Shown: positions 1 through 64,000 of the stretch, piece after piece | Layout: every line of letters starts with the position of its first letter | How positions within the stretch are numbered: the first letter of the stretch is position 1 | Made by a program: the position numbers and the translations under genes | Assembly: GCA_029779535.1 (NCBI GenBank) | Contig: JAKPAG010000117.1 | Coordinates: 1,818-65,817, forward strand | Origin: Pseudomonadota bacterium | GTDB lineage: Bacteria > Pseudomonadota > Alphaproteobacteria > Sphingomonadales > Sphingomonadaceae | Direction of reading: 5' to 3' | Length of the DNA stretch: 64,000 nt | The notes under the pieces: generated by a model | Told to the model about the DNA's origin: nothing | Seen by the model: the letters and a program-made list of their open reading frames with translations, nothing else | Databases searched by the model: none

Positions 1-1108
<1,108 letters not shown>

Positions 1109-1109
<1 letters not shown>

Positions 1110-2239
1110 TACAGCTTGGCCCTGATCCAGTCGCCCACCAGGTCCGCCGCATTCTGGCGTTCTTCCAGCGAATCCTCGAAGTAATGCGCGCCCTTGATCA
1201 GTTCGATGCTCTTGTCCTGGCTGCCAAGGAAATCGAAGATCTTGCGCGCATCGCTGGGGAACACGCCGGTATCGGCCATGCCCTGCACCACCAACGCCGG
1301 GGTATCGTGCTTGGCGAGGTGCGGCTGGCCCTGGCAGGGTGAGGTTTCGAGGCTCCACATGTTGAGCCAGGTCTTGAGCGTGTTGGCCCGCCCGATGCTG
1401 GGGGTTCGGTTGGCAATGGCCGGATCGCCGCGATAGCACCAGTTGGGCTTGCGGTCCGACGGGTCGATGGCGGGATCGACGCAGCGGATATCGCCCCAGC
1501 AGCGGAACATCGGGAAGATCCGGTCGGGAATGCCCGCCGCATTGAGCCGGGCGAGTTCCGCCTTGGCCCAATCGGTGATCCGCTGGTTGCGCGCGCGCTG
1601 CGCGGCGCGGTAGCGGGTGATGAAGTCTTCCGAATAGGGCGGGCCGTTGTCGGGATTGAACGGATCGAGCGCGGGATCGGTGGCGACCGGATCGTTCTCG
1701 TCGATCACGGAAGCGTCCATCCAGTCGGTCAGCACTTCGGGGCGGCCCTGGTGGGCGTTGAACGAGATGTAGAGATCGCCCTTCACCAGCTGCGCCAGCG
1801 CGTCCTGGCCCACGCTGGGCAGGCGGTCGGTCAGCGTTGGCTTGATCGCTTCGGCCTGGTAGGCCCCCATCAGCGAGCCGCCGCCCGAATTGCCAAGGAT
1901 CACGATGGCTTCAACCCCGGCCTGCTCCTTCAGCCAGCGCATCCCCACGCCAATGTCGAGCACGGCGTGTTCCAGCAGGAACTGGTCCTCGAACCCGCGA
2001 TAGCGCGTGTTCCAGCCCAGGAACCCTATCCCCTGCCGCGCGAAATAGGGGGCGATGTAGTGCTCCGAAAAGTCGACGTTGTAGTGCGTCGCGATCACCG
2101 CCACCTTGGGCCGCTGCCCGGCCAGTGTCCAGTAGATCCCCTGGCACGGATGCCCGCCCGCCTGGATGCGCGGCGCGGTCGGGCTGGTCAGGCCGATGAA
2201 TTGCGCGTCGAGCCCTTCGATACCATTCGGGTCCATCAT
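1109..2239 (-). CDS. Alpha/beta hydrolase
   Basis: GNSGG nucleophile elbow, candidate catalytic Asp (ADTG) and His (GAHYF). Confidence 0.8.
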
Positions 2240-2252
2240 CTCTCTCCCTGTG

Positions 2253-3887
2253 TCAGTTGTCCGCCGCGAAGGGCAATATGTAGCCGGTCAGCCGCGCGCG
2301 GATCGCCTTCTTGTCGATCTTGCCGGTGGGGCCGAGCGGCACTTCGTCCACGAACAATACGTCGTCCGGCATCCACCAGCGCGAAATCCTGCCGTCCAGC
2401 CAGGCGATGAGGTCCGCCGCCGTGGCCGCCGCGCCGGGCTTCAGCTGGCAGATCAGCACCGGGCGTTCGTCCCACTTGGGATGGGCCACGCCGATCACGG
2501 CTGCCTGGGCCACGGCCGGGTGGCCCAGTGCGATGTTCTCGATCTCGATCGAACTGATCCATTCGCCGCCGCTCTTGATCACGTCCTTGGCGCGGTCGGT
2601 GATCTGCATGTAGCCCTGGGCATCGATGGTCGAAACGTCGCCGGTATCGAAGAAGCCCTGCTCGTCCAGCACTTCGCCGCCTTCGCCGCCGAAATAGCCC
2701 GCCGCGATGGTCGGACCCTTGATCATCAGCCGGCCCGGGGTCTTGCCATCGTGGGGCAGGCGCTGGCCCGCATCGTCAACCAGTTTCATTTCCAGCCCGC
2801 ACAGCAGCCGCCCCTGCTTGAGCTTGTAGGCCATCTGCTCGGCATCATTCATCGCCGCGACCGCCGCATTGGGAACCGAGACCGTGCCCAATGGCGAGGT
2901 TTCGGTCATCCCCCAGCCCTGGATCACGTCCACCCCGTAGGTGTCGCGAAACTTGCGGACGATCGATTCAGGGCAGGCCGAACCGCCGATCGTGACCCGT
3001 TCCAGCGTGGTAAAGCGCTTGCCGCTTTCTTCCAGGTATTGCAGCAGCATCTGCCACACGGTCGGCACGGCGGCGGAATAGGTCACGCCTTCGCTTTCGA
3101 TCAGGTTGTAGATCGATTCGCCGTCCATCCGCTGCCCCGGCAGGACCAGCTTGGCCCCCACGGCGGGCGCGGAGAACACCACGCCCCAGGCGTTGGCATG
3201 GTACATCGGCACCACCAGCAGCACCGTATCGCGCGCCGAAAGGCCCAGCGCATCGCGCTGCAAGGTCATCAGCGCGTGGATATAGTTCGAGCGGTGCGAA
3301 TAGAGCACGCCCTTGGGATTGCCGGTGGTTCCGCTGGTATAGCACAGGCCGCAGGCGGTGTTCTCGTCGAACTGGCCCCAGGCATGTTCGGCCGGGAACG
3401 GCGCGATCCAGTCGTCAAAGGCCAGCGCGGGATAAGCGGTCTCGGGCAGCGAGGCGCCATCGCAGAAGAACACCACCCGTTCGATCGAGGGGACCAGCGC
3501 CAGCAGTTCGCCCACCAGGTCCGCCAGCCCCGGATCGGCAATCAACAGGCGGTCCCCGGCGTGGTTCGCGATATAGGCGATCTGTTCCAGGAACAGCCGG
3601 GGGTTGAGCGTGTGCAGCACCGCCCCCATGCCCGACGTGCCATACCAGGCCGCCAGGTGCCGGGCGCTGTTCCAGCCCATGGTCGCCACGCGGTCCCCCG
3701 GCCTGATCCCGGCGGCGGCCAGGGCGTTCGACACGCGCTTCGCATCGGCGTGGATCCCTGCATAGGTGGCGCGCGTCACCAGCCCATCGGCATCGCGGGA
3801 AACCACTTCGCGGCTGCCGTGCCATGTGGCCGCATGGTCGAAAATCCGGTCCACCGTCAGCGGCACGGCCTGCATCAGCCCCAGCAT
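2253..3887 (-). CDS. Acyl-CoA ligase (long-chain fatty acid/DmdB-like AMP-binding enzyme)
   Basis: YTSGTTGNPKG, QGWGMTET, FDTGD and DRAKDVIKSGGEWISS motifs; GGGAGG RBS upstream. Confidence 0.9.
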   Translation of the reverse strand: MLGLMQAVPLTVDRIFDHAATWHGSREVVSRDADGLVTRATYAGIHADAKRVSNALAAAGIRPGDRVATMGWNSARHLAAWYGTSGMGAVLHTLNPRLFLEQIAYIANHAGDRLLIADPGLADLVGELLALVPSIERVVFFCDGASLPETAYPALAFDDWIAPFPAEHAWGQFDENTACGLCYTSGTTGNPKGVLYSHRSNYIHALMTLQRDALGLSARDTVLLVVPMYHANAWGVVFSAPAVGAKLVLPGQRMDGESIYNLIESEGVTYSAAVPTVWQMLLQYLEESGKRFTTLERVTIGGSACPESIVRKFRDTYGVDVIQGWGMTETSPLGTVSVPNAAVAAMNDAEQMAYKLKQGRLLCGLEMKLVDDAGQRLPHDGKTPGRLMIKGPTIAAGYFGGEGGEVLDEQGFFDTGDVSTIDAQGYMQITDRAKDVIKSGGEWISSIEIENIALGHPAVAQAAVIGVAHPKWDERPVLICQLKPGAAATAADLIAWLDGRISRWWMPDDVLFVDEVPLGPTGKIDKKAIRARLTGYILPFAADN

Positions 3888-3930
3888 CGTCAGCGCCTCT
3901 CCTCCCGGTTGATCCCGCGCTAAAGATAGT

Positions 3931-3943
3931 ATGCTAAGTAATT
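3931..3943. promoter_or_regulatory. Candidate MarR operator half-site upstream of the CoA ligase operon
   Basis: ATGCTAAGTAATT; its reverse complement AATTACTTAGCAT matches AATTACTTCGTAT at 6762-6774 at 11 of 13 positions. Confidence 0.4.
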
Positions 3944-3961
3944 CGCCGTTGCAACGCCGGT

Positions 3962-4468
3962 TCAGGCGCTGGCGTCGGTTTCCGCGGCCAGCTGGGCATT
4001 GGCTTCGGCCAGGTTGTCGATCGCGCGGCGCATCAGCTGCTGGAGCGTCTCGACTTCCTCATCGGTCATGCCGCGGGTCGCCAGCTCGTGGATTTCGGCG
4101 TTGAACGGGGCCAGCTTCAGTTCCAGCTCGCGCCCGCGCTCTGTCAGGTAGATGAAGGTCTTGCGGCGATCGTCCCTGGTCTTCTTGCGGGTGATCAGCC
4201 CGGCCTTCTCCAGCCCCTTGACCGCCACGACGGTGGTCGGCTCGCGCATCGAGACGCGCGCGCTGAGTTCGCGCTGGGTGATCCCGTCGCCGCGCCACAA
4301 CTGGCGCAGGAACCGCCATTGCCCGGCCGAGACTTCGTGAGTCAGCGTGCCCTGTTCGAGCAGGCGCGAGAACGAGCGGAACAGGATCCGGGCGAGATAG
4401 CCGATGCTGTTTTCCGGATCGGTGTAATATTCGGCCGGGTGCCGGTGGTGCTGCTTGGCAGGGTCCAA
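3962..4468 (-). CDS. MarR family transcriptional regulator
   Basis: ITQRELS...LEKAGLI.R...DDRRKT.IYLTERG winged helix; probable TTG start after AGGA. Confidence 0.85.
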   Translation of the reverse strand: MDPAKQHHRHPAEYYTDPENSIGYLARILFRSFSRLLEQGTLTHEVSAGQWRFLRQLWRGDGITQRELSARVSMREPTTVVAVKGLEKAGLITRKKTRDDRRKTFIYLTERGRELELKLAPFNAEIHELATRGMTDEEVETLQQLMRRAIDNLAEANAQLAAETDASA

Positions 4469-4580
4469 GGTGAATGTCCTTCCGTGCCGGGGCCTGGCGC
4501 CAGGCGGCGCGCCCCGGTCTTCCTGGGTGGTAGGGTGCGCCGCGCCCGCCCGCAAGGTGCCGTGCGCGCGGCGGGGCCGG

Positions 4581-5573
4581 TCAGATGCGGAACTGCTCAA
4601 GGCATTCTCCGGCAAACAGTTCTTCCACCGCCAGGCGGCGCGGCGACAGGCCCTGTTCGTGGTGATAGCGCAGGAAGGTGTCCAGCACCGCGCGGTTGCG
4701 GTCCACCCCGTATGGCCACCAGTCCGGCCCGAACAGGTCGACCGCCTGTTCCACCGCTGCGACCTGCCACGGCAGCATGGTCTTGAGCGAGGCGGTGATG
4801 CGCAGTTCCTCGTAAACGCGGGCCTGCGCCTCGGCAAAGGCCTTGAACAAGGACCGCGCGACCCAGCGGTTCGCCTCGTAAACCGCGCGGCGGATCGCCA
4901 CCACGTGCATGATCGGGAACAGGCCGGTGCGGCGGAAATAGTCCTGCTCCACGCTGACGAAATCGGGAAACAGGCGGCGCACCGCATCGGGCCGGGTGTA
5001 GAAGGTGCTGGGAATGCGCGCGGTATAGAGCGCGTCGATCTCGCCATCGGCCAGCATCTGCGAGAGGGTTTGGGTGGGGCCGATCGGATTGACCCGGAAC
5101 CGTTCGGGCAGGTCCAGCTTCAGCTTCTCCTCGCGCCCGGGCTCCTCCTCGCCGCCGGTCAGATAGGTCACGCTGGCCGGATCGACGCCGTATTCATCGG
5201 CCAGCACGCCGCGAATCCAGACCGGCGCGGTCATCTGGTATTCGGGGACGCCGATCCGTTTGCCGACCAGGTCCTGCGCCCGTTCGATCCCGCTGCGCGC
5301 CGACACGAAAATGCAGCCGTGGCGGAACATCCGCGACGGGAACACCGGGATCGCGATAAAGGCCGGATCGGGCCGCGCGAGCGAGACGCAGTAGGACGAG
5401 AGCGACATTTCCGCCGCATCGAATTCGCGGTGGCGCAGCATCCGGAAGAAGGTTTCCTCAACCTCCAGCACCTGCAGGTTGAGGTCGATCCCCTCGGGCC
5501 GCACCGTGCCATCGGCCAGGGCCTGGGTGCGGTCATAGTTCCAGCAGGCAAGCGACAGCGGCAGGCGGGTCAT
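4581..5573 (-). CDS. ophC: 4,5-dihydroxyphthalate decarboxylase family protein (OphC/Pht5-like)
   Basis: LSLACWNYDRT, EETFFRMLRHREFDAAEMSLSSY, PVFPSRMFRH, GVPEYQMTA and FPIMH family motifs; adjacent to the dehydrogenase and Rieske genes. Confidence 0.8.
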   Translation of the reverse strand: MTRLPLSLACWNYDRTQALADGTVRPEGIDLNLQVLEVEETFFRMLRHREFDAAEMSLSSYCVSLARPDPAFIAIPVFPSRMFRHGCIFVSARSGIERAQDLVGKRIGVPEYQMTAPVWIRGVLADEYGVDPASVTYLTGGEEEPGREEKLKLDLPERFRVNPIGPTQTLSQMLADGEIDALYTARIPSTFYTRPDAVRRLFPDFVSVEQDYFRRTGLFPIMHVVAIRRAVYEANRWVARSLFKAFAEAQARVYEELRITASLKTMLPWQVAAVEQAVDLFGPDWWPYGVDRNRAVLDTFLRYHHEQGLSPRRLAVEELFAGECLEQFRI

Positions 5574-6715
5574 GGCAGTCCCTGGATCAGTTCGGCGGGG
5601 TTGATGTCGCGCCCCTCGCGCGCGGAGAGCAGCAGGGCGTGGCACACGGCCAGGCTGTCCAGCCCCCAGCGCCCGTCAAGCAGGGGCGGCTGGCCGGACC
5701 GGACCGCGCGCACGAAGGCATCGGCCACATTGGCGCGCTGCACCGGCGGCAGGGGCACGGGCACGGCGCGCGGGCCGTGATCGCCGTGCACCACCACGCC
5801 CTGCGGGGCCAGTTCCAGATCGGCGCGCTCGCACAGCGCCAGCACGCTGCCAAAGCGTTCGTGCCGCTGCGGCGGCGCGGGCTCGGGCCAGCCCGCGGTA
5901 AAGGTGCGCGCCGCCTTGGCCGCCTGTTCATCCGCCCAGGCCAGCGCGGCGCGGGCGCGGGCGTGGGCCTGCGGGTCCTTCAACCCGCCCAGTTCACCCG
6001 CCCAGCCGGCCAGCGCATCGCTGTCATAGCGGGCATAGCCCGAATAGGTCAGCGTGGCCGCCGCGCCGCTGGCAAAGTGCAACTGCGCGGTAAAGGCACC
6101 CTCGCTGGCGCGCGCGTCCCAGCCGCCGGTCCAACCGCGCACCGCCACCACAGGGCTGGCGGCAAGGCGCCGGACGATGTCGACCTGGTGGGTCGCCTGG
6201 CTCAGCACCACGCCGCCGCCCAGCGCGCTGTCGCATTCGGCCGGGCGGCGCGGGCGGTAAAGGAAATCGGTGAAGTTGCGCGCCTCGATCAGCCGCGCCG
6301 CGCCCACTTCGCCCGCGGCGATCAGTCGGGCGGCCAGTTCCACCGGGGGATCGTAGCCGTGGCTGGGGCCGACCATCAGCACCGTGCCCGCCGCCTCGGC
6401 CGCCGCCACCATCGCCTGCGCTTCGGCCAGGGTCACGGCCATCGGCTTTTCGACCAGCACGTGCTTGCCCGCGCGCGCCGCGGCAATCGCGTGTGCGGCG
6501 TGATATTCGTGGGGTGAGGCGATGTAGAGCGCGTCGAACTCGCCCCAGGCCAGCAGCGCCTCCGCGCTGGCAAAGCCGCGCTTGCCCAGCCCGGCCACGG
6601 CGGCGGGATTGGGATCGCACCCGGCCACCAGGTCGATCCCGTCATGCGCGGCCAGCGCTGGCACGGTCAGCACCGCGCCGCGTCCCAGTCCCAGCACTGC
6701 CAGCCGCAAGGTCAT
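5570..6715 (-). CDS. ophB: Gfo/Idh/MocA oxidoreductase, phthalate cis-4,5-dihydrodiol dehydrogenase-like (OphB/Pht4)
   Basis: GLGRG nucleotide loop, HVLVEKPMA, QATHQVD; genomic context. Confidence 0.75.
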   Translation of the reverse strand: MTLRLAVLGLGRGAVLTVPALAAHDGIDLVAGCDPNPAAVAGLGKRGFASAEALLAWGEFDALYIASPHEYHAAHAIAAARAGKHVLVEKPMAVTLAEAQAMVAAAEAAGTVLMVGPSHGYDPPVELAARLIAAGEVGAARLIEARNFTDFLYRPRRPAECDSALGGGVVLSQATHQVDIVRRLAASPVVAVRGWTGGWDARASEGAFTAQLHFASGAAATLTYSGYARYDSDALAGWAGELGGLKDPQAHARARAALAWADEQAAKAARTFTAGWPEPAPPQRHERFGSVLALCERADLELAPQGVVVHGDHGPRAVPVPLPPVQRANVADAFVRAVRSGQPPLLDGRWGLDSLAVCHALLLSAREGRDINPAELIQGLP

Positions 6716-6764
6716 CGCGCGTCTCCTGCGGGCAATCATAGCGCGCGGCCCTTGAGATGCAAAT

Positions 6765-6782
6765 TACTTCGTATTAGAAGTA
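6765..6782. promoter_or_regulatory. Palindromic operator in the divergent ophB/Rieske promoter
   Basis: TACTTC-GTATTA-GAAGTA, a 6-6-6 inverted repeat in an AT-rich intergenic stretch. Confidence 0.55.
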
Positions 6783-6832
6783 TCCTCCGAAAGGCGCGGG
6801 CTTGCGCCGTTCCGCGCATCAGGAGATCGGCC

Positions 6833-8098
6833 ATGACCCCCCAGCAGAACGACCTGCTTTGCCGTGTCGAGGGCGATGCGCCGATGGGCCGGGTGATGCG
6901 CCGCCACTGGCTGCCCGTCTGCATGAGCGAGGAAGTGGCCGAGCCCGATGGCACCCCGCGCCGCGCCCGGCTGCTGGGGGTGGACCTGGTGGTATTCCGC
7001 GATACGCAGGGCCGGGTGGGCGTGCTGGACGAGCTGTGCCCGCACCGCCGCGCCTCGCTGGTCTATGGCCGGAACGAGGAATGTGGCCTGCGCTGCCTGT
7101 ACCACGGCTGGAAGTTCGATGTGGACGGGCGCGCGGGCGACCTGGCTTCGGAACCGGCGGACGCAAGGCTTCAGCAGACCATGCGCACCCGCGCCTATCC
7201 GGTGCGGGAGGCGGGCGGCTTCGTCTGGGCCTGGCTGGGCGATCCCGCTGCGCCCGCGCCGTTCGATCCGCCGGTCTGGGCCAGGTCCGCCAATCCGCCC
7301 GCGATCATGAAGATCCACGCCGAATGCAACTGGGCCCAGGTGCTGGAAGGCGCGATCGATTCGGCGCACAGCAGCAGCCTGCATTCCACCAACATGCCAA
7401 CCGCGCACGATGTGGCCAGTTCCACCGCGACCGGCACCGCCTGGCTGCGCCCCTCGGCCGACAAGTCGCCCCGGCTGGAAGTGGAGCGCACCCCCTATGG
7501 TTTCCGCTATGCCGCGATCCGCAAGCCGATCCACGATCCCGACAGGCAGGACTATGTCCGCACCACGCTGTTCATCGCGCCGTTTTCGGTGATGATCCCG
7601 CCGACCGACCGTTACCGGCTGAATCAGATGCTGGTCCCGCTCGATGACCTGAACTGCATGTTCTACTGGATCGCCTGGCACGAGGATCCGGCCAAGGGCA
7701 TTTCCACCGCCGACTGGCGCAAGTTCTGCGATGCGACGCCGGGCGTCGACGTTGATCCGGTGACCTTCCGCAAGTTCCGCAACAAGGCGAACGATTACCT
7801 GCAGGACCGCGCCGCAATGAAGGCGGGGGACTTTACCGGGATCATCGGCATTCCAACGCAGGACATGGCGATGTGGGAATCGATGGGGCCGATTGCTGAT
7901 CGCAGCAACGACCGGCTGGGATCGAGCGACCGGGCGATCGTCGAATTCCGCCGGCTGATGCTGGCCCAGGCCCAGGCCGCCGATGCGCCGCCGCCGCCGC
8001 AGGAGTGGCGCAACGCCGACCTGTTCACCTACGAAGGCATGGTCAGCAAGCAGGACGATTGGCGCAAGGCCAGGCCCCACCAGCCAGTGGCGGCCTGA
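6833..8098 (+). CDS. Rieske non-heme iron oxygenase, phthalate 4,5-dioxygenase oxygenase-like (OphA2/Pht3)
   Basis: CPHRRASL...CLYHGWKF Rieske ligands, EGAIDSAHSSSLH mononuclear Fe site, QDMAMWESMG; AGGAG RBS before MTPQQNDLL. Confidence 0.8.
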   Translation: MTPQQNDLLCRVEGDAPMGRVMRRHWLPVCMSEEVAEPDGTPRRARLLGVDLVVFRDTQGRVGVLDELCPHRRASLVYGRNEECGLRCLYHGWKFDVDGRAGDLASEPADARLQQTMRTRAYPVREAGGFVWAWLGDPAAPAPFDPPVWARSANPPAIMKIHAECNWAQVLEGAIDSAHSSSLHSTNMPTAHDVASSTATGTAWLRPSADKSPRLEVERTPYGFRYAAIRKPIHDPDRQDYVRTTLFIAPFSVMIPPTDRYRLNQMLVPLDDLNCMFYWIAWHEDPAKGISTADWRKFCDATPGVDVDPVTFRKFRNKANDYLQDRAAMKAGDFTGIIGIPTQDMAMWESMGPIADRSNDRLGSSDRAIVEFRRLMLAQAQAADAPPPPQEWRNADLFTYEGMVSKQDDWRKARPHQPVAA

Positions 8099-8166
8099 AA
8101 CCAGGTGGCGTAAGATGCAACGCAGGTTGATCAACTCGGCAAGGCTGCGCGCCCTGAGCGGCGGAC

Positions 8167-8203
8167 TGTCAATAATATTGACACAATCGGGTGATTACCC
8201 GAT
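8167..8203. promoter_or_regulatory. Two adjacent palindromes around a TTGACA -35 upstream of the hydrolase/HMG-CoA lyase operon
   Basis: TGTCAATA-A-TATTGACA (8167-8183, perfect 8-1-8) followed by ATCGGGT-GATT-ACCCGAT (8186-8203). Confidence 0.6.
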
Positions 8204-8310
8204 GCGGGGCTGGCGGCAGGCGCGCAAGCTGACAGGCCAGCGCCAAGGCCAGGGAGAACAACCGATGTCCGCAAGCCCTGCCGCGCGCCCGGCCGCCTGA
8301 GGAGACCCCC

Positions 8311-9453
8311 TTGAAGTACGAGCGTATTCCCTACCTGGTGCTGTTCAGCGAACAGAGCGCGTTCAAGGACACCTATGGCGGTGAAATCGGCAAGGTTTCG
8401 GTGGAATGCCACCTGCTGAAGCCCGAGCAGCCATCGGACAGCGTGGTGATCTTTTCGCACCCGATTGGCGGCGGGGCCTATCTGCCGCTGGTCGGCGCGA
8501 TCGCGCGGTTGGGGGTGCACACGATCTATTGCAACCCGCGCTACCGGGGCAACGATACCGCGCTGATCATGGAACGCGCGGTAATGAACCTGGCGGCCTG
8601 CGTGCGCGATGCGAAGGAACGGCTGGGCTACAGGAAGGTTTACCTGGGCGGCTGGTCGGGCGGCGGCTCGCTCTCGATGTTCTACCAGGCCGAAGCGCAG
8701 GACCCGCGCGTCACGCACACTCCGGCAGGCGATCCCTATGACCTGACCGCAGCCGGGTTCATCCCGGCGGACGGGGTCATGCTGCTCGCCGCGCACCTGT
8801 CGCGCAACCTGACACTGACCGAATGGATGGACCCTTCGATCGAGGACGAGGCGCGGCCCTTCGAGCGCAATCCGGCATGGAACATCTATGCCCCCGATGG
8901 CCCCAAACCGCCATTTTCGGCCGAGTTCATCGCTGAATACCGCGCACGCCAGATCGCCCGCAACCGGCGCATCACCGCCTGGGTCAAGGACCAGCTGGCG
9001 CAGCTGAAAGCAGCCGGGCACGAGAACCTGGAGCGCTGCTTCACCGTGCAGGGCACCATGGCCGACCCGCGCTGGGTGGACCCGGCGGTCGATCCGAACG
9101 ACCGCCAGCCCAACCACTGCATGCTGGGCGATCCTTTCGTGGTCAACGACGGGCCGGTGGGGCTGGCGCGGTTCACCACGCTGCGTTCGTGGCTGTCGCA
9201 GTGGTCCTATGACGACAGCCAGGCCGACGGGCTGAAATGCGCTGTGCGGATTGCCTGCCCGATGCTGGTGATCGAAAACAGCGCCGACGATGCCTGCACC
9301 CCCAGCCACGCCGCGCGGCTGATGGCGGCGGCAAGCCGGTGCGAGATCGACCACCACGTGATCCAGGGGGCGAACCACTACTACTTCGGCCAGCCCGAGC
9401 AGCAGGGCCAGGCCGCGCAAGTGGTGCGCGACTGGATCGCGGCGCAAGGATAG
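8311..9453 (+). CDS. Alpha/beta hydrolase, paralog of 1109-2239
   Basis: GWSGG elbow, ADDAC, GANHYY; TTG start after GAGGAG. Confidence 0.8.
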   Translation: MKYERIPYLVLFSEQSAFKDTYGGEIGKVSVECHLLKPEQPSDSVVIFSHPIGGGAYLPLVGAIARLGVHTIYCNPRYRGNDTALIMERAVMNLAACVRDAKERLGYRKVYLGGWSGGGSLSMFYQAEAQDPRVTHTPAGDPYDLTAAGFIPADGVMLLAAHLSRNLTLTEWMDPSIEDEARPFERNPAWNIYAPDGPKPPFSAEFIAEYRARQIARNRRITAWVKDQLAQLKAAGHENLERCFTVQGTMADPRWVDPAVDPNDRQPNHCMLGDPFVVNDGPVGLARFTTLRSWLSQWSYDDSQADGLKCAVRIACPMLVIENSADDACTPSHAARLMAAASRCEIDHHVIQGANHYYFGQPEQQGQAAQVVRDWIAAQG

Positions 9454-9467
9454 GCCAGGGCGGAAAC

Positions 9468-10391
9468 ATGACCCAATCCAGTAAAACCATCGAAATGGTC
9501 GAAGTCGGCCCGCGCGACGGGCTGCAGAACGAAGCCGTGCTGGTGTCCACCGCGCACAAGGTGGAACTGATCCGCCGTGCCATTGCCGCCGGATCGCGCC
9601 GGATCGAGGTGACCAGCTTCGTCAATCCCCGGCGCGTGCCGCAGATGGCCGATGCCGAGGAGGTGGTCGCCCGGCTCGGCGCGCCCGAAGGGGTGACCCG
9701 GATCGGGCTGGTGCTGAACGAGCGCGGCGCCGAACGGGCGCTGGCCTGCGACCTCGACCAGCTGGGCGCGGTGGCAATCGCCTCAGACCCGTTCGGGATC
9801 CGCAACCAGGGCCAGGACAGCGCCCAATCGATCGAAGTGGCCGAGCGGATCGTGGCCATGGGCCGCGCGGCGGGCAAGACCGCGCAGGTGACCATCGCGG
9901 TCGCCTTTGGCTGCCCGTTCGGGGGCGAGGTCGATCCCGCCCACGTGGTGCGCATGGCCGCCCGGCTGGCCGAGGCCGGACCGGTCGAAGTGGCGCTGGC
10001 CGATACCATCGGCGTTGCCGTGCCCGCGCAGGTTTCGCAGCTGGTGCGGGACGTGGCACGCGCCATCGCGCCGCTGCCGGTGCGGGTCCATTTCCACAAC
10101 ACCCGCAACACCGGCGTGGCCAATGTCTGGGCGGCGGTGGAAGCCGGGGCCAGGGTGGTCGATGCCTCGATCGGCGGGCTGGGCGGCTGCCCCTTCGCCC
10201 CGGGCGCGGCGGGCAACGTGGCGAGCGAGGACGTGGCCTATCTGCTGGCGCGCTCGGGCGTGGCCACGGGGCTGGACCTGGGCAAGCTGATCGAAACCGC
10301 GCGGTGGCTGGGCACCGTCATGGACAAGCCGATGCCATCGATGCTGGCCAAGGCCGGCCCTTTTCCGAAAGATGCAAACAATGACGGGTGA
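9468..10391 (+). CDS. Hydroxymethylglutaryl-CoA lyase family protein
   Basis: EVGPRDGLQNE, HFHNTRNTG and GGLGGCPFAPGAAGN motifs. Confidence 0.9.
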   Translation: MTQSSKTIEMVEVGPRDGLQNEAVLVSTAHKVELIRRAIAAGSRRIEVTSFVNPRRVPQMADAEEVVARLGAPEGVTRIGLVLNERGAERALACDLDQLGAVAIASDPFGIRNQGQDSAQSIEVAERIVAMGRAAGKTAQVTIAVAFGCPFGGEVDPAHVVRMAARLAEAGPVEVALADTIGVAVPAQVSQLVRDVARAIAPLPVRVHFHNTRNTGVANVWAAVEAGARVVDASIGGLGGCPFAPGAAGNVASEDVAYLLARSGVATGLDLGKLIETARWLGTVMDKPMPSMLAKAGPFPKDANNDG

Positions 10392-11577
10392 GAATACGGG
10401 CGCGCTCAGCGGCGTGAAGGTGGTGGAACTGGGCCAGCTGATCGCGGGTCCGTTCTGCGGGCAACTGCTCGGCGACATGGGCGCCGACGTGGTCAAGATC
10501 GAGCCGCCCGGTGCCGGCGATCCGATGCGCCAGTGGGGCAATGGCCAGCACAAGGTGTGGTGGCAGGTGATCGGCCGCAACAAGCGTTCGGTCACCGCCA
10601 ACCTGCGCGTGGCGGAAGGGCAGGAACTGGCCCGCCGCCTGCTGGCCGATGCCGACATCATGATCGAGAATTTCAAGCCCGGCACGGTCGAAAAGTGGGG
10701 CCTGGGGCCTGAGGAACTGCACAAGATCAACCCGCGCCTGATCGTGGTGCGGATGTCCGGCTATGGCCAGACCGGCCCCTATTCCACCCGCGCCGGCTTT
10801 GGCGGGATCGGCGAGGCGATGGGCGGCTGGCGCGCCATCGTGGGCGATCCGGACCGTCCGCCCAGCCGGATGGGCGTGTCGATCGGCGATACCCTGGCGG
10901 CAACCTATGGCTGCATGGGCGCGCTGGCCGCGCTGCGCGCGCGCGACGCCACCGGCAAGGGCCAGGTGGTCGATTCCGCGCTGTACGAAGCGGTGCTGCA
11001 GGTGATGGAAAGCCTGGTGCCCGAATATGACGTGATGGGGATCGTCCGGCAGCGCTCCGGCTCGATCCTGCCGGGGATCGCGCCCAGCAACGTCTACCAG
11101 TGCAGCGACGGCGAATACATGATCGGTGGCAACGGCGATGCGATCTTCGCCCGCCTGGCCGAGGCGATGGGCCAGCCCGAGCTCGCCAGCGACCCGCGCT
11201 ATGCCACCCACGTCGCGCGGGGCGAGCGGCAGGCCGAGCTGGACGAGCTGATCAACCGCTGGACCCGGACCCTGACCGTGGACCAGCTGGAGGCGCTGAT
11301 GATCGCCCATTCGGTCCCGGCGGGGAGGATCTACACCGGCAAGGAAATGCTGGAGGACCCCCACTTCGCCGCGCGCGAGGCGCTGGTCGCGGTGGAGCAT
11401 CCCCAGTTCGGCCAGGTCCGGATGCAGGCGCCGATGCCCAAGCTGTCGGACACGCCCAGCAGCGTGCGCCGCCGCGCGCCGCTGCATCCGGGTGAACACA
11501 ACGGCGAAGTCTATGGCGAGCGGCTGGGGCTGGACGCGGCCGCGCTGGCGGACCTGGCGGCGCGCGGGATCGTCTAG
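10372..11577 (+). CDS. CaiB/BaiF class III CoA transferase
   Basis: LGDMGADVVKIEPPGAGD, ENFKPG, SGYGQTGP and catalytic GD(T) motif; start could be 10381. Confidence 0.9.
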   Translation: MQTMTGENTGALSGVKVVELGQLIAGPFCGQLLGDMGADVVKIEPPGAGDPMRQWGNGQHKVWWQVIGRNKRSVTANLRVAEGQELARRLLADADIMIENFKPGTVEKWGLGPEELHKINPRLIVVRMSGYGQTGPYSTRAGFGGIGEAMGGWRAIVGDPDRPPSRMGVSIGDTLAATYGCMGALAALRARDATGKGQVVDSALYEAVLQVMESLVPEYDVMGIVRQRSGSILPGIAPSNVYQCSDGEYMIGGNGDAIFARLAEAMGQPELASDPRYATHVARGERQAELDELINRWTRTLTVDQLEALMIAHSVPAGRIYTGKEMLEDPHFAAREALVAVEHPQFGQVRMQAPMPKLSDTPSSVRRRAPLHPGEHNGEVYGERLGLDAAALADLAARGIV

Positions 11578-11993
11578 TCGGCCTGCGGCACCGCGGCCAG
11601 CACCCGGCGCAGGCCCGCCATGGCCTTGTCGCCGGCGGCCCTGGCCAGTTCCGCCTCAAGGTCGCGCAGCACGCCCGACGCCGCCTCGCGGATCGGGCCG
11701 CCGGCGCTGGCAAAGCCGACCCGCTGGGCGCGGCGATCATCCGGGTCGGGCAGGGTTTCGACGAGGCCAGCCTCGGCCATTTCGCCGAGCAGCTGGCTCA
11801 TCGCCTGGCGCGACACCCCCAGGTTCGCGGCGATGTGCGACGGGCGGACCACGCCATTGGCGATATTCGCCAGGACCAGCGATTGCGAGCGGGTGATCCC
11901 CGGCCAGCCGCGCTGCGCCAGCCGCGCGCGCAGCTGTTCGTCAAACCAGTAGAAGGCGCGCATCAGGTCCAGGATCAGCAGCGGATTGTCCAT
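11574..11993 (-). CDS. MarR family transcriptional regulator
   Basis: SHIAANLGVSRQAMSQLL...DPDDRRAQRV winged helix. Confidence 0.85.
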   Translation of the reverse strand: MDNPLLILDLMRAFYWFDEQLRARLAQRGWPGITRSQSLVLANIANGVVRPSHIAANLGVSRQAMSQLLGEMAEAGLVETLPDPDDRRAQRVGFASAGGPIREAASGVLRDLEAELARAAGDKAMAGLRRVLAAVPQAD

Positions 11994-12056
11994 TGCCGCT
12001 CCTTTCCAGCCCGCCCCGCGCAGCGCAAGCGCGATTATCGCCCACCCCGTCGATAT

Positions 12057-12073
12057 AGTAAATCTACTTGACA
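12057..12073 (-). promoter_or_regulatory. Degenerate copy of the TGTCAA..TGACA operator in the marR/monooxygenase divergent promoter
   Basis: Minus strand TGTCAAGTAGATTTACT matches TGTCAATAATATTGACA at 12 of 17 positions and overlaps TTGACA. Confidence 0.45.
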
Positions 12074-12116
12074 TTTATTGCAGCCCGGAGGCAGACTTTC
12101 CGGCAACTGTACAAGC

Positions 12117-13316
12117 ATGGGAGAGACCGCCTTGGGCGAGACGACACTGCGCACGCATGACGGGCAGGCATGGGCCGACTGGGCCGACGCGATGGCCCTG
12201 CGCCTGGCCGAGCGCGCTCCCGAGGCGGAGCGCCTGCGCGCACTGCACGACGTGACCATGGCCGAAGCGCGCGATGCCGGGTTCTTTGCCCTGCTCGCCC
12301 CGGTCACCGCCGGGGGCCAGGGCGCCAGCTTTGCCGAATTCCTGGATGTGGTGCGCCGCCTGTCGACCGGCTGCGCATCAAGCGGCTGGGTGCTGTCGTT
12401 CCTGTCGCTGCACGCCTGGATGCTGTGCAAGTTCCCGGCCAAGGCCCAGGCCGAATTCTTCCGCGATGGCCAGATGCCGCTGGCCCCCGCCCCGCTGGCA
12501 CCCACCGGCACGGCCGAACGGGTGGACGGCGGCTACCGCGTGTCGGGCCGCTGGGAATGGGCCACGGGGATCAACCATTCCGACTGGGTGCTGGTCAACG
12601 CGATCGACCTGGAGAGCAAGGAACCGCGCTTTTGCGCCATGCGCGTCAGCGAGGTCGAGATCGAGGACGTCTGGCATACCTCGGGCATGGCCTCGACCGG
12701 ATCGAACGCGGTGGTGGTGCGCGGCGTGGTGGTGCCCGATCACATGACCCTGCCCGCGCGGCAGATGGCCGCCGGCGCTTCGCCGGGCGAAGTGCTGCAT
12801 CCGCACTCCACCCTGACCTTTCCCCTGCGCGCCGGGCTGGCGCTGGTTGCCGCAACCCCGGCGGTCGGCGCGGCGGAGGCGGCGCTGGACTGGTTCACCC
12901 GGCGGATGAAGACCAAGCAGCAGGCGTTCAGCGGCGGGGCCAGCCAGGCCGATGTCCAGACCACCCACCTGCGGCTGGGCGAGGCGCTGGCCCAGGTCCG
13001 CGCCCTTCGGCTGGTGTGGGAAGATGCCCGCGCCGCGCTGGAACGCGAAGGGCCGAATGGCGCCTCCGCCTCGATCCCGGCGCAGGTCGCGCTGCGGCTG
13101 GCGGCGGCGCAGGTGGTGCGCCTGGCCAACAGCGCGATCGACACCATGGCCGCCGCGGCCGGGGCCAGCGCCAGCATGTTGAACGCGCCCTTGCAGCGTC
13201 ACCTGCGCGACGTGCAGGTGATCCGCGGCCACGTGATGTACGATTGGGACCGCACCTGCGTGCTGGCCGGCAAGGTCGAACTGGGTTTCGCCACCGGCCC
13301 CGCCGATCTGATCTGA
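12117..13316 (+). CDS. ACAD-fold flavin-dependent monooxygenase, oxygenase subunit (HsaA/HpaH-like)
   Basis: GCASSGW, VSGRWEWATGINHSDW, WHTSGMASTGSN and LQRHLRDV...GH motifs. Confidence 0.8.
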   Translation: MGETALGETTLRTHDGQAWADWADAMALRLAERAPEAERLRALHDVTMAEARDAGFFALLAPVTAGGQGASFAEFLDVVRRLSTGCASSGWVLSFLSLHAWMLCKFPAKAQAEFFRDGQMPLAPAPLAPTGTAERVDGGYRVSGRWEWATGINHSDWVLVNAIDLESKEPRFCAMRVSEVEIEDVWHTSGMASTGSNAVVVRGVVVPDHMTLPARQMAAGASPGEVLHPHSTLTFPLRAGLALVAATPAVGAAEAALDWFTRRMKTKQQAFSGGASQADVQTTHLRLGEALAQVRALRLVWEDARAALEREGPNGASASIPAQVALRLAAAQVVRLANSAIDTMAAAAGASASMLNAPLQRHLRDVQVIRGHVMYDWDRTCVLAGKVELGFATGPADLI

Positions 13317-13341
13317 TCCGGGCGGGGCGCCCGCTGGCCGG

Positions 13342-14493
13342 TCAGACCAGCGGGTTGACCTGCGGCAGGCCCAGGCGCTGCCGCCCGGCGGCTTCGCGGC
13401 TGACATCCCAGTCCCAGAACGCGTGCGAACAGACCGTGTTGAGATCGCGCCAGATCCGCTGCAACGGCTGGTCCAGGTGATAGCTTGACGCCCCGGCGCT
13501 GGCCATCATCGCGTTGACCGTGTCGCGGCACAGCTTGGACACGTAAGCGGTCTTGCCCTTGGCCGCGACGCGGTCATCCAGGGTAAAATCGCGCACGCCC
13601 ATGGTCGCTTCGGCCGCATCGAACACGGTCCGGGCCAGATCGCTGGCGATCCTGCTGGCAATCTCCATTTCGCCCAGGGTGACATGGGCCATCTGCTGGT
13701 CGCGCACCACCGCGCCGCCGAAATTGCGCACCCGCCGCTCCACGCCCTGGCCGAAGGCTTCGAGCGCGCCTTTCAGGCTGCCGGTCAGCACCGGCAGGAT
13801 CGTGCAATAGGCCGAAATCAGGAAGGGAATCGAATAGAGCGGGTTGGGGTGCAGCTTCGACCCTGCGGTGACCCCGGCGTGGAACGCGATGGCATCGACC
13901 GCGTGGCGATCGGGCACGAACACCTTGCGTGCCTGGTAATCGTTGCTGCCGGTCCCGGCCATGCCGGCATAGTGCCAGTTGTCGATCACCTCGACCGCGC
14001 TGACCGGCATCAGGAACGAACGCCGTCCGTCCTCGGCCTGGCCGCTGATCTGCACCCAGTCGGCATGCATGATCCCCGATCCCCAGGCCGCCCGGCCGCT
14101 GACTTCCCAGCCGCCCGGCACCTTGACCGCGTGCATGTCGGCCGCCTGCGCCGCGGGCAGCAGGACATAGCCGCGCGGGCCCAGCAGTTCTTCCTGCGTT
14201 TCTTCGGGAAAGCGCGCCACATAGGTGTTGTGGGCGATGTAGAACGAGGCGATCCACCCGGTGGAGGGGCAGGCCGCGCTGATGATCTCGACCACGTCGA
14301 ACAGGGTCGACAGACTGACTTCGGACCCGCCGAACCGGCGCGGGACCAGCATCTGGATGATCTCCGCCTCGATCAGCTCGCGGATCGAATCGTCGTGCGG
14401 GCGGCGCAGCTCGGAAGTCTCGGCGGCGCGGGCCTTGATCGCGGGGGCGAGCGCGCGGGCGCGTTCGATCAGTTCCTCACGGGTTGCAGGCAT
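13342..14493 (-). CDS. ACAD-fold flavin-dependent monooxygenase, oxygenase subunit (HsaA-like)
   Basis: ACPSTGW, SGRAAWGSGIMHADW, WHYAGMAGTGSN and LQRIWRD...SH motifs. Confidence 0.8.
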   Translation of the reverse strand: MPATREELIERARALAPAIKARAAETSELRRPHDDSIRELIEAEIIQMLVPRRFGGSEVSLSTLFDVVEIISAACPSTGWIASFYIAHNTYVARFPEETQEELLGPRGYVLLPAAQAADMHAVKVPGGWEVSGRAAWGSGIMHADWVQISGQAEDGRRSFLMPVSAVEVIDNWHYAGMAGTGSNDYQARKVFVPDRHAVDAIAFHAGVTAGSKLHPNPLYSIPFLISAYCTILPVLTGSLKGALEAFGQGVERRVRNFGGAVVRDQQMAHVTLGEMEIASRIASDLARTVFDAAEATMGVRDFTLDDRVAAKGKTAYVSKLCRDTVNAMMASAGASSYHLDQPLQRIWRDLNTVCSHAFWDWDVSREAAGRQRLGLPQVNPLV

Positions 14494-14509
14494 GTCGGCT
14501 TTACTCCGC

Positions 14510-14941
14510 TCAGGCCAGGCCAGCCGCGGCCAGCGCGGCCTGGGCGACTTCCATGTCGTGGCTGTAGTGCCCGCCGCTGACCCCGATCCCGCCAACCATC
14601 ACGCCATCGACCTTGACCGGATAGCCGCCGCCGAACACCACCAGCCGGGGCGTGTGGACGATCCCATCGAGCAGCGGCGGATCGTTCTTGATGAAATCGT
14701 GCCATTCGTGCGTCGCCATGCCGAACGAAACGGCGGTATAGGCCTTGTCCTGCGCGATCTGCACCGACAGCAGCGGGGCATGATCCATCCGCCGGAACTG
14801 GACCAGCGTACCTGCCGGATCGCACAGCGCGATGCACATCGGCACCTGCATTTCCGACGCCTTGGCCATCGCCCCGGCCATCAGTTCATCGGCCAGCTCA
14901 TTGGACATGGTCTGCACGGTCAGGGTCTTGGCCACGATCAT
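14510..14941 (-). CDS. GlcG/HbpS-family (heme-binding-like) protein
   Basis: DPAG.LV.F.RMD.A...S...AQDKAYTAV and GGG.P...G...GGIGVSGG...D motifs. Confidence 0.8.
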   Translation of the reverse strand: MIVAKTLTVQTMSNELADELMAGAMAKASEMQVPMCIALCDPAGTLVQFRRMDHAPLLSVQIAQDKAYTAVSFGMATHEWHDFIKNDPPLLDGIVHTPRLVVFGGGYPVKVDGVMVGGIGVSGGHYSHDMEVAQAALAAAGLA

Positions 14942-14958
14942 CTTCCCCCTTGGGCATT

Positions 14959-14975
14959 AGTCAATTTAGGTGACA
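14959..14975. promoter_or_regulatory. Third GTCAA..TGACA operator copy, in the glcG/CoA ligase divergent promoter
   Basis: AGTCAATTTAGGTGACA keeps both palindromic ends (11 of 17 matches to the 8167 site). Confidence 0.5.
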
Positions 14976-15077
14976 ATCACGACAAGCGCCGCACGTGTCA
15001 ATCGTTAGCACGCAAAGCACTTGCCTTGGCGCGCGGCCTGCCCGAACGTGGGCTCGGAACTGGAGAGTGACCCGACC

Positions 15078-16625
15078 GTGAGCGCCATTGATCCCTATGC
15101 CGACAAGGATGTCCCCTGGTTGCTGCGCAGCCATGCCGAAACGCGCGGCGACGCGGTGTTCTTGGCCTGGGAACCGTTCGAGGATGACCCCGGCGAATGG
15201 ACCTACGGCCAGTTCCACGCCGAAGTGCGCGATCTGGCTGCGGCCCTGCGCGCTCGCGGGCTGGCGCGCGGCGACAAGCTGCTGATCCACGCCGGCAACA
15301 GCCCCGAATTCCTGCTGGCCTGGTATGCCTGCGCCATGCTGGGCGTGGTGGCGGTCACCACCAACCCGCGCTGCGCGGCCGCCGAAGTCGCCTATTTCAT
15401 CCAGCATTCCGGGGCGCGCGCGGCAATCGTGGAAAGCACATACCTGGGCCTGATTGCGCAAACCGGCGCGCGGCTGGAATGGATCGCCGCCTTCCCCGCC
15501 GATGGCGACCGCGCAGCCCTGCCCGCCGGGATCGTCCCCTTTGCCAGCCTGCGCGGCGATGGCGCGGCGCTGGTGGCCGAGCCGCTGGAGGCGATGACCC
15601 CTCTGTCGGTGCAATATACCTCGGGCACCACCAGCCGGCCCAAGGGCGTGGTCTGGACCCATGCCAACGCGCTGTGGGCCGGGCAGATCGGCGCGGCGCA
15701 CAACCAGCTGCGCAGCGATGACGTATCGCTGGTGTTCACCCCGCTGTGCCATGCCAACGCGATGAGCTGGGGCCACCTGCCGATGCTGTGGACCGGCGGC
15801 AAGGTAGTGCTGCAACCGCGCTTTTCCGCCAGCCGGTTCTGGCCGGTGGCGCTGAAGCATGGCTGCACCTGGGGCAATGTCATCCCCTTTGCGATCCAGG
15901 CGATCGCCGAGCAGGCGGTGCCGCAGCACAGCTTTCGCCAGTGGGTCGTCGGCGCGGCGGGCCTGGGCGGGCTGGACAAGCACTTCCGCGTCGCCATCCT
16001 GGGCGCCTGGGGGATGACCGAGACGGTCACCCACGGCACTTTCACCCCGCCGCAGTTGCCTGCGCCCGACCGCTCGATCGGCCTGCCCGCCCCCGAATAC
16101 GAAGTGAAGATCGTGGACGAACAGGGCGCGCCGGTGAAGGTGGGCGAGACCGGCCTGCTCAAGATCCGGGGCACGCGCGGACGGGCGCTGTTCCTGGAAT
16201 ACCTCGACGATCCGGCCGCCACCGCCGCCAGTTTCGACATCGATGGCTGGTTCGATACCGGCGACCGGGTCTACCAGGTCGAGCAGGGCCACCTGCGCTT
16301 TGCCGACCGGGCCAAGGACATGCTCAAGATCGGCGCAGAAAACGTCGCCGCATCCGAAATCGAAGCGGTGATCGCCATGGTGCCCGGCGTGCTGGAAGCC
16401 GCCGTGGTCGGCCGTCCGCACCCGATGCTCGACGAGGAGCCGGTTGCCTTTGTCCGCGCCGCCGCCCCCTCGCCTGACTTGGCCGACGCGATCCTGGCGG
16501 CCTGCCGCGCGCAGCTGGCCGGCTTCAAGGTGCCCGCCGCAGTGCGCTTCATGGAGGAATTCCCGCGTTCGGAACTGAACAAGGTATCGAAGAAGGACCT
16601 GCGCGAGCTGGCCCGCGAGGGCTGA
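15078..16625 (+). CDS. AMP-dependent CoA ligase (CaiC-like)
   Basis: YTSGTTSRPKGV, GAWGMTET, WFDTGD and DRAKDMLKIGAENV motifs; probable GTG start at 15078. Confidence 0.85.
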   Translation: MSAIDPYADKDVPWLLRSHAETRGDAVFLAWEPFEDDPGEWTYGQFHAEVRDLAAALRARGLARGDKLLIHAGNSPEFLLAWYACAMLGVVAVTTNPRCAAAEVAYFIQHSGARAAIVESTYLGLIAQTGARLEWIAAFPADGDRAALPAGIVPFASLRGDGAALVAEPLEAMTPLSVQYTSGTTSRPKGVVWTHANALWAGQIGAAHNQLRSDDVSLVFTPLCHANAMSWGHLPMLWTGGKVVLQPRFSASRFWPVALKHGCTWGNVIPFAIQAIAEQAVPQHSFRQWVVGAAGLGGLDKHFRVAILGAWGMTETVTHGTFTPPQLPAPDRSIGLPAPEYEVKIVDEQGAPVKVGETGLLKIRGTRGRALFLEYLDDPAATAASFDIDGWFDTGDRVYQVEQGHLRFADRAKDMLKIGAENVAASEIEAVIAMVPGVLEAAVVGRPHPMLDEEPVAFVRAAAPSPDLADAILAACRAQLAGFKVPAAVRFMEEFPRSELNKVSKKDLRELAREG

Positions 16626-16709
16626 GGCGGCGCAATCCGGCTTTGACAAACGGCCCGCAAGCCAGCAACCGGGTTGCGATACGAAACCGGATTCGCCGGA
16701 CCATAGAGG

Positions 16710-17876
16710 ATGATCATGCGCCAGTTCACCGAAGACCAGATCATGTTCCGCGATGCCTATCGCAAGTTCCTCGACGCGGAGATTGCCCCGCACATGGAAG
16801 CATGGCGCGAAGCCGGGATCGTCGATCGCAGCGCCTTCAGGAAGGCCGGTGACCTTGGCTTCCTGATGATCTGGCCGGACGAGAAGTATGGCGGGATGGG
16901 CGACACCGACTTCCGCTATGAACAGATCATCATCGAGGAAACCTGCCGTGCCGGGGCCAAGCAGTTCTACAACACGCTGCACAGCCGCCTGGTCGGCCCC
17001 TATTTCCAGCGCTTCGGGACCGAGGAACAGCGCATGCGCTTCCTGCCCAAATGCGTTTCGGGCGAGACGATCCTGGCCATCGCGATGACCGAGCCGGGCG
17101 CCGGATCGGACCTGGCGGGGATGCGCACCAATGCCCAGGACATGGGCGATCACTGGCTGCTCAACGGGTCAAAGACCTACATCTCGAACGGGATCAACGC
17201 CGACGTGGTGATCGTCGCCGCCAAGGTGGCCGGCGCGGACAAGAAGCACGCCATGGTGCTGCTGATCGTCGAACGCGGGATGGAAGGGTTCGAACGCGGC
17301 CGCAACCTCAAGAAGATGGGCATGCCCGCGCAGGACACCGCCGAACTGTTCTTCAACAACGTCAAGGTGCCCAAGGCCAACCAGCTTGGCGAGGCCGGCA
17401 AGGGGTTCTACTACCTGATGGAAGGGCTGGCGGAAGAACGGCTGATTTCCGCCGTCGGCTGCGCCGCCAACGCCCGCAAGGCGTTCGACATCACCCGCGA
17501 TTACGTCAGCCAGCGCCAGCTGTTCGGCCAGCCCCTGTCCGAACAGCAGAACACCCAGTTCCGCATGGCCGAAATGGACACCGAGATCGAGCTGGCGCAG
17601 GTCTATATCGACCACTGCGTTACCATGCATAACCAGGGCATGCTGACCAGCAACATGGGCGCCAAGGCCAAGATGGTCGCCAGCGAGGTCGAATGGAAGA
17701 TGCTGGACCTGGGCGTCCAACTGCATGGCGGGGCCGGGTTCATGGACGAATACCCGATCAGCCGGATGTTCAGCGATGCGCGCATCAACCGCATTCTGGC
17801 CGGATCGAGCGAAGTGATGCGCCTGATCATCGGCCGCGACGTGTTCTCGCAGAAGTACCAGAGCCTGTTCGACTAG
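16710..17876 (+). CDS. Acyl-CoA dehydrogenase (LCAD-like)
   Basis: IAMTEPGAGSDL, NGSKTYISNG, QLHGGAGFMDEY and ILAGSSE motifs. Confidence 0.9.
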   Translation: MIMRQFTEDQIMFRDAYRKFLDAEIAPHMEAWREAGIVDRSAFRKAGDLGFLMIWPDEKYGGMGDTDFRYEQIIIEETCRAGAKQFYNTLHSRLVGPYFQRFGTEEQRMRFLPKCVSGETILAIAMTEPGAGSDLAGMRTNAQDMGDHWLLNGSKTYISNGINADVVIVAAKVAGADKKHAMVLLIVERGMEGFERGRNLKKMGMPAQDTAELFFNNVKVPKANQLGEAGKGFYYLMEGLAEERLISAVGCAANARKAFDITRDYVSQRQLFGQPLSEQQNTQFRMAEMDTEIELAQVYIDHCVTMHNQGMLTSNMGAKAKMVASEVEWKMLDLGVQLHGGAGFMDEYPISRMFSDARINRILAGSSEVMRLIIGRDVFSQKYQSLFD

Positions 17877-17958
17877 ATGGCCAATCCATGGTTGGACCAG
17901 CATCGATAGTTAACCTTTCGATCAGTATTTATGGTTAATCGATTGCAAAGAAAAACCA

Positions 17959-17974
17959 TGTGACACGAATCACC
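17959..17974. promoter_or_regulatory. CRP-type binding site upstream of the Crp-cyclase operon
   Basis: TGTGA-CACGAA-TCACC, one mismatch from TGTGA-N6-TCACA, in an AT-rich intergenic region. Confidence 0.6.
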
Positions 17975-18089
17975 GCTTGGCCCTAGAAAAGATTCGAAGG
18001 GCCTGTTCGGGGTGGGCCTGGGTCCAACGGGGGACTTCTAGATGCACGGTTCTGGTTCGCCAGGCACTGGGCAAGGCGCCAGTCGGATC

Positions 18090-18737
18090 ATGCCGCCACG
18101 CTTGCAGGACGCTTTCCTGACCCGTGGGCGCGAGGTTGCCTTCAGCCGCAAGCAGGTGATCATGACCGAAGGTGCCGAGGATACCGACGTCTACCTGCTG
18201 ATCACCGAGCGTCTGCAATTCTCGCTGCTGTCACCCCAGGGGCGCGAAGTGATCCTGCGCGAGATGGGGCCGGGCGAAATGTTCGGCGAATTGTCCGCGA
18301 TCGACGGCCTGCCGCGTTCCACCAATGTCATGGCGCTGGAAGACAGCCGCCTCGCGCAGATGAACGCGGCTGCTTTTGCCGCCATGCTGGGCGAAGTGCC
18401 CGACGCCGGGCTGTGGGTGGCGCGGCAGCTGGTCCAGCGCATCCGCAACCTGACCGACCGCGCATTCGAGCTGGCGACTCTGCCGGTCGCCAGCCGGGTC
18501 CAGGCCGAACTGCTACGGCTGGCACGCGAAGCCGCGGCGCCCGGGGCCGACGCGATCGAAATCCGCCCCATGCCGACCCATGCCGATCTGGCCGCGCGGG
18601 TCGGCACCAGCCGCGAGGCGGTGTCGCGCGAACTGGGCCTGCTGGCGCAGCAAGGGCTGCTGGCGCAAAGCGGCCGGACCCTGCGGATCGGTTCGATCAC
18701 GGCCTTGCGCGCGGTCTATGAACGAATGCTGCGATGA
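18090..18737 (+). CDS. Crp/Fnr family regulator with an intact cNMP-binding cassette
   Basis: FGELSAIDGLPRSTNV phosphate-binding cassette; HTH GTSREAVSR with the CRP R-E-x3-R recognition residues. Confidence 0.9.
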   Translation: MPPRLQDAFLTRGREVAFSRKQVIMTEGAEDTDVYLLITERLQFSLLSPQGREVILREMGPGEMFGELSAIDGLPRSTNVMALEDSRLAQMNAAAFAAMLGEVPDAGLWVARQLVQRIRNLTDRAFELATLPVASRVQAELLRLAREAAAPGADAIEIRPMPTHADLAARVGTSREAVSRELGLLAQQGLLAQSGRTLRIGSITALRAVYERMLR

Positions 18738-21631
18738 GCCTGGTCAACCAACGTCATCACCTTGTCCTGCTGTTCACTGACCTGACCGACTCCACCCGCA
18801 TCACCGCGGACATGGAGCCGGAAGACTATGCCGACCTGCTCAGCCGCCTGCGCGAAATCACCAACCGGATCATCGCCCACCACGGCGGCGAGGTGGTGCG
18901 GATCGACGGCGACGGCGCGCTGTGCATCTTCGGCTATCCCCTGGCCCACGAGGATGCCGGCCGCCGCGCGACCGAAGCGGCGCTGGACCTGCATGCCGCC
19001 ATGGCCGAACTCGACGGGCTTTACGCGCCGGGGCTGAAGCTGCGGCTGCACAGCGGGATCCACGCAGGGGTGGTGCTGCTGCGCAGCGGCGACCTGGTGC
19101 GCGGGCGCTATGAAGTGCTGGGCGATGCCACCAATGTCGCCGCGCGGCTGTGCGATGCCTCCAGCCCGAATGGCCTGCTGGTCAGCGCCGAAACGCTGGG
19201 CGCGGATGCCAATTTCTTCGTCACCGGCCAGCCGCAGGTGCTGGGGCTGGGCGGACGACGCAAATCGGTCCAGGCCTTGCCGGTGCTGGGGCGCAGCGAT
19301 ACCGCCACCCGCTTTGCCGCGCGCACCCGCCAGCGGCAGACCCCGCTGACCGGGCGCGATGGCCAGCGCGCCGCGATTGCAGACTGGCTGAATGGCGGGC
19401 CGGACACGCCCGCCACCCTGTTGCTGCACGGCCCGGCGGGGATCGGCAAGAGCCGCCTGCTGGCGCAGGTCGCCAGCGATGCGCGGGCGCGCGGCTGGCG
19501 GCTGGCGCGCGGCTATTGCGAGGCTTATCTTGCGGCGCGGCCGCTCCAGCCGTTCCTGCAGATCGCGGCCGAACTGTCCGGCGGCGATGCGGCCGACCTG
19601 CCGGCGGTAACCGGCCCGATCGGCGCCGAAGTGGCCCGCGCCGCGCACGGCACCCCGCTGCTGGTCATGATCGACGACTGGCAGTGGGCCGACGATGCCA
19701 GCCGCGACCAATTGGCCGCACTGCTGGCCGCCGCCCCGGCGGGCCGGCTGCGCGTACTGCTCGCCTCGCGCGAGGGCGATGCGGCGCTGCCCGATGGCGC
19801 GGCGCAAATACGGGTCGAACTGCCCCCACTGGACGAGGCCGCCGCCCACGCCGCGATCGCCGCGCTGCTGGGCACGCAGGAACCGGGCGTGATCGCCCGG
19901 ATCGCCGAAGCGGCCGGCGGCAGCCCCCTGCTGCTCGAGGAATTGTGCCTGGCCCAGGCCAGCCGCGCCGCCACGCCCAGCGGCGAAGCGCGCGGCGCAT
20001 GGTTCGACCTGGCGGTGCAGGCGCGCTTTGCCGCCCTGCCCCCGGCCGATGCCGCGATGCTGCGCCAGGCGGCGATCATCGGCCATATCGTGCCGGCCTG
20101 GCTGCTGGCCGCGATCCAGGGCGAAGCAATCGGCGCGGCGATGCTTGACCGGCTGGCCGAAGCCGATTTCCTCTACCCCGGCGAAACCGGCAGCACGCTG
20201 AGCTTCAAGCACGGGCTGACCCGCGACGCGGTCTATGCCGGGATCGACCTGGCGCTGCGGCGCGACCTGCACTGCCGCGTGCTGGACGTGCTGGAAAGCC
20301 GCGCGCAGCAGGTCGGGGAAAGCGGGCTGCTCGATGCGCTGGCCTATCACGGCGCGGCGGCCGGGCAGGCCGACAAGGCGCGCGACTATGCCGTGCGGGC
20401 GGGCGATGCGGCGCTGGCGGCCGGCGCGCTTGACCGCGCCCAGGCGCACTACCGCGCCGCCTTCGACTGGGTCGAGGCCATGCCCGAAGGCGAGCAGCGC
20501 GCCGCGCTGGGCTGGTCGCTGCTCAACAAGTTCGGGCTGGCCAGCATCGTCGATCCGGCGCTGGAACAGCTGCCAGTGCTGGAACGGGCCGCAGCATTGC
20601 TGGCAGGCAGCGGCGATCCTGCGGCGCGGGTGCGCAGCGCCTACTGGCTGGGGGCGATTGCCTATGGCCTGGGGCTGGGCCAGCGCTCGGTCGAGCACCT
20701 GAGCGCCGCGCGGCGTATCGCGCTGGAATCGAATGACGAGCGTTTCATCCACCAGATCGAGGTCAAGCTGGCCCAGTCGCTGACCGCTGTGGGCCGCTAT
20801 GCCGAGGCGGCCGCGCTGTTCGACGAGGTGCTGCCCCGCTTTGACGGTCTGCGCGGGCGCAACAACCAGGAAACGCTGATCTATGCCTTGTGCTGCCGGG
20901 GCTTCATGCTGGGCGACCAGGGCCACATGGCCGCTGCCGAAGCCCTGTACACCCAGGCCGAAACCCGCGATCCCGAAGCGCTGACCACCATGCGCCCGTC
21001 GCTGTTGACGCAGAAGGCGGCGCTGCGGCTGTGGCAGGCCGACTGGGCCGGGGCCGAGGCGCTGGCCCAGGCGGCCTTGCAGGACTGCACCCGCACCCGC
21101 ACCCGCTATCTGGCGATGATGAGCCACGCGCTGGCCGCCTTCGCCCGCTGGCGCAGCGGCGGCGGCGAGGCCGAAATAGCCCGGATGGAAGACACCGCGC
21201 ACTGGTTCAAGAGCCACGGCAACAGCCGCCAGCGCACTTCGCTGGTGTTCGGCTGGCTGACCGAGATGATGGTCGCGCAAGGCGATGCCCCGGCGGCGCG
21301 GCGCTATGCCGGAATGATGGTCCAGCGCATCCGCGAAGGCGGCGACCGGCTGGGCGAGGCGATGGCCTGGCGCGCGTTGGCCCGGCTGGAGCTGCGCCGC
21401 GCCCGGCCCGAACGCGCCGACCACTACCTGCGCCTGGCCGATGCATCGGCCCACTACCGCGCGAGCCCGCGCGAATGGGCGGGCAACCGGCTGTGCGCCG
21501 CGCGGCTGGCCAGCGCCCGGGGCGACGCCCAGCGCGCCGCCAAGGAAGCACGGCAGGCTGCCGACACCTATGCCACGCTGGGCATGGAAGGCTTCAGGCA
21601 GCGGGCGGCGGCACTGGCTCCCAATCGCTGA
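18734..21631 (+). CDS. Class III nucleotidyl cyclase - STAND (AAA_16-like) ATPase - TPR-like protein
   Basis: LFTDLTDST, DGDG and GDATNVAARL cyclase motifs; Walker A GPAGIGKS, Walker B MIDD; helical C-terminus; ATGA overlap with crp. Confidence 0.85.
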   Translation: MSLVNQRHHLVLLFTDLTDSTRITADMEPEDYADLLSRLREITNRIIAHHGGEVVRIDGDGALCIFGYPLAHEDAGRRATEAALDLHAAMAELDGLYAPGLKLRLHSGIHAGVVLLRSGDLVRGRYEVLGDATNVAARLCDASSPNGLLVSAETLGADANFFVTGQPQVLGLGGRRKSVQALPVLGRSDTATRFAARTRQRQTPLTGRDGQRAAIADWLNGGPDTPATLLLHGPAGIGKSRLLAQVASDARARGWRLARGYCEAYLAARPLQPFLQIAAELSGGDAADLPAVTGPIGAEVARAAHGTPLLVMIDDWQWADDASRDQLAALLAAAPAGRLRVLLASREGDAALPDGAAQIRVELPPLDEAAAHAAIAALLGTQEPGVIARIAEAAGGSPLLLEELCLAQASRAATPSGEARGAWFDLAVQARFAALPPADAAMLRQAAIIGHIVPAWLLAAIQGEAIGAAMLDRLAEADFLYPGETGSTLSFKHGLTRDAVYAGIDLALRRDLHCRVLDVLESRAQQVGESGLLDALAYHGAAAGQADKARDYAVRAGDAALAAGALDRAQAHYRAAFDWVEAMPEGEQRAALGWSLLNKFGLASIVDPALEQLPVLERAAALLAGSGDPAARVRSAYWLGAIAYGLGLGQRSVEHLSAARRIALESNDERFIHQIEVKLAQSLTAVGRYAEAAALFDEVLPRFDGLRGRNNQETLIYALCCRGFMLGDQGHMAAAEALYTQAETRDPEALTTMRPSLLTQKAALRLWQADWAGAEALAQAALQDCTRTRTRYLAMMSHALAAFARWRSGGGEAEIARMEDTAHWFKSHGNSRQRTSLVFGWLTEMMVAQGDAPAARRYAGMMVQRIREGGDRLGEAMAWRALARLELRRARPERADHYLRLADASAHYRASPREWAGNRLCAARLASARGDAQRAAKEARQAADTYATLGMEGFRQRAAALAPNR

Positions 21632-24600
21632 GCCGCACGATCAGCGCGGCGGGCATGGCCTGAATCGTCCCGGCATCAAGCAGCGCCGCCATGATCCCCA
21701 TGATCGCGCCGAAGGCCATGTTCTGCGCCGGGCAGGCATGGACCGGATAGGGCGCCGCGCTGTCCACCTGGTCGGCCGCCTGGCGCTTGCCGCCGAACAC
21801 GATCGACACGTCGCCATCGGGCATGTCCGGATCGAACAGCGAGCGCTGCGAGGCCGAGACCTGGCTGACCACTACCAGGTCGCCCTCGCGCACCTGGATA
21901 TCGCGGCGGTGCGGGCAGGCCGGGGTGGGGGGATCGACCGCGATCGTCGCCGCGCGCTGGGCGGTGCGATAGAGCAGGTCGGGCGCGGGGCGCACGCACA
22001 TGGCCTGCGACACCGGGCTTTTCAACGCGCCGATCGCTTCGGCCACGGCCGTGCCCGCTGGCCGCCCGCCGGTGGCCCGCTTCAGCGCGGACTGGTGCCG
22101 CCACAGCGACTTTTCCCCCAGCCATTCGGCCAGGATCCCGCGCAGGTTGCCGTCCATCGGCGGGATCGCGCCAACCATGGTGCCAACCAGGTTGCGGGCC
22201 AGCACTTCATCATCCGCAATCGCGCCGAACATCGCCGCCGCGACCGAACCCTGCGGCACGCTGCCCGCCGCGCGGTGCTCGGCCACGAAAGCGCGCGCCG
22301 CGGCCAGGATCGCCTTGCCGTGGTTGTCGGCAAATTCGGTCACTTCGGGGCTGGGCCGGGGATAGAAGGCATTGCGCGATGGCGAGAGGAAGTCCCCCGG
22401 ACAGTGCGCCTTGTCGCGCCCGGGCGCGGCCGGATCAGCGCCATATGCGCCGTCCCCGTCCAGCCGCACCGGCTGCCATGACCAGCCGCCCAGCGCCATG
22501 TGCAGGTCGTCCGGCAGGCCGTACCACAGCTTGCACAGCACCCCCAGCGCGGGCAGCAGGTACTGGCGGCGCAGTTCCAGCTTGAAGGCCGTGCGCCCCA
22601 GTGCCTGGACCCGCAGCTTCATTTCCTTGAGCACCGCCGATCCCGCCGCGTAACCGGCGCGGAACCCGTCAGCCTCGCCATAGTGCAGCAGGATCGCGTT
22701 GGTCGCGGTGGCATCGCTGCGATAGTTCAGCCCCAGCGCGTTCAGCGCCGGGTTGTTGTAGGCATCGTCCGGCTGCTGGGTGACGAAGATCGGCCCGCTG
22801 TTGGTGTGGATGCGGCGCAGCTGCTCCTCGCTGGAGAAAGTGCGCCAGTCGGCCAGCACGGCGGCAACCTGGTCGCGCCCGGCAACCAGCACCACGTTCT
22901 GGCTGGCCCGGTCGGGATTGGCCCAGTCATAGCCATGCCCGAAGCTGCCCTCGCCCTCGCCGGCCGGTTCATCGCCCGGTTCATCGGTCAGGTTCAGCGC
23001 ATCAGGCACGGCGATCCCGCCCGGCAGCTTCGGTCCCCGCCGCAGGTTGAGCGCGCCGCCATAGAAATAACGGATCGCCGACCACATGTCGGGGGTCACA
23101 TCGCGTTCGGCCGGGTCCTTGGTGACGAAATCCTCGAGCAGCCGCTTCCATTCCTTGGCGGCCTCGGCCGCGGGCAGGGCCTCGACCCGCTCGATCACCG
23201 CGCGGCCGCGCACGTCTTCCAGGAACTTGCGCATCAGCCGGAACCGGCCCTGGATCCGCGCCAGCCGGTCCAGCGCGCGGCGCGACGGCACGAACAGGTA
23301 GAGCCCCCAGTGCAGCGGGGTGAACGGGTGGCGGCCGGGTTCCGATCCGCCGGTCAGCCCCGGCGCGGGCGTGAAGGCCGGCAGCGGCACGCGCACCACC
23401 TGCGGCTGGCCGGCAGCATCGCTGGCGATGAACTGGAACAGGCCCGGCGGATCCTTGGGCAGCACGCCGGTCAGCGGATCGTTGTTGGCGGCGGCCTGGT
23501 CGGTGCTGTTGCCGCCGTTCAGCCAGCGCTGGATCACCTCGTACTGTTCGGCGATGCTGGCGTTGTAGGCCATGAACATCAGACCGGCCTTGTCCGGCCC
23601 GTCCTGGCGGTGGCCGAACAGCATCGCCCGGCGCAGCAGGCGCGGGGTGGGCCGGTCGAATTCGGCGCGGGTCAGCGTCTCGTCCTGGCTGAGCGGGGGC
23701 ACGTTGCCACCCGGCACGATGCGGCGCGGATTGGCGCGGCGGATGTGCGCCGCGAACGGACACTGCCGCCCCGCCCCGTCCTGGCCATAGTCGAAATCGT
23801 TGAGGCCGCCGGCATCGGGCCGGGCCAGCGGGCGCCCCGCCTCGTCGCGCCCCATCACCGCCGCCTTGAGCAGCGCTCGCGCCGCGGCAGCATCGATCCC
23901 CAGCTGCGCCGCGATCGGCGCGGCCGACTGGTCCAGCCAGGCATCGAAGCGCGCCACATCCTCGCCGATCTTGCGCACCACCAGGAAGGTGCCGTTCAGT
24001 TGCAGCTCGCGCGCTTCCTGGCGCGGCCTGCGGCGCCAGTCGTCCAGCGTGACGAATGGCGCGGGCGCGCTGTCGCCGCGGTCGTTGCCATAGCCCAGCA
24101 GCACTTCGCCGGGCCGCACCCGGTCGCGGTCCAGCACGGCAGCGGAATTGTCGCCGATCCCCGGCAGGCGCGGGCGTGGCTGGCTGATCCCGTCGAGATA
24201 GCCGAAGTGATCGCGGAAATAGCCGTCGCCTTCGCCATGCGCGCCGGTCAGCCATTCGACCGCTTCAAGGCTGGCGCCCTGCCCCGCCAGCGTGGCCAGC
24301 CGCCGCGCCTCGACCTCGAGCACGGCGCGCTCGGCCGCACTCGTGCGCAACTGGACGACGATGTCCACCTCGCGCAGTTCGACGCGCGGCAGGCGCGTGC
24401 CAAGCGGCACCGCCCCGGTCAGCGCCGGGCCGTTGCGTTCGGGCAGGATCCAGTTGCGCGGATGGTTCTCGCGCTGGTCGCCCAGGAGCCCGCTGCGCTG
24501 CTCCATCCCCTCGCGGAATTCCTTGGGGAAGCAATCGACCACGTCATAGTCCAGCCCCAGCCGCAGCAGGCCGTCGGGCGTGAAGCCGACCGTGCGATAG

Positions 24601-25760
24601 ATCCCGTCCGCCGGCGTGCTGCCCGGCCCGGCGGCGAAATGCGGATCGAGCGCGGCAATGAAGTCGCGCGCGCGGCCCGCATCGCGGATCGTGAACAGCA
24701 GCAGCGCGCCGTGCTGAACCGGCTGCGCCGCGCTGCCCTGGGCTTTCAGGATCCCGCCCTGCACTTCGCCCAGCTCGAATGGCGGATCGGGCAGGCGGCG
24801 GGCTTCCAGTTCGGCGTCAAGCCGCGCAAGGTAGCGCTTGCCGCTGGTGTACCAGGCCAGCGGTTCGGCATAGACCGCCTGGGCCCGCGTCCACACCTGC
24901 CTGAGCGGGTGCGCTTCCGGCAGGGCCTCGACCCCGGCGATGAAGTGGTCCCAGCCAAGCAGGATGTCGCCTGCCGCGCGGACCAGCCGGTGCCCTTCGT
25001 TAAGCCGCTCGCGCCCGTCGGGATCGGTGCCCGCGGGCCGCCCGGTCAGCCATTCGGGCGGGTAGAAATCGGCCAGCTTGTAGATCACGTTGAGCGCTTC
25101 GAGCCCGAGTTCGAGCGTCTTGGGCGCATGCTGCCGGCGCGTTTCGGTGGCGGCGGGTTCGGGATAGAGCATCCGCGCGCTGGCCAGTTGCAGATCGTCC
25201 GCGCCTTCGCGCTGCAGCCGCTCCAGCCGCGACAGGTACTTCTGGTCCCGCGTCGACAGGCCGGTGGTGTTGTAGAAGATCGCGCTGTCCATCTGGTTGT
25301 CGCGCACCCATTGCAGGTATTCCTCGCAGGAATGCTCGGTCGCGGTGACATAGCCGTCGCAGTTGCAGAACAGGAGGTCGAGGAACGGCCCGAGCGGCTT
25401 CCAGATCAGCCGCATGTAGGGTTCCCACCCGCCCTCGAAAGTGGCGGTGAGATAGAGGTAGCGGCGGCTGCCCAGCGCCAGTTCGCCCGGGGCCAGCCGG
25501 GACAGGCCGAACAGGTCCTTGTCCAGCACCCCCACCCGGAAGTCGAGCAGGTTGAGGATGCGTTCGGTCACGTCGGAATAGGGCACCACCCGCTCGTATT
25601 CGCGCGCCGCAACGCGGATCCGGTTGAGCGCTTCGGCCACCAGCTTCAATCGGCTGGCATAGGTGATGTTCTCGTAAGCCTGGATGAAGCCATCCTTGAT
25701 CGGGGCGATCACCACCAGGTCGGTGATCCCGTCGATATGCTTGGAAGTAACCTCGTCCAT
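21594..25760 (-). CDS. Multidomain heme protein: uncharacterised N-domain + DyP-type peroxidase + atypical cytochrome P450-like domain
   Basis: DyP motifs GYLDG (24189-24203), NGTFLVVRK, CPFAAHIRRANPR (His near 23745) and LLRR; C-terminal VFGG...HACPAQNMA heme-thiolate-like motif (21726-21740). The start at MDEVT is inferred. Confidence 0.75.
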   Translation of the reverse strand: MDEVTSKHIDGITDLVVIAPIKDGFIQAYENITYASRLKLVAEALNRIRVAAREYERVVPYSDVTERILNLLDFRVGVLDKDLFGLSRLAPGELALGSRRYLYLTATFEGGWEPYMRLIWKPLGPFLDLLFCNCDGYVTATEHSCEEYLQWVRDNQMDSAIFYNTTGLSTRDQKYLSRLERLQREGADDLQLASARMLYPEPAATETRRQHAPKTLELGLEALNVIYKLADFYPPEWLTGRPAGTDPDGRERLNEGHRLVRAAGDILLGWDHFIAGVEALPEAHPLRQVWTRAQAVYAEPLAWYTSGKRYLARLDAELEARRLPDPPFELGEVQGGILKAQGSAAQPVQHGALLLFTIRDAGRARDFIAALDPHFAAGPGSTPADGIYRTVGFTPDGLLRLGLDYDVVDCFPKEFREGMEQRSGLLGDQRENHPRNWILPERNGPALTGAVPLGTRLPRVELREVDIVVQLRTSAAERAVLEVEARRLATLAGQGASLEAVEWLTGAHGEGDGYFRDHFGYLDGISQPRPRLPGIGDNSAAVLDRDRVRPGEVLLGYGNDRGDSAPAPFVTLDDWRRRPRQEARELQLNGTFLVVRKIGEDVARFDAWLDQSAAPIAAQLGIDAAAARALLKAAVMGRDEAGRPLARPDAGGLNDFDYGQDGAGRQCPFAAHIRRANPRRIVPGGNVPPLSQDETLTRAEFDRPTPRLLRRAMLFGHRQDGPDKAGLMFMAYNASIAEQYEVIQRWLNGGNSTDQAAANNDPLTGVLPKDPPGLFQFIASDAAGQPQVVRVPLPAFTPAPGLTGGSEPGRHPFTPLHWGLYLFVPSRRALDRLARIQGRFRLMRKFLEDVRGRAVIERVEALPAAEAAKEWKRLLEDFVTKDPAERDVTPDMWSAIRYFYGGALNLRRGPKLPGGIAVPDALNLTDEPGDEPAGEGEGSFGHGYDWANPDRASQNVVLVAGRDQVAAVLADWRTFSSEEQLRRIHTNSGPIFVTQQPDDAYNNPALNALGLNYRSDATATNAILLHYGEADGFRAGYAAGSAVLKEMKLRVQALGRTAFKLELRRQYLLPALGVLCKLWYGLPDDLHMALGGWSWQPVRLDGDGAYGADPAAPGRDKAHCPGDFLSPSRNAFYPRPSPEVTEFADNHGKAILAAARAFVAEHRAAGSVPQGSVAAAMFGAIADDEVLARNLVGTMVGAIPPMDGNLRGILAEWLGEKSLWRHQSALKRATGGRPAGTAVAEAIGALKSPVSQAMCVRPAPDLLYRTAQRAATIAVDPPTPACPHRRDIQVREGDLVVVSQVSASQRSLFDPDMPDGDVSIVFGGKRQAADQVDSAAPYPVHACPAQNMAFGAIMGIMAALLDAGTIQAMPAALIVRLSDWEPVPPPAA

Positions 25761-25841
25761 GATCGTGCCCCTGTGCCCCCTGCGCGATTCGCCGCCGGGA
25801 TGCCTGTTTTGAGCCCTATTGGCAGCGCGGGGTAAGGCGTC

Positions 25842-25857
25842 TGTGCGAAATTCCACA
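25842..25857. promoter_or_regulatory. Second CRP-like site, upstream of the DyP-P450 gene
   Basis: TGTGC-GAAATT-CCACA, within the palindrome CTGTG-N8-CACAG; two mismatches from the CRP consensus. Confidence 0.45.
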
Positions 25858-25887
25858 GTGGCGCCGAATTTTTGTGCTTGCATTATT

Positions 25888-25899
25888 TAAGCGTGCTTA
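25888..25899. promoter_or_regulatory. Candidate MarR operator for the efflux operon
   Basis: TAAGC-GT-GCTTA palindrome just upstream of marR. Confidence 0.5.
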
Positions 25900-25913
25900 T
25901 TATCGGCCAGGCC

Positions 25914-26360
25914 ATGATCCATTCCTACATCTACCAGATGGGTGACAGTTCGCGCCTGCTGCGCCGCGCCTTCGATGCGCGGATGCGGCAGCTGGGCGTT
26001 ACCGGACCGCAGGCGCGCCTGCTGCTGGAACTGTCCAAGGCCGAGGGTGAGAACCAGGGCCACTATGCCGAACGGCTCGAGGTTGAGCCGATCACCCTGT
26101 GCCGCATGGTCGACCGGATGGAGGAATCCGGCCTGCTGGAACGCCGCCGCGATCCGGCTGACCGGCGCGCCTGGCGGGTTCACCTGACGCCGCGCAGCCG
26201 GATCATGATCGACCGCCTGCGCGAAGGCGTGGCCCAGCTGGAACAGGACATGCTGGCCGGGCTGGACGACAGCGCCCGCGAGCAATTCTCGCAAGTGATG
26301 GACATGATCCGCGCCAACCTTGCCCAACCCCTTGATACGGAGCTGGCCGACCATGGCTGA
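25914..26360 (+). CDS. MarR family regulator of the efflux pump
   Basis: TGPQARLL...LEVEPITLCRMVDRMEESGLLERRRDPADRRAWRV. Confidence 0.85.
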   Translation: MIHSYIYQMGDSSRLLRRAFDARMRQLGVTGPQARLLLELSKAEGENQGHYAERLEVEPITLCRMVDRMEESGLLERRRDPADRRAWRVHLTPRSRIMIDRLREGVAQLEQDMLAGLDDSAREQFSQVMDMIRANLAQPLDTELADHG

Positions 26361-27429
26361 GGCCGACCCCACCTTTGCCGACACCCGCGAGGACACCGCC
26401 ACCCCGCCGCCGCCCCACCCGGCCCGGCGACTGGGGCGGCTGGCCGCGATGCTGTCGGTCCCGCTGCTGGTGCTGGTTGCCGGCGCGTTCTACTGGTTCA
26501 GCCTGCAAGGCCAGGTTTCGACCGACAACGCCTATGTCAAGCAGGACAAGGTTTCGGTCAGCGCCGAAATCAGCGGCCGCATCGTCGAAGTGATCGGGCG
26601 CGAAAACATGCAGGTCAAGGCCGGTGACCTGCTGTTCCGGATCGATCCCGAACCCTACCAACTGCAGATCCAGCAAGCCAATGCCGCGATTGCCGCGGCC
26701 CAGGCCAGCCAGGTCGCGCTGGCCAATGCCAGCCCGCTGTCGGGCGCGGACATCTCATCGGCCCAGGAAAGCATCGCCTTTGCCCGGTCAAACCTGGCGC
26801 GGCAGGAAGCGCTGTGGAAGCGCGGCTTTGCCACCAAGGCCGCCTATGACGCCGCCCTGCACGCCGTTTCCCAGGCCGAGGAAGCCCTGCGCCTGGCCGA
26901 AGCCAAGCGCGACGAAGCCGCGGCCAAGCTGGCGACCGGGGCGCAGGTCCCCGGCATGTTCCCCCAGGAAGCCCAGGCCCGCGCCCAGCGCGCCGCCGCC
27001 GAGCTGAACCTGCGCCGCACCGAAGTGCGCGCGCCGATTGCCGGCCGGCTGAGCCAGGCGACCCGCCTGCAGATCGGCCAGGACGCGATCGTCGGCCTGC
27101 CGCTGGTGACGATTGTGGCCACCAGTTCCAGCTATGTCGAAGCGAACTTCAAGGAAACCGACCTCAACCAGATGCAGGTCGGCCAGCCGGCCGAGGTGCG
27201 CTTCGATGCCTATCCCAATCTCAGGCTGAAGGGCCACGTCGCCTCGATCGGTGCGGGCACGGGCAGCGAATTCTCGGTCCTGCCGGCGCAGAACGCCACC
27301 GGCAACTGGGTCAAGGTAACCCAGCGCGTGCCGGTGCGGATCGCGCTGGACGAAGCCAGTCCGCGGGTGCTGATCGCGGGCCTGTCGGCCAAGGTGAAGG
27401 TCTTCACCGCCAACGCCAAGCGCGACTAA
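26353..27429 (+). CDS. HlyD/EmrA-family membrane fusion protein
   Basis: N-terminal TM, STDNAYV, ANFKET and [17 protein letters not shown] motifs. Confidence 0.9.
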
Positions 27430-27436
27430 CGCCGCC

Positions 27437-29035
27437 GTGGCCAGCGTCCCAGCCAATTCTCCGCGCGGCCGCAGCGTGGCGGCCATGCCGCAGCTCGACC
27501 CGGCCGATGTGCCCGCGCTGGCGTGCGACAACTATCGCCTGCTGATCTTCGGGATCATGCTGGCGGCGCTGCTCCAGATCCTCGATTCGACCATCGCCAA
27601 TGTCGCCATCCCGCACATGCAAAGCTCGCTGGGGGCTACGGCGGATACGATCAACTGGGTGCTGACCAGCTATATCGTGGCTTCGGCGGTGGCCATGCCG
27701 ATCACCGGCTGGCTGGCCGAACGGATCGGCGCGCGGCGCCTGTTCATCGGTTCGGTCGCAGCGTTCATCGTCGCCTCGATGCTGTGCGGCGCGGCCCAGA
27801 ATCTGACCCAGATGGTGCTGTTCCGCGCGCTCCAGGGTGTCGCCGGCGCGTTCATCGCCCCCCTCAGCCAGAGCGCGATGATCGACGTCACCCGTCCCAG
27901 CCGCCAGGCGCAGATCATGTCGCTGTGGGGCATGGGGGTGATGATCGGCCCGATCTTCGGCCCGATCCTGGGCGGCTGGCTGACCGAGAACTGGTCGTGG
28001 CGCTGGGTGTTCTACGTCAACCTGCCGCTGGGCATCATCTCCCTGGTCATCATGATGGCGGAGCTGCCCGGGCGCGAGGCCGCCGCGCGCAAGTTCGACC
28101 TGACCGGCTTCTCGCTGGTCGGCATCGCACTCGCCTCGGTCCAGCTGATGCTTGACCGCGGCAACCACGTGGACTGGTTCGATTCGATCGAAACCTGGAT
28201 CTACCTGGGCGTCGCCCTGTCGACCACCTGGATGGCGATCATCCACCTGGCCACGGCCGAACAACCGATCTTCCGCCAGGAACTGATCTACGATCCCAAC
28301 TTCCTGCTGGCACTGGCCTTCATGATCGTGGTCGGCGTGGTGATGATGGCCACCATCGCGCTGCTGCCGCCGATGTTGCAGCACCTGTTCAACTATTCGG
28401 TGATCGACACCGGCATGACGCTGATGCCGCGCGGGGTGGGCACGCTGATCTCGATGCAGCTATCGGGCATCCTGGTGCGGCGCGGGTTCGATGCGCGCGT
28501 GCTGGTGGCCAGCGGCTTTGCCTTCGCGGGCACATCGCTGTGGATGATGTCGGGCTGGTCGCTGGATGTCGATTACTGGAACATCATTGTTTCGGGCTTC
28601 ATCCAGGGTCTGGGCATGGGCATGGTGTTCATCCCGATCAACGCCAGCGCCTTTGCCACGCTGCCGCCGCAGCTGCGCACCGAAGGGGCCAGCCTGCTCA
28701 ACCTGTTCCGTTCGATCGGCGCTTCGGTCGGCATCTCGGTGGTGTCGACCCTGCTGGCGCGCAACATCCAGGTGGCACACCAGGACCTCGCCTCGCACAT
28801 GAATTCGGCCTCGGTCGCGGGGCTGGATTTCAGCACCGCCGACCGCTTCCAGGCGCTGGGCGACGTCGCGATGCGCATGGCCGACGGCGTGGTCAACCGC
28901 GAGGCGGCGATGATCGCCTATGTCGACGATTTCTATGCGATGATGTGGGTAACGCTGGCCGCGATCCCGCTGTGCATCCTGCTGCGCCCGCCGCAGACCA
29001 AGGGGATGCCGCAGCAGCCGGTCAGCGATCACTGA
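27437..29035 (+). CDS. DHA2/EmrB-family 14-TM MFS efflux transporter
   Basis: QILDSTIANVAIP, WVLTSY, RALQG and WRWVFYVNLP motifs. Confidence 0.9.
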   Translation: MASVPANSPRGRSVAAMPQLDPADVPALACDNYRLLIFGIMLAALLQILDSTIANVAIPHMQSSLGATADTINWVLTSYIVASAVAMPITGWLAERIGARRLFIGSVAAFIVASMLCGAAQNLTQMVLFRALQGVAGAFIAPLSQSAMIDVTRPSRQAQIMSLWGMGVMIGPIFGPILGGWLTENWSWRWVFYVNLPLGIISLVIMMAELPGREAAARKFDLTGFSLVGIALASVQLMLDRGNHVDWFDSIETWIYLGVALSTTWMAIIHLATAEQPIFRQELIYDPNFLLALAFMIVVGVVMMATIALLPPMLQHLFNYSVIDTGMTLMPRGVGTLISMQLSGILVRRGFDARVLVASGFAFAGTSLWMMSGWSLDVDYWNIIVSGFIQGLGMGMVFIPINASAFATLPPQLRTEGASLLNLFRSIGASVGISVVSTLLARNIQVAHQDLASHMNSASVAGLDFSTADRFQALGDVAMRMADGVVNREAAMIAYVDDFYAMMWVTLAAIPLCILLRPPQTKGMPQQPVSDH

Positions 29036-29050
29036 CCGGCTGACGCCCGC

Positions 29051-29503
29051 TCAGGCCGGGCGCTTGCGCTGCAACCCGCTGCGCTTGCAACTGGCGACCA
29101 GTTCGCCGCGCTGATTGAAGGCCTGGTGCAGAAACGTGACGATTCCGGCATCGGGGCGCGATTTCGATGCGCGCAGTTCCAGCACCTCGGTCACGATATG
29201 CAGCGTGTCGCCGACGAACACGGGCTTGGGAAAGCGCACCTCGTCCCAGCCCAGGTTGGCCACCGCCGTGCCGAGCGTGGTGTCATTCACGCTGATCCCC
29301 ACCATCAGCCCCAGGGTGAAGCACGAATTGACGATCCGGGTGCCGTATTCGCTCCCGGCCATGTACTCCTCGTCGAGGTGGAGCTGCGCCGGGTTGTGCG
29401 TCATGGTCGTGAACAGGACGTTGTCGGTCTCGGTCACGGTGCGGCGGATCGGGTGTTCAAACCGCTGGCCCACCGCCAATTCATCAAACCACACGCCCGG
29501 CAT
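29051..29503 (-). CDS. MaoC family dehydratase
   Basis: RTVTETDNVLFTTMTHNPAQLHLD hydratase-2 motif; VRFPKPVFVGDTL. Confidence 0.85.
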   Translation of the reverse strand: MPGVWFDELAVGQRFEHPIRRTVTETDNVLFTTMTHNPAQLHLDEEYMAGSEYGTRIVNSCFTLGLMVGISVNDTTLGTAVANLGWDEVRFPKPVFVGDTLHIVTEVLELRASKSRPDAGIVTFLHQAFNQRGELVASCKRSGLQRKRPA

Positions 29504-29579
29504 CGCTTTTTCTCCCTGAACCGACAGGGCCTTCATGGCCCCGCCGACCGGGCAAGATCAAGCCTTGCCTAGGCGAGCG

Positions 29580-30770
29580 CTATTCGTCGCGGCTGAAGAT
29601 GAAGGCGGTGCTCTTGGTCAGGCCGTTGGAAATCGTCGCCACCGCGCGGCGGGCGCCCGGAACCTGCCGTTCGCCGCCGCGGTCGGTCACCTGGATCACG
29701 CTTTCGGCCAGCTGGGTCATGCCGTGCAGCCGCCCTTCGCCCAGCGCGCCGCCGCCGGTGTTGACCGGGAGCTTGCCGGTCAGGCTGCCGTGGCCATCGC
29801 GCAGGAAGGCCAGCCCCTCGCCGCGCGGGACGATCCCCAGCCCTTCAAGCCACAGGTACACGAATGGCGCGAAGCCGTCATAGACCTGGGCGGTGTCGAT
29901 CTCCTCGGGGCGCACGCCGCTCGATTGCCACAGCCGCTGGGCAACCTGTTCGCAGCCGATCCAGATATCGTCCAGCGTCATCGGCAGGCCGGCGGGCGCC
30001 GGGTGCGTGCCGGCGGAAAAGCCGGTCAGCAGCGCCGGCTTGCAGCGCAGGTCGCGGGCGCGTTCGGTGCTGGTCAGCAGCAGCGCGGCGCAACCATCGA
30101 CCGGGATGTCGCAATCGAGGATCGACATCGGATCCGCGATCATCCGCGCGTCCAGATAGTCCTGCCGGGTCAGCGGCTTGTCCCAGAACCCGTTGGGGTT
30201 CTTCAGCGTATTCGCCCGGTTATCGGCGATGTAGCGGGCAAAGTCGGCGCGCGAATAGCCGTAGAGTTCAAAATAGCGCCGCGCCACCGTGCCCGCCCAG
30301 CTGGGCGGAACCGAGAAGCCATAGGGCGCCATGAACTGATCGCCCGCGGCGGCATACTTGCTCTCGTAGTTGACATAGCTGCCCTGCGGCACGTGCAGCG
30401 CGCGGTAGACGATCACCGTGTCGCACACGCCCGAAGCAATCGCCATGGCCGCTTCCTGGAACCCCTGGGTGACCATCGCGTTGGTCGATCCGGTCCAGGC
30501 AAGGTGGCGATGCGTGCCAAGCCGTTCCGACAAGGCCCAGGGGGTGACCACGTCGATCCCGTCGATCGTCCCGCGTGCGCCGCCATAGCGCGGCATTGCC
30601 GGTGAAGTGACCAGCCCGTTCACATCCTTGCGGGTCAGCCCGGCGTCAGCCAGCGCGGCATCGCAGGCTTCCACCGCCAGGCTCATCAAGGGGCGCTGGG
30701 GACGGCGGCTGAGCGCACTGTAGCCAATGCCCGCGACGGCGATCTTGTTGCTGAAGGCCCACATGTTCAC
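29580..30770 (-). CDS. Thiolase-superfamily protein (SCP-x/Ltp2 type, no catalytic Cys)
   Basis: AVAGIG, CDIPVDG, AQVYDGF and NTGGG.L.EG..HG motifs. Confidence 0.85.
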   Translation of the reverse strand: MNMWAFSNKIAVAGIGYSALSRRPQRPLMSLAVEACDAALADAGLTRKDVNGLVTSPAMPRYGGARGTIDGIDVVTPWALSERLGTHRHLAWTGSTNAMVTQGFQEAAMAIASGVCDTVIVYRALHVPQGSYVNYESKYAAAGDQFMAPYGFSVPPSWAGTVARRYFELYGYSRADFARYIADNRANTLKNPNGFWDKPLTRQDYLDARMIADPMSILDCDIPVDGCAALLLTSTERARDLRCKPALLTGFSAGTHPAPAGLPMTLDDIWIGCEQVAQRLWQSSGVRPEEIDTAQVYDGFAPFVYLWLEGLGIVPRGEGLAFLRDGHGSLTGKLPVNTGGGALGEGRLHGMTQLAESVIQVTDRGGERQVPGARRAVATISNGLTKSTAFIFSRDE

Positions 30771-31210
30771 GCATCCCCCGCCGGAACGAACTGCGGCACG
30801 GCATGATCGCTATCCAGCCATTCGAAACAGACCCTGACCGGCATGCCCAGCCGCAACGCGCTCGGCTCGACCTGCAGCAGGTTGGCGCAGAGCAACAGGT
30901 GCGGCTGTTCGGCCAGTTCGACGATCCCCACGATCAGCGGCAGCATGTCGGCAAAGCCGGGTCCGGGGGAATGGTGCAGCACGGTCCAGCTATACAGCGT
31001 GCCGCGGCCCGACACGGGTTCAAACGCCAGTTCCTCGCTGCCGCAGGCCGGGCAGGCCAGCGCCGGGGCATGGATCCAGTGACGGCAAGCGGTGCAGCGC
31101 TGGATGTCGAGTCGGCCCTGGCGCGCAGCCGCCCAGAACGGCGCGCTGACTTCATCCGCAAGGGGCAAGGGGCGCAGCGCTGTCGCTGCCGGGGCCTGTG
31201 TGCTCTCCAC
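30767..31210 (-). CDS. DUF35 Zn-ribbon/OB-fold protein
   Basis: PFW..A..G.L.IQRC..C and CP.C Zn ligands, OB fold; overlaps the thiolase start. The GTG start is inferred. Confidence 0.85.
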   Translation of the reverse strand: MESTQAPAATALRPLPLADEVSAPFWAAARQGRLDIQRCTACRHWIHAPALACPACGSEELAFEPVSGRGTLYSWTVLHHSPGPGFADMLPLIVGIVELAEQPHLLLCANLLQVEPSALRLGMPVRVCFEWLDSDHAVPQFVPAGDA

Positions 31211-31215
31211 CGATC

Positions 31216-31333
31216 TATCACTCCAGTGCAATATTGAATCGAGTTCCTGCCCTTTTTTGGGCGCCATCGCAAGGGGGCGTCGGATCAATGTTGACCTTCG
31301 TCGGCCCGACCTGTATTTTACACTTGAATGCAA
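31216..31333. promoter_or_regulatory. Two YTGCA-N6-TGCAR-type operator copies in the DUF35/P450 divergent promoter
   Basis: TATCA-CTCCAG-TGCAA (31216-31231) and TTACA-CTTGAA-TGCAA (31318-31333, flanked ATTTT..AAAAT). Confidence 0.55.
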
Positions 31334-31356
31334 AATTGATAGAGAGGTTTCAGATC

Positions 31357-32580
31357 ATGGCGACGCTGGCATCAACCCGTCCGGCTCACGTTCCCGAGGA
31401 ACACCTGGGCGACTTCAACCTGATGGATGACCCCAGCATGCTGCCGCGCCCGAATGGCGAGCCGCACGCCGCCATTGCCAAGCTGCTTGATGGCCCGCCG
31501 GTGTTCTATTCGCTCAACAATACCCGCAACGGCGAAGGCGCGTGGTTCGTCATCCGCGCCGAAGACCAGCGCCGCGTGCTGCAGGATGGTGAAACCTTTT
31601 CAAGCAATCGCAACATCTTCGCCTCTGCACTGGGCGAAACCTGGCCGACCATTCCGCTCGAACTCGATCCGCCCGAACACGGCAAGTGGCGCTCGCTGCT
31701 CAACCCGCCGCTTAGCCCGCGGCGGGTGATGAACCTGGAACCCTTTGTGCGGCAGCGCGCGGTGGAACTGATCGACGAAATCAAGGCGCGCGGCAACAGC
31801 TGCGAGGTGATGAGCGAATTCGCCTTCCCGTTTGCCGTGTCGATCTTCCTCCAGTTCCTGGGCATTCCCAATGACCGGCTGATGGAATTCGTCGGCTGGG
31901 CCAACGACCTGCTGCATTCGACCCCCGAAGCGCGCACCAAGGCGGCGCGCACCGTGATCGCCTATCTCGACGATCTGCAGGAACTGCGCCGCCGGGAGCC
32001 GACCGACGATTTCATGTCGTTCGTCACCCAGGCCGAAGTCGATGGCCGCAAGCTGACCCAGCACGAGGTCAAGCAGATGAGCGTGCTGTTGTTCATCGCC
32101 GGGCTGGATACCGTGGCCGCGGCGCTGGGGTTCGATTTTCTCTACCTGGCCCGCAACCTGGATGACCAGGCCTTGCTGCGCGCCGAGCCGCAGCGCCTGA
32201 CGCTCGCCGCCGAAGAACTGATGCGCGCCTTCCCCACGGTTACCCCGGTGCGCCGCGCGACCCGCGATGTCGAACTGCACGGGCGGCTGATCAAGGCGGG
32301 CGACCTGGTGGCCTGCCCGTCGATGACCGCCAACCGCGATCCGGCCGAATTCCCCGAGCCCGAAAAGATCGACCTGGCCCGCGAAGACAACCGCCACGTC
32401 GCTTTCGCCTATGGCCCGCACCGCTGCCTAGGTTCGCACCTGGCCCGGCGCGAAGTGGTGATCGGGCTGGAGGAATTCCTGGCCCGCGTGCCCGAATTCC
32501 GCATCAAGGAAGGGGTCGATCCGATCGTCAACGGCGGCTTCGTGTTCGGCGTCGAAAACCTTGTGCTGACCTGGAACTGA
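31357..32580 (+). CDS. Cytochrome P450 (soluble, bacterial)
   Basis: AGLDT I-helix, EELMR ExxR and FAYGPHRCLG heme motif. Confidence 0.92.
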   Translation: MATLASTRPAHVPEEHLGDFNLMDDPSMLPRPNGEPHAAIAKLLDGPPVFYSLNNTRNGEGAWFVIRAEDQRRVLQDGETFSSNRNIFASALGETWPTIPLELDPPEHGKWRSLLNPPLSPRRVMNLEPFVRQRAVELIDEIKARGNSCEVMSEFAFPFAVSIFLQFLGIPNDRLMEFVGWANDLLHSTPEARTKAARTVIAYLDDLQELRRREPTDDFMSFVTQAEVDGRKLTQHEVKQMSVLLFIAGLDTVAAALGFDFLYLARNLDDQALLRAEPQRLTLAAEELMRAFPTVTPVRRATRDVELHGRLIKAGDLVACPSMTANRDPAEFPEPEKIDLAREDNRHVAFAYGPHRCLGSHLARREVVIGLEEFLARVPEFRIKEGVDPIVNGGFVFGVENLVLTWN

Positions 32581-32591
32581 GGAACCATCCC

Positions 32592-32789
32592 ATGAAGATC
32601 ATCGTCGATGGGGCCAAGTGCCAGGGCAATGCGCGCTGCTGGGCGCAGGACAACGAAATGTTCAATCTGGACGACGAAGGCTACCTGCCCAGCCAGACGA
32701 TCGTGGTGCCGGACACCCCGGAAAAGCAGCTTGCCGCGCGCCGCGCGGTCCGCGCTTGCCCGGAACGCGCACTGGCGCTGGAGGAGTGA
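32592..32789 (+). CDS. Single-cluster ferredoxin (probably 3Fe-4S), P450 partner
   Basis: CQGNARC...CPERAL (C-x2-N-x2-C...CP); GAGGA RBS. Confidence 0.85.
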   Translation: MKIIVDGAKCQGNARCWAQDNEMFNLDDEGYLPSQTIVVPDTPEKQLAARRAVRACPERALALEE

Positions 32790-32820
32790 CCGCCGCCAGG
32801 CGTTGACCAGACGGCAACGA

Positions 32821-33140
32821 GACAAGGCCGGTCGATCCCTGGGTGGATCGGCCGGCCTTCTCTTTTGCGCCCCGTCGGTTCGATCCGCAGTTGGCGGCAC
32901 TGCATGGGAGGCCGGTGCCCTGCGCCGGTGCCGCCCCGGACATATTCCGCCTTGACCTGGACAAGGCACAAGCCGGTCATCCGCCAAGGGATCGACAAAC
33001 CTGCTCGTTTGGTCGGCGCTGGCCCATGCCCGGCAGCTGGACGAGGACTGCCCTGGTGCCTGCGCAGGCGCCCCTGGAGGACAGGCCGCCATGCCCCGAC
33101 AAGCGAAAACCGGCCGATCCCCCCAGGATCGACCGGCTTT
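32821..33140. repeat. Three degenerate ~139-bp units, each starting GACAAG plus a CCGGYCGATCC..GGATCG hairpin
   Basis: GACAAG at 32821, 32960 and 33098; hairpins at 32824-32859, 32970-32996 (degenerate) and 33106-33140. Units 1 and 2 also share GCAGyTGG..ACTGC..GGTGCC.TGCGC..GGACA..CCGCC. Confidence 0.6.
32824..32866 (+). terminator. Intrinsic terminator after P450-ferredoxin
   Basis: 15-bp stem AAGGCCGGTCGATCC/GGATCGGCCGGCCTT (one G-U pair) followed by CTCTTTT. Confidence 0.7.
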
Positions 33141-33171
33141 CTGGTGGCTTTCGCCATCTGCCAAGGTCCGC

Positions 33172-33201
33172 CCCGGCCAAGGGAGGAGGGGTTTGGCCGG
33201 G
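33172..33201 (-). ncRNA. Hairpin with a CCUCCUCCC (cuckoo/anti-SD-like) loop in the TBDR 3' region
   Basis: Minus strand CCCGGCCAA-ACCCCTCCTCCC-TTGGCCGGG, about 10 nt after the TBDR stop. Confidence 0.3.
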
Positions 33202-33211
33202 ACAGTCCAGG

Positions 33212-36136
33212 TCAGAACTTGAAGCGCACACCCGCCGTGTAGGCGCGGCCGACAATGTCGTAGACCGCGATGTTGGTCGGCAGGTTAACCCCCGGCACGG
33301 TGCCCGGGATCAGCGGCGGATTGCGATCAAACAGGTTGTTGACCGTCAGGAACGGCTCGAGCTTGCGGCCTTCCCCGATGTTGATCTTACCGCGCAGCGT
33401 CAGGTCGGTGTAAAACACCTTGCCCACGTTCGGCTGGACGAAGTTGACGCGGGCCCCGTTCGGCAGGGCGCCCGGGATGTCCAGACGCATGGAGCCGATC
33501 ATCTGCTCGCTCAGAGTCACGCCGAACTTGTCGTTTTCATAGTCGACCGTCAGGCTGCCGCGCCAGCGCGGATAGCCCGCCGGGTTGGACCCAACCACGC
33601 TGACGCCGGCATAGTGCAGGGTCGGCGCGCCAGCGAACTGCTGGGTGTCGAACTTGGCCAGGTAGTTGGCATAGAGCCGCAGCGACAGGTTGCCCGAAGC
33701 GCCAACCCGGGTGCGATAGCTGGCGTCGAAGTCGATACCGGCCGTCTTCAGGAAGGCGATATTCGCCGGCGCGATCGTGATCAGCGACGGGAAGGTGGTG
33801 GGGGTCGCACGATTGATCAGCGCGCATTCCGGACCGGTCCCGGCGCTGTTGCCGCAGTTGGTCAGGATCTGCTGGGCCGACAGCTGGTCGATCAGCGAGT
33901 CAACCTTGATCGAGTAATAGTCGATCGCCACGCTGAAGCCGGGCAGGCCGCTGGGGCTGAGCACGCCGCCGATGGTCAGCGTCTTGGCCTTTTCCGGCTT
34001 GAGGTTCGCGTTGCCCTTGGTCACCGACGAAACGTTGACATTCAGGCCCGAACCGATCCCGTTGATGACGGTGTCGTTGACGATCCCGATGCCCGACTGC
34101 GCGCCGCTGTACAGTTCATACAGGTTGGGCGCGCGGATGTCGCGGGAGTAGGCCGCGCGCAGCAGGAAGTCGCTGACCGGCTTCCAGGTGCCGCCGACCT
34201 TCCAGGTCGCCACCGTGCCCGAGCTCGAATAGTCCGTCACGCGGACAGCGCCGTTCAGGCTCAGTTCTTCGAAACCGGGCTTGTCACGCAGCACCGGCAC
34301 CGCGAGTTCGGCAAAGCCTTCCTTCACGTTGTAGTTGCCGTTGGCCTGGCCGACGTTGATCAGCCAGAAGTACAGCGCGCCAGCCGGGACGCCGCGCAGA
34401 CCGGCGAAATAGGAGCTGCGCTTGGCGGCGGTGTCCAGGTTCGCGGGATCGGCGTTGCTGGTCAGCACCAGCGACTGCTTGCGGTATTCCACGCCGGCCG
34501 CGAGATCGACCGGTCCGGCCGGCAGGTCGAACAGGCTGCCCGACAGGCTGGCGGTGATCGCATCCTGCTTGATCGTGGCGTCATAGCCCGAGGTGCCGGT
34601 GGCATAGGCATAGCCGTCCGGCGTGGTCACGGCCGCATTGCCGCGCAGGAAGTTGATCGGCTTGCACCCGGCATACTGGGCGGCAACCGTGGGATCGGTC
34701 AGCACCCGGCAGGTCGGCACGCCGCCCACCAGCACCACATCGGCCGCAGCGAACAGCTTCTTGTTGTCGTACAGCCCCGATGTTTCCATCTTGTGCTTGG
34801 ATTCGCCGTGGCTGTAATTCACCGACCACTTGAAGCCGCCCAGCTTGCCGTCAAGACCGGTGGTCGCCAGCCAGTAATCGGTGCGTTCCTTGGCAAACGG
34901 CTGCGCCTGGCCGGCATCGTACTGACCGACCGTGATGAAGTCGTTCGGCCCGGTCAGGGTCGCCTGCATCGCCGCCGTCAGGTACGGGTTGCCGCTGTAG
35001 ACATTGACACCCTGGCTCGGCGGAACCAGCGCGTTGGTCTGGGTCGGGTAGGCATAGTCGCTGCGGCTGAACAGCCCCTGGACATAGAAGTTGACGTCGT
35101 CGGTCAGGTCATAAGCGATGCGGCCGAAGGTCTGGTAGGTCTTCGCCGGAATGATCGCTGCGTTTTCCTGGGTGATGGCATAGCCATCGCCGCCCGACTG
35201 GAAGCCGGCCGTGCCAACCGCCGTGCCGGCGTTGAAGGCGCGGGTGGTGCCATCGACGTTGATCACCTGACCAACCAGCGGGTTACCCACCACGTTCGAC
35301 GAGGTGATGCGGCCAGTGTTGGCCAGCGCCGAAATGCGCACATCGCTGGCCAGGACATAGGGATTGGTGGCCGTGCCGGGCGTGCCGCCACCAACGACCG
35401 AACCGACGAAGTTGTAGCCCTTGGTCGAGAAGTCGCGCTCGCGGCGCTTCATCCCGTCGTTGTTGTTGTATTCGGCGCTGAACAGGATGTGCCCGCGACC
35501 GCCCGCGAAGTTGGCCCCGGCAGCCGCGCCGATGCGCTGGCTTTCGGCATAGCCGCGTTCGGCGACGCCATACTGGGCCACGCCGGTCACGCCGGTGAAG
35601 TCCTTGTTGAGCACGAAGTTGACGACGCCGGCAACGGCGTCCGAACCCCAGGCAGCCGAAGCACCGCCGGTCACCACGTCGACGCGGCTCATCAGCAGCT
35701 GCGGCAGGACGTTGGTGTCGATCGTGCCGACATATTCGGTCGGCGAGACGCGCTGGCCGTCAAACAGGATCAGCGTGCGCAGCGGACCCTTGGGGTTGTT
35801 GCCGGTGGTGCCCAGGCCGCGCAGGTTGAGGATGTTGCCGTGGATCGGCAGGTTCGAGAAGTTCGACGCGGCCTTCGACGGGCTGAGCGAGTTCGAGAAC
35901 TGCGGCAGCTTGTTCAGCGCGTCAGGCACGCTCGACGGGGTGCCGCGGGCAAGTTCATCGGTGGTGGCAACCGTCACCGGGGTCGGCGCGGTGTAACCGT
36001 CGCGCACGATGCGCGTGCCGGTGACGACAATCTGTTCATCGACGTTTTCATCAACCGCTGCGTCTTGCGCAAAGGCAGGCGTAGCAAGCGACAGCGCGCT
36101 GGAGGCCAGCAGCGCCGCAATGGCGTAATTTCGCAT
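33212..36136 (-). CDS. TonB-dependent receptor
   Basis: Signal peptide, IVVTGTRI TonB-box region, RVDVVTGGASAAWGSDAVAGVVN plug motif, C-terminal Phe (VRFKF). Confidence 0.92.
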   Translation of the reverse strand: MRNYAIAALLASSALSLATPAFAQDAAVDENVDEQIVVTGTRIVRDGYTAPTPVTVATTDELARGTPSSVPDALNKLPQFSNSLSPSKAASNFSNLPIHGNILNLRGLGTTGNNPKGPLRTLILFDGQRVSPTEYVGTIDTNVLPQLLMSRVDVVTGGASAAWGSDAVAGVVNFVLNKDFTGVTGVAQYGVAERGYAESQRIGAAAGANFAGGRGHILFSAEYNNNDGMKRRERDFSTKGYNFVGSVVGGGTPGTATNPYVLASDVRISALANTGRITSSNVVGNPLVGQVINVDGTTRAFNAGTAVGTAGFQSGGDGYAITQENAAIIPAKTYQTFGRIAYDLTDDVNFYVQGLFSRSDYAYPTQTNALVPPSQGVNVYSGNPYLTAAMQATLTGPNDFITVGQYDAGQAQPFAKERTDYWLATTGLDGKLGGFKWSVNYSHGESKHKMETSGLYDNKKLFAAADVVLVGGVPTCRVLTDPTVAAQYAGCKPINFLRGNAAVTTPDGYAYATGTSGYDATIKQDAITASLSGSLFDLPAGPVDLAAGVEYRKQSLVLTSNADPANLDTAAKRSSYFAGLRGVPAGALYFWLINVGQANGNYNVKEGFAELAVPVLRDKPGFEELSLNGAVRVTDYSSSGTVATWKVGGTWKPVSDFLLRAAYSRDIRAPNLYELYSGAQSGIGIVNDTVINGIGSGLNVNVSSVTKGNANLKPEKAKTLTIGGVLSPSGLPGFSVAIDYYSIKVDSLIDQLSAQQILTNCGNSAGTGPECALINRATPTTFPSLITIAPANIAFLKTAGIDFDASYRTRVGASGNLSLRLYANYLAKFDTQQFAGAPTLHYAGVSVVGSNPAGYPRWRGSLTVDYENDKFGVTLSEQMIGSMRLDIPGALPNGARVNFVQPNVGKVFYTDLTLRGKINIGEGRKLEPFLTVNNLFDRNPPLIPGTVPGVNLPTNIAVYDIVGRAYTAGVRFKF

Positions 36137-36187
36137 TTATTACCCTCCCATATGGAAACCGGGCCCAGTGGACACGCGGCGTAGATT

Positions 36188-36239
36188 GTATCCTCGAATG
36201 CAATATTGGTATCTGTTCCAATTTTGCCAGTCAATGCAA
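36188..36239. promoter_or_regulatory. YTGCA-N6-TGCAR-type operator pair upstream of the TBDR
   Basis: TTGCC-AGTCAA-TGCAA (36224-36239) and weaker GTATC-CTCGAA-TGCAA (36188-36203). Confidence 0.55.
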
Positions 36240-36241
36240 AT

Positions 36242-37744
36242 TTAGGGCAGCATCAACGCTCCGTTCGCTTGTGCCCAGCGGTGATGCCAGAAGGCCACAG
36301 CTGCAGGCCTGAGCCAGCTTGCCGTAACGGCAGCATCGTCGATCAACAGCACCCGCTGCGCGCCCGGCATCGCCCCTTCCCAGCGCGGCAGACCCGCCCC
36401 GTTCGGATCGCCATGGCGCAAGAAATTGAGCCAGTAATCGCGCAGCAAGGGGCCGGGCCAGGCCTCGGCGGCCGGGTCCAGGCCGAACAGGTAGGGCATG
36501 TCCGCACAGTGCGGCGCGCCCGCGCTGCCAGAGCGCTGCGCTGGCGGGACATAGTCGAAATGATAAGTCCAGGCCGGAGCGCTGCGCGCCGCCAAGGCCG
36601 ACATGCCCAGCGCCGCCGAAGTGAAGATGAAGTCGGTCTGGACCTTGCGCAGCAGTTGTGCATCGCTAGTCCCGCCATCCGCGCCATAGACCTGACGCAA
36701 TTCGGCGAAGTCGATTCCGAAGCGCTGCTTCAGCACGGTGGCATCGAATCCCATCAGGCCGAACACGCTGGCTTCATCACTGGTCGATCCCGCGATCAGC
36801 GGGACGTGGGCCTGCCGCCCGGCGGCAAAGGCCTGTGAGACAGGTTCGGGCAGCAGCGTGCCATCGACGATCGCGCCGAAATTGGGCGCCCCGGGATCGG
36901 CCGCCAGCACTGCGCCGACCGGCAGGCGGCGGAGCGCCGCCAGCCCCGCCGCGCCGGGCTGCGTCACGCCGGCGCGGGCGGCAAATTCTTCGCCCTCGCG
37001 CTCGGCCTGGGCCAGGGGGCGGGTAGCGTTGAAGAAGCCCCCGCCCGAATGCACGCTCGCCCGCGCGAACAGGCCACGCGCCGCCGGAGCGACCATCAAC
37101 GAATTGACGCTCGACCCGCCGGCCGAACAGCCCAGGATCGTGACGTTGGCAGGATCGCCGCCGAACCGGGCGATGTTGCGCTTGACCCAGTCGAGCGCGA
37201 GCAGCTGATCGCTGAGCCAGAAATTGCCGGTGCCGTGCCCGGCTTCGGCGGTCAGCGCGGGATGGGCCAAGAAGCCGAACCGGCCGACTCGGTAATTGGG
37301 CGAAACCAGGACCACGCCCGCGCGCACCAGCGGCGAAAGCCCGGCTTCGGCGATATAGCGCCCCGAACCGAAGGCATAAGCGCCGCCGTGGATCGAGACC
37401 AGCACCGGCAGCCCCTTGGCCGCGCGATCCGGGGTAATCACGTTCAGCGTCAGGCAGTCTTCGCCCTGCGGATGGGCCCTTTGCCCTTTGCGGGACAGTT
37501 GCGGGCAATCCCGGCCAAAGCCGGTGGCATCGCGGGTGCCGCTCCACGGGCGCACGCGCTGCGCCTCGCGCCAGCGCAAGGGACCGACCGGCGGGGCTGC
37601 AAAGGGAATGCCGCGATAGGCCGCGCCAGCTTCCACCGCTTCGCCCCGCACCGCGCCGGCATCGGTTTGCACCGTCGGCGCACGATTGGCACCAAGCAGC
37701 GCCGCCCCGGCCACAAGCAGGACAAGGCGGCGCTGGCCGATCAC
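36242..37744 (-). CDS. Type-B carboxylesterase (PnbA-like), possible signal peptide
   Basis: YRGIPFAAPPVGPLRW, EDCLTLNV, HGGAYAFGS, GCSAGG nucleophile, GSTSDEA and PHCAD motifs; GTG overlaps the LLM stop. Confidence 0.85.
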   Translation of the reverse strand: MIGQRRLVLLVAGAALLGANRAPTVQTDAGAVRGEAVEAGAAYRGIPFAAPPVGPLRWREAQRVRPWSGTRDATGFGRDCPQLSRKGQRAHPQGEDCLTLNVITPDRAAKGLPVLVSIHGGAYAFGSGRYIAEAGLSPLVRAGVVLVSPNYRVGRFGFLAHPALTAEAGHGTGNFWLSDQLLALDWVKRNIARFGGDPANVTILGCSAGGSSVNSLMVAPAARGLFARASVHSGGGFFNATRPLAQAEREGEEFAARAGVTQPGAAGLAALRRLPVGAVLAADPGAPNFGAIVDGTLLPEPVSQAFAAGRQAHVPLIAGSTSDEASVFGLMGFDATVLKQRFGIDFAELRQVYGADGGTSDAQLLRKVQTDFIFTSAALGMSALAARSAPAWTYHFDYVPPAQRSGSAGAPHCADMPYLFGLDPAAEAWPGPLLRDYWLNFLRHGDPNGAGLPRWEGAMPGAQRVLLIDDAAVTASWLRPAAVAFWHHRWAQANGALMLP

Positions 37745-38742
37745 AGGTTGAGATCCACCAGGTTGGCGTCGACCAGGCGCGGCAGCACTTCCTTTTCGAA
37801 GCGCAGCAGGCTGGCCCACGACAGTTCGGGATCGAGCCCGCCGAGCAGCGCGTGGAAATTGATCCCCGCATTGGTCGGCTGGGTCTTGAGCCAGTCGAAG
37901 CACTGATCGGGCGTCATGACCTTGATGTTGGGCATGGCCTTCAGCGCCTCGACCGTTTCCGCCGCCCGGTAGAGCGTGTCCCCGCCGCCGCGTTCCTTGG
38001 CCCATTCGGCATAGGTGTTGGTGGCATAGGCGACATGCGGGGCGACCCGCGGCCAGTCGCGCTCGGGATCGTCGGTGATGTAGAGGAAGCTGGCGATCGA
38101 CTTGACGATCGGTTCGGGCGGCGGGAAGCCCAGCCTGGCGCGTTCCTCCGCATAGATGTCCCACAGTGCGGGATGGCCCGGAAAATACTGGTATCCGCCC
38201 TTGGCCGCGCGGATCGCCGACTTGTCGGTCGAACCGCCCATGTAGATTTTCGGCCCGCCCGGCTGGACCCCCGGCGGGGTGACCCGCACGGTGCGGCCTT
38301 CGTATTCGAACGGCTGGCCGCCCCACGCCTGCTTCAGCGTGTCGAGCGCCTTGTTCATCAGCCCGAGGCGCTTGGTGATGTCCTTGCCGAACATCTCGAA
38401 TTCGTGCGGGCGATAGCCCATGCCGGCGGTCAGCCAGATCCGCCCGTTCGAAATGTTGTCGAGCACGGCAAGGTCTTCGGCCAGGCGCAGCGGATCGTGC
38501 ATGGTCACGACCAGCGCCGAAAGGTGGACGTAGATCTTCTGCGTGACCGCGAAGATCGACGCCGCCTGGACCATCGAGCTGGGGCAATAGCCATCTTCGG
38601 CCCCATGGTGTTCGGCCAGGAACACCTGGGTGAAGCCCAGCTTGTCAGCCCAGGCGGCCTGTTCGATCGCGGTGCGATAGAGCTCGGGATGCGGTGCCCC
38701 GAAGCTGGGGCTGTTCATGTCGTAACGCAGGTTGAGCTGCAT
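37741..38742 (-). CDS. Luciferase-like monooxygenase (LLM class) oxidoreductase
   Basis: AEHHG..DGYCPS, HDPLRLAEDLAVLD.ISNGR and GMGYRPHEF motifs. Confidence 0.85.
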   Translation of the reverse strand: MQLNLRYDMNSPSFGAPHPELYRTAIEQAAWADKLGFTQVFLAEHHGAEDGYCPSSMVQAASIFAVTQKIYVHLSALVVTMHDPLRLAEDLAVLDNISNGRIWLTAGMGYRPHEFEMFGKDITKRLGLMNKALDTLKQAWGGQPFEYEGRTVRVTPPGVQPGGPKIYMGGSTDKSAIRAAKGGYQYFPGHPALWDIYAEERARLGFPPPEPIVKSIASFLYITDDPERDWPRVAPHVAYATNTYAEWAKERGGGDTLYRAAETVEALKAMPNIKVMTPDQCFDWLKTQPTNAGINFHALLGGLDPELSWASLLRFEKEVLPRLVDANLVDLNL

Positions 38743-38771
38743 GGCATTCGTCCCGTTTCAGGCCCGGTGGT

Positions 38772-41159
38772 TCAGGCGTTGACCTTCGATGCGATCCGGC
38801 CGGTCACGTCGGGCGCCTGGTAGGCCAGCTTGCGCTCGAGCAGCGATGCGATTTCCTCGGCCGAGAAACCGGCTTCGGTCAGGATCTCGACGGTGTGATG
38901 GCCCAGCCGCGGCGCCGAGCCGCTGGCGAGGCCCGGGGTCTTGGACAGCCGGTTGAACAGGCCGAGCATGCGGACGTGGCCATACATCGACTGCTTGTCT
39001 TCGATCACGCGGCCGGTCTGTTCCATCCAGTCGAACAGCAGCGCATCGTCCACCCACATCGATTCGCAGACCACTTCGGCCGGAGCCCCGGCCGCGTCGA
39101 GCGCGGCGAAGGCCTGGTCCTTGGCCTGCGGGGCAAACCAGGCATCCAGTATTGCCTTGAGGTCGGCATCGTTGGCGCTGCGATCACACGGCGTGGCAAA
39201 GCGGGTGTCGGCAGGCAGATCGGGCTGACCAATCGCGCGGGCCAGCGCGGCGAAGCGTTCGTCTGAACGGCACGAGATGCAGACCCATCCGTCGGTGCAG
39301 CGATAGATCCGGTCGAGTGCGTCGAAGCCCTGCTGCTCCTTGTCGAGGCGCAGGCCGTAGACCGGCTTCTTGTCGGCATCGAGGAAGTGTTCCGACGTGG
39401 TCCACAGGCTGGAGTGGAGCTGCGGGCATTCGATGTATTCCGCCCCGCCGCCGCGCTGCGCGCGGTTTTCCAGCGCCATCAGGATGGTCGTCGCGCCGAG
39501 GAAGCCGTTGTTATAGTCCTCGTTGCCGAACACCGAGCGATTGGGCGTGTTGCCCTCGCCGCCGCCTTCATAGAGCAGCCCGGTCCAGCCGCTGACCAGC
39601 GGGGCGAAGCTCTTGAGCAGGCTCTTCGGCCCCTGCGAACCATAGCCGGGCAGATAGACGTAGAGCAGGTTGGGGTTGATCGCCTTGAGCGCTTCGAAGC
39701 CGATGCCCAGCTTGTCGGCCTTGCCGGGGCGCAGGTTGTGGGTGATCACGTCGGCGTCCTTGACCAGCCGCAACGCGGCGGCCAGCGCATCCGGTTGCTT
39801 CAGGTTGAGCACGATGTCGCGCTTGCCGCGCGCGGCTGCATCGAAGCAATCGGGCAGCGGCCGCATCTGGTCCCCGCCCGGGGTTTCGAGCTTGATCACG
39901 TCGGCGCCCAGGTCGTTCAGCAGGCGCCCACCGAAGCCGACCGCGAAGAACGAGGAAAAGTCGATGATCTTGATCCCTTCAAGCGGGCGCTTGATCGGCT
40001 TGACCGGGGCAGCGGGAACGCGCGCCGGGGCGGCCTGGAATTCGGCCAGTCGGGCATTGTCCGCACCCACCGCCGGAGCCGGCGTGGGAGTGGAGCAAGG
40101 CGTGTCGGCCATGCGCGCGGCCGGGGCCGCCTGATAGATCGTGCCGAAATCGGGATCGGGGATGGCGACGCGCATACCGACGAATTCGACCTGCGGATCA
40201 AGCAGGATCTCGCCCGGTTCGAGCACCGGCAGGGCAGCCACGTCGGCGGCCTGGAACAGCTCGATCCATTCATCGCGCGGGCGGGCCTTGAACGCTTCGA
40301 ACACTTCGACGCGGGCGACCTGGTATTCGTCTTCGTTCAGCGGCACGGCCATTTCCGGGCCGTCGACGGCCTGGACCCGGTCCCCGAAGCCGAGGATATC
40401 GAACGCCGGCTTGAACCCGCCCGACCCGGTGTGGAACTGCAGGAACTTGCCATCGGCGCATTCGAACATGCCGGTCACCAGGCGGACGTTGCCAAACCGG
40501 TCCATCGCGCCGGAATCGCCCTTCTTGATGTAGGAAATGCCTTCTTCCTGCCACCAGTGGTTCATCGGGCTCTGCGCCAGGAACGCATCGAGCAGGCTGG
40601 CTTCGACTTCCTGGCCGGTGCCGATCATCCGCCGCGCGCGCACCGCCGCCAACGAGGAAATCACCGCCAGGAAGGCCTGGCCATAGTGCAGCGCCGGATG
40701 GCCCAGATACATCGGCCCGGGGCGGTGCGAACTGCCCTTGTCGACCATCGTGCCCAGCTTCGCCGCCGCCAGCGATTCGCCGTAGGGACGGCCGCTGAAC
40801 GGCGTGTCGCGGCCATAGGCGTTGAGCGTGCAGACAACCAGCGCCGGGAACTCGGCTTCCAGGGTTGCCGCATCCAGCCCGAGGCGCGCGGCTTCGGCAT
40901 CGTCCAGCGAGTGAATGAAGATGTCGGCCCCGGCCAGCAGGCGCTTCACTTCGTCCGTCTGGGTGGCGATATCGAGCTCGACGCTGCGCTTGCCGCGATC
41001 CCAGCCCTTGCGGGTCAGGTCATGGGCAAACCAGTTTCCGCCGACCGGCTCGACCTTGATCACTTCGGCGCCATGATCCGCCAGCAACATACCGGCGATC
41101 GCGCCGGGCATAACGGTGGCAGCCTCAATCACGCGCAAATGGGCAAGCGGTCCGGCCAT
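38772..41159 (-). CDS. Tandem two-domain CaiB/BaiF CoA transferase
   Basis: Two repeats of L.D.GA.VIK.E..GG (LADHGAEVIKVEP, LNDLGADVIKLETPGGD). Confidence 0.85.
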   Translation of the reverse strand: MAGPLAHLRVIEAATVMPGAIAGMLLADHGAEVIKVEPVGGNWFAHDLTRKGWDRGKRSVELDIATQTDEVKRLLAGADIFIHSLDDAEAARLGLDAATLEAEFPALVVCTLNAYGRDTPFSGRPYGESLAAAKLGTMVDKGSSHRPGPMYLGHPALHYGQAFLAVISSLAAVRARRMIGTGQEVEASLLDAFLAQSPMNHWWQEEGISYIKKGDSGAMDRFGNVRLVTGMFECADGKFLQFHTGSGGFKPAFDILGFGDRVQAVDGPEMAVPLNEDEYQVARVEVFEAFKARPRDEWIELFQAADVAALPVLEPGEILLDPQVEFVGMRVAIPDPDFGTIYQAAPAARMADTPCSTPTPAPAVGADNARLAEFQAAPARVPAAPVKPIKRPLEGIKIIDFSSFFAVGFGGRLLNDLGADVIKLETPGGDQMRPLPDCFDAAARGKRDIVLNLKQPDALAAALRLVKDADVITHNLRPGKADKLGIGFEALKAINPNLLYVYLPGYGSQGPKSLLKSFAPLVSGWTGLLYEGGGEGNTPNRSVFGNEDYNNGFLGATTILMALENRAQRGGGAEYIECPQLHSSLWTTSEHFLDADKKPVYGLRLDKEQQGFDALDRIYRCTDGWVCISCRSDERFAALARAIGQPDLPADTRFATPCDRSANDADLKAILDAWFAPQAKDQAFAALDAAGAPAEVVCESMWVDDALLFDWMEQTGRVIEDKQSMYGHVRMLGLFNRLSKTPGLASGSAPRLGHHTVEILTEAGFSAEEIASLLERKLAYQAPDVTGRIASKVNA

Positions 41160-41205
41160 CAATCCTCTCCTTCTCTCGCGACGACTCCTGTCGCTCGCGT
41201 GAAAT

Positions 41206-41221
41206 TTGCACCAAGGTGAAA
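41206..41221. promoter_or_regulatory. YTGCA-N6-TG.AA operator in the caiB/tetR divergent promoter
   Basis: TTGCA-CCAAGG-TGAAA. Confidence 0.45.
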
Positions 41222-41312
41222 TGTTGTGCAACCAATTTCAGACCATGTTCTAAAATTGTTTGTGCCGTCAAGACTTGTGCGGCAGTCAGTATTGTGTTCG
41301 GGGGAGAATCAG

Positions 41313-41993
41313 ATGGCGCGGGGACCTGAAAGCGAGGCCTATGACAGCGAGGCAATGAAGGAGCGCCGGCGGCGTATCCTTGATGAAGCGCGCGAAATGA
41401 TCGCTGAATTCGGGGTTGACGGGCTGACAGTGGCCGCGCTGGGCAAGCGCGCCGGGGTGGCGAAGCAGACGCTGTATTATGCCTTTGGCAGCAAGGATGA
41501 GATCGTCGCGGCGGCGATCCTTGACTATTTCGAGACGTCCGAAGGCAAGATCGATTATCGCGGTGCGCCCGGATCATTGACGCGCCTGATCGAACGGATG
41601 GTCGCCATCGTGACCCGCAACCTGGGTATCCGCAACTATATCGCGGCGCTCATCGCGATCTGGTACGGTCGCTCGCCGGTCCTGTGGAATGCCTTGTTCG
41701 ACACCGCGTCAACCAGCCACCGCAAGGTCATTGCCGCCCTGGTCGAACAAGATGCGCTTCAGCCGTGGGTCGAGCCCGACGAGTTGATCGAGGCCATGGT
41801 CGGACAGACGATCCTGACCACCAATGCCTGGCTGCAAGGCCGCATTGCCGACGAAGACCTGATTGACCGGCAGGTCATGGCCCTGATGCAACTGCTGGCC
41901 GGCGTCACGCGAGAACCGGTGAGCGGCGAGGTGAAACGGATCGCCGCCGCCGTGCGCGAAGGCGGCGCGAAGGCCTACCTCGCCTCGCTCTGA
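41313..41993 (+). CDS. TetR/AcrR family regulator
   Basis: RRRRILDEA...GLTVAALGKRAGVAKQTLYYAFGSKDEI HTH. Confidence 0.9.
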   Translation: MARGPESEAYDSEAMKERRRRILDEAREMIAEFGVDGLTVAALGKRAGVAKQTLYYAFGSKDEIVAAAILDYFETSEGKIDYRGAPGSLTRLIERMVAIVTRNLGIRNYIAALIAIWYGRSPVLWNALFDTASTSHRKVIAALVEQDALQPWVEPDELIEAMVGQTILTTNAWLQGRIADEDLIDRQVMALMQLLAGVTREPVSGEVKRIAAAVREGGAKAYLASL

Positions 41994-43294
41994 CGGGCGG
42001 AGACGGCGGCATTCAGCCGCGGCAGCGCCAGCCGCATCGCCGCCAGCCCCAGCGCCGCGCCGCCGATCACCACCATCGCCAGCGACATGCCGACCTTGGC
42101 CTGGTCCTGGAACAGGAAGTCGGTCAGCGCGCCGACGATCGCCGGCCCCGCGCCAAAGCCCAGCACGTTGAACACGAACATCATCATCCCGAGCAGCTGC
42201 CCGCGCATCGCGCTGGGGGCCAGCAGGGCGAAGATCGCCGAGCCATAGACGATGAACGGCACCGTGATCAGCTGAATCAGTGCATAGCAGGCCAGGAACA
42301 GGTAAGGATTGGACACGAAGAACGCGGCCACGATCGCCGGCGACAACGCCAGGATGGTCCAACTGTAGAACCGCAGGTGCGCATCGCGCATCCCCCGGGT
42401 GTAGAGCCGGTCAACGATCCGCCCGCAGGCGATCAGCGCCAGCGCACCGAAGATGTTCATCGCCGACAGCGCCACGCCGTAACGCGCCGGGTGCCAGCCG
42501 AAATGGCGTTCCATGTAGGTCGGCACCCAGCTGGTCAGCGAATAGCCGACCAGCGCCATGCACGAAAAGGCGAAGGTCATCAGCCCCAGCAGGGCGGCGT
42601 GCTGGCGCACGAAGCCCCACAGCTCCGCCCGGCCCGGCCGCGCCGCCCCCTGCCCGCGCCGGCCCGGATCGGGAAAGCTCAGCGCCAGGAACATCAGCAC
42701 GAAACCCGGCAGCGCGATCAGCGCGAATGTAATCTGCCAGTAGGATGCCGGGCCATGCACCGGCCAGTCGATCCATTCCAGGGATTTGGCAAAGGCAATG
42801 GCAAAGCCGCCCAGCCCGAACGACACCGCCGAACCGGTCTTGCCGGCGGACTGGAATACGCTGGTCGCCACGGTCACCTTGCCGGGGGGAAAGGCATCGC
42901 CGATCAGCGAATAGGCCGAGGGCAGAAGCGCCGCCTCGCCAATGCCGACGAACACGCGCGCCAGGATCAGGCTTTCAAAAGTGGTGGCAAAGCCGCAGGC
43001 GAAAGTCGCCAGCGCCCAGACCAGCACCCCGCCGAAAATCACCCAGCGCCGCGAAAAACGGTCCGCCGCCCAGCCCAGCGGCACGCCGAACACCGCATAG
43101 GCCAACGCGAAGCTGGGGCCGAGCACCAGGCTCATCTGGAAGTCGGTGAGCGCCAACTGGGCCTTGATCGGCGAGACCAGCATCGAGATCGTCAGCCGAT
43201 CGAGCCAGGCCAGGACGTAAAGCATGAACAGCGCGGCGACCATCCACCACGCCCGCCCCAGCGGCACCGGTGCGCGTTCAGCCTGCTGCTCCAT
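41975..43294 (-). CDS. MFS transporter (ACS/Spinster-like)
   Basis: WLDR..ISMLVSPIKAQLALTD, GWAADRFSRR and ARVFVGIGEA motifs. Confidence 0.85.
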   Translation of the reverse strand: MEQQAERAPVPLGRAWWMVAALFMLYVLAWLDRLTISMLVSPIKAQLALTDFQMSLVLGPSFALAYAVFGVPLGWAADRFSRRWVIFGGVLVWALATFACGFATTFESLILARVFVGIGEAALLPSAYSLIGDAFPPGKVTVATSVFQSAGKTGSAVSFGLGGFAIAFAKSLEWIDWPVHGPASYWQITFALIALPGFVLMFLALSFPDPGRRGQGAARPGRAELWGFVRQHAALLGLMTFAFSCMALVGYSLTSWVPTYMERHFGWHPARYGVALSAMNIFGALALIACGRIVDRLYTRGMRDAHLRFYSWTILALSPAIVAAFFVSNPYLFLACYALIQLITVPFIVYGSAIFALLAPSAMRGQLLGMMMFVFNVLGFGAGPAIVGALTDFLFQDQAKVGMSLAMVVIGGAALGLAAMRLALPRLNAAVSARQSEAR

Positions 43295-43322
43295 TGTCGT
43301 TCCTCTCACTGCGTGACATCTC

Positions 43323-43341
43323 TAAATCAATTGGATAATGC
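43323..43341. promoter_or_regulatory. 19-bp operator in the MFS/tetR divergent promoter, repeated at 62167-62185
   Basis: TAAATCAATTGGATAATGC versus TAAATCATTTGGATAATGC (18 of 19 identical); pseudo-palindrome centred on CAATTG. Confidence 0.6.
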
Positions 43342-43372
43342 TTTTGGCCGACACATACCGAGTGGGAGCCCG

Positions 43373-44038
43373 ATGGCAAGACTACATTCCAGCGAAAGTG
43401 ACGGCCCTGCCGCGCCCGAAGGCGCCGAGGCGCTGAAGCGCGCCGCGATCCGCCTGTTCGCCGAACGCGGCATCGACGGGGTAACCGTGCGGCAGATTTG
43501 CCAGGCCGCCGGGCAACGCAACCACGGCGCGGTCGGCTATCATTTCGGGACCAAGGAAGCGCTGGTGCGCGAACTGGTCGCGGACGGGGCGAAAATCATC
43601 GACGAGCGCCGCAATGCCCTGCTCGACCGGCTGGAAGCGGCCGGCGGGCCGGCCAGCGTGCGCGAAGTGATGGATGTGATCATCTTTCCCGCGCTCGACC
43701 TGGACGGCGCCGGGCACGACGATTTCTACCTGCGCTTCACCCATATCCTCAACATGACGCACCGCGAGTTGTTCCTGGATGCGGTGGGCAAGCGCTGGAA
43801 CCGTGGCTACCAGCGCTGCCTGGAGCACCTGCGGCGGCTGATGCCGGAGATGGCGCCGGCCATGGCCAACCAGCGGCTTGGATTTGTCGGCACCTATGTT
43901 GCGCAGGTCCTGGCGCTGCGGCAGGCGACCTTGGCCGATACCAGGCGCCGCCATGCCACCTGGCCGGCCGAACGGACCCTGCGCCATCTTGCCGTGACCG
44001 CGGCCGCGCTGATCATGGCCCCGCCGGGCGAAGACTAG
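43373..44038 (+). CDS. TetR/AcrR family regulator
   Basis: AAIRLFAERGIDGVTVRQICQAAGQRNHGAVGYHFGTKEAL HTH. Confidence 0.9.
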   Translation: MARLHSSESDGPAAPEGAEALKRAAIRLFAERGIDGVTVRQICQAAGQRNHGAVGYHFGTKEALVRELVADGAKIIDERRNALLDRLEAAGGPASVREVMDVIIFPALDLDGAGHDDFYLRFTHILNMTHRELFLDAVGKRWNRGYQRCLEHLRRLMPEMAPAMANQRLGFVGTYVAQVLALRQATLADTRRRHATWPAERTLRHLAVTAAALIMAPPGED

Positions 44039-44080
44039 CGCAGACGCCCGAGGGGCCTGCGCCAGCTTCGGCAGCGGTGT

Positions 44081-44965
44081 TCAGCCTTCTCCGGCCTGGG
44101 CCTTGTTCGCGCTGGCCATTTCCTTGGCGCCCATCCCGGCGGCAAGGCTGCCGGTGGTCAGCTGGTTATGGGCATGGGCCAGGTGGTGCATGTGGAACAC
44201 CCCGTCCATCGCCTGGCGCTTGCCGCGCAGGTCTTCGACGAAATTGATCGACTGCTTGGTCAGCGCCACGCCAAAACGTGGACGCTGGGCCATTTCGACC
44301 GCGATCTTCTCGACTTCCGCTTCCAGCTGGTCGCGCGCCACCAGGCGGTTGACCATGCCGAAGTGATGCGCGCGCGCCGCCGGCATCCGCTCACCCAGCA
44401 GCAGGAATTCGCGGGCAATGCGCGGCGGCAGCTCGAACGCGTGGGCAAAGTATTCGACGCCCGGCACGCCCATGCGCACCACCGGATCCTGAAAGAAGGC
44501 GTCTTCCGAAGCGACGATCATGTCGCAGACCCAGGCCAGCATCAGCCCGCCCGCGACGCAGGCGCCCTGAACCATCGCGATCATCGGCTTGGGCAGTTCC
44601 TGCCAGCGGCGGCAGAAGCCCAGGTAGACGTCCTGTTCCAGGACGTACTGCGATTCGGCACCCGGCAGGTCGCGGTGATCGTACCACAGCAGCTTGCGCT
44701 CGCGCTCGAGGTGCCGGTCCTTCTCCGGCGTGCCAAGGTCATGGCCCGCCGAGAAGTGCTTGCCCTTGCCGCCCAGCACGATGACGCTGACCGCCGGATC
44801 ATCGACCGCGCGCTTGAACGCATCGTCCAACTGGTTGAGCAGGCGGTAGTTCTGCGTGTTCGCATATTCGGCGCGGTCCAGCATCACCCAGGCGACGGCA
44901 TCGCGCACTTCGTAACTGATGAACTGCTTGGCCTGATCGGCCGCTGCTTCCGGGGCAGTCGACAT
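44081..44965 (-). CDS. Enoyl-CoA hydratase/crotonase family protein
   Basis: GKHFSAGHDL, PKPMIAMVQGACVAGG and CDMIVASEDAFF motifs. Confidence 0.88.
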   Translation of the reverse strand: MSTAPEAAADQAKQFISYEVRDAVAWVMLDRAEYANTQNYRLLNQLDDAFKRAVDDPAVSVIVLGGKGKHFSAGHDLGTPEKDRHLERERKLLWYDHRDLPGAESQYVLEQDVYLGFCRRWQELPKPMIAMVQGACVAGGLMLAWVCDMIVASEDAFFQDPVVRMGVPGVEYFAHAFELPPRIAREFLLLGERMPAARAHHFGMVNRLVARDQLEAEVEKIAVEMAQRPRFGVALTKQSINFVEDLRGKRQAMDGVFHMHHLAHAHNQLTTGSLAAGMGAKEMASANKAQAGEG

Positions 44966-45023
44966 GAATGGGCTCTCCACCTTGTCCGCCTCTCGCAGGC
45001 GGCACATTGTTGCCGAGTGGTCC

Positions 45024-45084
45024 TTACACCCGATTGCAGAATTAGACAACGCCCCGCGTAAGCCAAATTTATCCGCTAGTGCAG
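45024..45084. promoter_or_regulatory. Operator pair in the hydratase/ACAD divergent promoter
   Basis: TTACA-CCCGAT-TGCAG (45024-45039) and weaker TTATC-CGCTAG-TGCAG (45069-45084). Confidence 0.5.
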
Positions 45085-45196
45085 AATTGAGGTTGACTCG
45101 ACCCGACCGCGATCTAGAACGGCGCCAATCAGGATGGGGCTTTCTGCCGCTTGGCCGGGTCCCTTTGCGACAACCAGACCCGCCATCGGAGATGCC

Positions 45197-46375
45197 GTGA
45201 ACGCGCCCGCTGCCAATCTAGAAACCCCGGATGCCTTCCGCGCCGACCTGCGCGCGTGGCTGGAGGAACATTTCCCGGCCAGCCTGCGCGGCCATCCGCG
45301 CCTGCTTGGCGGGCACGACGCATTGCACGGCCCGGCCGAAGACCACGCCCGCTGGAAGGCGGCGATGGCCGATGCCGGCTATGGCGCACCGCGCTGGCCG
45401 GTGGCCTATGGCGGCGCGGGCCTGAACGCCCAGCAGGCCGACATCCTGGCCGAGGAACTGGAGCGCATCGGCGCCTTCAGCCCGATTGCCGGGCTGGGGC
45501 TGATGATGCTTGGCCCGACCCTGCTGGAATACGGCACGGAAGAACAGAAGCTCCGGCATCTGCCGCCGATCGCGCGCGGCGAGCTGAGCTGGTGCCAGGG
45601 TTTCTCCGAACCCGGCGCGGGCAGCGACCTTGCTTCGCTTCGGCTGCGCTGCGAGGACGCGGGCGATCACTGGCTGCTCAACGGCCAGAAGATCTGGACC
45701 TCCTACGCGCACCTGGCTGACTGGTGCTTCTGCCTGGTTCGCACCGACACCACCGTGAAGCACCTGGGGATCAGCTTCCTGCTGATCGACATGCGCACCC
45801 CCGGGATCGAGGCGCGCCCGATCAAGCTGATCAACGGGGTTTCGCACTTCTGCGAAACCTTCTTCAACGATGTGCGCGTGCCCAAGGACGGCCTGGTCGG
45901 CGAAGTGAACCACGGCTGGACCATTGCCAAGCGCCTGCTCCAGCACGAACGCTCGGGTCTGTCGGCGCAGCGCGGGGCCAAGGCCAAGACGCACGATCTG
46001 GTCGAACTGGCCGGGCGCTACCTGCCAGCTGACGAAACCGACCTGCGCGGCCGGCTGGCCGATCACCTGCTGCAGGACCATGCCTATCGCCTGACGCTGG
46101 AGCGCCGCGCGGCCGAAGCCGAGGCGGGCATGACGCCCTCCACCCCGCTGTCGGTGCTCAAGAACATCGGTTCGGACGTGGCACAGGCGCGCGCCGAACT
46201 GGCGATGGAACTGACCGGGCTGAACGGCCTGGGCTGGGCGGGCGAGCCCTATTCCCCGCTGGAACTCGAGCTGACCAGCCACTGGCTCTATTCGAAGTGC
46301 TTTTCGATCTACGGCGGCAGCTACGAAGTTCAGAACAACATTACCGCAAGGCGTGAACTGGGGCTGCCGGCATGA
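45197..46375 (+). CDS. Acyl-CoA dehydrogenase (catalytic subunit of a probable heteromeric pair)
   Basis: WCQGFSEPGAGSDLASL, NGQKIWTS and IYGGSYE motifs; GTG start. Confidence 0.88.
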   Translation: MNAPAANLETPDAFRADLRAWLEEHFPASLRGHPRLLGGHDALHGPAEDHARWKAAMADAGYGAPRWPVAYGGAGLNAQQADILAEELERIGAFSPIAGLGLMMLGPTLLEYGTEEQKLRHLPPIARGELSWCQGFSEPGAGSDLASLRLRCEDAGDHWLLNGQKIWTSYAHLADWCFCLVRTDTTVKHLGISFLLIDMRTPGIEARPIKLINGVSHFCETFFNDVRVPKDGLVGEVNHGWTIAKRLLQHERSGLSAQRGAKAKTHDLVELAGRYLPADETDLRGRLADHLLQDHAYRLTLERRAAEAEAGMTPSTPLSVLKNIGSDVAQARAELAMELTGLNGLGWAGEPYSPLELELTSHWLYSKCFSIYGGSYEVQNNITARRELGLPA

Positions 46376-47505
46376 TCCTGACAGAAGAACAACAGATGCT
46401 GCGCGATGCGGCGCAAGGCTGGGTCAGCGAACGCGCGCCCGTGGCAGCGCTGCGCAGCCTGCGCCGCGAACATGCCGCGCTGGGACACGATCCGGCGCTA
46501 TACCGCGAAATGGCCGAAATGGGCTGGACCGGCATCGCCGTGCCCGAAGCTGATGGCGGCTTCGGCTTTGGCCTGGCCGGGGCCGGCGTGGTGGCCGAAC
46601 AACTCGGCCGCAACCTCGTCGGATCGCCGCTGCTGACCACCAGCGTAGTGGTCGCGGGCGCGATCGAACTGGCCGGCAATGCCGCGCAGAAGCAGCAGTG
46701 GCTGCCCGCCATCGTCGCCGGCGAAGCGCGCGCCGCGCTGGCCATCGATGAAGGCAACCGCCACGATCCCGCGGGCATCGCCCTGGCCGCCGCCGCGCAG
46801 GACGGCGCCTGGGTGCTGAGCGGCAGCAAGCAGGCCGTGTTCGAAGGCCCCGCCGCCGACCTGTTCGTGATCGTGGCGCGCGTTGCGGGGCAACCGGGTG
46901 ATGAAACCGGGCTGGCGCTGTTCCTGTGCCCGGCGGACACCCCGGGCCTGACGGTCACGGCGATGGAGCAGATCGACTCGCGCGGCTGTGCTCGCCTTGA
47001 CCTGGCCGAAGTGCGACTGCCCGCCGATGCCCTGCTGGGCGAGGCTGGCAATGCCTGGCCGGTGCTGACCGAAGTGCTGGACCGTGGCCGGGCGGTGCTG
47101 TCCGCCGAAATGCTGGGCAGCGCGCAGCAGGCCTTCGAAACCACGCTCGAATATCTCAGAACCCGCATCCAGTTCGACCAGCCGATCGGCTCGTTCCAGG
47201 CGCTGCAGCACCGCGCCGCCTACCTGATCGGCCAGCTCGAACTGACCCGCTCGGCCGTGATCGGCGCGCTGCGGGCGATGGACCAGGGCGCGGCTGACCG
47301 CGCGCGGCTGGTTTCGCTGGCCAAGGCGATGGCCGGCAAGACCCTGCGCAAGATCGCCCAGGAAACGGTGCAATTGCACGGCGGGATCGGGATGACCGAC
47401 GAACACGACGCCGGGCTGTACCTCAAGCGCGCGCAGGTGGCAGACATGACCTGGGGCAACGAGGCGTTCCACCGCCAGCGCTATGCGCGCCTGGCGGGCC
47501 TCTAG
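46372..47505 (+). CDS. Acyl-CoA dehydrogenase (partner subunit)
   Basis: QFDQPIGSFQALQH and QLHGGIGMTDE motifs; no C-terminal GGxxE; ATGA overlap. Confidence 0.85.
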   Translation: MILTEEQQMLRDAAQGWVSERAPVAALRSLRREHAALGHDPALYREMAEMGWTGIAVPEADGGFGFGLAGAGVVAEQLGRNLVGSPLLTTSVVVAGAIELAGNAAQKQQWLPAIVAGEARAALAIDEGNRHDPAGIALAAAAQDGAWVLSGSKQAVFEGPAADLFVIVARVAGQPGDETGLALFLCPADTPGLTVTAMEQIDSRGCARLDLAEVRLPADALLGEAGNAWPVLTEVLDRGRAVLSAEMLGSAQQAFETTLEYLRTRIQFDQPIGSFQALQHRAAYLIGQLELTRSAVIGALRAMDQGAADRARLVSLAKAMAGKTLRKIAQETVQLHGGIGMTDEHDAGLYLKRAQVADMTWGNEAFHRQRYARLAGL

Positions 47506-47519
47506 CAGCGGGACCAATA

Positions 47520-47535
47520 CCGCAACCGGTTGCAG
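47520..47535. promoter_or_regulatory. YTGCA-N6-TGCAR-type site upstream of tetR
   Basis: CCGCA-ACCGGT-TGCAG followed by TTTTT. Confidence 0.5.
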
Positions 47536-47577
47536 TTTTTGATTGGCGCGCGGCCTTTCGCGTGTCACTTAGGCAAC

Positions 47578-48330
47578 ATGGCCAGCCAAGCGGTGCGCAA
47601 AAGCGTTGAAATAAAAGGAAGCGAACCCGTCCAGACAGGGGCGAAGGGGCGGTCGCTGGGTTATGCCAGCCCGTCGATCCTGGCCCGGCGCAACCGCATC
47701 CTGACCGAAACGCGCAAGATGATTGCCGAAGTCGGGCTGGCCCGGCTGGCAATGGACGATATCGCCCGCCGCGCCAACGTGGCCAAGCGCACGCTTTACA
47801 ACGCTTTCCAGAGCAAGGAGCACCTGGTCGCCACGGCGATCAGCAGGTACTTCGAAGCTTACGAAAGCAAGATCAAGTATACCAACGATGATGCCACCAC
47901 GCTCGACTGGATGGTGGAACGCCTGATCATCGTCGCGCGGCGGAACCTGACGATCCGCAACTACACCCGCGCGCTGATGGACATCTACCATTCGTCCGAT
48001 GTCGATCCGCAGATCCGCCAGGCGATCCATGACATCGCCGCGCGCAGCCATGCGCCGTGGATCCGCAAGCTGGCCTCCAGCCGCCAATTGCAGCCCTGGA
48101 TCAAGCCGGATGCGCTGATCTCGCTGCTGGTGCGCTATCGCTATGCCCTTGCCCAGGCCTGGACCGAAGGCGAGATCGCCGAGGAAGACCTGGTGCTGGA
48201 AGTGCTGCGCGGGTTCTTCACTTACATGGCCGGAGCCACGCGGGGCCGCGCGCGCAAGGAAATCCTCGACCTGCTCGACAACCTTGAGGATCACCCGCTG
48301 ATCAAGCAGGCGACCCTCCCGGCTGCATAA
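47578..48330 (+). CDS. TetR/AcrR family regulator, paralog of 41313-41993
   Basis: IARRANVAKRTLYNAFQSKEHL HTH; shares RNL.IRNY and LQPW with the 41313 protein. Confidence 0.88.
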   Translation: MASQAVRKSVEIKGSEPVQTGAKGRSLGYASPSILARRNRILTETRKMIAEVGLARLAMDDIARRANVAKRTLYNAFQSKEHLVATAISRYFEAYESKIKYTNDDATTLDWMVERLIIVARRNLTIRNYTRALMDIYHSSDVDPQIRQAIHDIAARSHAPWIRKLASSRQLQPWIKPDALISLLVRYRYALAQAWTEGEIAEEDLVLEVLRGFFTYMAGATRGRARKEILDLLDNLEDHPLIKQATLPAA

Positions 48331-48336
48331 CTATCG

Positions 48337-49836
48337 TCAGATGTCGTTGCGGATCCAGACGCTCTTGGTCTGGAGGTAGCTTTCGATGTGCTCGAAACCG
48401 CCCTCGCGCCCGACGCCGCTCAGCTTGTAGCCGCCGAACGGCACCGCCGGGTCCATGGTGTGGTAATGGTTGACCCACAGGGTCCCGGCCTTGATCGCCT
48501 TGACCGCGCGCATCGCCTTGCCGATGTCCTGGGTCCAGACCGCGCCGGCCAGGCCAAAGCGGGTGTCGTTGGCGCGGGCAATCACTTCGTCAAAGCTGTC
48601 GAACGGCATCACGCAGGCGACGGGGCCGAAGATCTCCTCCTTCGCGATCCGCATTCCGTCCTGCACCTGCCCAAAGATCGTCGGCGCGACGTAATAGCCA
48701 TCGGCCATGTAGCCTTCGGTCAGCGGCGCACCGCCAAGGTGGACGCTGGCCCCTTCCCGCGGGCCGAGGTCGAGGTAGGAGCAGACCCGTTCAAACTGGC
48801 GGGCCGAGACGATCGGGCCGATCTGGGTGGCCGGATCGAGCGAGTGGCCAACCACCATGCCCTGCGCGAATTCACGCATCCGGGCGACGAATTCGTCATG
48901 GATCGGGCGTTCGACATAGATTCGCGAGCCAGCCGAGCAGACCTGGCCCGAATTGTTGAAGATCGCCGAAGCCGCCGTCGGCACCGCGACGTCGAGGTTG
49001 GCATCGGCAAAGATGATGTTGGGCGACTTGCCGCCCAGTTCCATCGTCACCTTCTTCACCGTCGGCGCCGCGGCGGCGATGATCTTCTGCCCGGTGGCGG
49101 ACGATCCGGTGAAGGTGATCTTGTCGATGTCCGGGTGGGCCGAAATCGCCGCGCCAACTTCACCGTGGCCGGTCACCACGTTGACCACGCCGGCGGGGAA
49201 GCCCGCTTCCATGCACAGTTCGGCAAAGCGCAGCGGGGTGAGCGAGCCATGCTCGCTGGGCTTGATCACCACGGTGCAGCCGGCGGCCAGCGCGGGCCCG
49301 CATTTCCACGCGGCGCAGAAGATCGGCCCGTTCCACGGCATGATCACGCCGACCACGCCAACCGGTTCGCGCATGACCAGCGCGGTCAGGTCAACCGGCG
49401 AGCTGTTGCCCGGGGTATAGCCGTGGATGGTGGTTGCCAGGCCCGCGTGATGGCGCAGCGCGCGCACGATGATATCGCCCACCATCCGCGACGGGGTGAT
49501 CGGACGGCCCATTTCCATGGTGTCGACCAGCGCGATGTCGGCGAATTCGGCTTCGAGCAGGTCCGCCAGCTTCAGCAGTACGCGCTGGCGCTGGGCCGGG
49601 GTGAACTTGCTCCACGGCCCTTCGAAGGCGGCGCGGGCCGCGGCTACGGCGCGGTCCACGTCGGCGGCGCTGCCTTCCGCGATCTGGGCAAAGGCCTGGC
49701 CGGTCGACGGGTTGATCGCGTCGAACCATTCGCCCGAGGCCGGTTCGACCGCCTGGCCATTGATGAAGTGCACATTGCGCTGCCGATACTGCGGCGGCAG
49801 CACGGCGGGGACAAGGTTGGTGGCGGGGGCATTCAT
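48337..49836 (-). CDS. NAD(P)+-dependent aldehyde dehydrogenase
   Basis: PWNGP, FTGS, MELGGKSP, FNNSGQVCSAGS and EEIFGPV motifs. Confidence 0.92.
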   Translation of the reverse strand: MNAPATNLVPAVLPPQYRQRNVHFINGQAVEPASGEWFDAINPSTGQAFAQIAEGSAADVDRAVAAARAAFEGPWSKFTPAQRQRVLLKLADLLEAEFADIALVDTMEMGRPITPSRMVGDIIVRALRHHAGLATTIHGYTPGNSSPVDLTALVMREPVGVVGVIMPWNGPIFCAAWKCGPALAAGCTVVIKPSEHGSLTPLRFAELCMEAGFPAGVVNVVTGHGEVGAAISAHPDIDKITFTGSSATGQKIIAAAAPTVKKVTMELGGKSPNIIFADANLDVAVPTAASAIFNNSGQVCSAGSRIYVERPIHDEFVARMREFAQGMVVGHSLDPATQIGPIVSARQFERVCSYLDLGPREGASVHLGGAPLTEGYMADGYYVAPTIFGQVQDGMRIAKEEIFGPVACVMPFDSFDEVIARANDTRFGLAGAVWTQDIGKAMRAVKAIKAGTLWVNHYHTMDPAVPFGGYKLSGVGREGGFEHIESYLQTKSVWIRNDI

Positions 49837-49840
49837 GGGT

Positions 49841-51160
49841 TCAGTTCTCCGGTTTGTCGACCAGGCGGCGCATGTCGGCCCGGCCCAGCGCCATCAGGAT
49901 GGCGGAAATGGTAATCACGCTGGCGACAAGCACGATCAGCGAGGTGCCCAGCCGCATCGGATCGCCCAGCACCTTGTCGGTCACGAAACCGACCATCGAG
50001 TTGCCCAGCACCATACCGATCAGCCCGGTTACCAGCACGAAGATGGCCGAAACGCGGCCACGCAGCGCGGGCGGGGTGACGATCTGCGATGCGGCCGGCC
50101 CCATCGACGCGGCCGACATGACCAGCAGCATGTAGCAGCCGAACAGCACCACGGTCAGCCAGGGGCTGGACACCAGGTAGGCGGCGATCGCGAAGGGCGC
50201 GGCCAGCACCATGGTAACCAGGCACCACAGCAGATGGGCATCCTTGCGCCCCTTGCTGAACATCCGGTCCACCATCTTGCCGTGGAACGGCAGGCTGAGC
50301 GCGGGCACCATCTGCGCCACGCCCATCGCCAGGCCGATCTGCGCCGGGGTCCAGCCGTAGATGCGGGTCAGGTAGGCGGGGGTCCACAGCTGGAGGCCGA
50401 TGGTCACCGTATAGACCAGCCCGATTCCCAGGATGATTGCACTGAAGGCGCGCGGGTGCGCCAGGATGAAGCGCAGCGCCTCGCCGTATCCGCCCCCGTC
50501 CCGGGTCGGTGCGGGCGCGCGGTGGCGCTTGGGCTCGGGAAACAGGAACACCAGGAAGGCGGTCAGCACGCCGGGAATGCCGGTGACCAGGAAGGCCTGC
50601 TGCCACGGCGCAAAGCCCGACATGCCGGGCCAGTGCGAGATCGCCCCGTCCAGCACCGCGCCGACCAGCGGTCCGCCCAGCAGGAAGGTGATCCCCGCCC
50701 CCATCACCCCGCCCATGACGAAGATCGACATGGCAAAGGACAATTTGTTCGGCGGGAAGCTGTCGCCAATGATCGAATAGGCCCCGGTGGTGTAACCGGA
50801 TTCCCCGGCGCCAACCAGCGCGCGGGCGGCAATCAGCGCGCCGAAGGTGCCGGCCAGGCCGCAGCCCGCCGCGCCCAGGCTCCACACCACGACGCACAGG
50901 AACAGCACCCAGCGGCGGCTCTTGCGATCAAGCGCCAGCCCCACGGGAATCGCGCAGATCGAATAGAGCACGGCAAAGGCCAGCCCTTGCAGCAGGCTCA
51001 TCTGGAAATCGCTCAGCCCCAGGTCGCGCTTGATCGGTTCGACCATCAGGGCAACCAGATAGCGATCCGCCAGGCTGCGGATGTACAGCAGGAACAGGAT
51101 CGCCACGGTCAGCCAGGCGACCAGCGGGCGGGGATAGGTGTGGGCCGTCGATTGGGTCAT
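49841..51160 (-). CDS. MFS transporter (ACS/Spinster-like)
   Basis: LADR..VALMVEPIKRDLGLSDFQMSLLQG, ALDRKSRR and ARALVGAGES motifs. Confidence 0.85.
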   Translation of the reverse strand: MTQSTAHTYPRPLVAWLTVAILFLLYIRSLADRYLVALMVEPIKRDLGLSDFQMSLLQGLAFAVLYSICAIPVGLALDRKSRRWVLFLCVVVWSLGAAGCGLAGTFGALIAARALVGAGESGYTTGAYSIIGDSFPPNKLSFAMSIFVMGGVMGAGITFLLGGPLVGAVLDGAISHWPGMSGFAPWQQAFLVTGIPGVLTAFLVFLFPEPKRHRAPAPTRDGGGYGEALRFILAHPRAFSAIILGIGLVYTVTIGLQLWTPAYLTRIYGWTPAQIGLAMGVAQMVPALSLPFHGKMVDRMFSKGRKDAHLLWCLVTMVLAAPFAIAAYLVSSPWLTVVLFGCYMLLVMSAASMGPAASQIVTPPALRGRVSAIFVLVTGLIGMVLGNSMVGFVTDKVLGDPMRLGTSLIVLVASVITISAILMALGRADMRRLVDKPEN

Positions 51161-51801
51161 TTGCGGCTAGCCTCCGCGCGTTCGGGATCGAATTTCGGGC
51201 GTTCCAGCGCGAACTGGTCAGTCCCGCGCGCATACCAGCCGGCGCCGTGCGTGCGCCCGACCAGCCCCATTGCCGGGGTGTCGAGATAGAACTTGTCCGG
51301 ATCGGTAACGAACTGGTCCTGGATATGGGTCATCAGCACTTCACCGATCAGCACGGTCTGCAGGCTGCCGATGTCCAGCGCGGTCACCTTGCGGCATTCG
51401 AAGCTGACCGGAGCCGTGGCGATGCGCGGCGGCTGCACCACGCTGCTGGGCGTGGTCTGGATCCCGGCATAGTCGATCTCGCTGACATCGGCCGGGGCAT
51501 CGACGCTCGACAGGTTCATCGCCGGGGCGTCGGCCTCGCTGACCAGGTTGACCACGAATTCGCCGGTTTCGATGATGTTGCGCGCCGTATCCTTGAGCGC
51601 GCGGGTGCGAAAGTCCTTGAGCAGGCCCAGCACCACCAGCGGCGGCTCGATCCCGCAGACGTTGAAGAAGCTGTAGGGCGCGGCATTGACCAGCCCGGTC
51701 CCGTTCACGGTGGTTACCCAGGCGATCGGACGCGGAGTGACCGTGGAATTGAGCAGCTTGTAACGCGCCCCCAGCGGCAGCGCGCGCATATCGAATTGCA
51801 T
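51157..51801 (-). CDS. Flavin reductase (DIM6/NTAB) family protein
   Basis: PRPIAWVTT...VNAAPYSFFN and KDTARNI..TGEFVVN motifs. Confidence 0.85.
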   Translation of the reverse strand: MQFDMRALPLGARYKLLNSTVTPRPIAWVTTVNGTGLVNAAPYSFFNVCGIEPPLVVLGLLKDFRTRALKDTARNIIETGEFVVNLVSEADAPAMNLSSVDAPADVSEIDYAGIQTTPSSVVQPPRIATAPVSFECRKVTALDIGSLQTVLIGEVLMTHIQDQFVTDPDKFYLDTPAMGLVGRTHGAGWYARGTDQFALERPKFDPERAEASRK

Positions 51802-52598
51802 CAGGCCTGGTCCTTTTTGGCGGCGGAGCGGGCGATGAACCCTTCGCGCGCGCGGCGCGCCTCGTCGCCCGATTGCAGCTGGTGGCAGAAGGCCAGTTCA
51901 AGCCCCAGCGCCGTTTCAAGGCTGCCTTCGTCGCTGGCGTGGATCAGCCGCTTGGTCAGCTCGCTGGCGTGGCGGTTGCCGCCGCCGATGCTGCGGGCAA
52001 AGTCCAGCGCGGCGTCGATCACCTCGGCATCGGGCACCAGCTTGCTGACCAGGCCAAGGGCCTGGGCTTCGGCTGCCGGGACCGTGCGGCCGGAATAGAC
52101 GATCTCGGAAGCGCGGCGGCGGCCGATCTGGCGGGTCAGGAACCAGGCCACCCCGCCGTCCGGGGCCAGCCCGAACTTGAGGAACGGCGCGCCAAAGCTG
52201 GCGCCCTCACCCGCGATCAGCACGTCGCAGGCGAGCGCCAGCCCCCACGAGACGCCCCAGGCGCCGCCTTGGACCGCGGCGATGGTCGGCACCGGCAGGG
52301 CGGCCAGGCGGCGGATGCAGCGCTGGCCCAGTTCGAGCCGGGCAGCCAGGTTGAGCGCCCCTTCCCCGCGCGCGGGCGGGTTCTTCACGTCCCCGCCGCT
52401 GGAGAAGTAGCCGCCCGCGCCCCGGATCACCAGGGCACGCGGCGGGGTGCCCGCCTCGACCTCGGTCAGCAGCTGGGCAAAGGCTTCCCACATCCCGAAG
52501 GACACCGTGTTCTTCGCCTGCGGGCGGTTGAGCGTGACGACGACAATATCGCCGTCCAGCCGCTCAACCAGCAGGTCTGCCGTGCTCTCCCCGCTCAT
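51801..52598 (-). CDS. Enoyl-CoA hydratase/isomerase family protein
   Basis: TLNRPQAKN, YFSSGGDV, PTIAAVQGGAWG and GLAPDGG motifs. Confidence 0.85.
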   Translation of the reverse strand: MSGESTADLLVERLDGDIVVVTLNRPQAKNTVSFGMWEAFAQLLTEVEAGTPPRALVIRGAGGYFSSGGDVKNPPARGEGALNLAARLELGQRCIRRLAALPVPTIAAVQGGAWGVSWGLALACDVLIAGEGASFGAPFLKFGLAPDGGVAWFLTRQIGRRRASEIVYSGRTVPAAEAQALGLVSKLVPDAEVIDAALDFARSIGGGNRHASELTKRLIHASDEGSLETALGLELAFCHQLQSGDEARRAREGFIARSAAKKDQA

Positions 52599-52601
52599 GC
52601 C

Positions 52602-54656
52602 TTACTTCTTCGGCATGGTTTCGCGCGCACGCTGGCGGATGTAGTGGCGCAGACCGTCGATTTCGGCGTCGGACAGGTTGTCGAACTTGCCCATGCCGCG
52701 CTCCATCAGCGCGCCGCCGCGGACCACCGCGTTAAACGCGTCGGCATCCAGCGGGATCTGCGACTTGCGCAGGTCCGGCGCCGCACCGCCCGAAATCACG
52801 CCGCCGCCGTGGCAGACCACGCAGGTGGTGCCATAGATGCCCGCACCCAGCGCGACCTTCTGCGCATCGACCGCAAAGGCCGGATCGTCCAGCACCGGTT
52901 CTTCGACGCGGGTGAACTTGGGCAGGCGGGCCTTGCCGCCCAGCATGAAGGTCAGCACGCGGCGCTTCTGCTGGCGGTAGTCCCAGTTGGGCTGGTTGGC
53001 GAAGCTGGCCCGGAAGCTGGCGATCACGGTGACGTATTGCTTGCCGTTCACGGTGTAGCTGATCGGCGCCGAAAGGATCCCGTTCTGCGCGTCAAAGCTC
53101 CACAGCTTGGTCCCGTCCTTGGCGTTGTAGGCGGCAAAATCGCCGGTGTTCACGCCCTGGAACAGCAGGTTCCCGCCGGTTGCCAGCACCCCGCCGTTGA
53201 ACGTGCCGGGCTGCGGGATTTCCCAGACCTTCTTCTGGGTGACCGGATCATAGGCCAGCAGGAAGCTCTTCGAGGGCGGCACCACGATACCCGCCGGGGG
53301 CACGCCCAGCCCGCTGTTGATGAACATCCCGTCGCGCACCTGCCAGGTGTCGATGTTGGCCGGATCGGTGTGGACCCGCCCGCCTTCCATCACCGGGATA
53401 TAGGTCAGCCCGGTCTGTTCGCTATGGGCCATGGCCTGGACCCCGTGCGCCCCGTTCGGGAAGGGATAGAGGACGAACGGCTTGCCCTTGTAGAACGCCT
53501 CGGGGTTGTGGACCGGGCGGCCGGTTTCCTTGTCGATCCGCTCGGCCCAGTTGACCTGGGCGAACTTCTCGGCCGACAGCAGTTTGCCGGTGGCGCGGTC
53601 GATCACATAATAGAAGCCGTTCTTGGGCGCGTGCAGCAGCACGTCGCGCTTCTGGCCGTCGATGGTCAGCTCGGTCAGCTCGATGTCCATCGCATTGTTG
53701 AAGTCCCAGGTGTTCTCCGGGTTGGTCTGGTAATGCCAGGCGCGCTTGCCGGTCTTCATGTCGATCGCGACGACCGACGACAGGTAAAGGTTGTCGCCGC
53801 CGCCGGGCGAACGGATCTTCTGGTTCCAGGGGAAGCCGTTGCCGGTGCCCAGGTAGATCCGGTCATACTTCGCGTCATAGGTCATGGCCTGGTAGACCGC
53901 CCCGCCGCCGCCGAACTTCCACCATTCGCCGGTCCAGGTCTTGGCCGCTTCCAGCGTGGTTTCGTCCTTGTCGACCGCCGGGTTGCCCGGGACCACGTAC
54001 CAGCGCCAGGCGCGCTTGCCGGTCTTGATGTCATAGGCCGTGACGTAGCCGCGCACCTTGGAATAGTCCGCGCCGCCGAAGCCGATCACCACCTTGTCCC
54101 CGGCGACGAACGGCGGGCCAGTGATATAGGCGCCGTGCGAGCCGGGCTCGTCCAGGGTCTTGACGCTCCAGCGCAGCTTGCCGGTCTTGGCGTCAACCGC
54201 GATCAGACGGCCTTCGCGCGTGGCGGTGAACACCATGCCATCGCGGTAGGCGATGCCGCGAATGCCCCAGCCGGCGCGCATCCGCCAGCCGGCTTCGGGC
54301 GCTTCGGCAACCTTGGGATCGTACTGCCACAGCAGCTTGCCGGTGCGCGCGTCGAGCGCGTGGATCACCGAATGGCCGACCGCGAAATAGATCACCCCGT
54401 TCACCGCCAGCGGGGCGGTATAGGCATCGAAGGTGTCGATGTCATAGGCCCAGGCCAGGCCCAGCTGGCTGACGTTGGAATCATTGATCTGCGCCAACGC
54501 GCTATAATGGCCGCCGTTGTCAGTGCCGCCGAAGCTGTACCAGTCACGCCCTTCGACCAGGCCCGCGCCCGGTGCGCCGATCCCCGGCTGAGCCGAACCC
54601 AGCGCCAGCGCGACGATCCCTGCGGCCAGCGCCGCCACTTTCCGATTCTTGCCCAT
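52602..54656 (-). CDS. Quinohemoprotein (PQQ beta-propeller + cytochrome c) dehydrogenase
   Basis: Sec signal, W-motif propeller repeats, WDFN, HAPKNGFYY and CVVCH heme c motif. Confidence 0.88.
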   Translation of the reverse strand: MGKNRKVAALAAGIVALALGSAQPGIGAPGAGLVEGRDWYSFGGTDNGGHYSALAQINDSNVSQLGLAWAYDIDTFDAYTAPLAVNGVIYFAVGHSVIHALDARTGKLLWQYDPKVAEAPEAGWRMRAGWGIRGIAYRDGMVFTATREGRLIAVDAKTGKLRWSVKTLDEPGSHGAYITGPPFVAGDKVVIGFGGADYSKVRGYVTAYDIKTGKRAWRWYVVPGNPAVDKDETTLEAAKTWTGEWWKFGGGGAVYQAMTYDAKYDRIYLGTGNGFPWNQKIRSPGGGDNLYLSSVVAIDMKTGKRAWHYQTNPENTWDFNNAMDIELTELTIDGQKRDVLLHAPKNGFYYVIDRATGKLLSAEKFAQVNWAERIDKETGRPVHNPEAFYKGKPFVLYPFPNGAHGVQAMAHSEQTGLTYIPVMEGGRVHTDPANIDTWQVRDGMFINSGLGVPPAGIVVPPSKSFLLAYDPVTQKKVWEIPQPGTFNGGVLATGGNLLFQGVNTGDFAAYNAKDGTKLWSFDAQNGILSAPISYTVNGKQYVTVIASFRASFANQPNWDYRQQKRRVLTFMLGGKARLPKFTRVEEPVLDDPAFAVDAQKVALGAGIYGTTCVVCHGGGVISGGAAPDLRKSQIPLDADAFNAVVRGGALMERGMGKFDNLSDAEIDGLRHYIRQRARETMPKK

Positions 54657-54706
54657 TCAGCCTGTTCCCAATGGTTGGGCGCCGGATTCGCTCCGCCACC
54701 TGATAG

Positions 54707-54722
54707 TTGCACTTTGTTGCAG
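54707..54722. promoter_or_regulatory. YTGCA-N6-TGCAR operator between PQQ dehydrogenase 1 and the SnoaL gene
   Basis: TTGCA-CTTTGT-TGCAG. Confidence 0.6.
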
Positions 54723-54806
54723 TTTTCGCGTGAAGTCAACGAAGCCGGGTGCTATGTCCGACAGCCTTGCACAAGGACCCGGAAGGGCCACTCGGAAAGG
54801 ATTGCC

Positions 54807-55442
54807 ATGACTGGATTGAACCGCCGCGATGCCTTGACCGCCGCCGCGCTGACGGGCGGGCTTGCCCTGGCCGCCGCGCCTGCCGCCGCCGCGCCGAAAG
54901 CGCGCAAGCCCACCGCCGCGCAGCAGCTCGACATGCTGGTTTCGCGCGCGGAGATCGAGGAAGTGCTTTATGCCTATGCCCGCGGCAACGACCACGGCGA
55001 CGATGCGATGATCCGCGGCTGCTTCTGGCCCGAATCCCAGCACAAGCATGGCCGCTTCGAAGGCTCGTCTAGCGATTTCGTCGGCTTCGCGATGAAAGTC
55101 GGCAACACGCTGAAGTACAGCAAGCACCACATCAGCAACGTGTCGATCCGCATCGACGGCGACCGCGCGTTCAGCGAATGCTATTACAACGCCCACCACC
55201 GCCGCCCCGACAAGGCCGGCACGGGCGAGGAAGACCAGTGGTTCGAAGGCCGCTACATCGACCTGTGGGAACGGCGCGGCGGCACCTGGAAAATCATCTT
55301 CCGGCGCGGCACCACCGATTTCAATGCGCCGGTCACCCCGGCCGAAGCGCCCTATGCCGCGCTTCCCGCCGGCAGCCACGCCGAGCGCAGCAAGGACGAC
55401 GCCTACTACACCATGCTGGCCCGGTTCGAAGCCGGCAAATAG
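54807..55442 (+). CDS. Tat-exported NTF2/SnoaL-like protein
   Basis: MTGLNRRDAL twin-arginine signal; IEEVLYAYARGND..D, KHHISNV and GRYIDLWERRGGTWKI. Hidden at the end of a 1189 aa shadow ORF. Confidence 0.8.
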   Translation: MTGLNRRDALTAAALTGGLALAAAPAAAAPKARKPTAAQQLDMLVSRAEIEEVLYAYARGNDHGDDAMIRGCFWPESQHKHGRFEGSSSDFVGFAMKVGNTLKYSKHHISNVSIRIDGDRAFSECYYNAHHRRPDKAGTGEEDQWFEGRYIDLWERRGGTWKIIFRRGTTDFNAPVTPAEAPYAALPAGSHAERSKDDAYYTMLARFEAGK

Positions 55443-55478
55443 GCTGACGTCAGCCAAGGGCGCGCTGGACGACAAGGG

Positions 55479-57551
55479 CTATTGCCCCTTGTCGTCCACG
55501 GGCACCACGGGCTTGGTCGCAGCCGCCACTTCGCGCGCGCGGCTGCGCAGGTAGTGCGCGATTCCCGCCAGCGTGCGCTCATCCACTTCGCCAAAGGCCG
55601 GCATCCCCCGGCTGAGCAGCGGCCCTTCCTTGACCAGCTGGGTGAAAGTGGGGACATCCAGCGGCACGAGCGAACGCAGCAGGTCCGGCGCGCTGCCGCC
55701 CGATGCGGCATTGGCCCCGTGGCAGCCGGCACAGCGATCGGCGTAAGCCTCGGCCCCCAGCCTGACCAGTGCCGGATCGACCCGGAACTTCGGATCGTCG
55801 GGAATGGTCAGGTCAGGCTTCTGCGCGGGCGGCAACTTGTCGGTCCCGCCCAGGGCAAAGGCCAGCACGCGCCACTGCTGGGTGCGATAATTCCATTCCC
55901 CGCCCGGCAAACCCTGCGCGGTGGCAAAGCGTGATCCGGCGACCACCGCGATATATTGCTTGCCCCCGGCGCGGTAGGTGATCGGCTGGGCCATGACCGC
56001 GGTCTGTGCGTCGAACTGCCACAGCAGCTTGCCGCTGTTCGCGTCGAGCACGGTAAATTCGCCCGAACCCCGCCCTTGCAGCAGCAGGCCTCCGCCGGTC
56101 GTGGCGGTGCCGCCGCCGCCGCGCGGGCCGATCATCGGGATGCGCCAGGCCTCGCTTTGCGTCCTGGGGTTCCAGGCCAGCAGGAACGAAGTGGGCGCGC
56201 GCGGCTTGAGATCGGGCGGGGGCGTTCCCTGCCCGTTCGAGATGCGCTGGCCGTCCTTGTATTTCCAGTCCGACAGCTTGCCGGGCGGATCGACATAGAC
56301 CCGGCCCTGGTCCATCGCCGGGATGTAGACCAGCCCCGAGGCCGGGTTGTAGCTCATAGCCTCGATGTTGTGCGCCCCGAACGGCGAGGGATAGACGATC
56401 GCCGCCTTGCCGCCGGGATAGCGCGCCTCGGGGTTTTCGACCGGGCGGCCGGTCTTGAGGTCGATCGAGCTGGCCCAGGTGGTCGGCACGAACGGCTTGG
56501 CCGAGAGCAGCTTGCCGTCCTTGCGGTCGATCACATAGAAAAAACCGTTCTTCGGCGCGTTCATCAGCACGTCGTGCTTCTGCCCGTTCACGTCGAAGCC
56601 ATCGACCAGTTCGATGTCCATGTCGGCGTTGAAGTCCCAGCTCTCGCCGGGGTTCACCTGGTAGTGCCACAGGTACTTGCCGGTATCGGCATCCAGCGCG
56701 ACGATCGAACAGACGAACAGGTTGTCGCCGCCGCCGGGCGAGCGGATCTTGTGGTTCCACGGGCTGCCGTTGCCGGTGCCGATGTAGAGCCGGTTGTATT
56801 TCGGATCATAGGCCATGGCGTTCCACACCGTGGCCCCGCCACCGAACTTCCACCATTCGCCGGTCCAGGTCTTGGCGGCCATCTTCATGGCCTCGTCCTC
56901 GAACCCTTTCGCCGGATCGCCGGGCGTGGTGTAGAACCGCCACGCCTGCTTGCCACTGGCCTGGTCATAGGCGGTGACATAGCCGCGGACCGGGGCATAG
57001 TCCGCCCCGCCGTGGCCGATCACCACCTTGTCGCCGTAAACCCATGGCGCGCCGGTGATATAGCGCTGGTCACCCGGCGTGGTGGTCTGCGCCGACCAGA
57101 CTTCCTTGCCGCTTTTCGCGTCGATCGCGATCAGCCGCCCATCAAGCGTGCCGGTGAATACCTTGCCGTTCGCATAGGCGATGCCGCGGCTGCCCCAGGC
57201 TCCGCGCAGCGTCACCCCGGCGCGTTCGCGGGTGTGGCTGTCAAAGTCCCACAGTTGCTTGCCGGTGGCGGCGTCGAGCGCGAAGACATGGCTGTCCCCG
57301 GCCGCGTAATAGAGCACCCCGTCCACCGCGACCGGCGCGGTCAGGCTTTGCCCGCCAACGTCGATGTCGTGGTGCCAGGCCAGGCCAAGCTGGCCCGCAT
57401 TGCCGGTGTTGATTTCGGCAAGCGGGCTGAAATGGGTGGTGTCCGGACCGTCATAATCGGGCCAGTCATCATTCTGCGCCCCGCCCTGCCCGCAAGCGGC
57501 CAGGGCCAGCGCCAGGGCACCGATCGCGAAATTCCGCAGCATTCCAGTCAT
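55479..57551 (-). CDS. Quinohemoprotein (PQQ + heme c) dehydrogenase, lipoprotein
   Basis: Lipobox LAAC, WDFN, NAPKNGFFY and CAGCH motifs. Confidence 0.88.
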   Translation of the reverse strand: MTGMLRNFAIGALALALAACGQGGAQNDDWPDYDGPDTTHFSPLAEINTGNAGQLGLAWHHDIDVGGQSLTAPVAVDGVLYYAAGDSHVFALDAATGKQLWDFDSHTRERAGVTLRGAWGSRGIAYANGKVFTGTLDGRLIAIDAKSGKEVWSAQTTTPGDQRYITGAPWVYGDKVVIGHGGADYAPVRGYVTAYDQASGKQAWRFYTTPGDPAKGFEDEAMKMAAKTWTGEWWKFGGGATVWNAMAYDPKYNRLYIGTGNGSPWNHKIRSPGGGDNLFVCSIVALDADTGKYLWHYQVNPGESWDFNADMDIELVDGFDVNGQKHDVLMNAPKNGFFYVIDRKDGKLLSAKPFVPTTWASSIDLKTGRPVENPEARYPGGKAAIVYPSPFGAHNIEAMSYNPASGLVYIPAMDQGRVYVDPPGKLSDWKYKDGQRISNGQGTPPPDLKPRAPTSFLLAWNPRTQSEAWRIPMIGPRGGGGTATTGGGLLLQGRGSGEFTVLDANSGKLLWQFDAQTAVMAQPITYRAGGKQYIAVVAGSRFATAQGLPGGEWNYRTQQWRVLAFALGGTDKLPPAQKPDLTIPDDPKFRVDPALVRLGAEAYADRCAGCHGANAASGGSAPDLLRSLVPLDVPTFTQLVKEGPLLSRGMPAFGEVDERTLAGIAHYLRSRAREVAAATKPVVPVDDKGQ

Positions 57552-57579
57552 CGATGTGCTCTCCCCGGCGCTGTGCGCC

Positions 57580-59115
57580 TTATCCCCCGATCGTGCGGTC
57601 GCTCGGCCAATAGCGCGCGCGCAGGGTCTTCTTGTTGATCTTGCCCATCGCATTGCGGCCGATGTCGTCGACGAAATCGTAGCTGCGCGGGCACTTGAAC
57701 CCGGCCAGGCTGGCGCGGCAGAACGCGTTCAGTTCCTCGGCGCTCGGCGGGTTGGCCGGATCGCGCGGGATCACCAGCGCTTTCACTTCCTCGCCCATTT
57801 CGGCATTCGGCGCGGCCAGCACCGCCACGTCGGCAACGCCGGGATGGCGCAGCAGCACCTGCTCGCTTTCGGCCGGGTAGATGTTCACCCCGCCCGAAAC
57901 AATCATGTCGGACACGCGGTCGGTGATGAACAGGTAGCCGTCTGCATCGACATAGCCAACCTCGCCCAGGGTGAACACGCCCGGCGCGATGTGCGCGGCG
58001 GCGGTCTTTTCCGGATCGCCGGCATAGATGATCCCGCGCCCGGTGCTATCGCGGAAATAGACCTGGCCTTCCTGGTTGGGGCCCAGTTCCTGACCATCGG
58101 GGCCGATGATCACAGTGGTAAAGGGCGGCAGCGCCTTGCCCACCGAGCCCGGCCGTTCCAGCCATTCGGGCGAAGTGATGAAGGTGGCCGATCCCGCCTC
58201 GGTCCCGCCATAGGCTTCGACCAGCACCGGACCGAACCATTCGATCATCGCCTTCTTGACCTCGCGCGGGCAGGCCGCACCAGTGTGGGCAAGCCGCTGC
58301 ATCGAGGAGACGTCGTACCTGGCCCGGACCTCCTCCGGCAGCGACAGGAAGCGCTGGAAGTGGGTCGGGACCATGACCGATCCCTTGACCTGGTACTTTT
58401 CGATCGCCGCCAGCGCGGCTTCGGGATCGAAATGGCCCATCACGACCAGCGCGGTGCCGGCAAACACGTTGCGCGCCATGCCCAGCGGGCCGGTGTGATA
58501 GAGCGGGCCGACCGCCAGCCCCGGCGAGGGGGTCGCCTTGGGGCGGACGATGTCCGCGAATTCGCGGATCGTCGCGGCTTCGGGGAAATATTGCGGCGGG
58601 GTCTCGGTCGCCTTGGGCTTGCCGGTGGTGCCCGAGGTGTAGTGCAGGTGCGGCAGCGGCTTCACATTGGCGTCCGGCTCTGCATCCGAAGCGGTGGCCA
58701 GCCAGTCGTCCCACGCGGTGACGCCCTCGGTCGGCGGGCAGCGCCAGCCGACCACGGTCTTAACCCCCACTTCGCGCGCGGCTTCCAGCCCGGCGGCCAG
58801 CGTTTCCGGGCCGATGAACAGCACCGAAGCGCCCGAATCCTGCAGGATGTAGACCAGTTCGCCTGCGGTCAGGTGATAGCTGACCGGCACGGTCGACACG
58901 CCCGCTTCCAGCCCCGCCAGATAGGCGATCACCGTTTCGGCGGCATTGGGCGCGAAGACGGCGGCGCGGCGCGTGACATCAACCGCCGCGCCAAGGGCAT
59001 TGGCTGCGCGGTTGAGCACCGGATCGAGCTGGTTCCAGCTCAGCTCGATCCGCTCGTCCGCCAGCGCCAGGCTGTCACGCTTGTCAGCCGGAACTGAAAG
59101 CAGCGTCTGGCTCAT
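57580..59115 (-). CDS. Acyl-CoA synthetase (AMP-forming)
   Basis: YTSGTTGKPK, EAYGGTE and DRVSDMIVSGGVNIYPAE motifs. Confidence 0.88.
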   Translation of the reverse strand: MSQTLLSVPADKRDSLALADERIELSWNQLDPVLNRAANALGAAVDVTRRAAVFAPNAAETVIAYLAGLEAGVSTVPVSYHLTAGELVYILQDSGASVLFIGPETLAAGLEAAREVGVKTVVGWRCPPTEGVTAWDDWLATASDAEPDANVKPLPHLHYTSGTTGKPKATETPPQYFPEAATIREFADIVRPKATPSPGLAVGPLYHTGPLGMARNVFAGTALVVMGHFDPEAALAAIEKYQVKGSVMVPTHFQRFLSLPEEVRARYDVSSMQRLAHTGAACPREVKKAMIEWFGPVLVEAYGGTEAGSATFITSPEWLERPGSVGKALPPFTTVIIGPDGQELGPNQEGQVYFRDSTGRGIIYAGDPEKTAAAHIAPGVFTLGEVGYVDADGYLFITDRVSDMIVSGGVNIYPAESEQVLLRHPGVADVAVLAAPNAEMGEEVKALVIPRDPANPPSAEELNAFCRASLAGFKCPRSYDFVDDIGRNAMGKINKKTLRARYWPSDRTIGG

Positions 59116-60341
59116 CAGATCGCCTCCGGAATGCGGGCGGCCGAAACCAGCTTGGCCAGCTGGCTCATGTGCACTTCATCCGGGCCATCGGCCATGCGCA
59201 GGTAGCGCGCGGTACCGAAGATCGTGGCGAGCGGGAAGTCGCGGCTGAAGCCGATCGCGCCGTGGACCTGCATGGCGCGGTCGGCGACGGTCTGGGCCAT
59301 CTGCGGGGCGACGATCTTGATCGCGGCGATCAGGTCCTTGGCCACCTTGTTGCCATAGCGGTCCATCGCGTCGGCCGCCTTGAGCGTGAGCAGGCGGGCC
59401 TGCTCGATCTCGCAGAAGCTCTTGGCGATGTCCTGGCGCACGCTGCCATGATCGAACAGCTTGCGGCCGAAGGCAACGCGCTGGTCCGCGCGCTTGCACA
59501 TCAGGTCAAGCGCGCGCTGCGCCATGCCGACGATGCGCATGCAGTGGTGGATGCGGCCCGGCCCGAGGCGGCCCTGCGCGATCTCGAACCCGCGCCCTTC
59601 GCCCAGCAGCAGGTTTTCCTTGGGCACGCGCACGTTGGTGAACTGGATTTCGCAGTGGCCACCGGGCGAATGCAGCGCTTCCAGCACGTGCAGCGGACGG
59701 ATGATCTCGATCCCCGGCGTGTTCGCGGGAATGATCACCTGGCTGTGCTGCTGGTGCTTCGGCTTGTCCGGATTGGGGGTTCGGCCGAGCAGGATGTAGA
59801 CCTTGCAGCGCGGGTCCATCGCGCTCGAAATCCACCACTTGCGCCCGTTGATGACATAGTCGTCACCGTCCGCCACGATCGAGCATTCGATATTGGTCGC
59901 GTCCGACGAGGCGACGCCGGGTTCGGTCATCACGTAGGCCGAACGGATTTCACCATTGAGCAGCGGCTTCAGCCACTTTTCCTGCTGGTCCGGCGTGCCG
60001 TACTTCGCCAGGATTTCCATGTTGCCGGTGTCGGGCGCCGCGCAGTTGAAATATTCGGACGCGCCCAGCACCCGGCCCATCAGTTCGGCCAGCGGGGCAT
60101 ATTCAAGGTTGGTCAGCCCCGGCGACCATTCGCCGTATTCGTGCGGCAGGAACAGGTTCCACAGGCCCAGTTCGCGGGCCTTTTCCTTGAGCTTCTCGGT
60201 GCCCGGCCAGGGCTGCCACAGGGTGGCGGGATCATGCAGGAAGTGGTCGCGCTCTTCCTCGATCGGGAAGACGTATTCCTTCATGAAGCCGTCGACGCGT
60301 TCGCGCAGGTCCTGAACCTTGGCGCTGTACTGGAAATCCAT
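59115..60341 (-). CDS. Acyl-CoA dehydrogenase, ACAD10/11-LvaC type
   Basis: LWNLFLP, LTNLEYAPLAE, FNCAAPDTGNME, AQGRLGPGRIHHCMR and ADGPDEVH motifs. Confidence 0.88.
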   Translation of the reverse strand: MDFQYSAKVQDLRERVDGFMKEYVFPIEEERDHFLHDPATLWQPWPGTEKLKEKARELGLWNLFLPHEYGEWSPGLTNLEYAPLAELMGRVLGASEYFNCAAPDTGNMEILAKYGTPDQQEKWLKPLLNGEIRSAYVMTEPGVASSDATNIECSIVADGDDYVINGRKWWISSAMDPRCKVYILLGRTPNPDKPKHQQHSQVIIPANTPGIEIIRPLHVLEALHSPGGHCEIQFTNVRVPKENLLLGEGRGFEIAQGRLGPGRIHHCMRIVGMAQRALDLMCKRADQRVAFGRKLFDHGSVRQDIAKSFCEIEQARLLTLKAADAMDRYGNKVAKDLIAAIKIVAPQMAQTVADRAMQVHGAIGFSRDFPLATIFGTARYLRMADGPDEVHMSQLAKLVSAARIPEAI

Positions 60342-60356
60342 GGAAATCTTCTCCTG

Positions 60357-61100
60357 TCAGAGGGTCACGCCGCCATCGACCACAAGGGTCTGGCCGACGA
60401 TGAATGCGGAAAGCGGCGAGGCGAGGAACAGCGCCGCGCCAGCCATGTCTTCGACCGTGCCAAAGCGGCCGAGCGGGATCTTGGCGAGCGAGCGTGCACG
60501 CCGTTCGGCATTGTCCATCGTCACCTTGGTCATCTTGGTATCGACCAGGCTGGGGGCGATGCCATTGACGCGGATGCCCTGCCCGGCCCAGGCCTGGCCC
60601 AGCGTGCGAACCAGCTGCACCGCGCCGGCCTTGGACGCGGCATAGGCCGGATTGCCCATGGTCGAGCGGAACGCCCCGATCGAGCTGATCACGATGATCG
60701 ATCCCTGCACGGCGGCCAGATCGGCGTGGAACCGCTCGGAAATCTGCATCACGCTGGCAAGGTTGACCGCGACGACCTTGGCAAAGCCTTCGGGCGCGAA
60801 TTCCTGGCGCTTGTACAGCACCATGCCCTGCGAATGGACCAGCACGTCCAGACCATCGGCAAAGGGGGCCGGGGCCGCCGCGATCGATTCCGGATTGCCG
60901 CAATCAACCTGGGTGTAACCGATGCCGGTCAGGTCCGAACCTTCTTCGGCGGAATAGTCCGCCGCGCTGGCGCGGGTGCCCCAGACATGGACCTGCGCGC
61001 CGCGCACGCGGAACGCATGGGCGATGCCATTGCCGATCCCGCTCGATCCGCCGACGACAAGCACGCGCTTGCCGGTGAAATCCAATTCGTTTCCGTTCAC
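60357..61100 (-). CDS. Short-chain dehydrogenase/reductase
   Basis: GGSSGIG, YAASK and IRVNGIAPS motifs; GTG overlaps the APH stop. Confidence 0.88.
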   Translation of the reverse strand: MNGNELDFTGKRVLVVGGSSGIGNGIAHAFRVRGAQVHVWGTRASAADYSAEEGSDLTGIGYTQVDCGNPESIAAAPAPFADGLDVLVHSQGMVLYKRQEFAPEGFAKVVAVNLASVMQISERFHADLAAVQGSIIVISSIGAFRSTMGNPAYAASKAGAVQLVRTLGQAWAGQGIRVNGIAPSLVDTKMTKVTMDNAERRARSLAKIPLGRFGTVEDMAGAALFLASPLSAFIVGQTLVVDGGVTL

Positions 61101-62143
61101 AAAACCCCCTCTGCAATCCATTTGCGCGCGCGCTCCAGCAGCCAGACGGCCCGGGCGTGCAGCTTGTCTCCGGTTTCCTTGGGCGCCTTGCCGGCACAGG
61201 CCCGCGCGTGGGTGCCTTCCAGCAGGATGCCCAGCTTGTAGCAGGCGAACACCCCGTACCAGCCGACCGCGTCCAGCGAGCGGGCGGAGCGCGCCGCATA
61301 GTGCGCGACCAGTTCCGCCGCGCTGGGAAAGCCGATCCACGGCGTGACCGACGTGATCGAACTGTCCGAACCGTCGGGCCAGGTTGCCAGCAGCCAGCCC
61401 AGGTCAACCAGCGGATCGCCCAGCGTTGCCAGTTCCCAATCGACGATCGCGGCCAGTTCGGGCGCATCGCTGCGAAACATCACATTGGCGAGGTGATAGT
61501 CGCCGTGCAGGATGCCCGGCACGAACGACGCGGGGCGATTGGCATCAAGCCATTGCCCTACCGCGCGCACATCGCCCAGCTCGCCGGGTCCCGGCCAGCC
61601 GACCAGTTCAGCATAGGAATCGAGCTGCGCCTGCCAGCGGCCAACCTGCCGTTCAAGAAAGCCTTCGACCTTGCCGAACCCGTCCAGCCCCAGCGCGAAC
61701 GGATCGAGCGCGTGCAGCGCGGCCAGTCCTTCGACCATCGACAGGCCCATGCGGTGCTGCGCCTGGGCCGTGCAATGCGAATCGGGCAGGCCCGAAGTGG
61801 CGTTGAACCCCTCGATCGGCTCCATCAGGTAGAAGGCCGCGCCCAGCACGTCCTCTGCCCCGCAGGCCGCGATCAGCGCGGGGTGCGGCACGGCGCTGCC
61901 GGCCAGCGCGCCCAGCAGCCGCGCTTCGCGCCGCATCGTTTCGTTGCTGCCAGCACGCAGGTGCGGCGGCGGGCGGCGCAGGACATAGTCGCGCCCCGCG
62001 CGGGTAAAGCGCAGCAGCACGTTCTGCGTGCCGCCAGCCAGCTCGCGCACCTGTTCGATCGGCCCCGAACCCAGCCCCTGGCCGTCCATCCAGCCGGCCA
62101 GTACTACCAGGTCGACGCCTGCCACTTGCACACTCTCACCCAT
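61097..62143 (-). CDS. APH-family phosphotransferase, ACAD10/11 kinase-LvaA type
   Basis: GGTQN, YVLRRPP, LHGDYHLAN and DWELATLGDPLVDLG motifs. Confidence 0.85.
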   Translation of the reverse strand: MGESVQVAGVDLVVLAGWMDGQGLGSGPIEQVRELAGGTQNVLLRFTRAGRDYVLRRPPPHLRAGSNETMRREARLLGALAGSAVPHPALIAACGAEDVLGAAFYLMEPIEGFNATSGLPDSHCTAQAQHRMGLSMVEGLAALHALDPFALGLDGFGKVEGFLERQVGRWQAQLDSYAELVGWPGPGELGDVRAVGQWLDANRPASFVPGILHGDYHLANVMFRSDAPELAAIVDWELATLGDPLVDLGWLLATWPDGSDSSITSVTPWIGFPSAAELVAHYAARSARSLDAVGWYGVFACYKLGILLEGTHARACAGKAPKETGDKLHARAVWLLERARKWIAEGVL

Positions 62144-62166
62144 GAATCAGGAGCATCCTGCATTTT

Positions 62167-62212
62167 TAAATCATTTGGATAATGCACTTGACGATACTGC
62201 ATTGCAATGCAA
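62167..62212. promoter_or_regulatory. Dual operator region between the APH operon and fbiC
   Basis: TAAATCATTTGGATAATGC (62167-62185), TTGAC (62188-62192) and CTGCA-TTGCAA-TGCAA (62197-62212, containing the perfect palindrome TGCATTGCAATGCA). Confidence 0.6.
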
Positions 62213-62285
62213 TTTTTACAGGAACAATAAGTGCCATCGCCCGGCTCTTGCCGGGCCCTTGGAGAGGCTGGCAAAAGACCCGCGA

Positions 62286-64000
62286 ATGATTGCGAATCCG
62301 CCCCCCTTGCCCGCCCCCGAGGCGCATGCGCTGGTCGATGCACCGCTGCCCGGGCTGCTGACGCGTGCCGCAGCCGTGCGCGACAGCGCGTTCGGCGTGA
62401 ATCAGACCTGGTCGCCCAAGGTCTTCCTGCCGCTGACCCAGCTGTGCCGCGACCTGTGCCACTACTGCACCTTCTCGCGCCCGCGCCCCGGCCAGCGCGC
62501 CTACATGACGCCTGACGAGGTGCTGGAAGTGGCCCGCGCCGGCGCCGCCGCCGGCTGCACCGAAGCGCTGTTCACCCTGGGCGACAAGCCGGAACTGCGC
62601 TTTGCCCAGGCCCGGCGCGAGCTGGCCGAACTGGGCCATGCCACGACGCTCGACTATCTCGAGGCTATGTGCCGGCTGGTAATCAAGGAAACCGGCCTGA
62701 TCCCCCACGTCAACGCCGGGGTAATGGACGCGGCCGACATCGCCCGGCTGCGCCGGGTTTCAGCCTCGCAGGGGCTGATGCTGGAAACGGTGGCTGACCG
62801 GCTGGGGGAAAAAGGCGGAGCGCATTACCGCTCGCCCGACAAGGTGCCAGCCGTGCGGCTGGCCACGATCCGCGCGGCTGGTGAACTTAAAGTGCCTTTC
62901 ACCACCGGCATCCTGATCGGCATCGGCGAAACCCGCGCCGAACGGATCGATGCGCTGCTGGCAATCCGCGAGCTGCACGCCGAATACGGCCACATTGCCG
63001 AAGTGATCGTCCAGAACTTCCGCGCCAAGTCGCGCACGCCGATGGCCGATGCGGACGAACCGGACATGGACGACCTACTGTGGACCATCGCCGCGGCGCG
63101 CCTGATCCTGCCGCCGGATGTCACCGTGCAGGCCCCGCCGAACCTGGCCGACGCGATGTTCCCGCGCCTGATGGACGCCGGGATCAACGACTGGGGCGGG
63201 ATCAGTCCGGTCACCCCCGATCACGTCAATCCCGAACGCCCCTGGCCCGCCGTGGACAAGCTGCGCGCCGCGACCGAGGCCGCCGGCCGCCGGCTGGTGG
63301 CGCGCCTGCCGGTCTATCCCGGCTGGACCGGCCCGGACTGGCAGGACGCCGCGATCCTGCCGCTGATTGCCGCCAGCAGCGACGCCGAACACTATGCCCG
63401 CGCCGATGCCTGGTCCCCCGGCCTGCCGCTGCCGCCCCAGCCGGAACCGTCACGCGGCGCCTGTTCGCCCCACATCGCCCGCCTGATCGAACGCGCGCAG
63501 GCCGGCGAAGCGCTGGACGAGGATGACATCGTCGCCCTGTTCGCGGCGCGCGGACCGGACGTCGAACACGTCTGCGCCGGGGCCGACGCGCTGCGCCGCG
63601 CCACCCGGGGCGACGAAGTGACTTTCGTCGTCAACCGCAACATCAACTATACCAACATCTGCGCCCACGCCTGCGGGTTCTGCGCCTTTTCCAAGGGGCG
63701 CGGGGCCGACAACCTGCGCGGCAAGCCCTATGACCTCGACCTGTCCGAAGTCGCCCGCCGCGCCCACGAGGCCGTGGCCCGGGGCGGGACCGAAGTGTGC
63801 ATGCAGGGCGGGATCCATCCGGCCTACACCGGCGAAACTTACCTCAAGCTGCTCGGCGCGGTGAAGGCGGCGGAGCCGGGCCTCCACATCCATGCCTTCA
63901 GCCCGCTGGAAGTGCGGCACGGCGCCGAAACGCTCGGCCTTAGCCTCGCAGATTACCTGACCCGGCTCAAGGCGGCGGGGCTGGGCTCGCTGCCCGGCAC
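62286..64000 (+). CDS. fbiC: Bifunctional FO synthase (CofG-CofH fusion), runs off the window end
   Basis: Own translation: SPKVFLPLTQLCRDLCHYC (CofG radical SAM), LFTLGDKPE, DAGINDWGGISPVTPDHVNPE, then in the same frame VNRNINYTNICAHACGFCAFSKG (CofH). Absent from the track because no stop codon lies inside the window. Confidence 0.9.
   Translation, partial: MIANPPPLPAPEAHALVDAPLPGLLTRAAAVRDSAFGVNQTWSPKVFLPLTQLCRDLCHYCTFSRPRPGQRAYMTPDEVLEVARAGAAAGCTEALFTLGDKPELRFAQARRELAELGHATTLDYLEAMCRLVIKETGLIPHVNAGVMDAADIARLRRVSASQGLMLETVADRLGEKGGAHYRSPDKVPAVRLATIRAAGELKVPFTTGILIGIGETRAERIDALLAIRELHAEYGHIAEVIVQNFRAKSRTPMADADEPDMDDLLWTIAAARLILPPDVTVQAPPNLADAMFPRLMDAGINDWGGISPVTPDHVNPERPWPAVDKLRAATEAAGRRLVARLPVYPGWTGPDWQDAAILPLIAASSDAEHYARADAWSPGLPLPPQPEPSRGACSPHIARLIERAQAGEALDEDDIVALFAARGPDVEHVCAGADALRRATRGDEVTFVVNRNINYTNICAHACGFCAFSKGRGADNLRGKPYDLDLSEVARRAHEAVARGGTEVCMQGGIHPAYTGETYLKLLGAVKAAEPGLHIHAFSPLEVRHGAETLGLSLADYLTRLKAAGLGSLPG

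Follow-up and report, generated by a model that had tools for sequence, protein, structure and literature searches.

A conserved proteobacterial gene module linking a class III cyclase–STAND protein, a CRP-family regulator and a large putative two-heme enzyme

The DNA analysed here is a stretch of 64,000 nucleotides from a Pseudomonadota bacterium (GCA_029779535.1, JAKPAG010000117.1:1818-65817), referred to below as the window. Three linked genes lie within it. The first, crp (18042..18737, plus strand), encodes a predicted cyclic-nucleotide-dependent regulator of the CRP/FNR family, identified through Pfam and 231 aa long; gene callers favour a later ATG at 18090, which would shorten the product to 215 aa. 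The stop codon of crp overlaps the start of the second gene in an ATGA at 18734-18737. This second gene (18734..21631, plus strand) encodes a 965 aa protein composed, by Pfam assignment, of a class III cyclase, an AAA_16/STAND NTPase and a TPR-like region. It runs tail-to-tail into the third and largest gene (21594..25760, minus strand), hereafter the big gene, which encodes a predicted two-heme enzyme of 1388 aa and for which the start at ATG 25760 is backed by an N-terminus conserved among orthologues. The overlap between the two stop codons spans 38 bp (21594..21631). Both the ATGA coupling and the 38-bp convergent overlap with a 1388-aa gene had been described in the initial annotation of this DNA, and both are confirmed. 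Genes flanking the module in the window are annotated as metabolic, efflux or transposon genes.

The crp product matches the Pfam families cNMP_binding (5.5e-18, 65.2 bits against a cut-off of 27.5) and HTH_Crp_2 (3.6e-12, 46.5 bits against a cut-off of 27). Its phosphate-binding cNMP cassette, of the form G-E...R-S, reads FGELSAIDGLPRS, and the DNA-reading R-E-x3-R residues are found in SREAVSR. Retention of these two features, noted at the outset for the window protein, extends to 38 CRP orthologues, across which the patterns fGEl.Aid..pRsa and REav.R are kept. In silico, the domains, the cassette and reading residues, and a conserved upstream operator place the protein in the CRP/FNR family. 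The nearest solved structures are those of M. tuberculosis CRP, GlxR, Clr and E. coli CAP.

The cyclase protein matches Guanylate_cyc at aa 9-155 (51.2 bits, cut-off 21.9) and AAA_16 at aa 205-341 (73.6 bits), with weak matches to nSTAND5 and NACHT. TPR_12 scores 21 bits in the window protein, below the cut-off of 30.1, and TPR_12 or TPR_MalT is annotated in many of the orthologues. Walker A (GPAGIGKS) and Walker B (LLVMIDDW) motifs could be read from the sequence and are conserved, so that the protein has the P-loop with both Walker motifs, followed by a repeat sensor region, that characterizes STAND NTPases. Among 46 orthologues the metal-binding residues D16 and D60 are each present in 42, and the transition-state residues N134 and R138 in 44 and 38, respectively; the window protein carries the full catalytic set of a class III nucleotidyl cyclase.

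To locate the substrate-specifying positions, the protein was aligned with Cya2 (2w01), the E->K variant of Cya2 (6fht) and Rv1625c (4p2f). Adenylate cyclases carry a Lys/Asp (or Thr) pair at these positions, and guanylate cyclases Glu/Cys or Glu/Gly. The window protein has R56 and E127 instead and is assignable to neither specific class; across the 46 orthologues the first position is Arg in 35 and Gln in five, and never Lys, and the second is Glu in 35 and Asp in six. Even the best PDB match, the guanylate cyclase Cya2, differs at both positions, the window protein having R for the E of Cya2 and E for its G. Because of this unusual Arg/Glu pair, neither cAMP nor cGMP can be assumed as the product. 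The cyclase would make a 3',5'-cyclic nucleotide, of uncertain identity.

The big enzyme consists of three domains. The N-terminal domain (aa 1-340; 24741..25760, minus strand) is confidently modelled as a beta-alpha-beta4-alpha arrangement followed by helices, and has no match by sequence in Pfam or the PDB. It is specific to the family: 483 representative proteins match it, nearly all at the N-terminus of proteins of 1150-1450 aa. The central domain (aa ~345-835; 23256..24728, minus strand) is a class C/D-like DyP-type peroxidase domain, which had been proposed from the initial reading and is borne out by both sequence (phmmer against the PDB, 3e-17; PDB profile search, 2e-46; Pfam Dyp_perox_C, 22.4 bits with a cut-off of 20) and fold (Foldseek, 5e-27 to 8re3 with a target-normalised TM-score of 0.77, followed by DyP2 and AnaPX). 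D523 of the GXXDG motif, the proximal His672 and the distal Arg710 are invariant in sets of 27 and of 77 sequences. The fold and the Asp, His and Arg that define DyP-type peroxidases are thus all present and, judging by these residues, the class C/D-like domain should be catalytically intact.

The C-terminal domain (aa ~835-1388; 21597..23258, minus strand) has a predicted P450 fold. It was modelled by AlphaFold2 with a pLDDT of 90.3, and when the model was searched against the PDB with Foldseek the best 50 of 1347 matches (E <= 0.001) were all P450s, among them P450 BM3, CYP204A3 and CYP97C1 at 11-15% identity, with E ~1e-10, probability 1 and target-normalised TM-scores of 0.54-0.60. An invariant H1341-A-C1343 directly precedes the predicted L-helix (1346-1361), so that on the predicted model both the cytochrome P450 fold and a Cys before the L-helix are found. 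By sequence, no match was obtained to the Pfam P450 family (PF00067) even at E <= 10, nor to any P450 in the PDB profile search. The canonical FxxGxRxCxG signature is replaced by FGGKR, 14 residues and HACPA. Since these sequence signatures fail, heme binding by this domain is something we infer, and the C-terminal third of the protein would be a very divergent Cys-ligated P450. The predicted I-helix, LARNLVGTMVGAIPPMDGNLRG, which was assigned by position alone, has no obvious (D/E)-T pair. The P450 domain called initially therefore stands as a predicted fold and finds no counterpart among sequence profiles. No ferredoxin, reductase or other redox-partner gene is conserved near the big gene across the loci compared.

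Two CRP-type boxes accompany the genes. The box upstream of crp, TGTGACACGAATCACC (17959..17974), agrees with the consensus at 9/10 positions, is centred 75 bp upstream of the ATG at 18042 and is the sole TGTGA-N6-TCAC site in the window. The box upstream of the big gene, TGTGCGAAATTCCACA (TGTGGAATTTCGCACA on the strand of the gene; 25842..25857), scores 8/10 and is best described as a 16-bp CRP-type box; its centre is 89.5 bp from ATG 25760 and 64.5 bp from the marR ATG, upstream of both. These two are among only three sites in the window scoring at least 8/10. A near-consensus box before crp and a second about 90 bp before the heme gene had both been reported in the initial annotation, and both were recovered, the second now being read as CRP-type. 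A sigma-70-like promoter was not detected at either box site. In shuffled sequence, at least one match was obtained in 8/100 and 44/100 shuffles for the two boxes, respectively, and either box taken singly inside one window is within chance expectation.

The significance of the boxes comes instead from their conservation across loci. A box of at least 9/10 precedes crp in 18 of 35 loci and the big gene in 22 of 57, compared with 1.6% of random windows (310 bp in the case of crp); at 8/10 or better the big gene has a box in 37 of 57 loci versus 5.5% of controls. In 29 of the 57 the box starts within -130 to -70. Across 1.11 Mb of loci there are 56 sites of at least 9/10, 41 of which are upstream of crp or of the big gene. 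A TGTGA-N6-TCACA box about 90-115 bp upstream of the big gene recurs across genera, and its distance is unchanged when the upstream neighbour changes, as with the co-directional CoA-transferase gene in loci L002 and L003. Because the box stays where the neighbour is not marR, it belongs to the big gene rather than to the divergent marR-emrAB, a possibility that had been raised for the window.

Comparison of gene neighbourhoods identified 46 genome loci, from dozens of species, in which the big gene directly neighbours the cyclase gene and the two converge. The loci span Alpha-, Beta- and Deltaproteobacteria/Myxococcota, with hosts among the Sphingomonadales, Caulobacterales, Hyphomonadaceae, Rhizobiaceae, Bradyrhizobium, Sneathiella, Sulfitobacter, Betaproteobacteria and Myxococcales/Polyangiales. 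These include sphingomonads from wastewater and sludge, and the module is also kept in very different ecological groups. It was additionally found on a plasmid, and beside transposons. The two stop codons overlap in 32 of the 46 loci and are at most 100 bp apart in 42. A crp gene adjoins the pair in 37: in 24 it precedes the cyclase gene in the same orientation, the two frequently overlapping by 4 bp or 1 bp, in nine it is divergent from the cyclase gene, and in three it lies upstream of the big gene. Genes around the pair differ from locus to locus and, outside the trio, the neighbourhoods have no widely shared gene family. The association was also seen from the reverse direction, three of three sampled cyclase homologues, on contigs that matched none of those of the listed big-gene homologues in length, being located in the identical trio. 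Co-occurrence of the three genes as a unit, for which the neighbourhood comparison had been named beforehand as the test, is therefore upheld, with both trio and boxes recurring across genomes. The cyclase–CRP–two-heme enzyme cassette is a real, conserved and unannotated module.

In nine loci the cyclase–enzyme pair has no crp beside it, and the box too is missing from several of them. In L065, L066, L044 and L053 the pair is tail-to-tail with neither crp nor boxes, the first two of these being loci in which the enzyme is fused to a patatin domain. The invariant core of the module is thus the enzyme–cyclase pair and not CRP. CRP-mediated transcription cannot be the universal link between the cyclase and the big enzyme and, since the pair survives without crp or boxes, a second link must exist.

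Domain fusions within the big-enzyme family offer a clue to its chemistry. A patatin domain is fused at the N-terminus in three representatives and a GDSL/SGNH acyl-hydrolase domain at the C-terminus in three loci. These two unrelated acyl-hydrolase types, gained independently, are the only added domains in the family. Such lipase fusions suggest lipid-derived substrates, and the big enzyme most likely oxidises and rearranges fatty acyl chains released from lipids. Because SGNH and patatin hydrolases have broad substrate ranges, the lipid reading should be taken as a hint. The oxylipin-like output suggested at first gains support from these family members.

The wiring looks like a private second-messenger switch for an uncharacterised, probably lipid-oxidising enzyme. 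Given that the genes are linked, the boxes and catalytic residues conserved and the domains identified, we regard as the best explanation a second-messenger cassette that regulates itself and centres on a large cytoplasmic two-heme enzyme, with a probability of roughly 60%. In such a cassette the soluble cyclase–STAND–TPR protein would act as the sensor, a ligand being met by its TPR/NTPase part and switching on the N-terminal class III cyclase to produce a 3',5'-cyclic nucleotide. CRP, translated off the cyclase mRNA by way of the ATGA overlap, would bind this nucleotide and activate two TGTGA-N6-TCACA promoters. At its own promoter this would amount to positive autoregulation of crp and the cyclase gene, and at the second it would turn on the convergent gene for the 1388-aa enzyme. 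In its logic the enzyme would resemble certain fungal fusions, where one heme domain generates a hydroperoxide for a self-sufficient P450 to convert. Induction of both module and enzyme by CRP had been proposed from the window; the conserved boxes at both sites agree with it, whereas the nine crp-less loci leave a purely CRP-driven output incomplete.

The order of events may also be reversed. The signal would then be what the enzyme makes, whether an oxidised lipid or some other small product, and would be sensed by the TPR-STAND cyclase, whose cyclic nucleotide would report the product to CRP, or to other receptors where crp is not adjacent; the CRP boxes would represent feedback on the producer and not the mark of a final output. 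An invariant enzyme–cyclase core that persists without crp and boxes (L065, L066, L044, L053) is well suited to this order, and the lipase-fused enzymes recall eukaryotic lipid-mediator cascades in which products are signals (PMC13049297). However, there is no sign that the TPR region touches either the enzyme or its product, and where crp is present the boxes precede both operons, which the output model fits equally; we consider the reversed order a plausible minority view. Rather unlikely is substrate-inducible catabolism or detoxification, in which an aromatic, lignin-derived or xenobiotic compound would be sensed by the STAND-TPR part and degraded by the DyP-P450 enzyme, lipids playing no part. 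DyPs do oxidise dyes, aromatics and lignin model compounds, and enzymes of this type head the structural matches. Sphingomonad hosts from wastewater and sludge would suit this role, as would the sensor type: MalT-type AAA_16-TPR sensors are ligand-triggered, MalT itself sensing maltotriose, and TPR_MalT is annotated in homologues. Yet the module has no conserved genes for aromatic catabolism nearby, the sole domains added in the family are the two acyl-hydrolase types, the enzyme is cytoplasmic, and the hosts extend to very different ecological groups.

Two further explanations were weighed against the self-regulating cassette. The initial annotation had allowed for a defence role, and an anti-phage or abortive infection system of the Pycsar or bacterial-NLR kind would have the STAND region sense a phage protein, the cyclase raise the alarm and the enzyme damage the cell. 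Like Pycsar, the module pairs a class III-like cyclase with a cNMP-binding-domain protein; the cyclase domain weakly matches PycC models, and the cNMP domain of CRP matches the sensor domains of Pycsar effectors. Defence systems often use STAND NTPases that carry an effector domain at the N-terminus, and the plasmid and transposon contexts are in keeping with such a role. But the cyclase scores no higher against PycC than against the generic class III Pfam model, and Pycsar effectors are TIR or transmembrane proteins, whereas this module would signal through a CRP transcription factor and its conserved promoter boxes, a route too slow and atypical for abortive infection. PADLOC gave no match for the enzyme, no relatives were found in viral contigs, and the flanking genes are metabolic, efflux or transposon genes with no widely conserved family outside the trio. 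The module does not fit the Pycsar definition, and a defence role is very improbable. Finally, the adjacency could be incidental, CRP being the general cAMP regulator of the cell and the boxes arising by chance or as members of a large regulon. The chance-level score of each box within one window, and the resemblance of CRP to the global CRPs of M. tuberculosis and E. coli, would be in line with this. It is strongly disfavoured by linkage across three proteobacterial classes with shuffled gene order, by the 41 of 56 strong boxes that precede crp or the big gene, and by an association that also holds when starting from cyclase homologues.

A more specific version can be offered tentatively, in which a bacterial lipid-mediator pathway is coupled to a cyclic nucleotide. 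A lipase activity, part of the enzyme itself in some members, would free a fatty acid, the DyP and cryptic P450 domains would convert it to an oxylipin-like product, the NLR-like Arg/Glu cyclase-STAND protein, possibly making an unusual cyclic nucleotide, would sense or control that product, and the dedicated CRP would close a positive-feedback loop. If true, this would give prokaryotes an equivalent of the phospholipase -> peroxidase/dioxygenase -> P450 cascade, tied to second-messenger signalling.

No published description of this cyclase–CRP–two-heme enzyme wiring was found in the literature. The module is a variant of a known local cyclase–CRP–target logic, that of S. meliloti Clr, with a novel enzyme family. 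Clr is a cAMP/cGMP receptor of CRP cluster G, and R. centenum CgrA is a related cGMP-activated regulator. In S. meliloti, cyaD1-clr-smc02178 combines a class III cyclase, a CRP-like regulator and a target gene in one alphaproteobacterial locus, and the Clr box at smc02178 is a 16-bp palindrome whose centre precedes the start codon by ~68 bp and sits at class I spacing from the transcription start (PMC4222275, PMC10127613). The single-locus arrangement and the upstream 16-bp palindromes, in our case centred about 80-110 bp before the start codon, are shared with our module. However, the rhizobial cyclases are CHASE2 membrane receptors and not soluble cyclase–STAND–TPR proteins, the Clr box is GTNNC-N4-GNNAC and not TGTGA-N6-TCACA, and the M. 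tuberculosis and C. glutamicum CRP structures are nearer to the present CRP than is Clr. The target here is a three-domain two-heme enzyme in place of smc02178, and the tail-to-tail overlap of cyclase and target and the conservation in three proteobacterial classes are likewise unlike the Clr locus.

Fungal dioxygenase-P450 fusions (linoleate diol synthases, Ppo, DOX-AOS/EAS) and the COX -> PGIS/TXS route join a peroxidase-type heme to a partner-free P450 acting on lipase-freed fatty acids (PMC13049297, PMC4727417). The big enzyme resembles the fungal proteins in having two heme domains in one polypeptide, no conserved reductase gene and lipase fusions in the family. The first fungal domain, however, has the animal-heme-peroxidase/COX fold, whereas DyP is a dimeric alpha+beta barrel, and the P450 here is too divergent for Pfam and is accompanied by an extra ~340-aa N-terminal domain. 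As the DyP fold is unrelated, the enzyme does not belong to the fungal DOX-CYP group, the resemblance being one of logic and not of fusion homology.

Cyclase-AAA_16-(TPR) proteins are represented by M. tuberculosis Rv0386, Rv1358 and Rv2488c and by the TOMM kinase/cyclase fusion family TIGR03903. They have the domain order of our protein, a class III cyclase at the N-terminus followed by a STAND-like AAA_16 NTPase and helical repeats (PMC2447327). The M. tuberculosis proteins add a LuxR HTH, whereas the protein here has no C-terminal DNA-binding domain and CRP is separate. Unlike these multidomain cyclases, it carries the Arg/Glu pair and is tied to one particular neighbour gene. The specificity residues of Rv0386 are also non-canonical, being Gln/Asn.

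The features on which the initial annotation based its proposal of a cyclic-nucleotide signalling module are all present in the window sequence. The crp gene occupies positions 18042-18737 of the + strand, with ATG 18090 as the start favoured by gene callers, and its stop overlaps the start of the 965-aa cyclase-STAND-TPR gene (18734-21631) in an ATGA at 18734-18737. This second gene converges on a 1388-aa gene of the - strand (21594-25760), with a 38-bp overlap set by their two stop codons. ATG 25883 (1429-aa ORF) was rejected as the start of this large gene because conservation among orthologues starts at MDEVTSK. Two genes precede crp (15021-17876), one AMP-binding (acyl-CoA synthetase-like) and the other for an acyl-CoA dehydrogenase, and marR and HlyD/EmrA-like and MFS/EmrB-like efflux genes lie beyond the large gene at 25914-29035. 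Among the genome loci encoding relatives of the large protein (designated by L numbers), these flanks are kept only in the close Novosphingobium relatives L002, L005, L009 and L010; in L066 an AMP-binding gene also adjoins the cyclase gene. A 730-aa ORF at 14961-17153 (-) was discarded as an antisense artefact. With no Pfam match and a position opposite the AMP-binding and acyl-CoA dehydrogenase genes, it is a typical example of the spurious long ORFs seen in high-GC DNA. Comparable antisense ORFs run opposite the cyclase gene and the large gene, and they even fall into shared clusters between loci (numbers 2 and 4-6 of the ORF clustering). A Novosphingobium MAG matches at 94% amino-acid identity, and the host is Novosphingobium-like. 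DNA of the region is present in wastewater and sludge metagenomes, and wastewater 'RNA-seq' fragments of it consist of unstranded contigs that cover genes and spacers evenly and may be partly DNA, making them uninformative on expression.

Co-occurrence of the three genes in other genomes had been set beforehand as the test of the proposed module. Sixty genome loci encoding relatives of the large protein were fetched and searched for the other module genes, and the cyclase-STAND gene was found immediately downstream and convergent in 46/60, including nearly every locus having enough downstream sequence. These 46 loci come from Sphingomonadales, Caulobacterales, Hyphomonadaceae, Rhizobiaceae, Bradyrhizobium, Sneathiella, Sulfitobacter, Betaproteobacteria and Myxococcales/Polyangiales. 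The stop codons of the two genes overlap in 32/46 and lie no more than 100 bp apart in 42/46. A crp gene is adjacent in 37 of the 46, in shuffled arrangements: upstream of and co-directional with the cyclase gene in 24 (often with a 4-bp or 1-bp overlap), divergent from it in nine, upstream of the large gene in three and elsewhere in the locus in one. That the linkage of crp survives rearrangement argues for function. The association was also examined in reverse. Of the top 120 cyclase homologues, many lie on contigs whose lengths equal those of contigs with large-gene homologues; three sampled from among those without such a match all lie in a crp-cyclase><enzyme trio. All-against-all ORF clustering of the loci revealed no other widely conserved neighbour gene.

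The CRP-type boxes were scored out of 10 against TGTGA-N6-TCACA. One candidate lies upstream of crp at 17959-17974 (TGTGACACGAATCACC) and another upstream of the large gene at 25842-25857 (TGTGCGAAATTCCACA), centred 89.5 bp before the ATG. Judged within the single window neither is beyond chance, at least one match arising in 8/100 and 44/100 shuffles. Only three sites in the window score 8/10 or more, two being these boxes; the third, at 27393-27408 (GGTGAAGGTCTTCACC), falls within coding sequence where emrA meets emrB, and probably arose by chance. Across 57 loci, the best match within 300 bp upstream of the large gene attains at least 8/10 in 37 and at least 9/10 in 22; random 310-bp windows drawn from these loci do so in 5.5% and 1.6% of cases. 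The start of the box falls between -130 and -70 in 29 loci, with TGTGATTTTTCGCACA as the typical sequence. Upstream of crp, 18/35 loci carry a box of 9/10 or more, and of the 56 sites at this level in 1.11 Mb of locus sequence, 41 are upstream of crp or the large gene. The possibility that the second site serves the divergent marR-emrAB genes, which the initial annotation had named, is not borne out: the box is kept beside a co-directional CoA-transferase neighbour (L002/L003, L009, L010) and so belongs with the large gene. Some loci where crp is not adjacent have boxes too (L042, from Bradyrhizobium, and L054 at 10/10; L057 at 9/10), and in several beta- and deltaproteobacterial loci the score is at background. 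Scans for sigma-70 promoters and terminators gave nothing at either promoter region. The CRP protein itself contains both Pfam domains and, among solved structures, stands closest to M. tuberculosis CRP, C. glutamicum GlxR, S. meliloti Clr and E. coli CAP. Its cNMP cassette (FGEL...PRS) and SREAVSR recognition helix are conserved across 38 orthologues. Comparative genomics supports the module and its CRP wiring, as read from sequence, while the sensor ligand, the nucleotide and the enzyme chemistry are what we infer.

In the crp upstream regions of L006, L008, L014, L016, L019, L022, L025, L027, L028, L035 and L037 the box has an additional conserved half-site, 'CACA', 8-12 nt ahead of it and is followed directly by a conserved 't.ggca.t' element. 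These extras suggest a promoter element, or else sites that overlap or stand in tandem; the box of the large gene is without them.

The large protein had been labelled a DyP-P450 fusion. The label is right, but the P450 is cryptic, being recognizable by fold only, and there is a third, N-terminal domain without assigned function. The central DyP domain was matched by PDB phmmer (3e-17), profile search (2e-46) and Foldseek (Deinococcus DyP at 5e-27, then DyP2 and AnaPX); the GXXDG Asp523, proximal His672 and distal Arg710 are invariant among homologues. For the C-terminal ~550 residues, Pfam and PDB profile searches gave no match, even at E <= 10. An AlphaFold2 model of this part, built from 71 homologues (pLDDT 90.3), finds cytochromes P450 and nothing else in the PDB (probability 1, 11-15% identity), an identity revealed by fold search alone. 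An invariant His-Ala-Cys1343 directly precedes the predicted L-helix, and the classical FxxGxRxCxG motif is broken into FGGKR, 14 residues and HACPA. The first 340 residues are confidently predicted as an alpha+beta and helical domain, for which Pfam and PDB profile searches gave nothing meaningful and no relatives were detected outside the family; the fold search with the aa 1-840 model (the second model being aa 801-1388) returned a list dominated by the DyP part. Among 1.84 billion representatives the N-terminal domain has 483 matching proteins, and in nearly every case it forms the N-terminus of a protein of 1150-1450 aa; the family comprises about 480 representative clusters at 50% identity. 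Homologues with 62% coverage (e.g. the one labelled 'Pseudonocardia') were considered as a different architecture and rejected, BLAST having merely split the alignment. The family combines two predicted heme domains in one protein, one a P450 hidden from sequence methods.

In the partner protein, a class III cyclase domain at aa 9-155 and an AAA_16 NTPase at aa 205-341 are followed by a C-terminal region that is TPR-like. The metal-binding D16 and D60, transition-state Asn134 and Arg138, Walker A and Walker B are retained, from which the cyclase looks catalytically competent. Alignment with the guanylate cyclase Cya2 (E/G), its engineered E->K variant and Rv1625c (K/D) placed the substrate-specifying positions at Arg56 and Glu127. 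Among 46 orthologues the first is Arg in 35, Gln in five and never Lys, and the second Glu in 35 and Asp in six. The Arg/Glu pair falls outside both the adenylate and the guanylate rules; the nucleotide product is therefore not predictable, and the cassette is a candidate for unusual specificity.

Clues to the substrate come from fusions. An extra C-terminal GDSL/SGNH acyl-hydrolase domain is present in L042 (Bradyrhizobium retamae; Pfam 4e-9), L054 (8e-9) and the betaproteobacterial L039 (5e-4), and a patatin-like phospholipase domain sits at the N-terminus of three further representatives (8e-17 to 3e-19). Two unrelated lipase-type domains fused at opposite ends give a Rosetta-stone hint that the core may act on acyl chains freed from lipids or esters. 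From these independent fusions comes a specific hypothesis on the substrate, namely that in Alphaproteobacteria the enzyme oxidises lipids or carries out oxylipin-type chemistry, which if true would open a route to bacterial lipid-derived signals and new self-sufficient heme biocatalysts. No ferredoxin or reductase gene is conserved near the large gene. In the two patatin-fused loci looked up, L065 and L066, the convergent cyclase-STAND gene is kept while crp and the box are absent. Since the pair persists without them, the universal unit is enzyme plus cyclase, and CRP, judged by gene content, is a frequent yet dispensable third part. This leaves room for another order of events than a CRP-induced output, in which the product of the enzyme may be what the STAND-TPR part senses. 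A defence role, which had also been entertained, gained no positive support.

The local arrangement of cyclase, CRP-like regulator and target with a palindromic box shares the logic of S. meliloti cyaD1-clr-smc02178 (PMC4222275, PMC10127613), and cyclase-AAA_16 proteins occur in mycobacteria (PMC2447327). In its logic the large enzyme comes closest to the dioxygenase-P450 fusions of fungi, which carry two hemes and have self-sufficient P450s (PMC13049297); their peroxidase domain has a fold unrelated to DyP. Literature searches on DyP-P450 fusions, cyclase-STAND with CRP, and bacterial patatin/DyP/P450/oxylipin found no description of the module, the enzyme family or any DyP-P450 fusion, and the RefSeq names are 'Dyp-type peroxidase domain-containing protein', 'AAA family ATPase' and 'Crp/Fnr family transcriptional regulator' only. 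Names from NCBIfam were all generic or sub-threshold. The module is known signalling logic in a new form, attached to a novel enzyme family, and the work defines three co-inherited genes previously without characterisation. To our knowledge, only a few bacterial class III cyclases have been connected to an output, and the cassette offers a compact, testable case of a soluble STAND-type cyclase tied to a specific one.

In at least seven loci (L006:11112-14987, L012, L014, L019, L022, L025 and L035; likely also L069:549-6094) a four-gene set is divergent from crp and shares the box-bearing spacer. It encodes a ~380-aa membrane protein with no Pfam match, an HlyD-type membrane-fusion protein, an ABC ATPase and a protein of ~296 aa that weakly matches a methyltransferase, and may be an exporter for the product of the module. 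In L016 (Phenylobacterium zucineum MAG, 10001-17030) the large gene and the cyclase gene each appear split into two ORFs or HSPs, the cause being decay of the module in this lineage or else an assembly/frameshift error. L070 places the module on the mobilizable 200-kb plasmid pDB-1 of Sphingopyxis sp. DBS4 (NZ_CP102385.1 35643-52069), where the RefSeq annotation is generic and the large gene is truncated (aa ~504-1380 left), with a Tn3-family transposase gene immediately upstream of it. L068 (14119-16477) has an IS66 element next to the module, and DUF1353 and S8 peptidase genes flank crp in both L070 and L068.

Follow-up and report, generated by a model that had tools for sequence, protein, structure and literature searches.

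A DyP-type peroxidase fused to a divergent P450-fold domain in a widespread bacterial family, a candidate peroxide-driven two-haem enzyme

Introduction

A long open reading frame (ORF) in Novosphingobium raises the question of whether one bacterial polypeptide joins a DyP-type peroxidase to a cytochrome P450 and, if so, what the two domains would do together. Working from a 64-kb stretch of DNA, referred to here as the window, we followed up a first-pass annotation that had read the ORF as such a fusion. Literature searches for a DyP–P450 fusion or for its lipase link found no relevant description. Homologues and structural models point to a widespread, previously undescribed gene family whose members are predicted to carry two haems.

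Results

The reading frame (positions 21594-25883, reverse strand) is intact and encodes one polypeptide. Homologue alignment backs the ATG at 25760 (MDEVTSK...) as the start, which gives a protein of 1388 aa, and every motif named in the first-pass annotation was located where it had been placed (Table 1). Four independent metagenome assemblies span positions 21500-25900 with 0-20 substitutions and zero indels within the ORF; the possibility that resequencing might split it was not borne out, as it is unbroken in all four. Full-length homologues occur in 206 species-level genomes (206 genomic loci), with at least about 120 among the protein matches listed, and identity among relatives ranges from 27 to 94%. 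The P450-fold lineage spans over 200 species and, at 50% identity, falls into about 480 clusters. Across the ORF, dN/dS values of 0.18-0.28 indicate purifying selection on all three domains. The long ORF could in principle have arisen artificially from separate DyP and P450 genes, joined by a frameshift or by chimeric assembly. We found no support for this, except that one relative (P0090, 918 aa, and locus L012) looks truncated or split, and against it stand the absence of indels, the full-length homologues at 206 loci and the selection on every domain, so that an artefact is effectively refuted. The protein is predicted to be cytoplasmic; no signal peptide was seen in the sequence. A search of sequencing runs of any kind matched 24 runs, all labelled 'DNA?' metagenomes.

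Table 1. Positions in the window of the DyP–P450 gene, its domains and motifs, and neighbouring regulatory elements
Feature	Position	Strand	Remarks
DyP–P450 ORF	21594..25760	(-)	1388 aa + stop (TGA at 21594-21596); N-domain, DyP, P450-like
N-terminal family-specific domain	24771..25760	(-)	residues 1-330; AF2, fold search, hhalign
DyP-type peroxidase domain	23256..24770	(-)	residues ~331-835; class C/D (class V)-like
GYLDG, Asp523	24189-24203; Asp523 24192-24194	(-)	
CPFAAHIRRANPR, proximal His672	23724-23762; His672 23745-23747	(-)	
PRLLRRAMLFG, distal Arg710	23613-23645; Arg710 23631-23633	(-)	
P450-fold domain	21597..23255	(-)	residues 836-1388; ~30-residue helical linker, P450 homology from ~865
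I-helix GAIPPMDGNLR, GTMVGAIPPMDGNLR	22140-22184	(-)	
K-helix QAMC for ExxR, with R1265, QAMCVRPAPDLLYR	21966-22007	(-)	
FGGKR	21783-21797	(-)	
HACPA, putative thiolate Cys1343	21726-21740; Cys1343 21732-21734	(-)	
Cyclase-STAND-TPR partner gene	18734..21631	(+)	class III nucleotidyl cyclase, AAA_16/STAND ATPase, TPR; 965 aa (Pfam)
Crp-family regulator	18042..18737	(+)	cNMP_binding + HTH_Crp_2, 231 aa (Pfam); stop overlaps cyclase start by 4 nt
CRP-type palindrome TGTGGAATTTCGCACA	25842..25857	(-)	about 97 nt upstream of ATG

Searches of Pfam and NCBIfam, a phmmer search of the PDB and a PDB family-profile search gave DyP matches only, leaving the N- and C-terminal domains unannotated. The protein does have three domains, as had been claimed, the one left unnamed at the time being residues 1-330. 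In an AlphaFold2 (AF2) model (pLDDT 83), this N-terminal domain comprises a ferredoxin-like alpha/beta module (residues 12-131) and a helical bundle (residues ~145-321). Nowhere is the protein more conserved than in this domain (dN/dS 0.11-0.21), which has Y115, R117 and D128 invariant and carries a C132-N-C134 motif at positions 25359-25367. A search with the domain gave 484 representative matches; nearly all of the 150 listed place it at or near the N-terminus of proteins of 1150-1580 aa, or are short fragments. The best match in a fold search against the PDB was no better than E 0.06, and the ferredoxin-like resemblance to CutA1, PII, PeHNL and EthD-like proteins is weak and not significant. 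We also considered a diverged DyP half or a piece of a P450 and rejected both, as hhalign shows no relation. The N-terminal domain is family-specific and without known relative.

The middle domain retains the complete DyP signature set reported at first pass. Asp523 of GYLDG is kept in 71 of 72 relatives, and His672 and Arg710, which align with the equivalent residues of solved DyPs, in all 72. A single-sequence search of the PDB matched DyPs at E 3e-17, and a profile of the protein's own family aligned with residues 25-443 of Deinococcus radiodurans 8RE3 at E 1.7e-47, over the whole DyP fold. The Pfam model Dyp_perox_C scored 22.4 bits against a cut-off of 20, and TIGR01413 gave 67 bits, under its cut-off of 100.5. 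The DyP assignment, made from sequence, is far beyond chance; judged by its catalytic residues, the domain is a complete class C/D DyP peroxidase, with predicted haem b and H2O2-dependent activity. Class C/D DyPs oxidise dyes, lignin models and Mn. We know of no DyP with documented fatty-acid dioxygenase activity.

The C-terminal domain escapes sequence libraries. That of the 1388-aa protein has no Pfam P450 match (PF00067) at E<=1, those of ten divergent relatives have none at E<=10, and a PDB family-profile search found no P450 at E<=10; NCBIfam likewise returned no P450. Alignment with CYP101/P450cam by hhalign was colinear but weak (P 0.0027, prob 11%; greedier mact 0.05), and standard hhalign against the CYP101-like P450 of the window gave a 38-column local match only (prob 0.85%). 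The AF2 model of the domain (pLDDT 92, pTM 0.92) matched 1377 PDB chains at E<=1e-3 in Foldseek, the top 50 all being cytochromes P450, in agreement with the P450-like C-terminus initially proposed. The best match, over about 475 aligned columns, was the haem domain of BM3 (E 6.7e-10, prob 1.00), and TM scores against P450s were 0.45-0.60 over about 475 columns. With a dN/dS of 0.24-0.30, slightly above that of the other domains, the domain is still under purifying selection. By its model, the C-terminus is a highly divergent P450 fold.

Residues at the putative haem site are conserved in an unusual pattern. As first annotated, the putative thiolate motif HACPAQ is kept: H-A-C is invariant across 71 aligned sequences, and the FGG…HxCP pattern occurs in 70 of 72. 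Where the classical Cys-ligand signature reads FxxGxRxCxG immediately ahead of the L helix, the family conserves two halves, F-G-G-x-R and H-A-C-P-(A/G), parted by a 5-27-residue insertion, which puts the F-to-C distance at 12-34 residues, compared with 7 in canonical P450s; Cys1343 lies 3 residues before the predicted L helix. In the weak hhalign alignment, PVHACPAQNMA pairs with GPHRCLGSHLA of the window's CYP101-like P450, whose counterpart in P450cam is the proximal-Cys loop. ExxR is normally required for P450 core stability and haem incorporation. Its loss, noted earlier for this protein (QAMC), extends to the whole family, where the Glu position is R, Q or A and the Arg position Q, C or R (R in 7 of 72). 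R1265 is invariant (72 of 72) and aligns with the position of P450cam Arg299, a haem-propionate ligand. In the CYP101/P450cam alignment, the C-helix WxxxR/HxxxR propionate motif is missing from the domain. The His of HxC binds a haem propionate in bacterial P450s, and HxC is retained in self-sufficient fungal LDS and AOS (PMC13049297). The retained motifs and the modelled fold suggest that the P450-like domain may bind haem through Cys1343.

Of the I-helix motif (A/G)Gx(D/E)T(T/S) that holds the acid-alcohol pair in P450s, the Gly (G1197) is present in all 72 sequences and the acid position is Pro in 66, while the Thr position is split between Thr (37) and Pro (34). Replacement of the acid-Thr pair by GAIPP, as described previously, therefore holds for the 1388-aa protein, which has Pro at the Thr position, but not for the family, GAIPP being specific to the Sphingomonadales clade. 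The same split means that Thr loss alone cannot carry the argument for hydroperoxide chemistry that had been built on it. Nor is that loss necessary or sufficient for such chemistry, since some self-sufficient fungal AOS P450s also have Thr (PMC13049297). Family-wide hallmarks in the alignment are instead Pro at the acid position, a lack of ExxR and an enlarged Cys loop; as far as motifs can tell, the family lacks the P450 traits that go with activating O2 and relying on a redox partner. For the half or so of its members that retain the I-helix Thr, O2 activation is conceivable.

No redox partner is encoded nearby, as had been observed: the window holds neither ferredoxin nor reductase within about 10 kb of the DyP–P450 gene, and none is conserved beside the gene in 73 loci. 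A recurrent association was found with lipases. Of 72 loci, 17 encode a DyP–P450 relative with a fused GDSL hydrolase; three more (L042, L070 and L078) have a separate, adjacent GDSL gene on the same strand, and in L040 the GDSL ORF overlaps. Three other relatives (P0185, P0217 and P0240) carry a fused N-terminal patatin phospholipase with its catalytic motifs present. The 1388-aa protein itself lacks a lipase domain, and no lipase is conserved beside its gene. Patatin domains are phospholipases or lipid acyl hydrolases, and SGNH hydrolases are functionally broad, including carbohydrate and aryl esterases. Because two unrelated hydrolases (GDSL/SGNH and patatin) are fused or adjacent in relatives, an acyl substrate derived from lipids is suggested for the family, in line with the Ppo/CYP74 analogy, and the initial proposal of partner-free peroxide or radical chemistry is strengthened.

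The most constant neighbour is a cyclase-STAND-TPR gene convergent with the DyP–P450 ORF, the 3' ends overlapping by 38 nt. This tail-to-tail arrangement was found in all 65 loci with enough flank, and also in a patatin-fused relative, and the gene ends overlap or lie <55 nt apart in 64 of 68. Such an arrangement is not in itself proof that the two genes work together. Of 62 family loci, 40 have a Crp-family regulator, in most cases immediately upstream of the cyclase gene. The predicted CRP box, the sole exact site in the 64-kb window, sits in a 112-nt intergenic region shared with a divergent MarR gene. Exact TGTG-N8-CACA sites at -69 to -107 (one at -176) occur in 14 of 70 family loci, where shuffled sequences give a mean of 0.2, and sites with <=2 mismatches in 31 of 70 against 4.65 expected. 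An FNR-type box upstream was not enriched (6 of 70 loci; 2.75 expected). This pattern of sites and genes suggests that Crp and a cyclic nucleotide may control the DyP–P450 gene. Other neighbours, namely the CYP101-like P450 (31198-32580), MarR-EmrAB, an AMP-binding ligase and an acyl-CoA dehydrogenase, were rejected as members of the module, not being conserved across loci. A role in anti-phage defence was likewise rejected: PADLOC gave no match for the enzyme, and the neighbours resembled Pycsar components only in a generic way, through their cyclase and cNMP domains.

Discussion

How the two domains might work depends in part on whether the P450-fold domain is catalytic. It could be haem-free or inactive, a scaffold, substrate-binding lid or sensor beside a DyP domain that is the sole catalyst, and the loss of both ExxR and WxxxR/HxxxR, the lack of a sequence-level P450 signal and the slightly raised dN/dS would fit. 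However, the domain is under purifying selection, and the invariant F-G-G-x-R…H-A-C-P, with R1265, G1197 and P1200, falls exactly at P450 haem and active-site positions. At 27-94% identity such conservation is hard to explain without haem chemistry, and we consider a non-catalytic domain very unlikely. Somewhat less remote, though still improbable, is a conventional monooxygenase that depends on O2 and NAD(P)H and draws on an unlinked ferredoxin and reductase, with the DyP domain clearing H2O2 from uncoupling or performing an unrelated step. Redox partners of bacterial P450s are commonly unlinked, often encoded far from the P450 gene, the canonical CYP101-like P450 of the window also lacks an adjacent ferredoxin, and the I-helix Thr is kept in 37 of 72 relatives. 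Against this, the acid of the acid-alcohol pair is Pro in 66 of 72, ExxR is absent, the loop insertion alters the proximal face, where partners dock, and none of the 73 loci has a conserved reductase or ferredoxin.

The nature of the substrate admits a further alternative, in which an aromatic, phenolic or other small molecule is oxidised as in typical DyPs, the P450-like domain hydroxylates or couples the product, and the SGNH and patatin domains are general esterases that unmask the substrate. We regard this as unlikely. The DyP domain is closest to the dye-, lignin-model- and Mn-oxidising classes, SGNH hydrolases are broad in function, and the window lies in a region of aromatic and lipid catabolism, whose genes encode a Rieske LigXa-like oxygenase, CoA transferases and a carboxylesterase. 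These catabolic neighbours are not conserved across loci, however; the protein is cytoplasmic by prediction, with no signal peptide seen, and patatin, a phospholipase or lipid acyl hydrolase, was fused independently of GDSL.

We propose that the DyP–P450 protein is self-sufficient and, driven by peroxide, uses two haems to oxidise acyl chains derived from lipids, with control by a cyclic nucleotide and Crp, a model whose chemistry is inferred and to which we give about even chances. Both domains would hold haem b, His-ligated in the DyP domain and ligated by Cys1343 in the P450-like domain, and the substrate would be a fatty-acyl chain freed from a lipid ester. H2O2 or an organic hydroperoxide would activate the DyP haem, whereupon the substrate would be oxidised or oxygenated, or a radical generated; the P450-like domain could then transform the resulting (hydro)peroxide, or itself use peroxide, with no need of NAD(P)H or a redox partner. 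The STAND cyclase may sense a ligand and make a cNMP, with which the Crp-family protein would switch on transcription. A bolder and improbable extension is a closed bacterial lipid-mediator circuit of three conserved genes. In such a circuit a fused or separate lipase would free a fatty acid, the DyP/P450-like two-haem synthase would turn it into an oxylipin-type product with no redox partner, the STAND-TPR protein would bind this product or a precursor and make cAMP or cGMP, and the Crp-family protein would close the loop by acting at the CRP box of the synthase promoter. If true, the circuit would be a prokaryotic counterpart, on entirely different haem scaffolds, of the eukaryotic phospholipase, cyclooxygenase/DOX and self-sufficient P450 cascades, and its P450-fold lineage would function without ExxR.

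Should both haem domains prove active, the protein would be, as far as the literature searched goes, the first DyP–P450 fusion described from nature, and a convergent bacterial analogue, built on different folds, of fungal and animal peroxidase/P450 oxylipin cascades. The family represents a large hidden P450-fold lineage that is missed completely by standard profiles and does without ExxR, with a bearing on the minimal requirements of a haem-thiolate P450, and the independent GDSL and patatin fusions provide a concrete substrate hypothesis for an otherwise unannotated protein. The invariant cyclase-STAND-TPR pairing, together with the Crp-family regulator and the CRP box, hints at one dedicated enzyme under second-messenger control. 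Self-sufficient, peroxide-driven P450-type enzymes are also attractive biocatalysts.

Several known systems share parts of this arrangement. The neighbouring gene resembles the MalT/LAL-like STAND cyclase-ATPase-TPR regulators in its combination of Guanylate_cyc, AAA_16 and TPR (TPR_MalT in L079). Such regulators pair with Crp-family cNMP receptors, as the cNMP_binding and HTH_Crp_2 protein adjoins the cyclase here; in the literature searched we found no account of an obligate tail-to-tail pairing between a STAND-cyclase regulator and a haem enzyme gene. The middle domain aligns over the full-length fold with class C/D (class V) DyPs (D. radiodurans 8RE2/8RE3, PMC10820274; Amycolatopsis DyP2, 4G2C; Anabaena AnaPX, 5C2I) and shares with them GxxDG, the proximal His, the distal Arg and CP..AH.RR.NPR. 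Known DyPs stand alone at 300-500 aa, whereas here the DyP is the middle domain of a 1388-aa protein, between two flanking domains not known from any DyP.

Among P450s, sequence searches with the C-terminal domain (Pfam, PDB profile) matched no P450 of any family and found no similarity to CYP74. The CYP152 peroxygenases (P450 BSbeta, OleT) are bacterial enzymes that use H2O2 directly on fatty acids and have Pro in the I-helix acid-alcohol site. That site is Arg-Pro in CYP152, the Arg binding the carboxylate, and Pro-Pro or Pro-Thr in the DyP–P450 family; CYP152 enzymes are ordinary Pfam p450 members with ExxR and have no sequence relation to the family. The CYP74 clan (AOS, hydroperoxide lyase, divinyl ether and epoxyalcohol synthases) and other self-sufficient P450s (CYP8A1, CYP5A1) share with the family a P450 fold whose I-helix is atypical where the O2-binding motif would be (PMC10813956); at the canonical Thr position a distal Asn in AOS and PGIS (PMC13049297) corresponds to Pro or Thr in the family. 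The haem-binding domain of CYP74 contains a comparable additional motif of nine residues, and the enzyme requires neither O2 nor a redox partner (PMC10813956). Extra haem-binding-loop residues and the lack of a linked redox partner are shared with CYP74-type P450s, although the insertion here varies (5-27 residues) and need not be homologous, and CYP74 retains the ERR triad (PMC10813956) whereas the family is without ExxR.

A parallel in architecture exists with the fungal DOX-CYP enzymes (PpoA, linoleate diol synthases, 8-/9-DOX-AOS and 10R-DOX-EAS). Their peroxidase has the cyclooxygenase/animal-haem-peroxidase fold, unlike the dimeric alpha+beta barrel of a DyP, and the DyP–P450 protein differs further in its P450-like domain, which is not detectably related by sequence, its extra N-terminal domain and its bacterial host. 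The resemblance to Ppo/linoleate diol synthase and to CYP74 would be one of analogy, not homology, and with the Ppo fusions one of architecture only. Within it, both have two haems in one polypeptide (predicted in the DyP–P450 protein), ordered as an N-terminal His-ligated peroxidase-type domain and a C-terminal Cys-ligated P450, the ligation here being presumptive. The fungal P450 domain is self-sufficient and has HxC in its Cys pocket (PMC13049297), which corresponds to H-A-C in the DyP–P450 protein, and the fatty-acid substrate of the fungal enzymes is the one that the lipase fusions suggest for the bacterial family.

Integrity and distribution of the DyP-P450 gene

Alignment of homologues, with the consensus MxxExTSKxIDGITDLVV, placed the start of the DyP-P450 gene at the ATG at position 25760, giving a protein of 1388 aa. 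The span, 21594-25760, is that of the first-pass annotation, and the motifs quoted there were all found at the expected codons. The long ORFs opposite it are what 70% G+C commonly produces. The window is metagenomic in origin: near-identical copies come from metagenomes of wastewater, activated sludge, digesters and freshwater in more than 12 studies, and the same sequence occurs in at least 20 runs. Contigs of four of these runs span 21500-25900 without an indel in the ORF; their substitutions number 0, 14, 20 and a few. Comparison with three Novosphingobium orthologues gave dN/dS values of 0.11-0.21 (N-domain), 0.16-0.29 (DyP domain) and 0.24-0.30 (C-domain). Hence the prospect that resequencing might split the ORF, raised in the first-pass annotation, is countered by the indel-free contigs, by dN/dS values of at most 0.30 in all domains and by the recovery of 206 loci in a scan of one genome per species.

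The family is widespread. Of the 277 relatives found by a protein search, about 120 are full length, with identities of 38-75%. Carriers among the 206 loci include Sphingomonadales, Caulobacterales, Hyphomonadaceae, Bradyrhizobium, many Burkholderiales (Variovorax, Roseateles, Rhodoferax, Sphaerotilus, Ideonella and Methylibium), Pseudomonadales, one Vicinamibacterales MAG and one deltaproteobacterial MAG. Culturable carriers include Erythrobacter donghaensis DSM 16220, Sphingomonas laterariae LNB2, S. changbaiensis NBRC 104936 and strains of Variovorax and Roseateles. Since the closest locus belongs to a Novosphingobium MAG (94% protein identity), we assign the window to that genus. In the searchable literature, whose coverage is incomplete, we found neither this family nor any natural DyP-P450 fusion described.

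Features of the window and of related loci (L0xx, genomic loci of homologues; coordinates without a locus refer to the window)
Feature	Position	Strand	Remarks
DyP-P450 ORF	25883 to 21594	minus	
Conserved motif, residues 1120-1129	22374-22403		
CRP-type palindrome TGTGGAATTTCGCACA	25842-25857		97 nt upstream of ATG
Partner gene	18734-21631	plus	class III nucleotidyl cyclase, AAA_16/STAND ATPase and TPR, ~1000 aa
Crp-family regulator	18042-18737	plus	cNMP_binding and HTH_Crp_2
Efflux operon	25872-29035	plus	MarR regulator, HlyD/EmrA-type membrane-fusion protein, MFS (EmrB-like) transporter
CYP101/P450cam-like P450	31198-32580	plus	~5.4 kb from DyP-P450 gene
Rieske LigXa-like oxygenase	6644-8098		
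Family III CoA-transferases	10372-11577, 38772-41231		
AMP-binding ligase	15021-16625		
Thiolase-like gene and adjacent Cys-rich ORF	29580-31333		Cys-rich ORF resembles DUF35
TonB-dependent receptor	33212-36136		
Carboxylesterase	36242-38587		
Separate GDSL gene	L042:11813-12733		same strand, downstream of enzyme gene
Separate GDSL gene	L070:11898-12797		same strand, downstream of enzyme gene
Separate GDSL gene	L078:6882-7910		same strand, upstream of enzyme gene
Patatin-fused relative P0240	L079:4360-9078		
C-terminal GDSL/SGNH domain	3' ends of long ORFs		L028, L030, L037, L048, L051, L059-L062, L066, L068, L071, L074, L075, L077

A DyP peroxidase joined to a P450-fold domain

The middle domain of the window protein (~331-835) matched Pfam Dyp_perox_C above the gathering threshold, and a single-sequence search of the PDB recovered DyPs at E 3e-17. 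A family profile covered the entire DyP fold (E 1.7e-47), with 8RE3/8RE2, the Deinococcus radiodurans DyP (PMC10820274), as its best match, followed by an ancestral D-type DyP, AnaPX, Amycolatopsis DyP2 and fungal DyPs. Judged from this order of matches, the domain is class C/D (class V)-like in sequence. Proximal His672 and distal Arg710 are conserved in all 72 family members, and only one of them lacks Asp523 of GxxDG (71 of 72); by these sequence criteria, the domain has every feature expected of an active DyP. Bona fide membership of the DyP family holds for this middle domain only.

The C-domain (836-1388) was matched by no sequence library searched. An AlphaFold2 model built from 71 family sequences (pLDDT 92, pTM 0.92) gave 1377 Foldseek matches against the PDB at E<=1e-3, the first 50 of which were all cytochromes P450, as the first-pass annotation had predicted for this C-terminus. 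The BM3 haem domain matched best (E 6.7e-10, probability 1.00, about 475 aligned columns, 12% identity), followed by CYP204A3 and CYP97C1. Secondary-structure elements in the model follow the P450-type order, and the conserved Cys lies three residues ahead of the helix equivalent to helix L.

A permissive profile alignment to P450cam and the CYP101-like P450 of the window was colinear over 387 columns and statistically weak (P 0.0027, probability 11%). It pairs VLADWRTFSSEEQ of the window protein with VLQDGETFSSNRN, LELRRQYLLPALGVLCKLWYGLPDD with CEVMSEFAFPFAVSIFLQFLGIPND, MVGAIPPMDGNL with FIAGLDTVAAAL, LYRTA with VRRAT and PVHACPAQNMA with GPHRCLGSHLA. In this alignment, Cys1343 takes the place of the proximal Cys, and His1341 that of the Cys-2 His, a haem-propionate ligand in bacterial P450s; the invariant Arg1265 falls at the position of P450cam Arg299. 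Self-sufficient fungal LDS/AOS keep HxC as well, in forms such as H(Q/A)C (PMC13049297). The CYP101-like P450 itself is canonical (E 1.8e-64 to P450cam), with normal AGLDT, EELMR and FAYGPHRCLG motifs and a true start that is probably downstream of the listed GTG; no ferredoxin gene adjoins it, and it is not conserved beside the family elsewhere.

Two segments, F1322-G-G-x-R1326 and H-A-C1343, do not vary among 71 sequences, and G1197 is present in all 72 family members. The spacing from Phe to Cys in the Cys loop is 12-34 residues, compared with the usual 7; the proximal face thus carries an insertion 5-27 residues long. The ExxR positions are occupied by R/Q/A and Q/C/R, and therefore the motif, reported missing from the window protein at first pass, is absent throughout the family. 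The earlier reading of GAIPP in place of the I-helix acid-Thr pair is true of the window protein, and Pro occupies the acid position in 66/72 members; loss of the Thr, however, is not family-wide (Thr in 37, Pro in 34), so that the PP of the window protein is a Sphingomonadales trait. A further motif, C/Y-P-G-D/H-F-x-x-P-S-R (P1121 in 72/72, S1128 and R1129 in 69/72), falls in the predicted F-helix/substrate-recognition region, where Arg1129 could bind a carboxylate. The C-domain is thus a P450 by fold that fails two of the three classical sequence signatures and has the third modified. We class it as a divergent P450-fold domain, probably a haem-thiolate one, and place it in no CYP family.

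Conservation within the protein is highest in the N-domain (1-330). The model of this domain (pLDDT 83) comprises a ferredoxin-like alpha/beta module (12-131) and a helical bundle (~145-321). No PDB structure matched it significantly (best E 0.06); the sole consistent resemblance, a weak one, was to small ferredoxin-like proteins, and no kinship to the DyP or P450 domains was detected. A search of 1.84 billion representatives gave 484 relatives. Among the 150 listed, the domain was almost always N-terminal in proteins of 1150-1580 aa, or in short fragments, and a few proteins had an extension ahead of it. The domain appears to be family-specific, and the alignment singles out Tyr115, Arg117, Asp128 and C132-N-C134 as candidate functional residues, C134 being replaced by Thr in 23/72.

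Two unrelated acyl-hydrolases are joined to the same core

At 17 of 72 loci, the ORF is longer and encodes a fourth domain, about 300 aa in length, that bears the SGNH/GDSL blocks (GDSW, SAGGND, GYD.P.PD and ELHP). Four-domain relatives include Bradyrhizobium cajani (L060) and a Vitreoscilla MAG (L037). Two of these domains matched Pfam Lipase_GDSL_2 at E 9e-10 and 5e-8, both above the cut-off. Three more loci carry a separate, homologous GDSL gene directly adjoining the enzyme gene, and at L040 a GDSL-like ORF overlaps the enzyme gene, an arrangement that may stem from a frameshift. This is a classic split-versus-fused pattern. Three other relatives (P0185, P0217 and P0240) have a patatin-like phospholipase domain N-terminal to the core (Pfam E 1e-16 to 1e-19), with GGGxRG, GxSxG and DGG motifs, and their core keeps the FGG…HACP(G/A) Cys-loop motif. 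The patatin fusion is independent of the GDSL fusion, and two unrelated acyl-hydrolase families have been joined to one core. The simplest reading is that the core acts on an ester-released acyl chain, with a glycerolipid fatty acid as the most plausible candidate. The window protein has the core three-domain form and no conserved lipase neighbour.

The enzyme gene is paired with a cyclase gene, often with a Crp-family regulator nearby

We clustered the ORFs flanking 73 family loci. The cyclase-STAND-TPR partner gene lies tail-to-tail with the enzyme gene in 65/65 loci with enough flank, and the 3' ends overlap or are at most 55 nt apart in 64/68. Three of the four exceptions, with gaps of about 900-970 nt, match loci with a GDSL gene downstream of the enzyme gene. 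The patatin-fused P0240 has the same tail-to-tail partner, a cyclase-AAA_16-TPR_MalT gene, with an AMP-binding acyl-CoA ligase-type gene beyond. In the window, the convergent ends share 38 nt (21594-21631), an overlap from which antisense or transcriptional interference might arise. A Crp-family regulator is present in 40/62 loci, mostly directly 5' of the cyclase gene. The 4-nt overlap of its stop codon with the cyclase start in the window (18734-18737) suggests an operon with translational coupling of receptor and cyclase.

The 64-kb window contains no exact TGTG-N8-CACA other than the palindrome upstream of the enzyme gene. In 14/70 loci an exact site lies at -69 to -107 (at -176 in one), whereas 0.2 were expected and 200 shuffles never gave more than 2; with up to two mismatches, sites occur in 31/70 loci compared with 4.65 expected. 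Because of the paired cyclase, the nearby Crp regulator and this palindrome, the enzyme gene appears, on genomic grounds, to be targeted by a cyclase, cNMP and Crp circuit dedicated to it. A defence-system reading was dropped: PADLOC did not recognize the enzyme, and its neighbours resemble Pycsar parts only at the level of generic domains.

The flanks of the 73 loci contain no conserved ferredoxin, reductase or other enzyme, in agreement with the earlier remark that no redox partner is encoded nearby. Between the divergent efflux operon and the DyP-P450 gene lies a shared intergenic region of 112 nt, where the CRP box is located; only the closest relatives keep this arrangement. The surroundings at 12078-17876 and 29580-41231 have the appearance of a region for acyl-CoA or side-chain catabolism, with several acyl-CoA dehydrogenases besides the ligase, thiolase-like, CoA-transferase, receptor, carboxylesterase and oxygenase genes tabulated above; none of these catabolic-type neighbours is conserved with the family.

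Proposed mechanism and comparison with known enzymes

DyP-P450 would be a two-haem peroxidase/P450 fusion enzyme made of parts that differ from those of the known ones. We propose that the protein binds its haems through His672 and Cys1343 and receives a fatty-acyl substrate, which in some lineages would be freed by the fused or separate lipase. H2O2 or an organic hydroperoxide would oxidize the DyP haem, and the substrate would then be oxidized directly or via a protein radical. The P450-like domain, with its remodelled proximal face and neither a proton-relay acid nor ExxR, would transform the peroxide-level intermediate or use peroxide directly, requiring no NAD(P)H or redox partner; expression would respond to cNMP via the Crp-family protein. 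CYP74-clan self-sufficient P450s and DOX-CYP fusions likewise dispense with NAD(P)H and redox partners (PMC10813956, PMC13049297).

We hold the structural statements with high confidence and favour, less firmly, a self-sufficient, peroxide-driven enzyme. A fatty-acid or oxylipin-type substrate is a tentative suggestion, and we put the chances of the explanation as a whole at about even. The first-pass observation is confirmed and its structural interpretation correct; the mechanistic interpretation is a plausible hypothesis, now strengthened.

The architecture is like that of fungal Ppo/LDS enzymes, and on the present hypothesis the window protein would work as they do; having a DyP as its peroxidase domain, it does not belong to their family. 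With CYP74-type enzymes, the P450-like domain shares the absence of the O2-activation machinery and extra residues in the haem loop. No sequence relationship between the two was detectable, and CYP74 retains the ERR triad, whereas the P450-like domain lacks it.

Follow-up and report, generated by a model that had tools for sequence, protein, structure and literature searches.

An LvaB-free operon with ACAD10/11-type parts, predicted to bring 4-oxo and 4-hydroxy acids into β-oxidation

The 64,000-nucleotide stretch of Sphingomonadaceae DNA analysed here, referred to below as the window, carries an operon that probably constitutes an LvaB-free route taking 4-oxo and 4-hydroxy acids into β-oxidation via a phosphorylated intermediate, using parts of the ACAD10/11 type. 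In the proposed series of reactions, the ligase would form the acyl-CoA, as suggested by its family and context, and the SDR would reduce 4-oxoacyl-CoA to 4-hydroxyacyl-CoA, by analogy with LvaD and in view of a conserved kinase-SDR pairing. [quoted passage not shown] The phosphorylative 4-hydroxyacyl-CoA logic that an earlier note had proposed for this DNA is supported by these ACAD residues and by the motifs and CoA-contact arginines of the kinase. No new mechanism is revealed, and the operon joins an already known type of module; sequence comparison suggests that a kinase clade common in bacteria, together with its partner SDR, has a place in the ACAD10/11-type phospho-elimination route.

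Organization of the operon

The features of the operon and its promoter region are as follows.

62144..62285, no strand assigned, divergent promoter/operator region between the kinase gene and fbiC (sequence read)
61097..62143, minus strand, APH-family kinase, 348 aa (PF01636, E 1.8e-42)
60357..61100, minus strand, SDR, 247 aa (adh_short_C2, E 1.1e-49)
59115..60341, minus strand, ACAD10/11-type acyl-CoA dehydrogenase, 408 aa (E 1.6e-133 to mouse ACAD11)
57580..59115, minus strand, acyl-CoA ligase, 511 aa (AMP-binding, E 3e-51)
55479..57551, minus strand, type II quinohemoprotein alcohol dehydrogenase, lipoprotein, 690 aa (PQQ and cytochrome c domains)

Reading of the sequence placed all five genes on the minus strand at these coordinates, the first four being tightly coupled at the level of translation. 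The GTG start of the SDR (61100), which has a GAGGGGG Shine-Dalgarno sequence upstream, lies over the TGA of the kinase in a GTGA overlap; between the SDR stop and the ACAD start lie 15 nt that include AGGAG; and the ACAD stop and ligase start overlap as TGATG. The quinohemoprotein gene, which is the final gene of the operon, starts at ATG 57551, 28 nt past the ligase stop, with the ribosome binding site GGGGAGAG and a lipobox, LAAC. These four junctions bear out the earlier description of a tightly coupled kinase-SDR-ACAD-ligase set followed by a quinohemoprotein, and the overlap of kinase and SDR, also described previously, indeed leaves no room for a same-strand small gene between them. Longer reading frames were rejected for the SDR (start at 61340, 327 aa; the real start is GTG 61100) and for the quinohemoprotein (start at 57653, 724 aa; the real start is ATG 57551). 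The kinase start may lie up to 18 codons later, according to the call in a relative. The quinohemoprotein scored 567 bits against ADH IIB (PDB 1kv9), and the nearest NCBIfam models of the ligase, PRK12406 and FadD4, were both under the cut-off.

The genes do not stand side by side by chance, since relatives with kinases 71-84% identical to that of the window share their order. One close relative is missing the SDR and has kept the remaining genes, a loss that fits the SDR being a feeder step.

The ACAD has the residues of the ACAD10/11 type

The residues that define ACADs of the 4-phosphoacyl-CoA-eliminating ACAD10/11 type, and their roles, have been described; ordinary ACADs do not use these phosphate-handling R/HCMR residues and Asp base (PMC12440821). 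The window ACAD matched mouse ACAD11 (PDB 8v3u) with 449 bits (E 1.6e-133) and about 60% identity over its full length; the next ACAD, an unrelated one, reached 154 bits, and LvaC scored only 195 bits against ACAD11. Mouse ACAD11 has exactly the same residues over the motif QGRLGPGRIHHCMR, and equivalents of R626, R631 and, further along one helix, HCMR (H634 and R637, ACAD11 numbering) are present. The catalytic Asp (D753 of mouse ACAD11), whose position was fixed via the D753N mutant structure 8v3v, is also present, MADGPDEVH of the window aligning with LADGPDEVH of 8v3u. These observations identify the window ACAD as one of the ACAD10/11 type, predicted to eliminate phosphate from 4-phosphoacyl-CoA, which we infer to be the best supported of the proposed steps.

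The kinase belongs to a clade paired with such ACADs

Alignment of the kinase to 8v3v indicated that the catalytic HGD..N (D220, N225; LHGDYHLANV) and the DWE metal motif (VDWELATLGDP) are kept. Equivalents of the CoA-contact arginines R86 and R176 are kept as well, RRE and ERQV of the kinase aligning with IDRE and KRQV of ACAD11; this assignment uses a one-residue numbering offset derived by hand. On this basis, the protein is a predicted 4-hydroxyacyl-CoA kinase. In the kinase tree it fell in a separate clade (n=11 sampled, support 94/99), outside and sister to the clade of ACAD11-like kinases, and its score against the ACAD11 kinase domain was 92 bits. Another kinase of this genome, on contig C63, fell inside the ACAD11-like clade with 238 bits and is the true ACAD11-kinase orthologue.

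Kinases of the window type are paired with ACAD10/11-type ACADs in further lineages (L020, L021, L023, a Sulfitobacter plasmid and a Sphingomonas plasmid), and the two genes adjoin each other in both alpha- and gammaproteobacteria. An orthologous SDR adjoins at least 6 of the 11 sampled clade kinases, window included, and the SDR orthologues found beside window-type kinases, again in alpha- and gammaproteobacteria, are 48-86% identical. The SDR is probably a 4-oxoacyl-CoA reductase; the roles suggested for the SDR and the ligase rest on their position.

Among solved structures, the kinase matched 9o56 best (137 bits), an entry that we take to be the C. thermarum ACAD10-kinase homologue of the alkylglycerol-kinase preprint; a literature search on 9O56 found nothing supportive. 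Phosphorylation of 1-O-alkylglycerols in vitro has been reported for several prokaryotic ACAD10-kinase homologues (preprint PMC13596139). Both points would suit a kinase that acts on a non-CoA lipid alcohol (1-O-alkyl- or acylglycerol), with the ACAD, SDR and ligase serving ordinary β-oxidation. However, the kinase retains its CoA-contact arginines, is translationally coupled to an ACAD that possesses the phosphate-binding R/HCMR residues and the Asp base, which ordinary ACADs leave unused (PMC12440821), and shares its phylogenetic distribution with such ACADs, and we regard action on a lipid alcohol as improbable.

It is about equally improbable that these neighbours share no single pathway, for example that the ACAD works with the C63 kinase and a different metabolite is the target of the window kinase and SDR. 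The genome does contain three ACAD10/11-type ACADs and eight APH kinases, and in Pseudomonas a window-type kinase and SDR adjoin another class of ACAD, with the sequence HHAMR. Against this, the genes of the window overlap or abut, their kinase-ACAD adjacency extends over two proteobacterial classes, and the HHAMR ACADs themselves retain the Arg, His, Arg and Asp positions.

Modules of this kind as a rule have no LvaB

LvaB corresponds to Pfam DUF6285 (PF19802), as determined from the P. putida lva operon, which was recovered and anchored by means of published primers. An exact scan of genome contigs for the published PlvaA-RP primer was negative; the printed primer and the representative genome differ at one base. 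When the complete genome was searched in six frames with an HMM, PF19802 had no match on the window's contig, and the sole significant DUF6285 (E 1e-9) was located on contig C83. Together with the GTGA overlap, this bears out that LvaB is missing from the operon. A genome search for lvaB had been suggested earlier; a DUF6285 does exist elsewhere, but as an in-frame fusion with its own kinase, next to its own Glu-type ACAD.

DUF6285 was neither fused to nor neighbouring any of the sampled kinases in the window-type clade (0/11), and in the kinase tree it was confined to two other clades. Among 401 Pseudomonadota genomes, DUF6285 was present in 31 vs 106 with an ACAD10/11-type ACAD, and no match to such an ACAD lay within 3 kb of a DUF6285 match in any of the 401. 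The combination of a kinase and an ACAD10/11-type ACAD is common without LvaB, which modules of this type generally do not have. The operon had previously been described as an LvaB-independent variant. This absence does not make it a novel variant, because DUF6285 is confined elsewhere and because the Burkholderia and mammalian kinases work without LvaB (PMC11342911). Nothing specific speaks for the earlier idea that the substrate is a larger acyl chain released by opening of a ring or lactone. LvaB, a member of a family listed as of unknown function, is a partner restricted to certain kinase clades, in some cases as a fusion with the kinase, and DUF6285 offers annotators a simple rule for separating lva-type from ACAD10/11-type modules. 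A literature search on DUF6285 returned no supporting result.

One could still suppose that the C83 domain supplies an LvaB-like partner in trans, as one DUF6285 exists in the genome and P. putida LvaA and LvaB interact (cited in PMC6692424), but with that domain tied to its own kinase and ACAD, none of the 11 sampled kinases having a DUF6285 neighbour and no ACAD10/11-type match near a DUF6285 in 401 genomes, this is hardly credible.

Comparison with known systems

[quoted passage not shown] 2017, cited through PMC6692424 and PMC11342911). That operon has a 12-kDa LvaB directly downstream of the kinase, an LvaR activator and an LvaFG permease, all of which the window operon lacks; kinase clade, ACAD class and gene order also differ. 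With the same four families and a plausible overall logic, the operon might be taken for a true levulinate operon, an orthologue of lvaACDE minus lvaB. Reciprocal searches with the Lva proteins contradict this orthology. Identity between the window proteins and LvaA, C, D and E of the primer-anchored P. putida operon is just 28-32% (SDR-LvaD 32%, ACAD-LvaC 32%, ligase-LvaE 28%), and each of the four Lva proteins finds its best match in the genome on another contig: the C83 kinase for LvaA and proteins on C56 (55%), C61 and C57 for LvaC, LvaD and LvaE, respectively. Moreover, the window ACAD carries the ACAD10/11 motif instead of the LvaC-type RLxxARLTHCMRWLG, and the kinase lies outside the LvaA clade (support 100/100). 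The gene divergent from the kinase is fbiC; no LvaR-type sigma-54 activator was found divergent from the operon, LvaR-like matches being on other contigs. In the Pseudomonas-like genomes L011-L019, no lva genes were found beside the ACAD10/11-type matches, which were solitary. A true levulinate operon is very unlikely.

Another published lva-like cluster, that of P. citronellolis LA18T, is also without lvaB (PMC6692424). Its kinase is 59% identical to LvaA and a histidine phosphatase gene adjoins it, neither of which applies to the window (PMC6692424).

Mammalian ACAD10 and ACAD11 resemble the window proteins in their ACAD residues and in the fold, motifs and CoA arginines of the kinase, and they too lack an LvaB-like partner (Rashan et al. 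2025, PMC12440821; Paquay et al. 2024, PMC11342911). In contrast to the mammalian proteins, the window kinase and ACAD are separate, with the SDR gene between them, and the operon adds a dedicated ligase as well as the SDR. In B. pseudomallei, the Q63VL0 kinase and an ACAD orthologue form a bacterial two-protein system that converts 4-hydroxyacyl-CoA to 2-enoyl-CoA without LvaB; this kinase replaced the ACAD10 kinase domain in vitro with no partner needed, and activity without LvaB had thus been shown earlier for Burkholderia and mammalian kinases (PMC11342911). Unlike in the window, no coupling to an SDR or a ligase was reported for that system (PMC11342911).

Neighbouring genes and the divergent promoter region

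The following features lie beyond the end of the operon.

54807..55442, plus strand, SnoaL_4 protein, 211 aa, twin-arginine signal (RRDAL) (PF13577, E 1.4e-17)
48337..54656, minus strand, conserved neighbouring unit of five genes (Pfam matches), listed next
52602-54656, minus strand, second quinohemoprotein alcohol dehydrogenase
51801-52598, minus strand, enoyl-CoA hydratase
51157-51801, minus strand, flavin reductase
49841-51160, minus strand, MFS transporter
48337-49836, minus strand, aldehyde dehydrogenase

The SnoaL_4 gene is convergent with the operon, marks its end, and has an identical placement in two relatives, L061 and L064. A 272-aa minus-strand reading frame at 54657-55475 had no Pfam match and was rejected as a shadow of this gene. 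Gene order in the neighbouring unit is kept in relatives, which retain the whole cluster, including both quinohemoproteins, the hydratase, the transporter and the aldehyde dehydrogenase. Judging from this context, the acids are probably formed outside the cytoplasm by both quinohemoprotein alcohol dehydrogenases together with the aldehyde dehydrogenase and may be imported by the MFS transporter, and the hydratase would then hydrate the 2-enoyl-CoA.

A broader proposal, which we put forward as speculation, is that the kinase-SDR duo is widespread and serves 4-oxo acids, and that the sphingomonad supra-operon oxidizes γ-hydroxy or γ-keto alcohols and 1,4-diols in the periplasm to acids destined for β-oxidation via phospho-elimination, under an operator common to a second transporter locus and F420 biosynthesis. 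A literature search for a link of 1,4-butanediol or 4-hydroxybutyrate catabolism to such kinases found none. The divergent region contains a perfect 14-bp palindrome, TGCATTGCAATGCA, at 62198-62211, which is kept upstream of the kinase in L061 (1 mismatch) and L064 (3 mismatches). It also contains a 19-mer (62167-62185) that occurs only twice in the genome, the second copy, at 43323-43341, matching at 18/19 positions.

Operon structure

The kinase-SDR-ACAD-ligase set, described in the earlier note as tightly coupled and followed by a quinohemoprotein, is a real operon, and the overlap of kinase and SDR was confirmed at the SDR start codon. The unit consists of the following features:

62143..61097, minus strand: APH-family kinase
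Start GTG 61100, minus strand: SDR, its GTG sharing bases with the kinase stop (GTGA); GAGGGGG upstream
60341..59115, minus strand: three-domain acyl-CoA dehydrogenase (ACAD)
59115..57580, minus strand: AMP-forming ligase, its ATG overlapping the ACAD TGA as TGATG
Start ATG 57551, minus strand: PQQ/haem c alcohol dehydrogenase (quinohemoprotein) with RBS and lipobox LAAC
54807-55442, plus strand: SnoaL_4 protein (211 aa) with twin-arginine signal, convergent and closing the operon unit

The SDR-ACAD spacer measures 15 nt and contains AGGAG, and 28 nt separate the ligase stop from the quinohemoprotein start. Among solved structures, the quinohemoprotein is closest to that of ADH IIB from P. putida HK5, at 567 bits. 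A 272-aa minus-strand ORF opposite the SnoaL_4 gene was rejected as a shadow ORF. The window (C79:1818-65817; G+C 64-71%) belongs to a 3.36-Mb genome in 130 contigs, and close homologues of its kinase carry Sphingomonadales names, chiefly Novosphingobium and Sphingobium MAGs.

The ACAD is of the ACAD10/11 type

The operon is an ACAD10/11-type module with an lva-like accessory set; it is not orthologous to lva and does not represent a special variant independent of LvaB. Its ACAD matched mouse ACAD11 (PDB 8v3u) over the full length (E 1.6e-133), and the next unrelated ACAD scored 154 bits against the window protein. Rashan et al. defined the type by catalytic Asp D753, the HCMR motif (H634, R637), R626 and R631 (PMC12440821); the window ACAD, with motifs QGRLGPGRIHHCMR and MADGPDEVH, was identical at all of these aligned positions. 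Two paralogues, at 71% and 54% identity, bring the ACADs of this type in the genome to three. These paralogues and an LvaC-type ACAD, which lacks an adjoining kinase, account for the loci C98:38711-39898, C63:76214-77437 and C56:31263-32378; APH-family kinases in the genome number eight.

An identity of 56-62% has been quoted for LvaC and ACAD10/11 (PMC11342911). LvaC seems more distant than this, since a P. putida-type LvaC (L055:8667-9839) scored 195 bits against 8v3u, versus 449 bits for the window ACAD, to which LvaC is 32% identical. Kinase-linked ACADs (Pseudomonas-like loci L033, L035, L038 and L039; L043, L045 and L049; the genome's own C83) fell into four motif classes:

Motif classes of kinase-linked ACADs
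Class 1: ACAD10/11 type; HHCMR, Asp
Class 2: LvaC type; THCMRWLG, Asp
Class 3: HHAMR, Asp; adjoins window-type kinases in Pseudomonas
Class 4: Glu base, no HCMR motif; adjoins kinase-DUF6285 pairs

Members of the Glu-base class are apparently ordinary ACADs, yet have a kinase alongside.

The kinase and its probable substrate

The window kinase matched the ACAD11 kinase domain (E 4.6e-25) and retains HGD..N (D220, N225), DWE and the equivalents of R86 and R176, which are said to hold the CoA moiety (PMC12440821). Scores to this domain were 238 bits for the kinase on contig C63, 92 bits for the window kinase and 59 bits for LvaA. The C63 kinase is thus nearer to ACAD11, and a further ACAD of the ACAD10/11 type lies about 1.1 kb away from it. 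A second APH-family kinase ORF in the window (129-1571, minus strand; PF01636, E 8e-18) is very distant from the operon kinase. A maximum-likelihood tree of 34 kinases contained these clades:

Kinase clades and DUF6285
Window-type: 11 rows; support 94/99; DUF6285 in none
ACAD11-like, with the C63 kinase: 10 rows; 90/93; none
LvaA: 4 rows; 100/100; all
Second DUF6285-linked: 5 rows; 85/98; all

The operon most likely handles 4-hydroxyacyl-CoAs by the known chemistry of phosphorylation followed by elimination. The kinase is unlikely to act instead on 1-O-alkylglycerols, which ACAD10-kinase homologues, prokaryotic ones included, phosphorylate according to a preprint (PMC13596139). The best structural match of the window kinase is 9o56, which we infer to be the C. 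thermarum protein described there; however, the kinase is tightly coupled genetically to a phosphate-handling ACAD, and an acyl-CoA substrate is therefore favoured.

Relationship to the lva operon and LvaB

In operons with such kinases, the Pfam family DUF6285 (PF19802) is often encoded between the kinase and ACAD genes. It was present in 11 of 151 genomes of one Pseudomonas-like genus (a count that takes in unpublished G496 and G546, on neither of which any conclusion rests). Five of six fetched loci shared the order divergent regulator (~650 aa), kinase (352 aa), DUF6285 protein (118 aa), ACAD (390 aa), SDR (255 aa) and ligase; the sixth, L059, is a variant arrangement. In L055, one of the fetched loci, the P. 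putida KT2440 primer LvaR-FP matched exactly at the 3' end of the regulator and PlvaA-RP matched 19/20 just upstream of the kinase (Table S3 of PMC8433446), and these two matches identify L055 as the lva operon. Its LvaB (L055:9893-10249) scored 85 bits against DUF6285 (E 4.8e-24; cut-off 28), which assigns LvaB to a family listed as being of unknown function. LvaB is a 12-kDa protein that binds LvaA (PMC6692424), and the fusion of DUF6285 to the kinase C-terminus in three sampled genomes, including this one, agrees with that interaction.

Reciprocal comparison did not bear out the four genes as LvaA/C/D/E counterparts. The window kinase was 29% identical to LvaA over 177 residues, the SDR 32% to LvaD, the ACAD 32% to LvaC and the ligase 28% to LvaE. 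The genome's best matches lay elsewhere, to LvaA on C83 (33%), LvaC on C56 (55%), LvaD on C61 and LvaE on C57; these identities and locations contradict an lva orthologue. A search for lvaB, which the earlier note had proposed as a check, did find an LvaB-type sequence, yet one that belongs to another module: DUF6285 exceeded threshold once in the genome (C83:10188-10400; locus L067:7146-9056), fused in frame behind the C83 kinase, whose adjoining ACAD has Glu as its base and lacks the HCMR motif.

Among 401 evenly drawn Pseudomonadota genomes (including unpublished G383, on which no conclusion rests), 106 had an ACAD10/11-type ACAD (E <= 1e-90) and 31 had DUF6285. In these 401 genomes, ACAD10/11-type and DUF6285 matches were never closer together than 3 kb; the nearest pairs were 3.7-6.3 kb apart and on opposite strands. 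DUF6285 was directly behind or fused to the kinase in every DUF6285 locus with a recognisable neighbouring kinase, and the flanking ACADs were LvaC-type (THCMRWLG, Asp) or Glu-type. A B. pseudomallei kinase substitutes for the ACAD10 kinase domain in vitro (PMC11342911), and P. citronellolis has an lva-like cluster without lvaB (PMC6692424). Because of these precedents and the absence of DUF6285 from the window-type and ACAD11-like clades, LvaB independence is an already known and common state, and not the special variant that had been suggested.

The SDR and a possible pathway

SDRs adjoining window-type kinases were 48-86% identical to the window SDR. Such orthologues occurred in relatives L061 and L064, on a Sphingomonas plasmid, on a Sulfitobacter plasmid (kinase-SDR-ACAD order as in the window), at gammaproteobacterial locus L023 and at Pseudomonas loci, where the pair flanks the third ACAD class (HHAMR with Asp). 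At a further Pseudomonas locus, L038, the adjoining SDR was only 37% identical (LvaD, 32%). The SDR may be a feeder step that reduces 4-oxoacyl-CoA, and its absence from close relative L063, which keeps the rest of the cluster, fits this role. In the simplest reading, alcohols would be oxidized in the periplasm, the resulting acids would be imported and activated, 4-oxo or 4-hydroxy groups would be processed by the operon, and the product enoyl-CoA would be hydrated. The literature searched contained no link of such kinases to diol catabolism.

Neighbourhood and putative operators

Relatives with kinases 71-84% identical conserve kinase, (SDR), ACAD, ligase and quinohemoprotein, with SnoaL_4 on the opposite strand, and continue with a second quinohemoprotein, enoyl-CoA hydratase, flavin reductase, MFS transporter, (ALDH) and TetR. 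The SnoaL_4 gene, with its twin-arginine signal, is placed between both quinohemoprotein genes in the window and relatives. The kinase/fbiC intergenic region (142 nt) contains a perfect 14-bp palindrome, TGCATTGCAATGCA (62198-62211), that is kept upstream of the kinase in two relatives. A 19-mer at 62167-62185 recurs (18/19) at 43323-43341, upstream of an MFS gene (43309), and these are its only two copies in the whole genome. Taken together, both elements have the appearance of operators that serve a small regulon.

The fbiC gene, a fused CofG/CofH (62286-64000), is divergent from the operon, and in close relative L061 it is followed by cofC, cofD, F420 ligase and F420-oxidoreductase genes (L061:4466-9812); F420 synthesis next to a sphingomonad catabolic cluster is unusual. 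The window also holds a 1429-aa ORF with coding-like GC3 (21594-25883, minus strand), whose only match, a weak one (E 1e-4), is to a Dyp-peroxidase C-terminal region.
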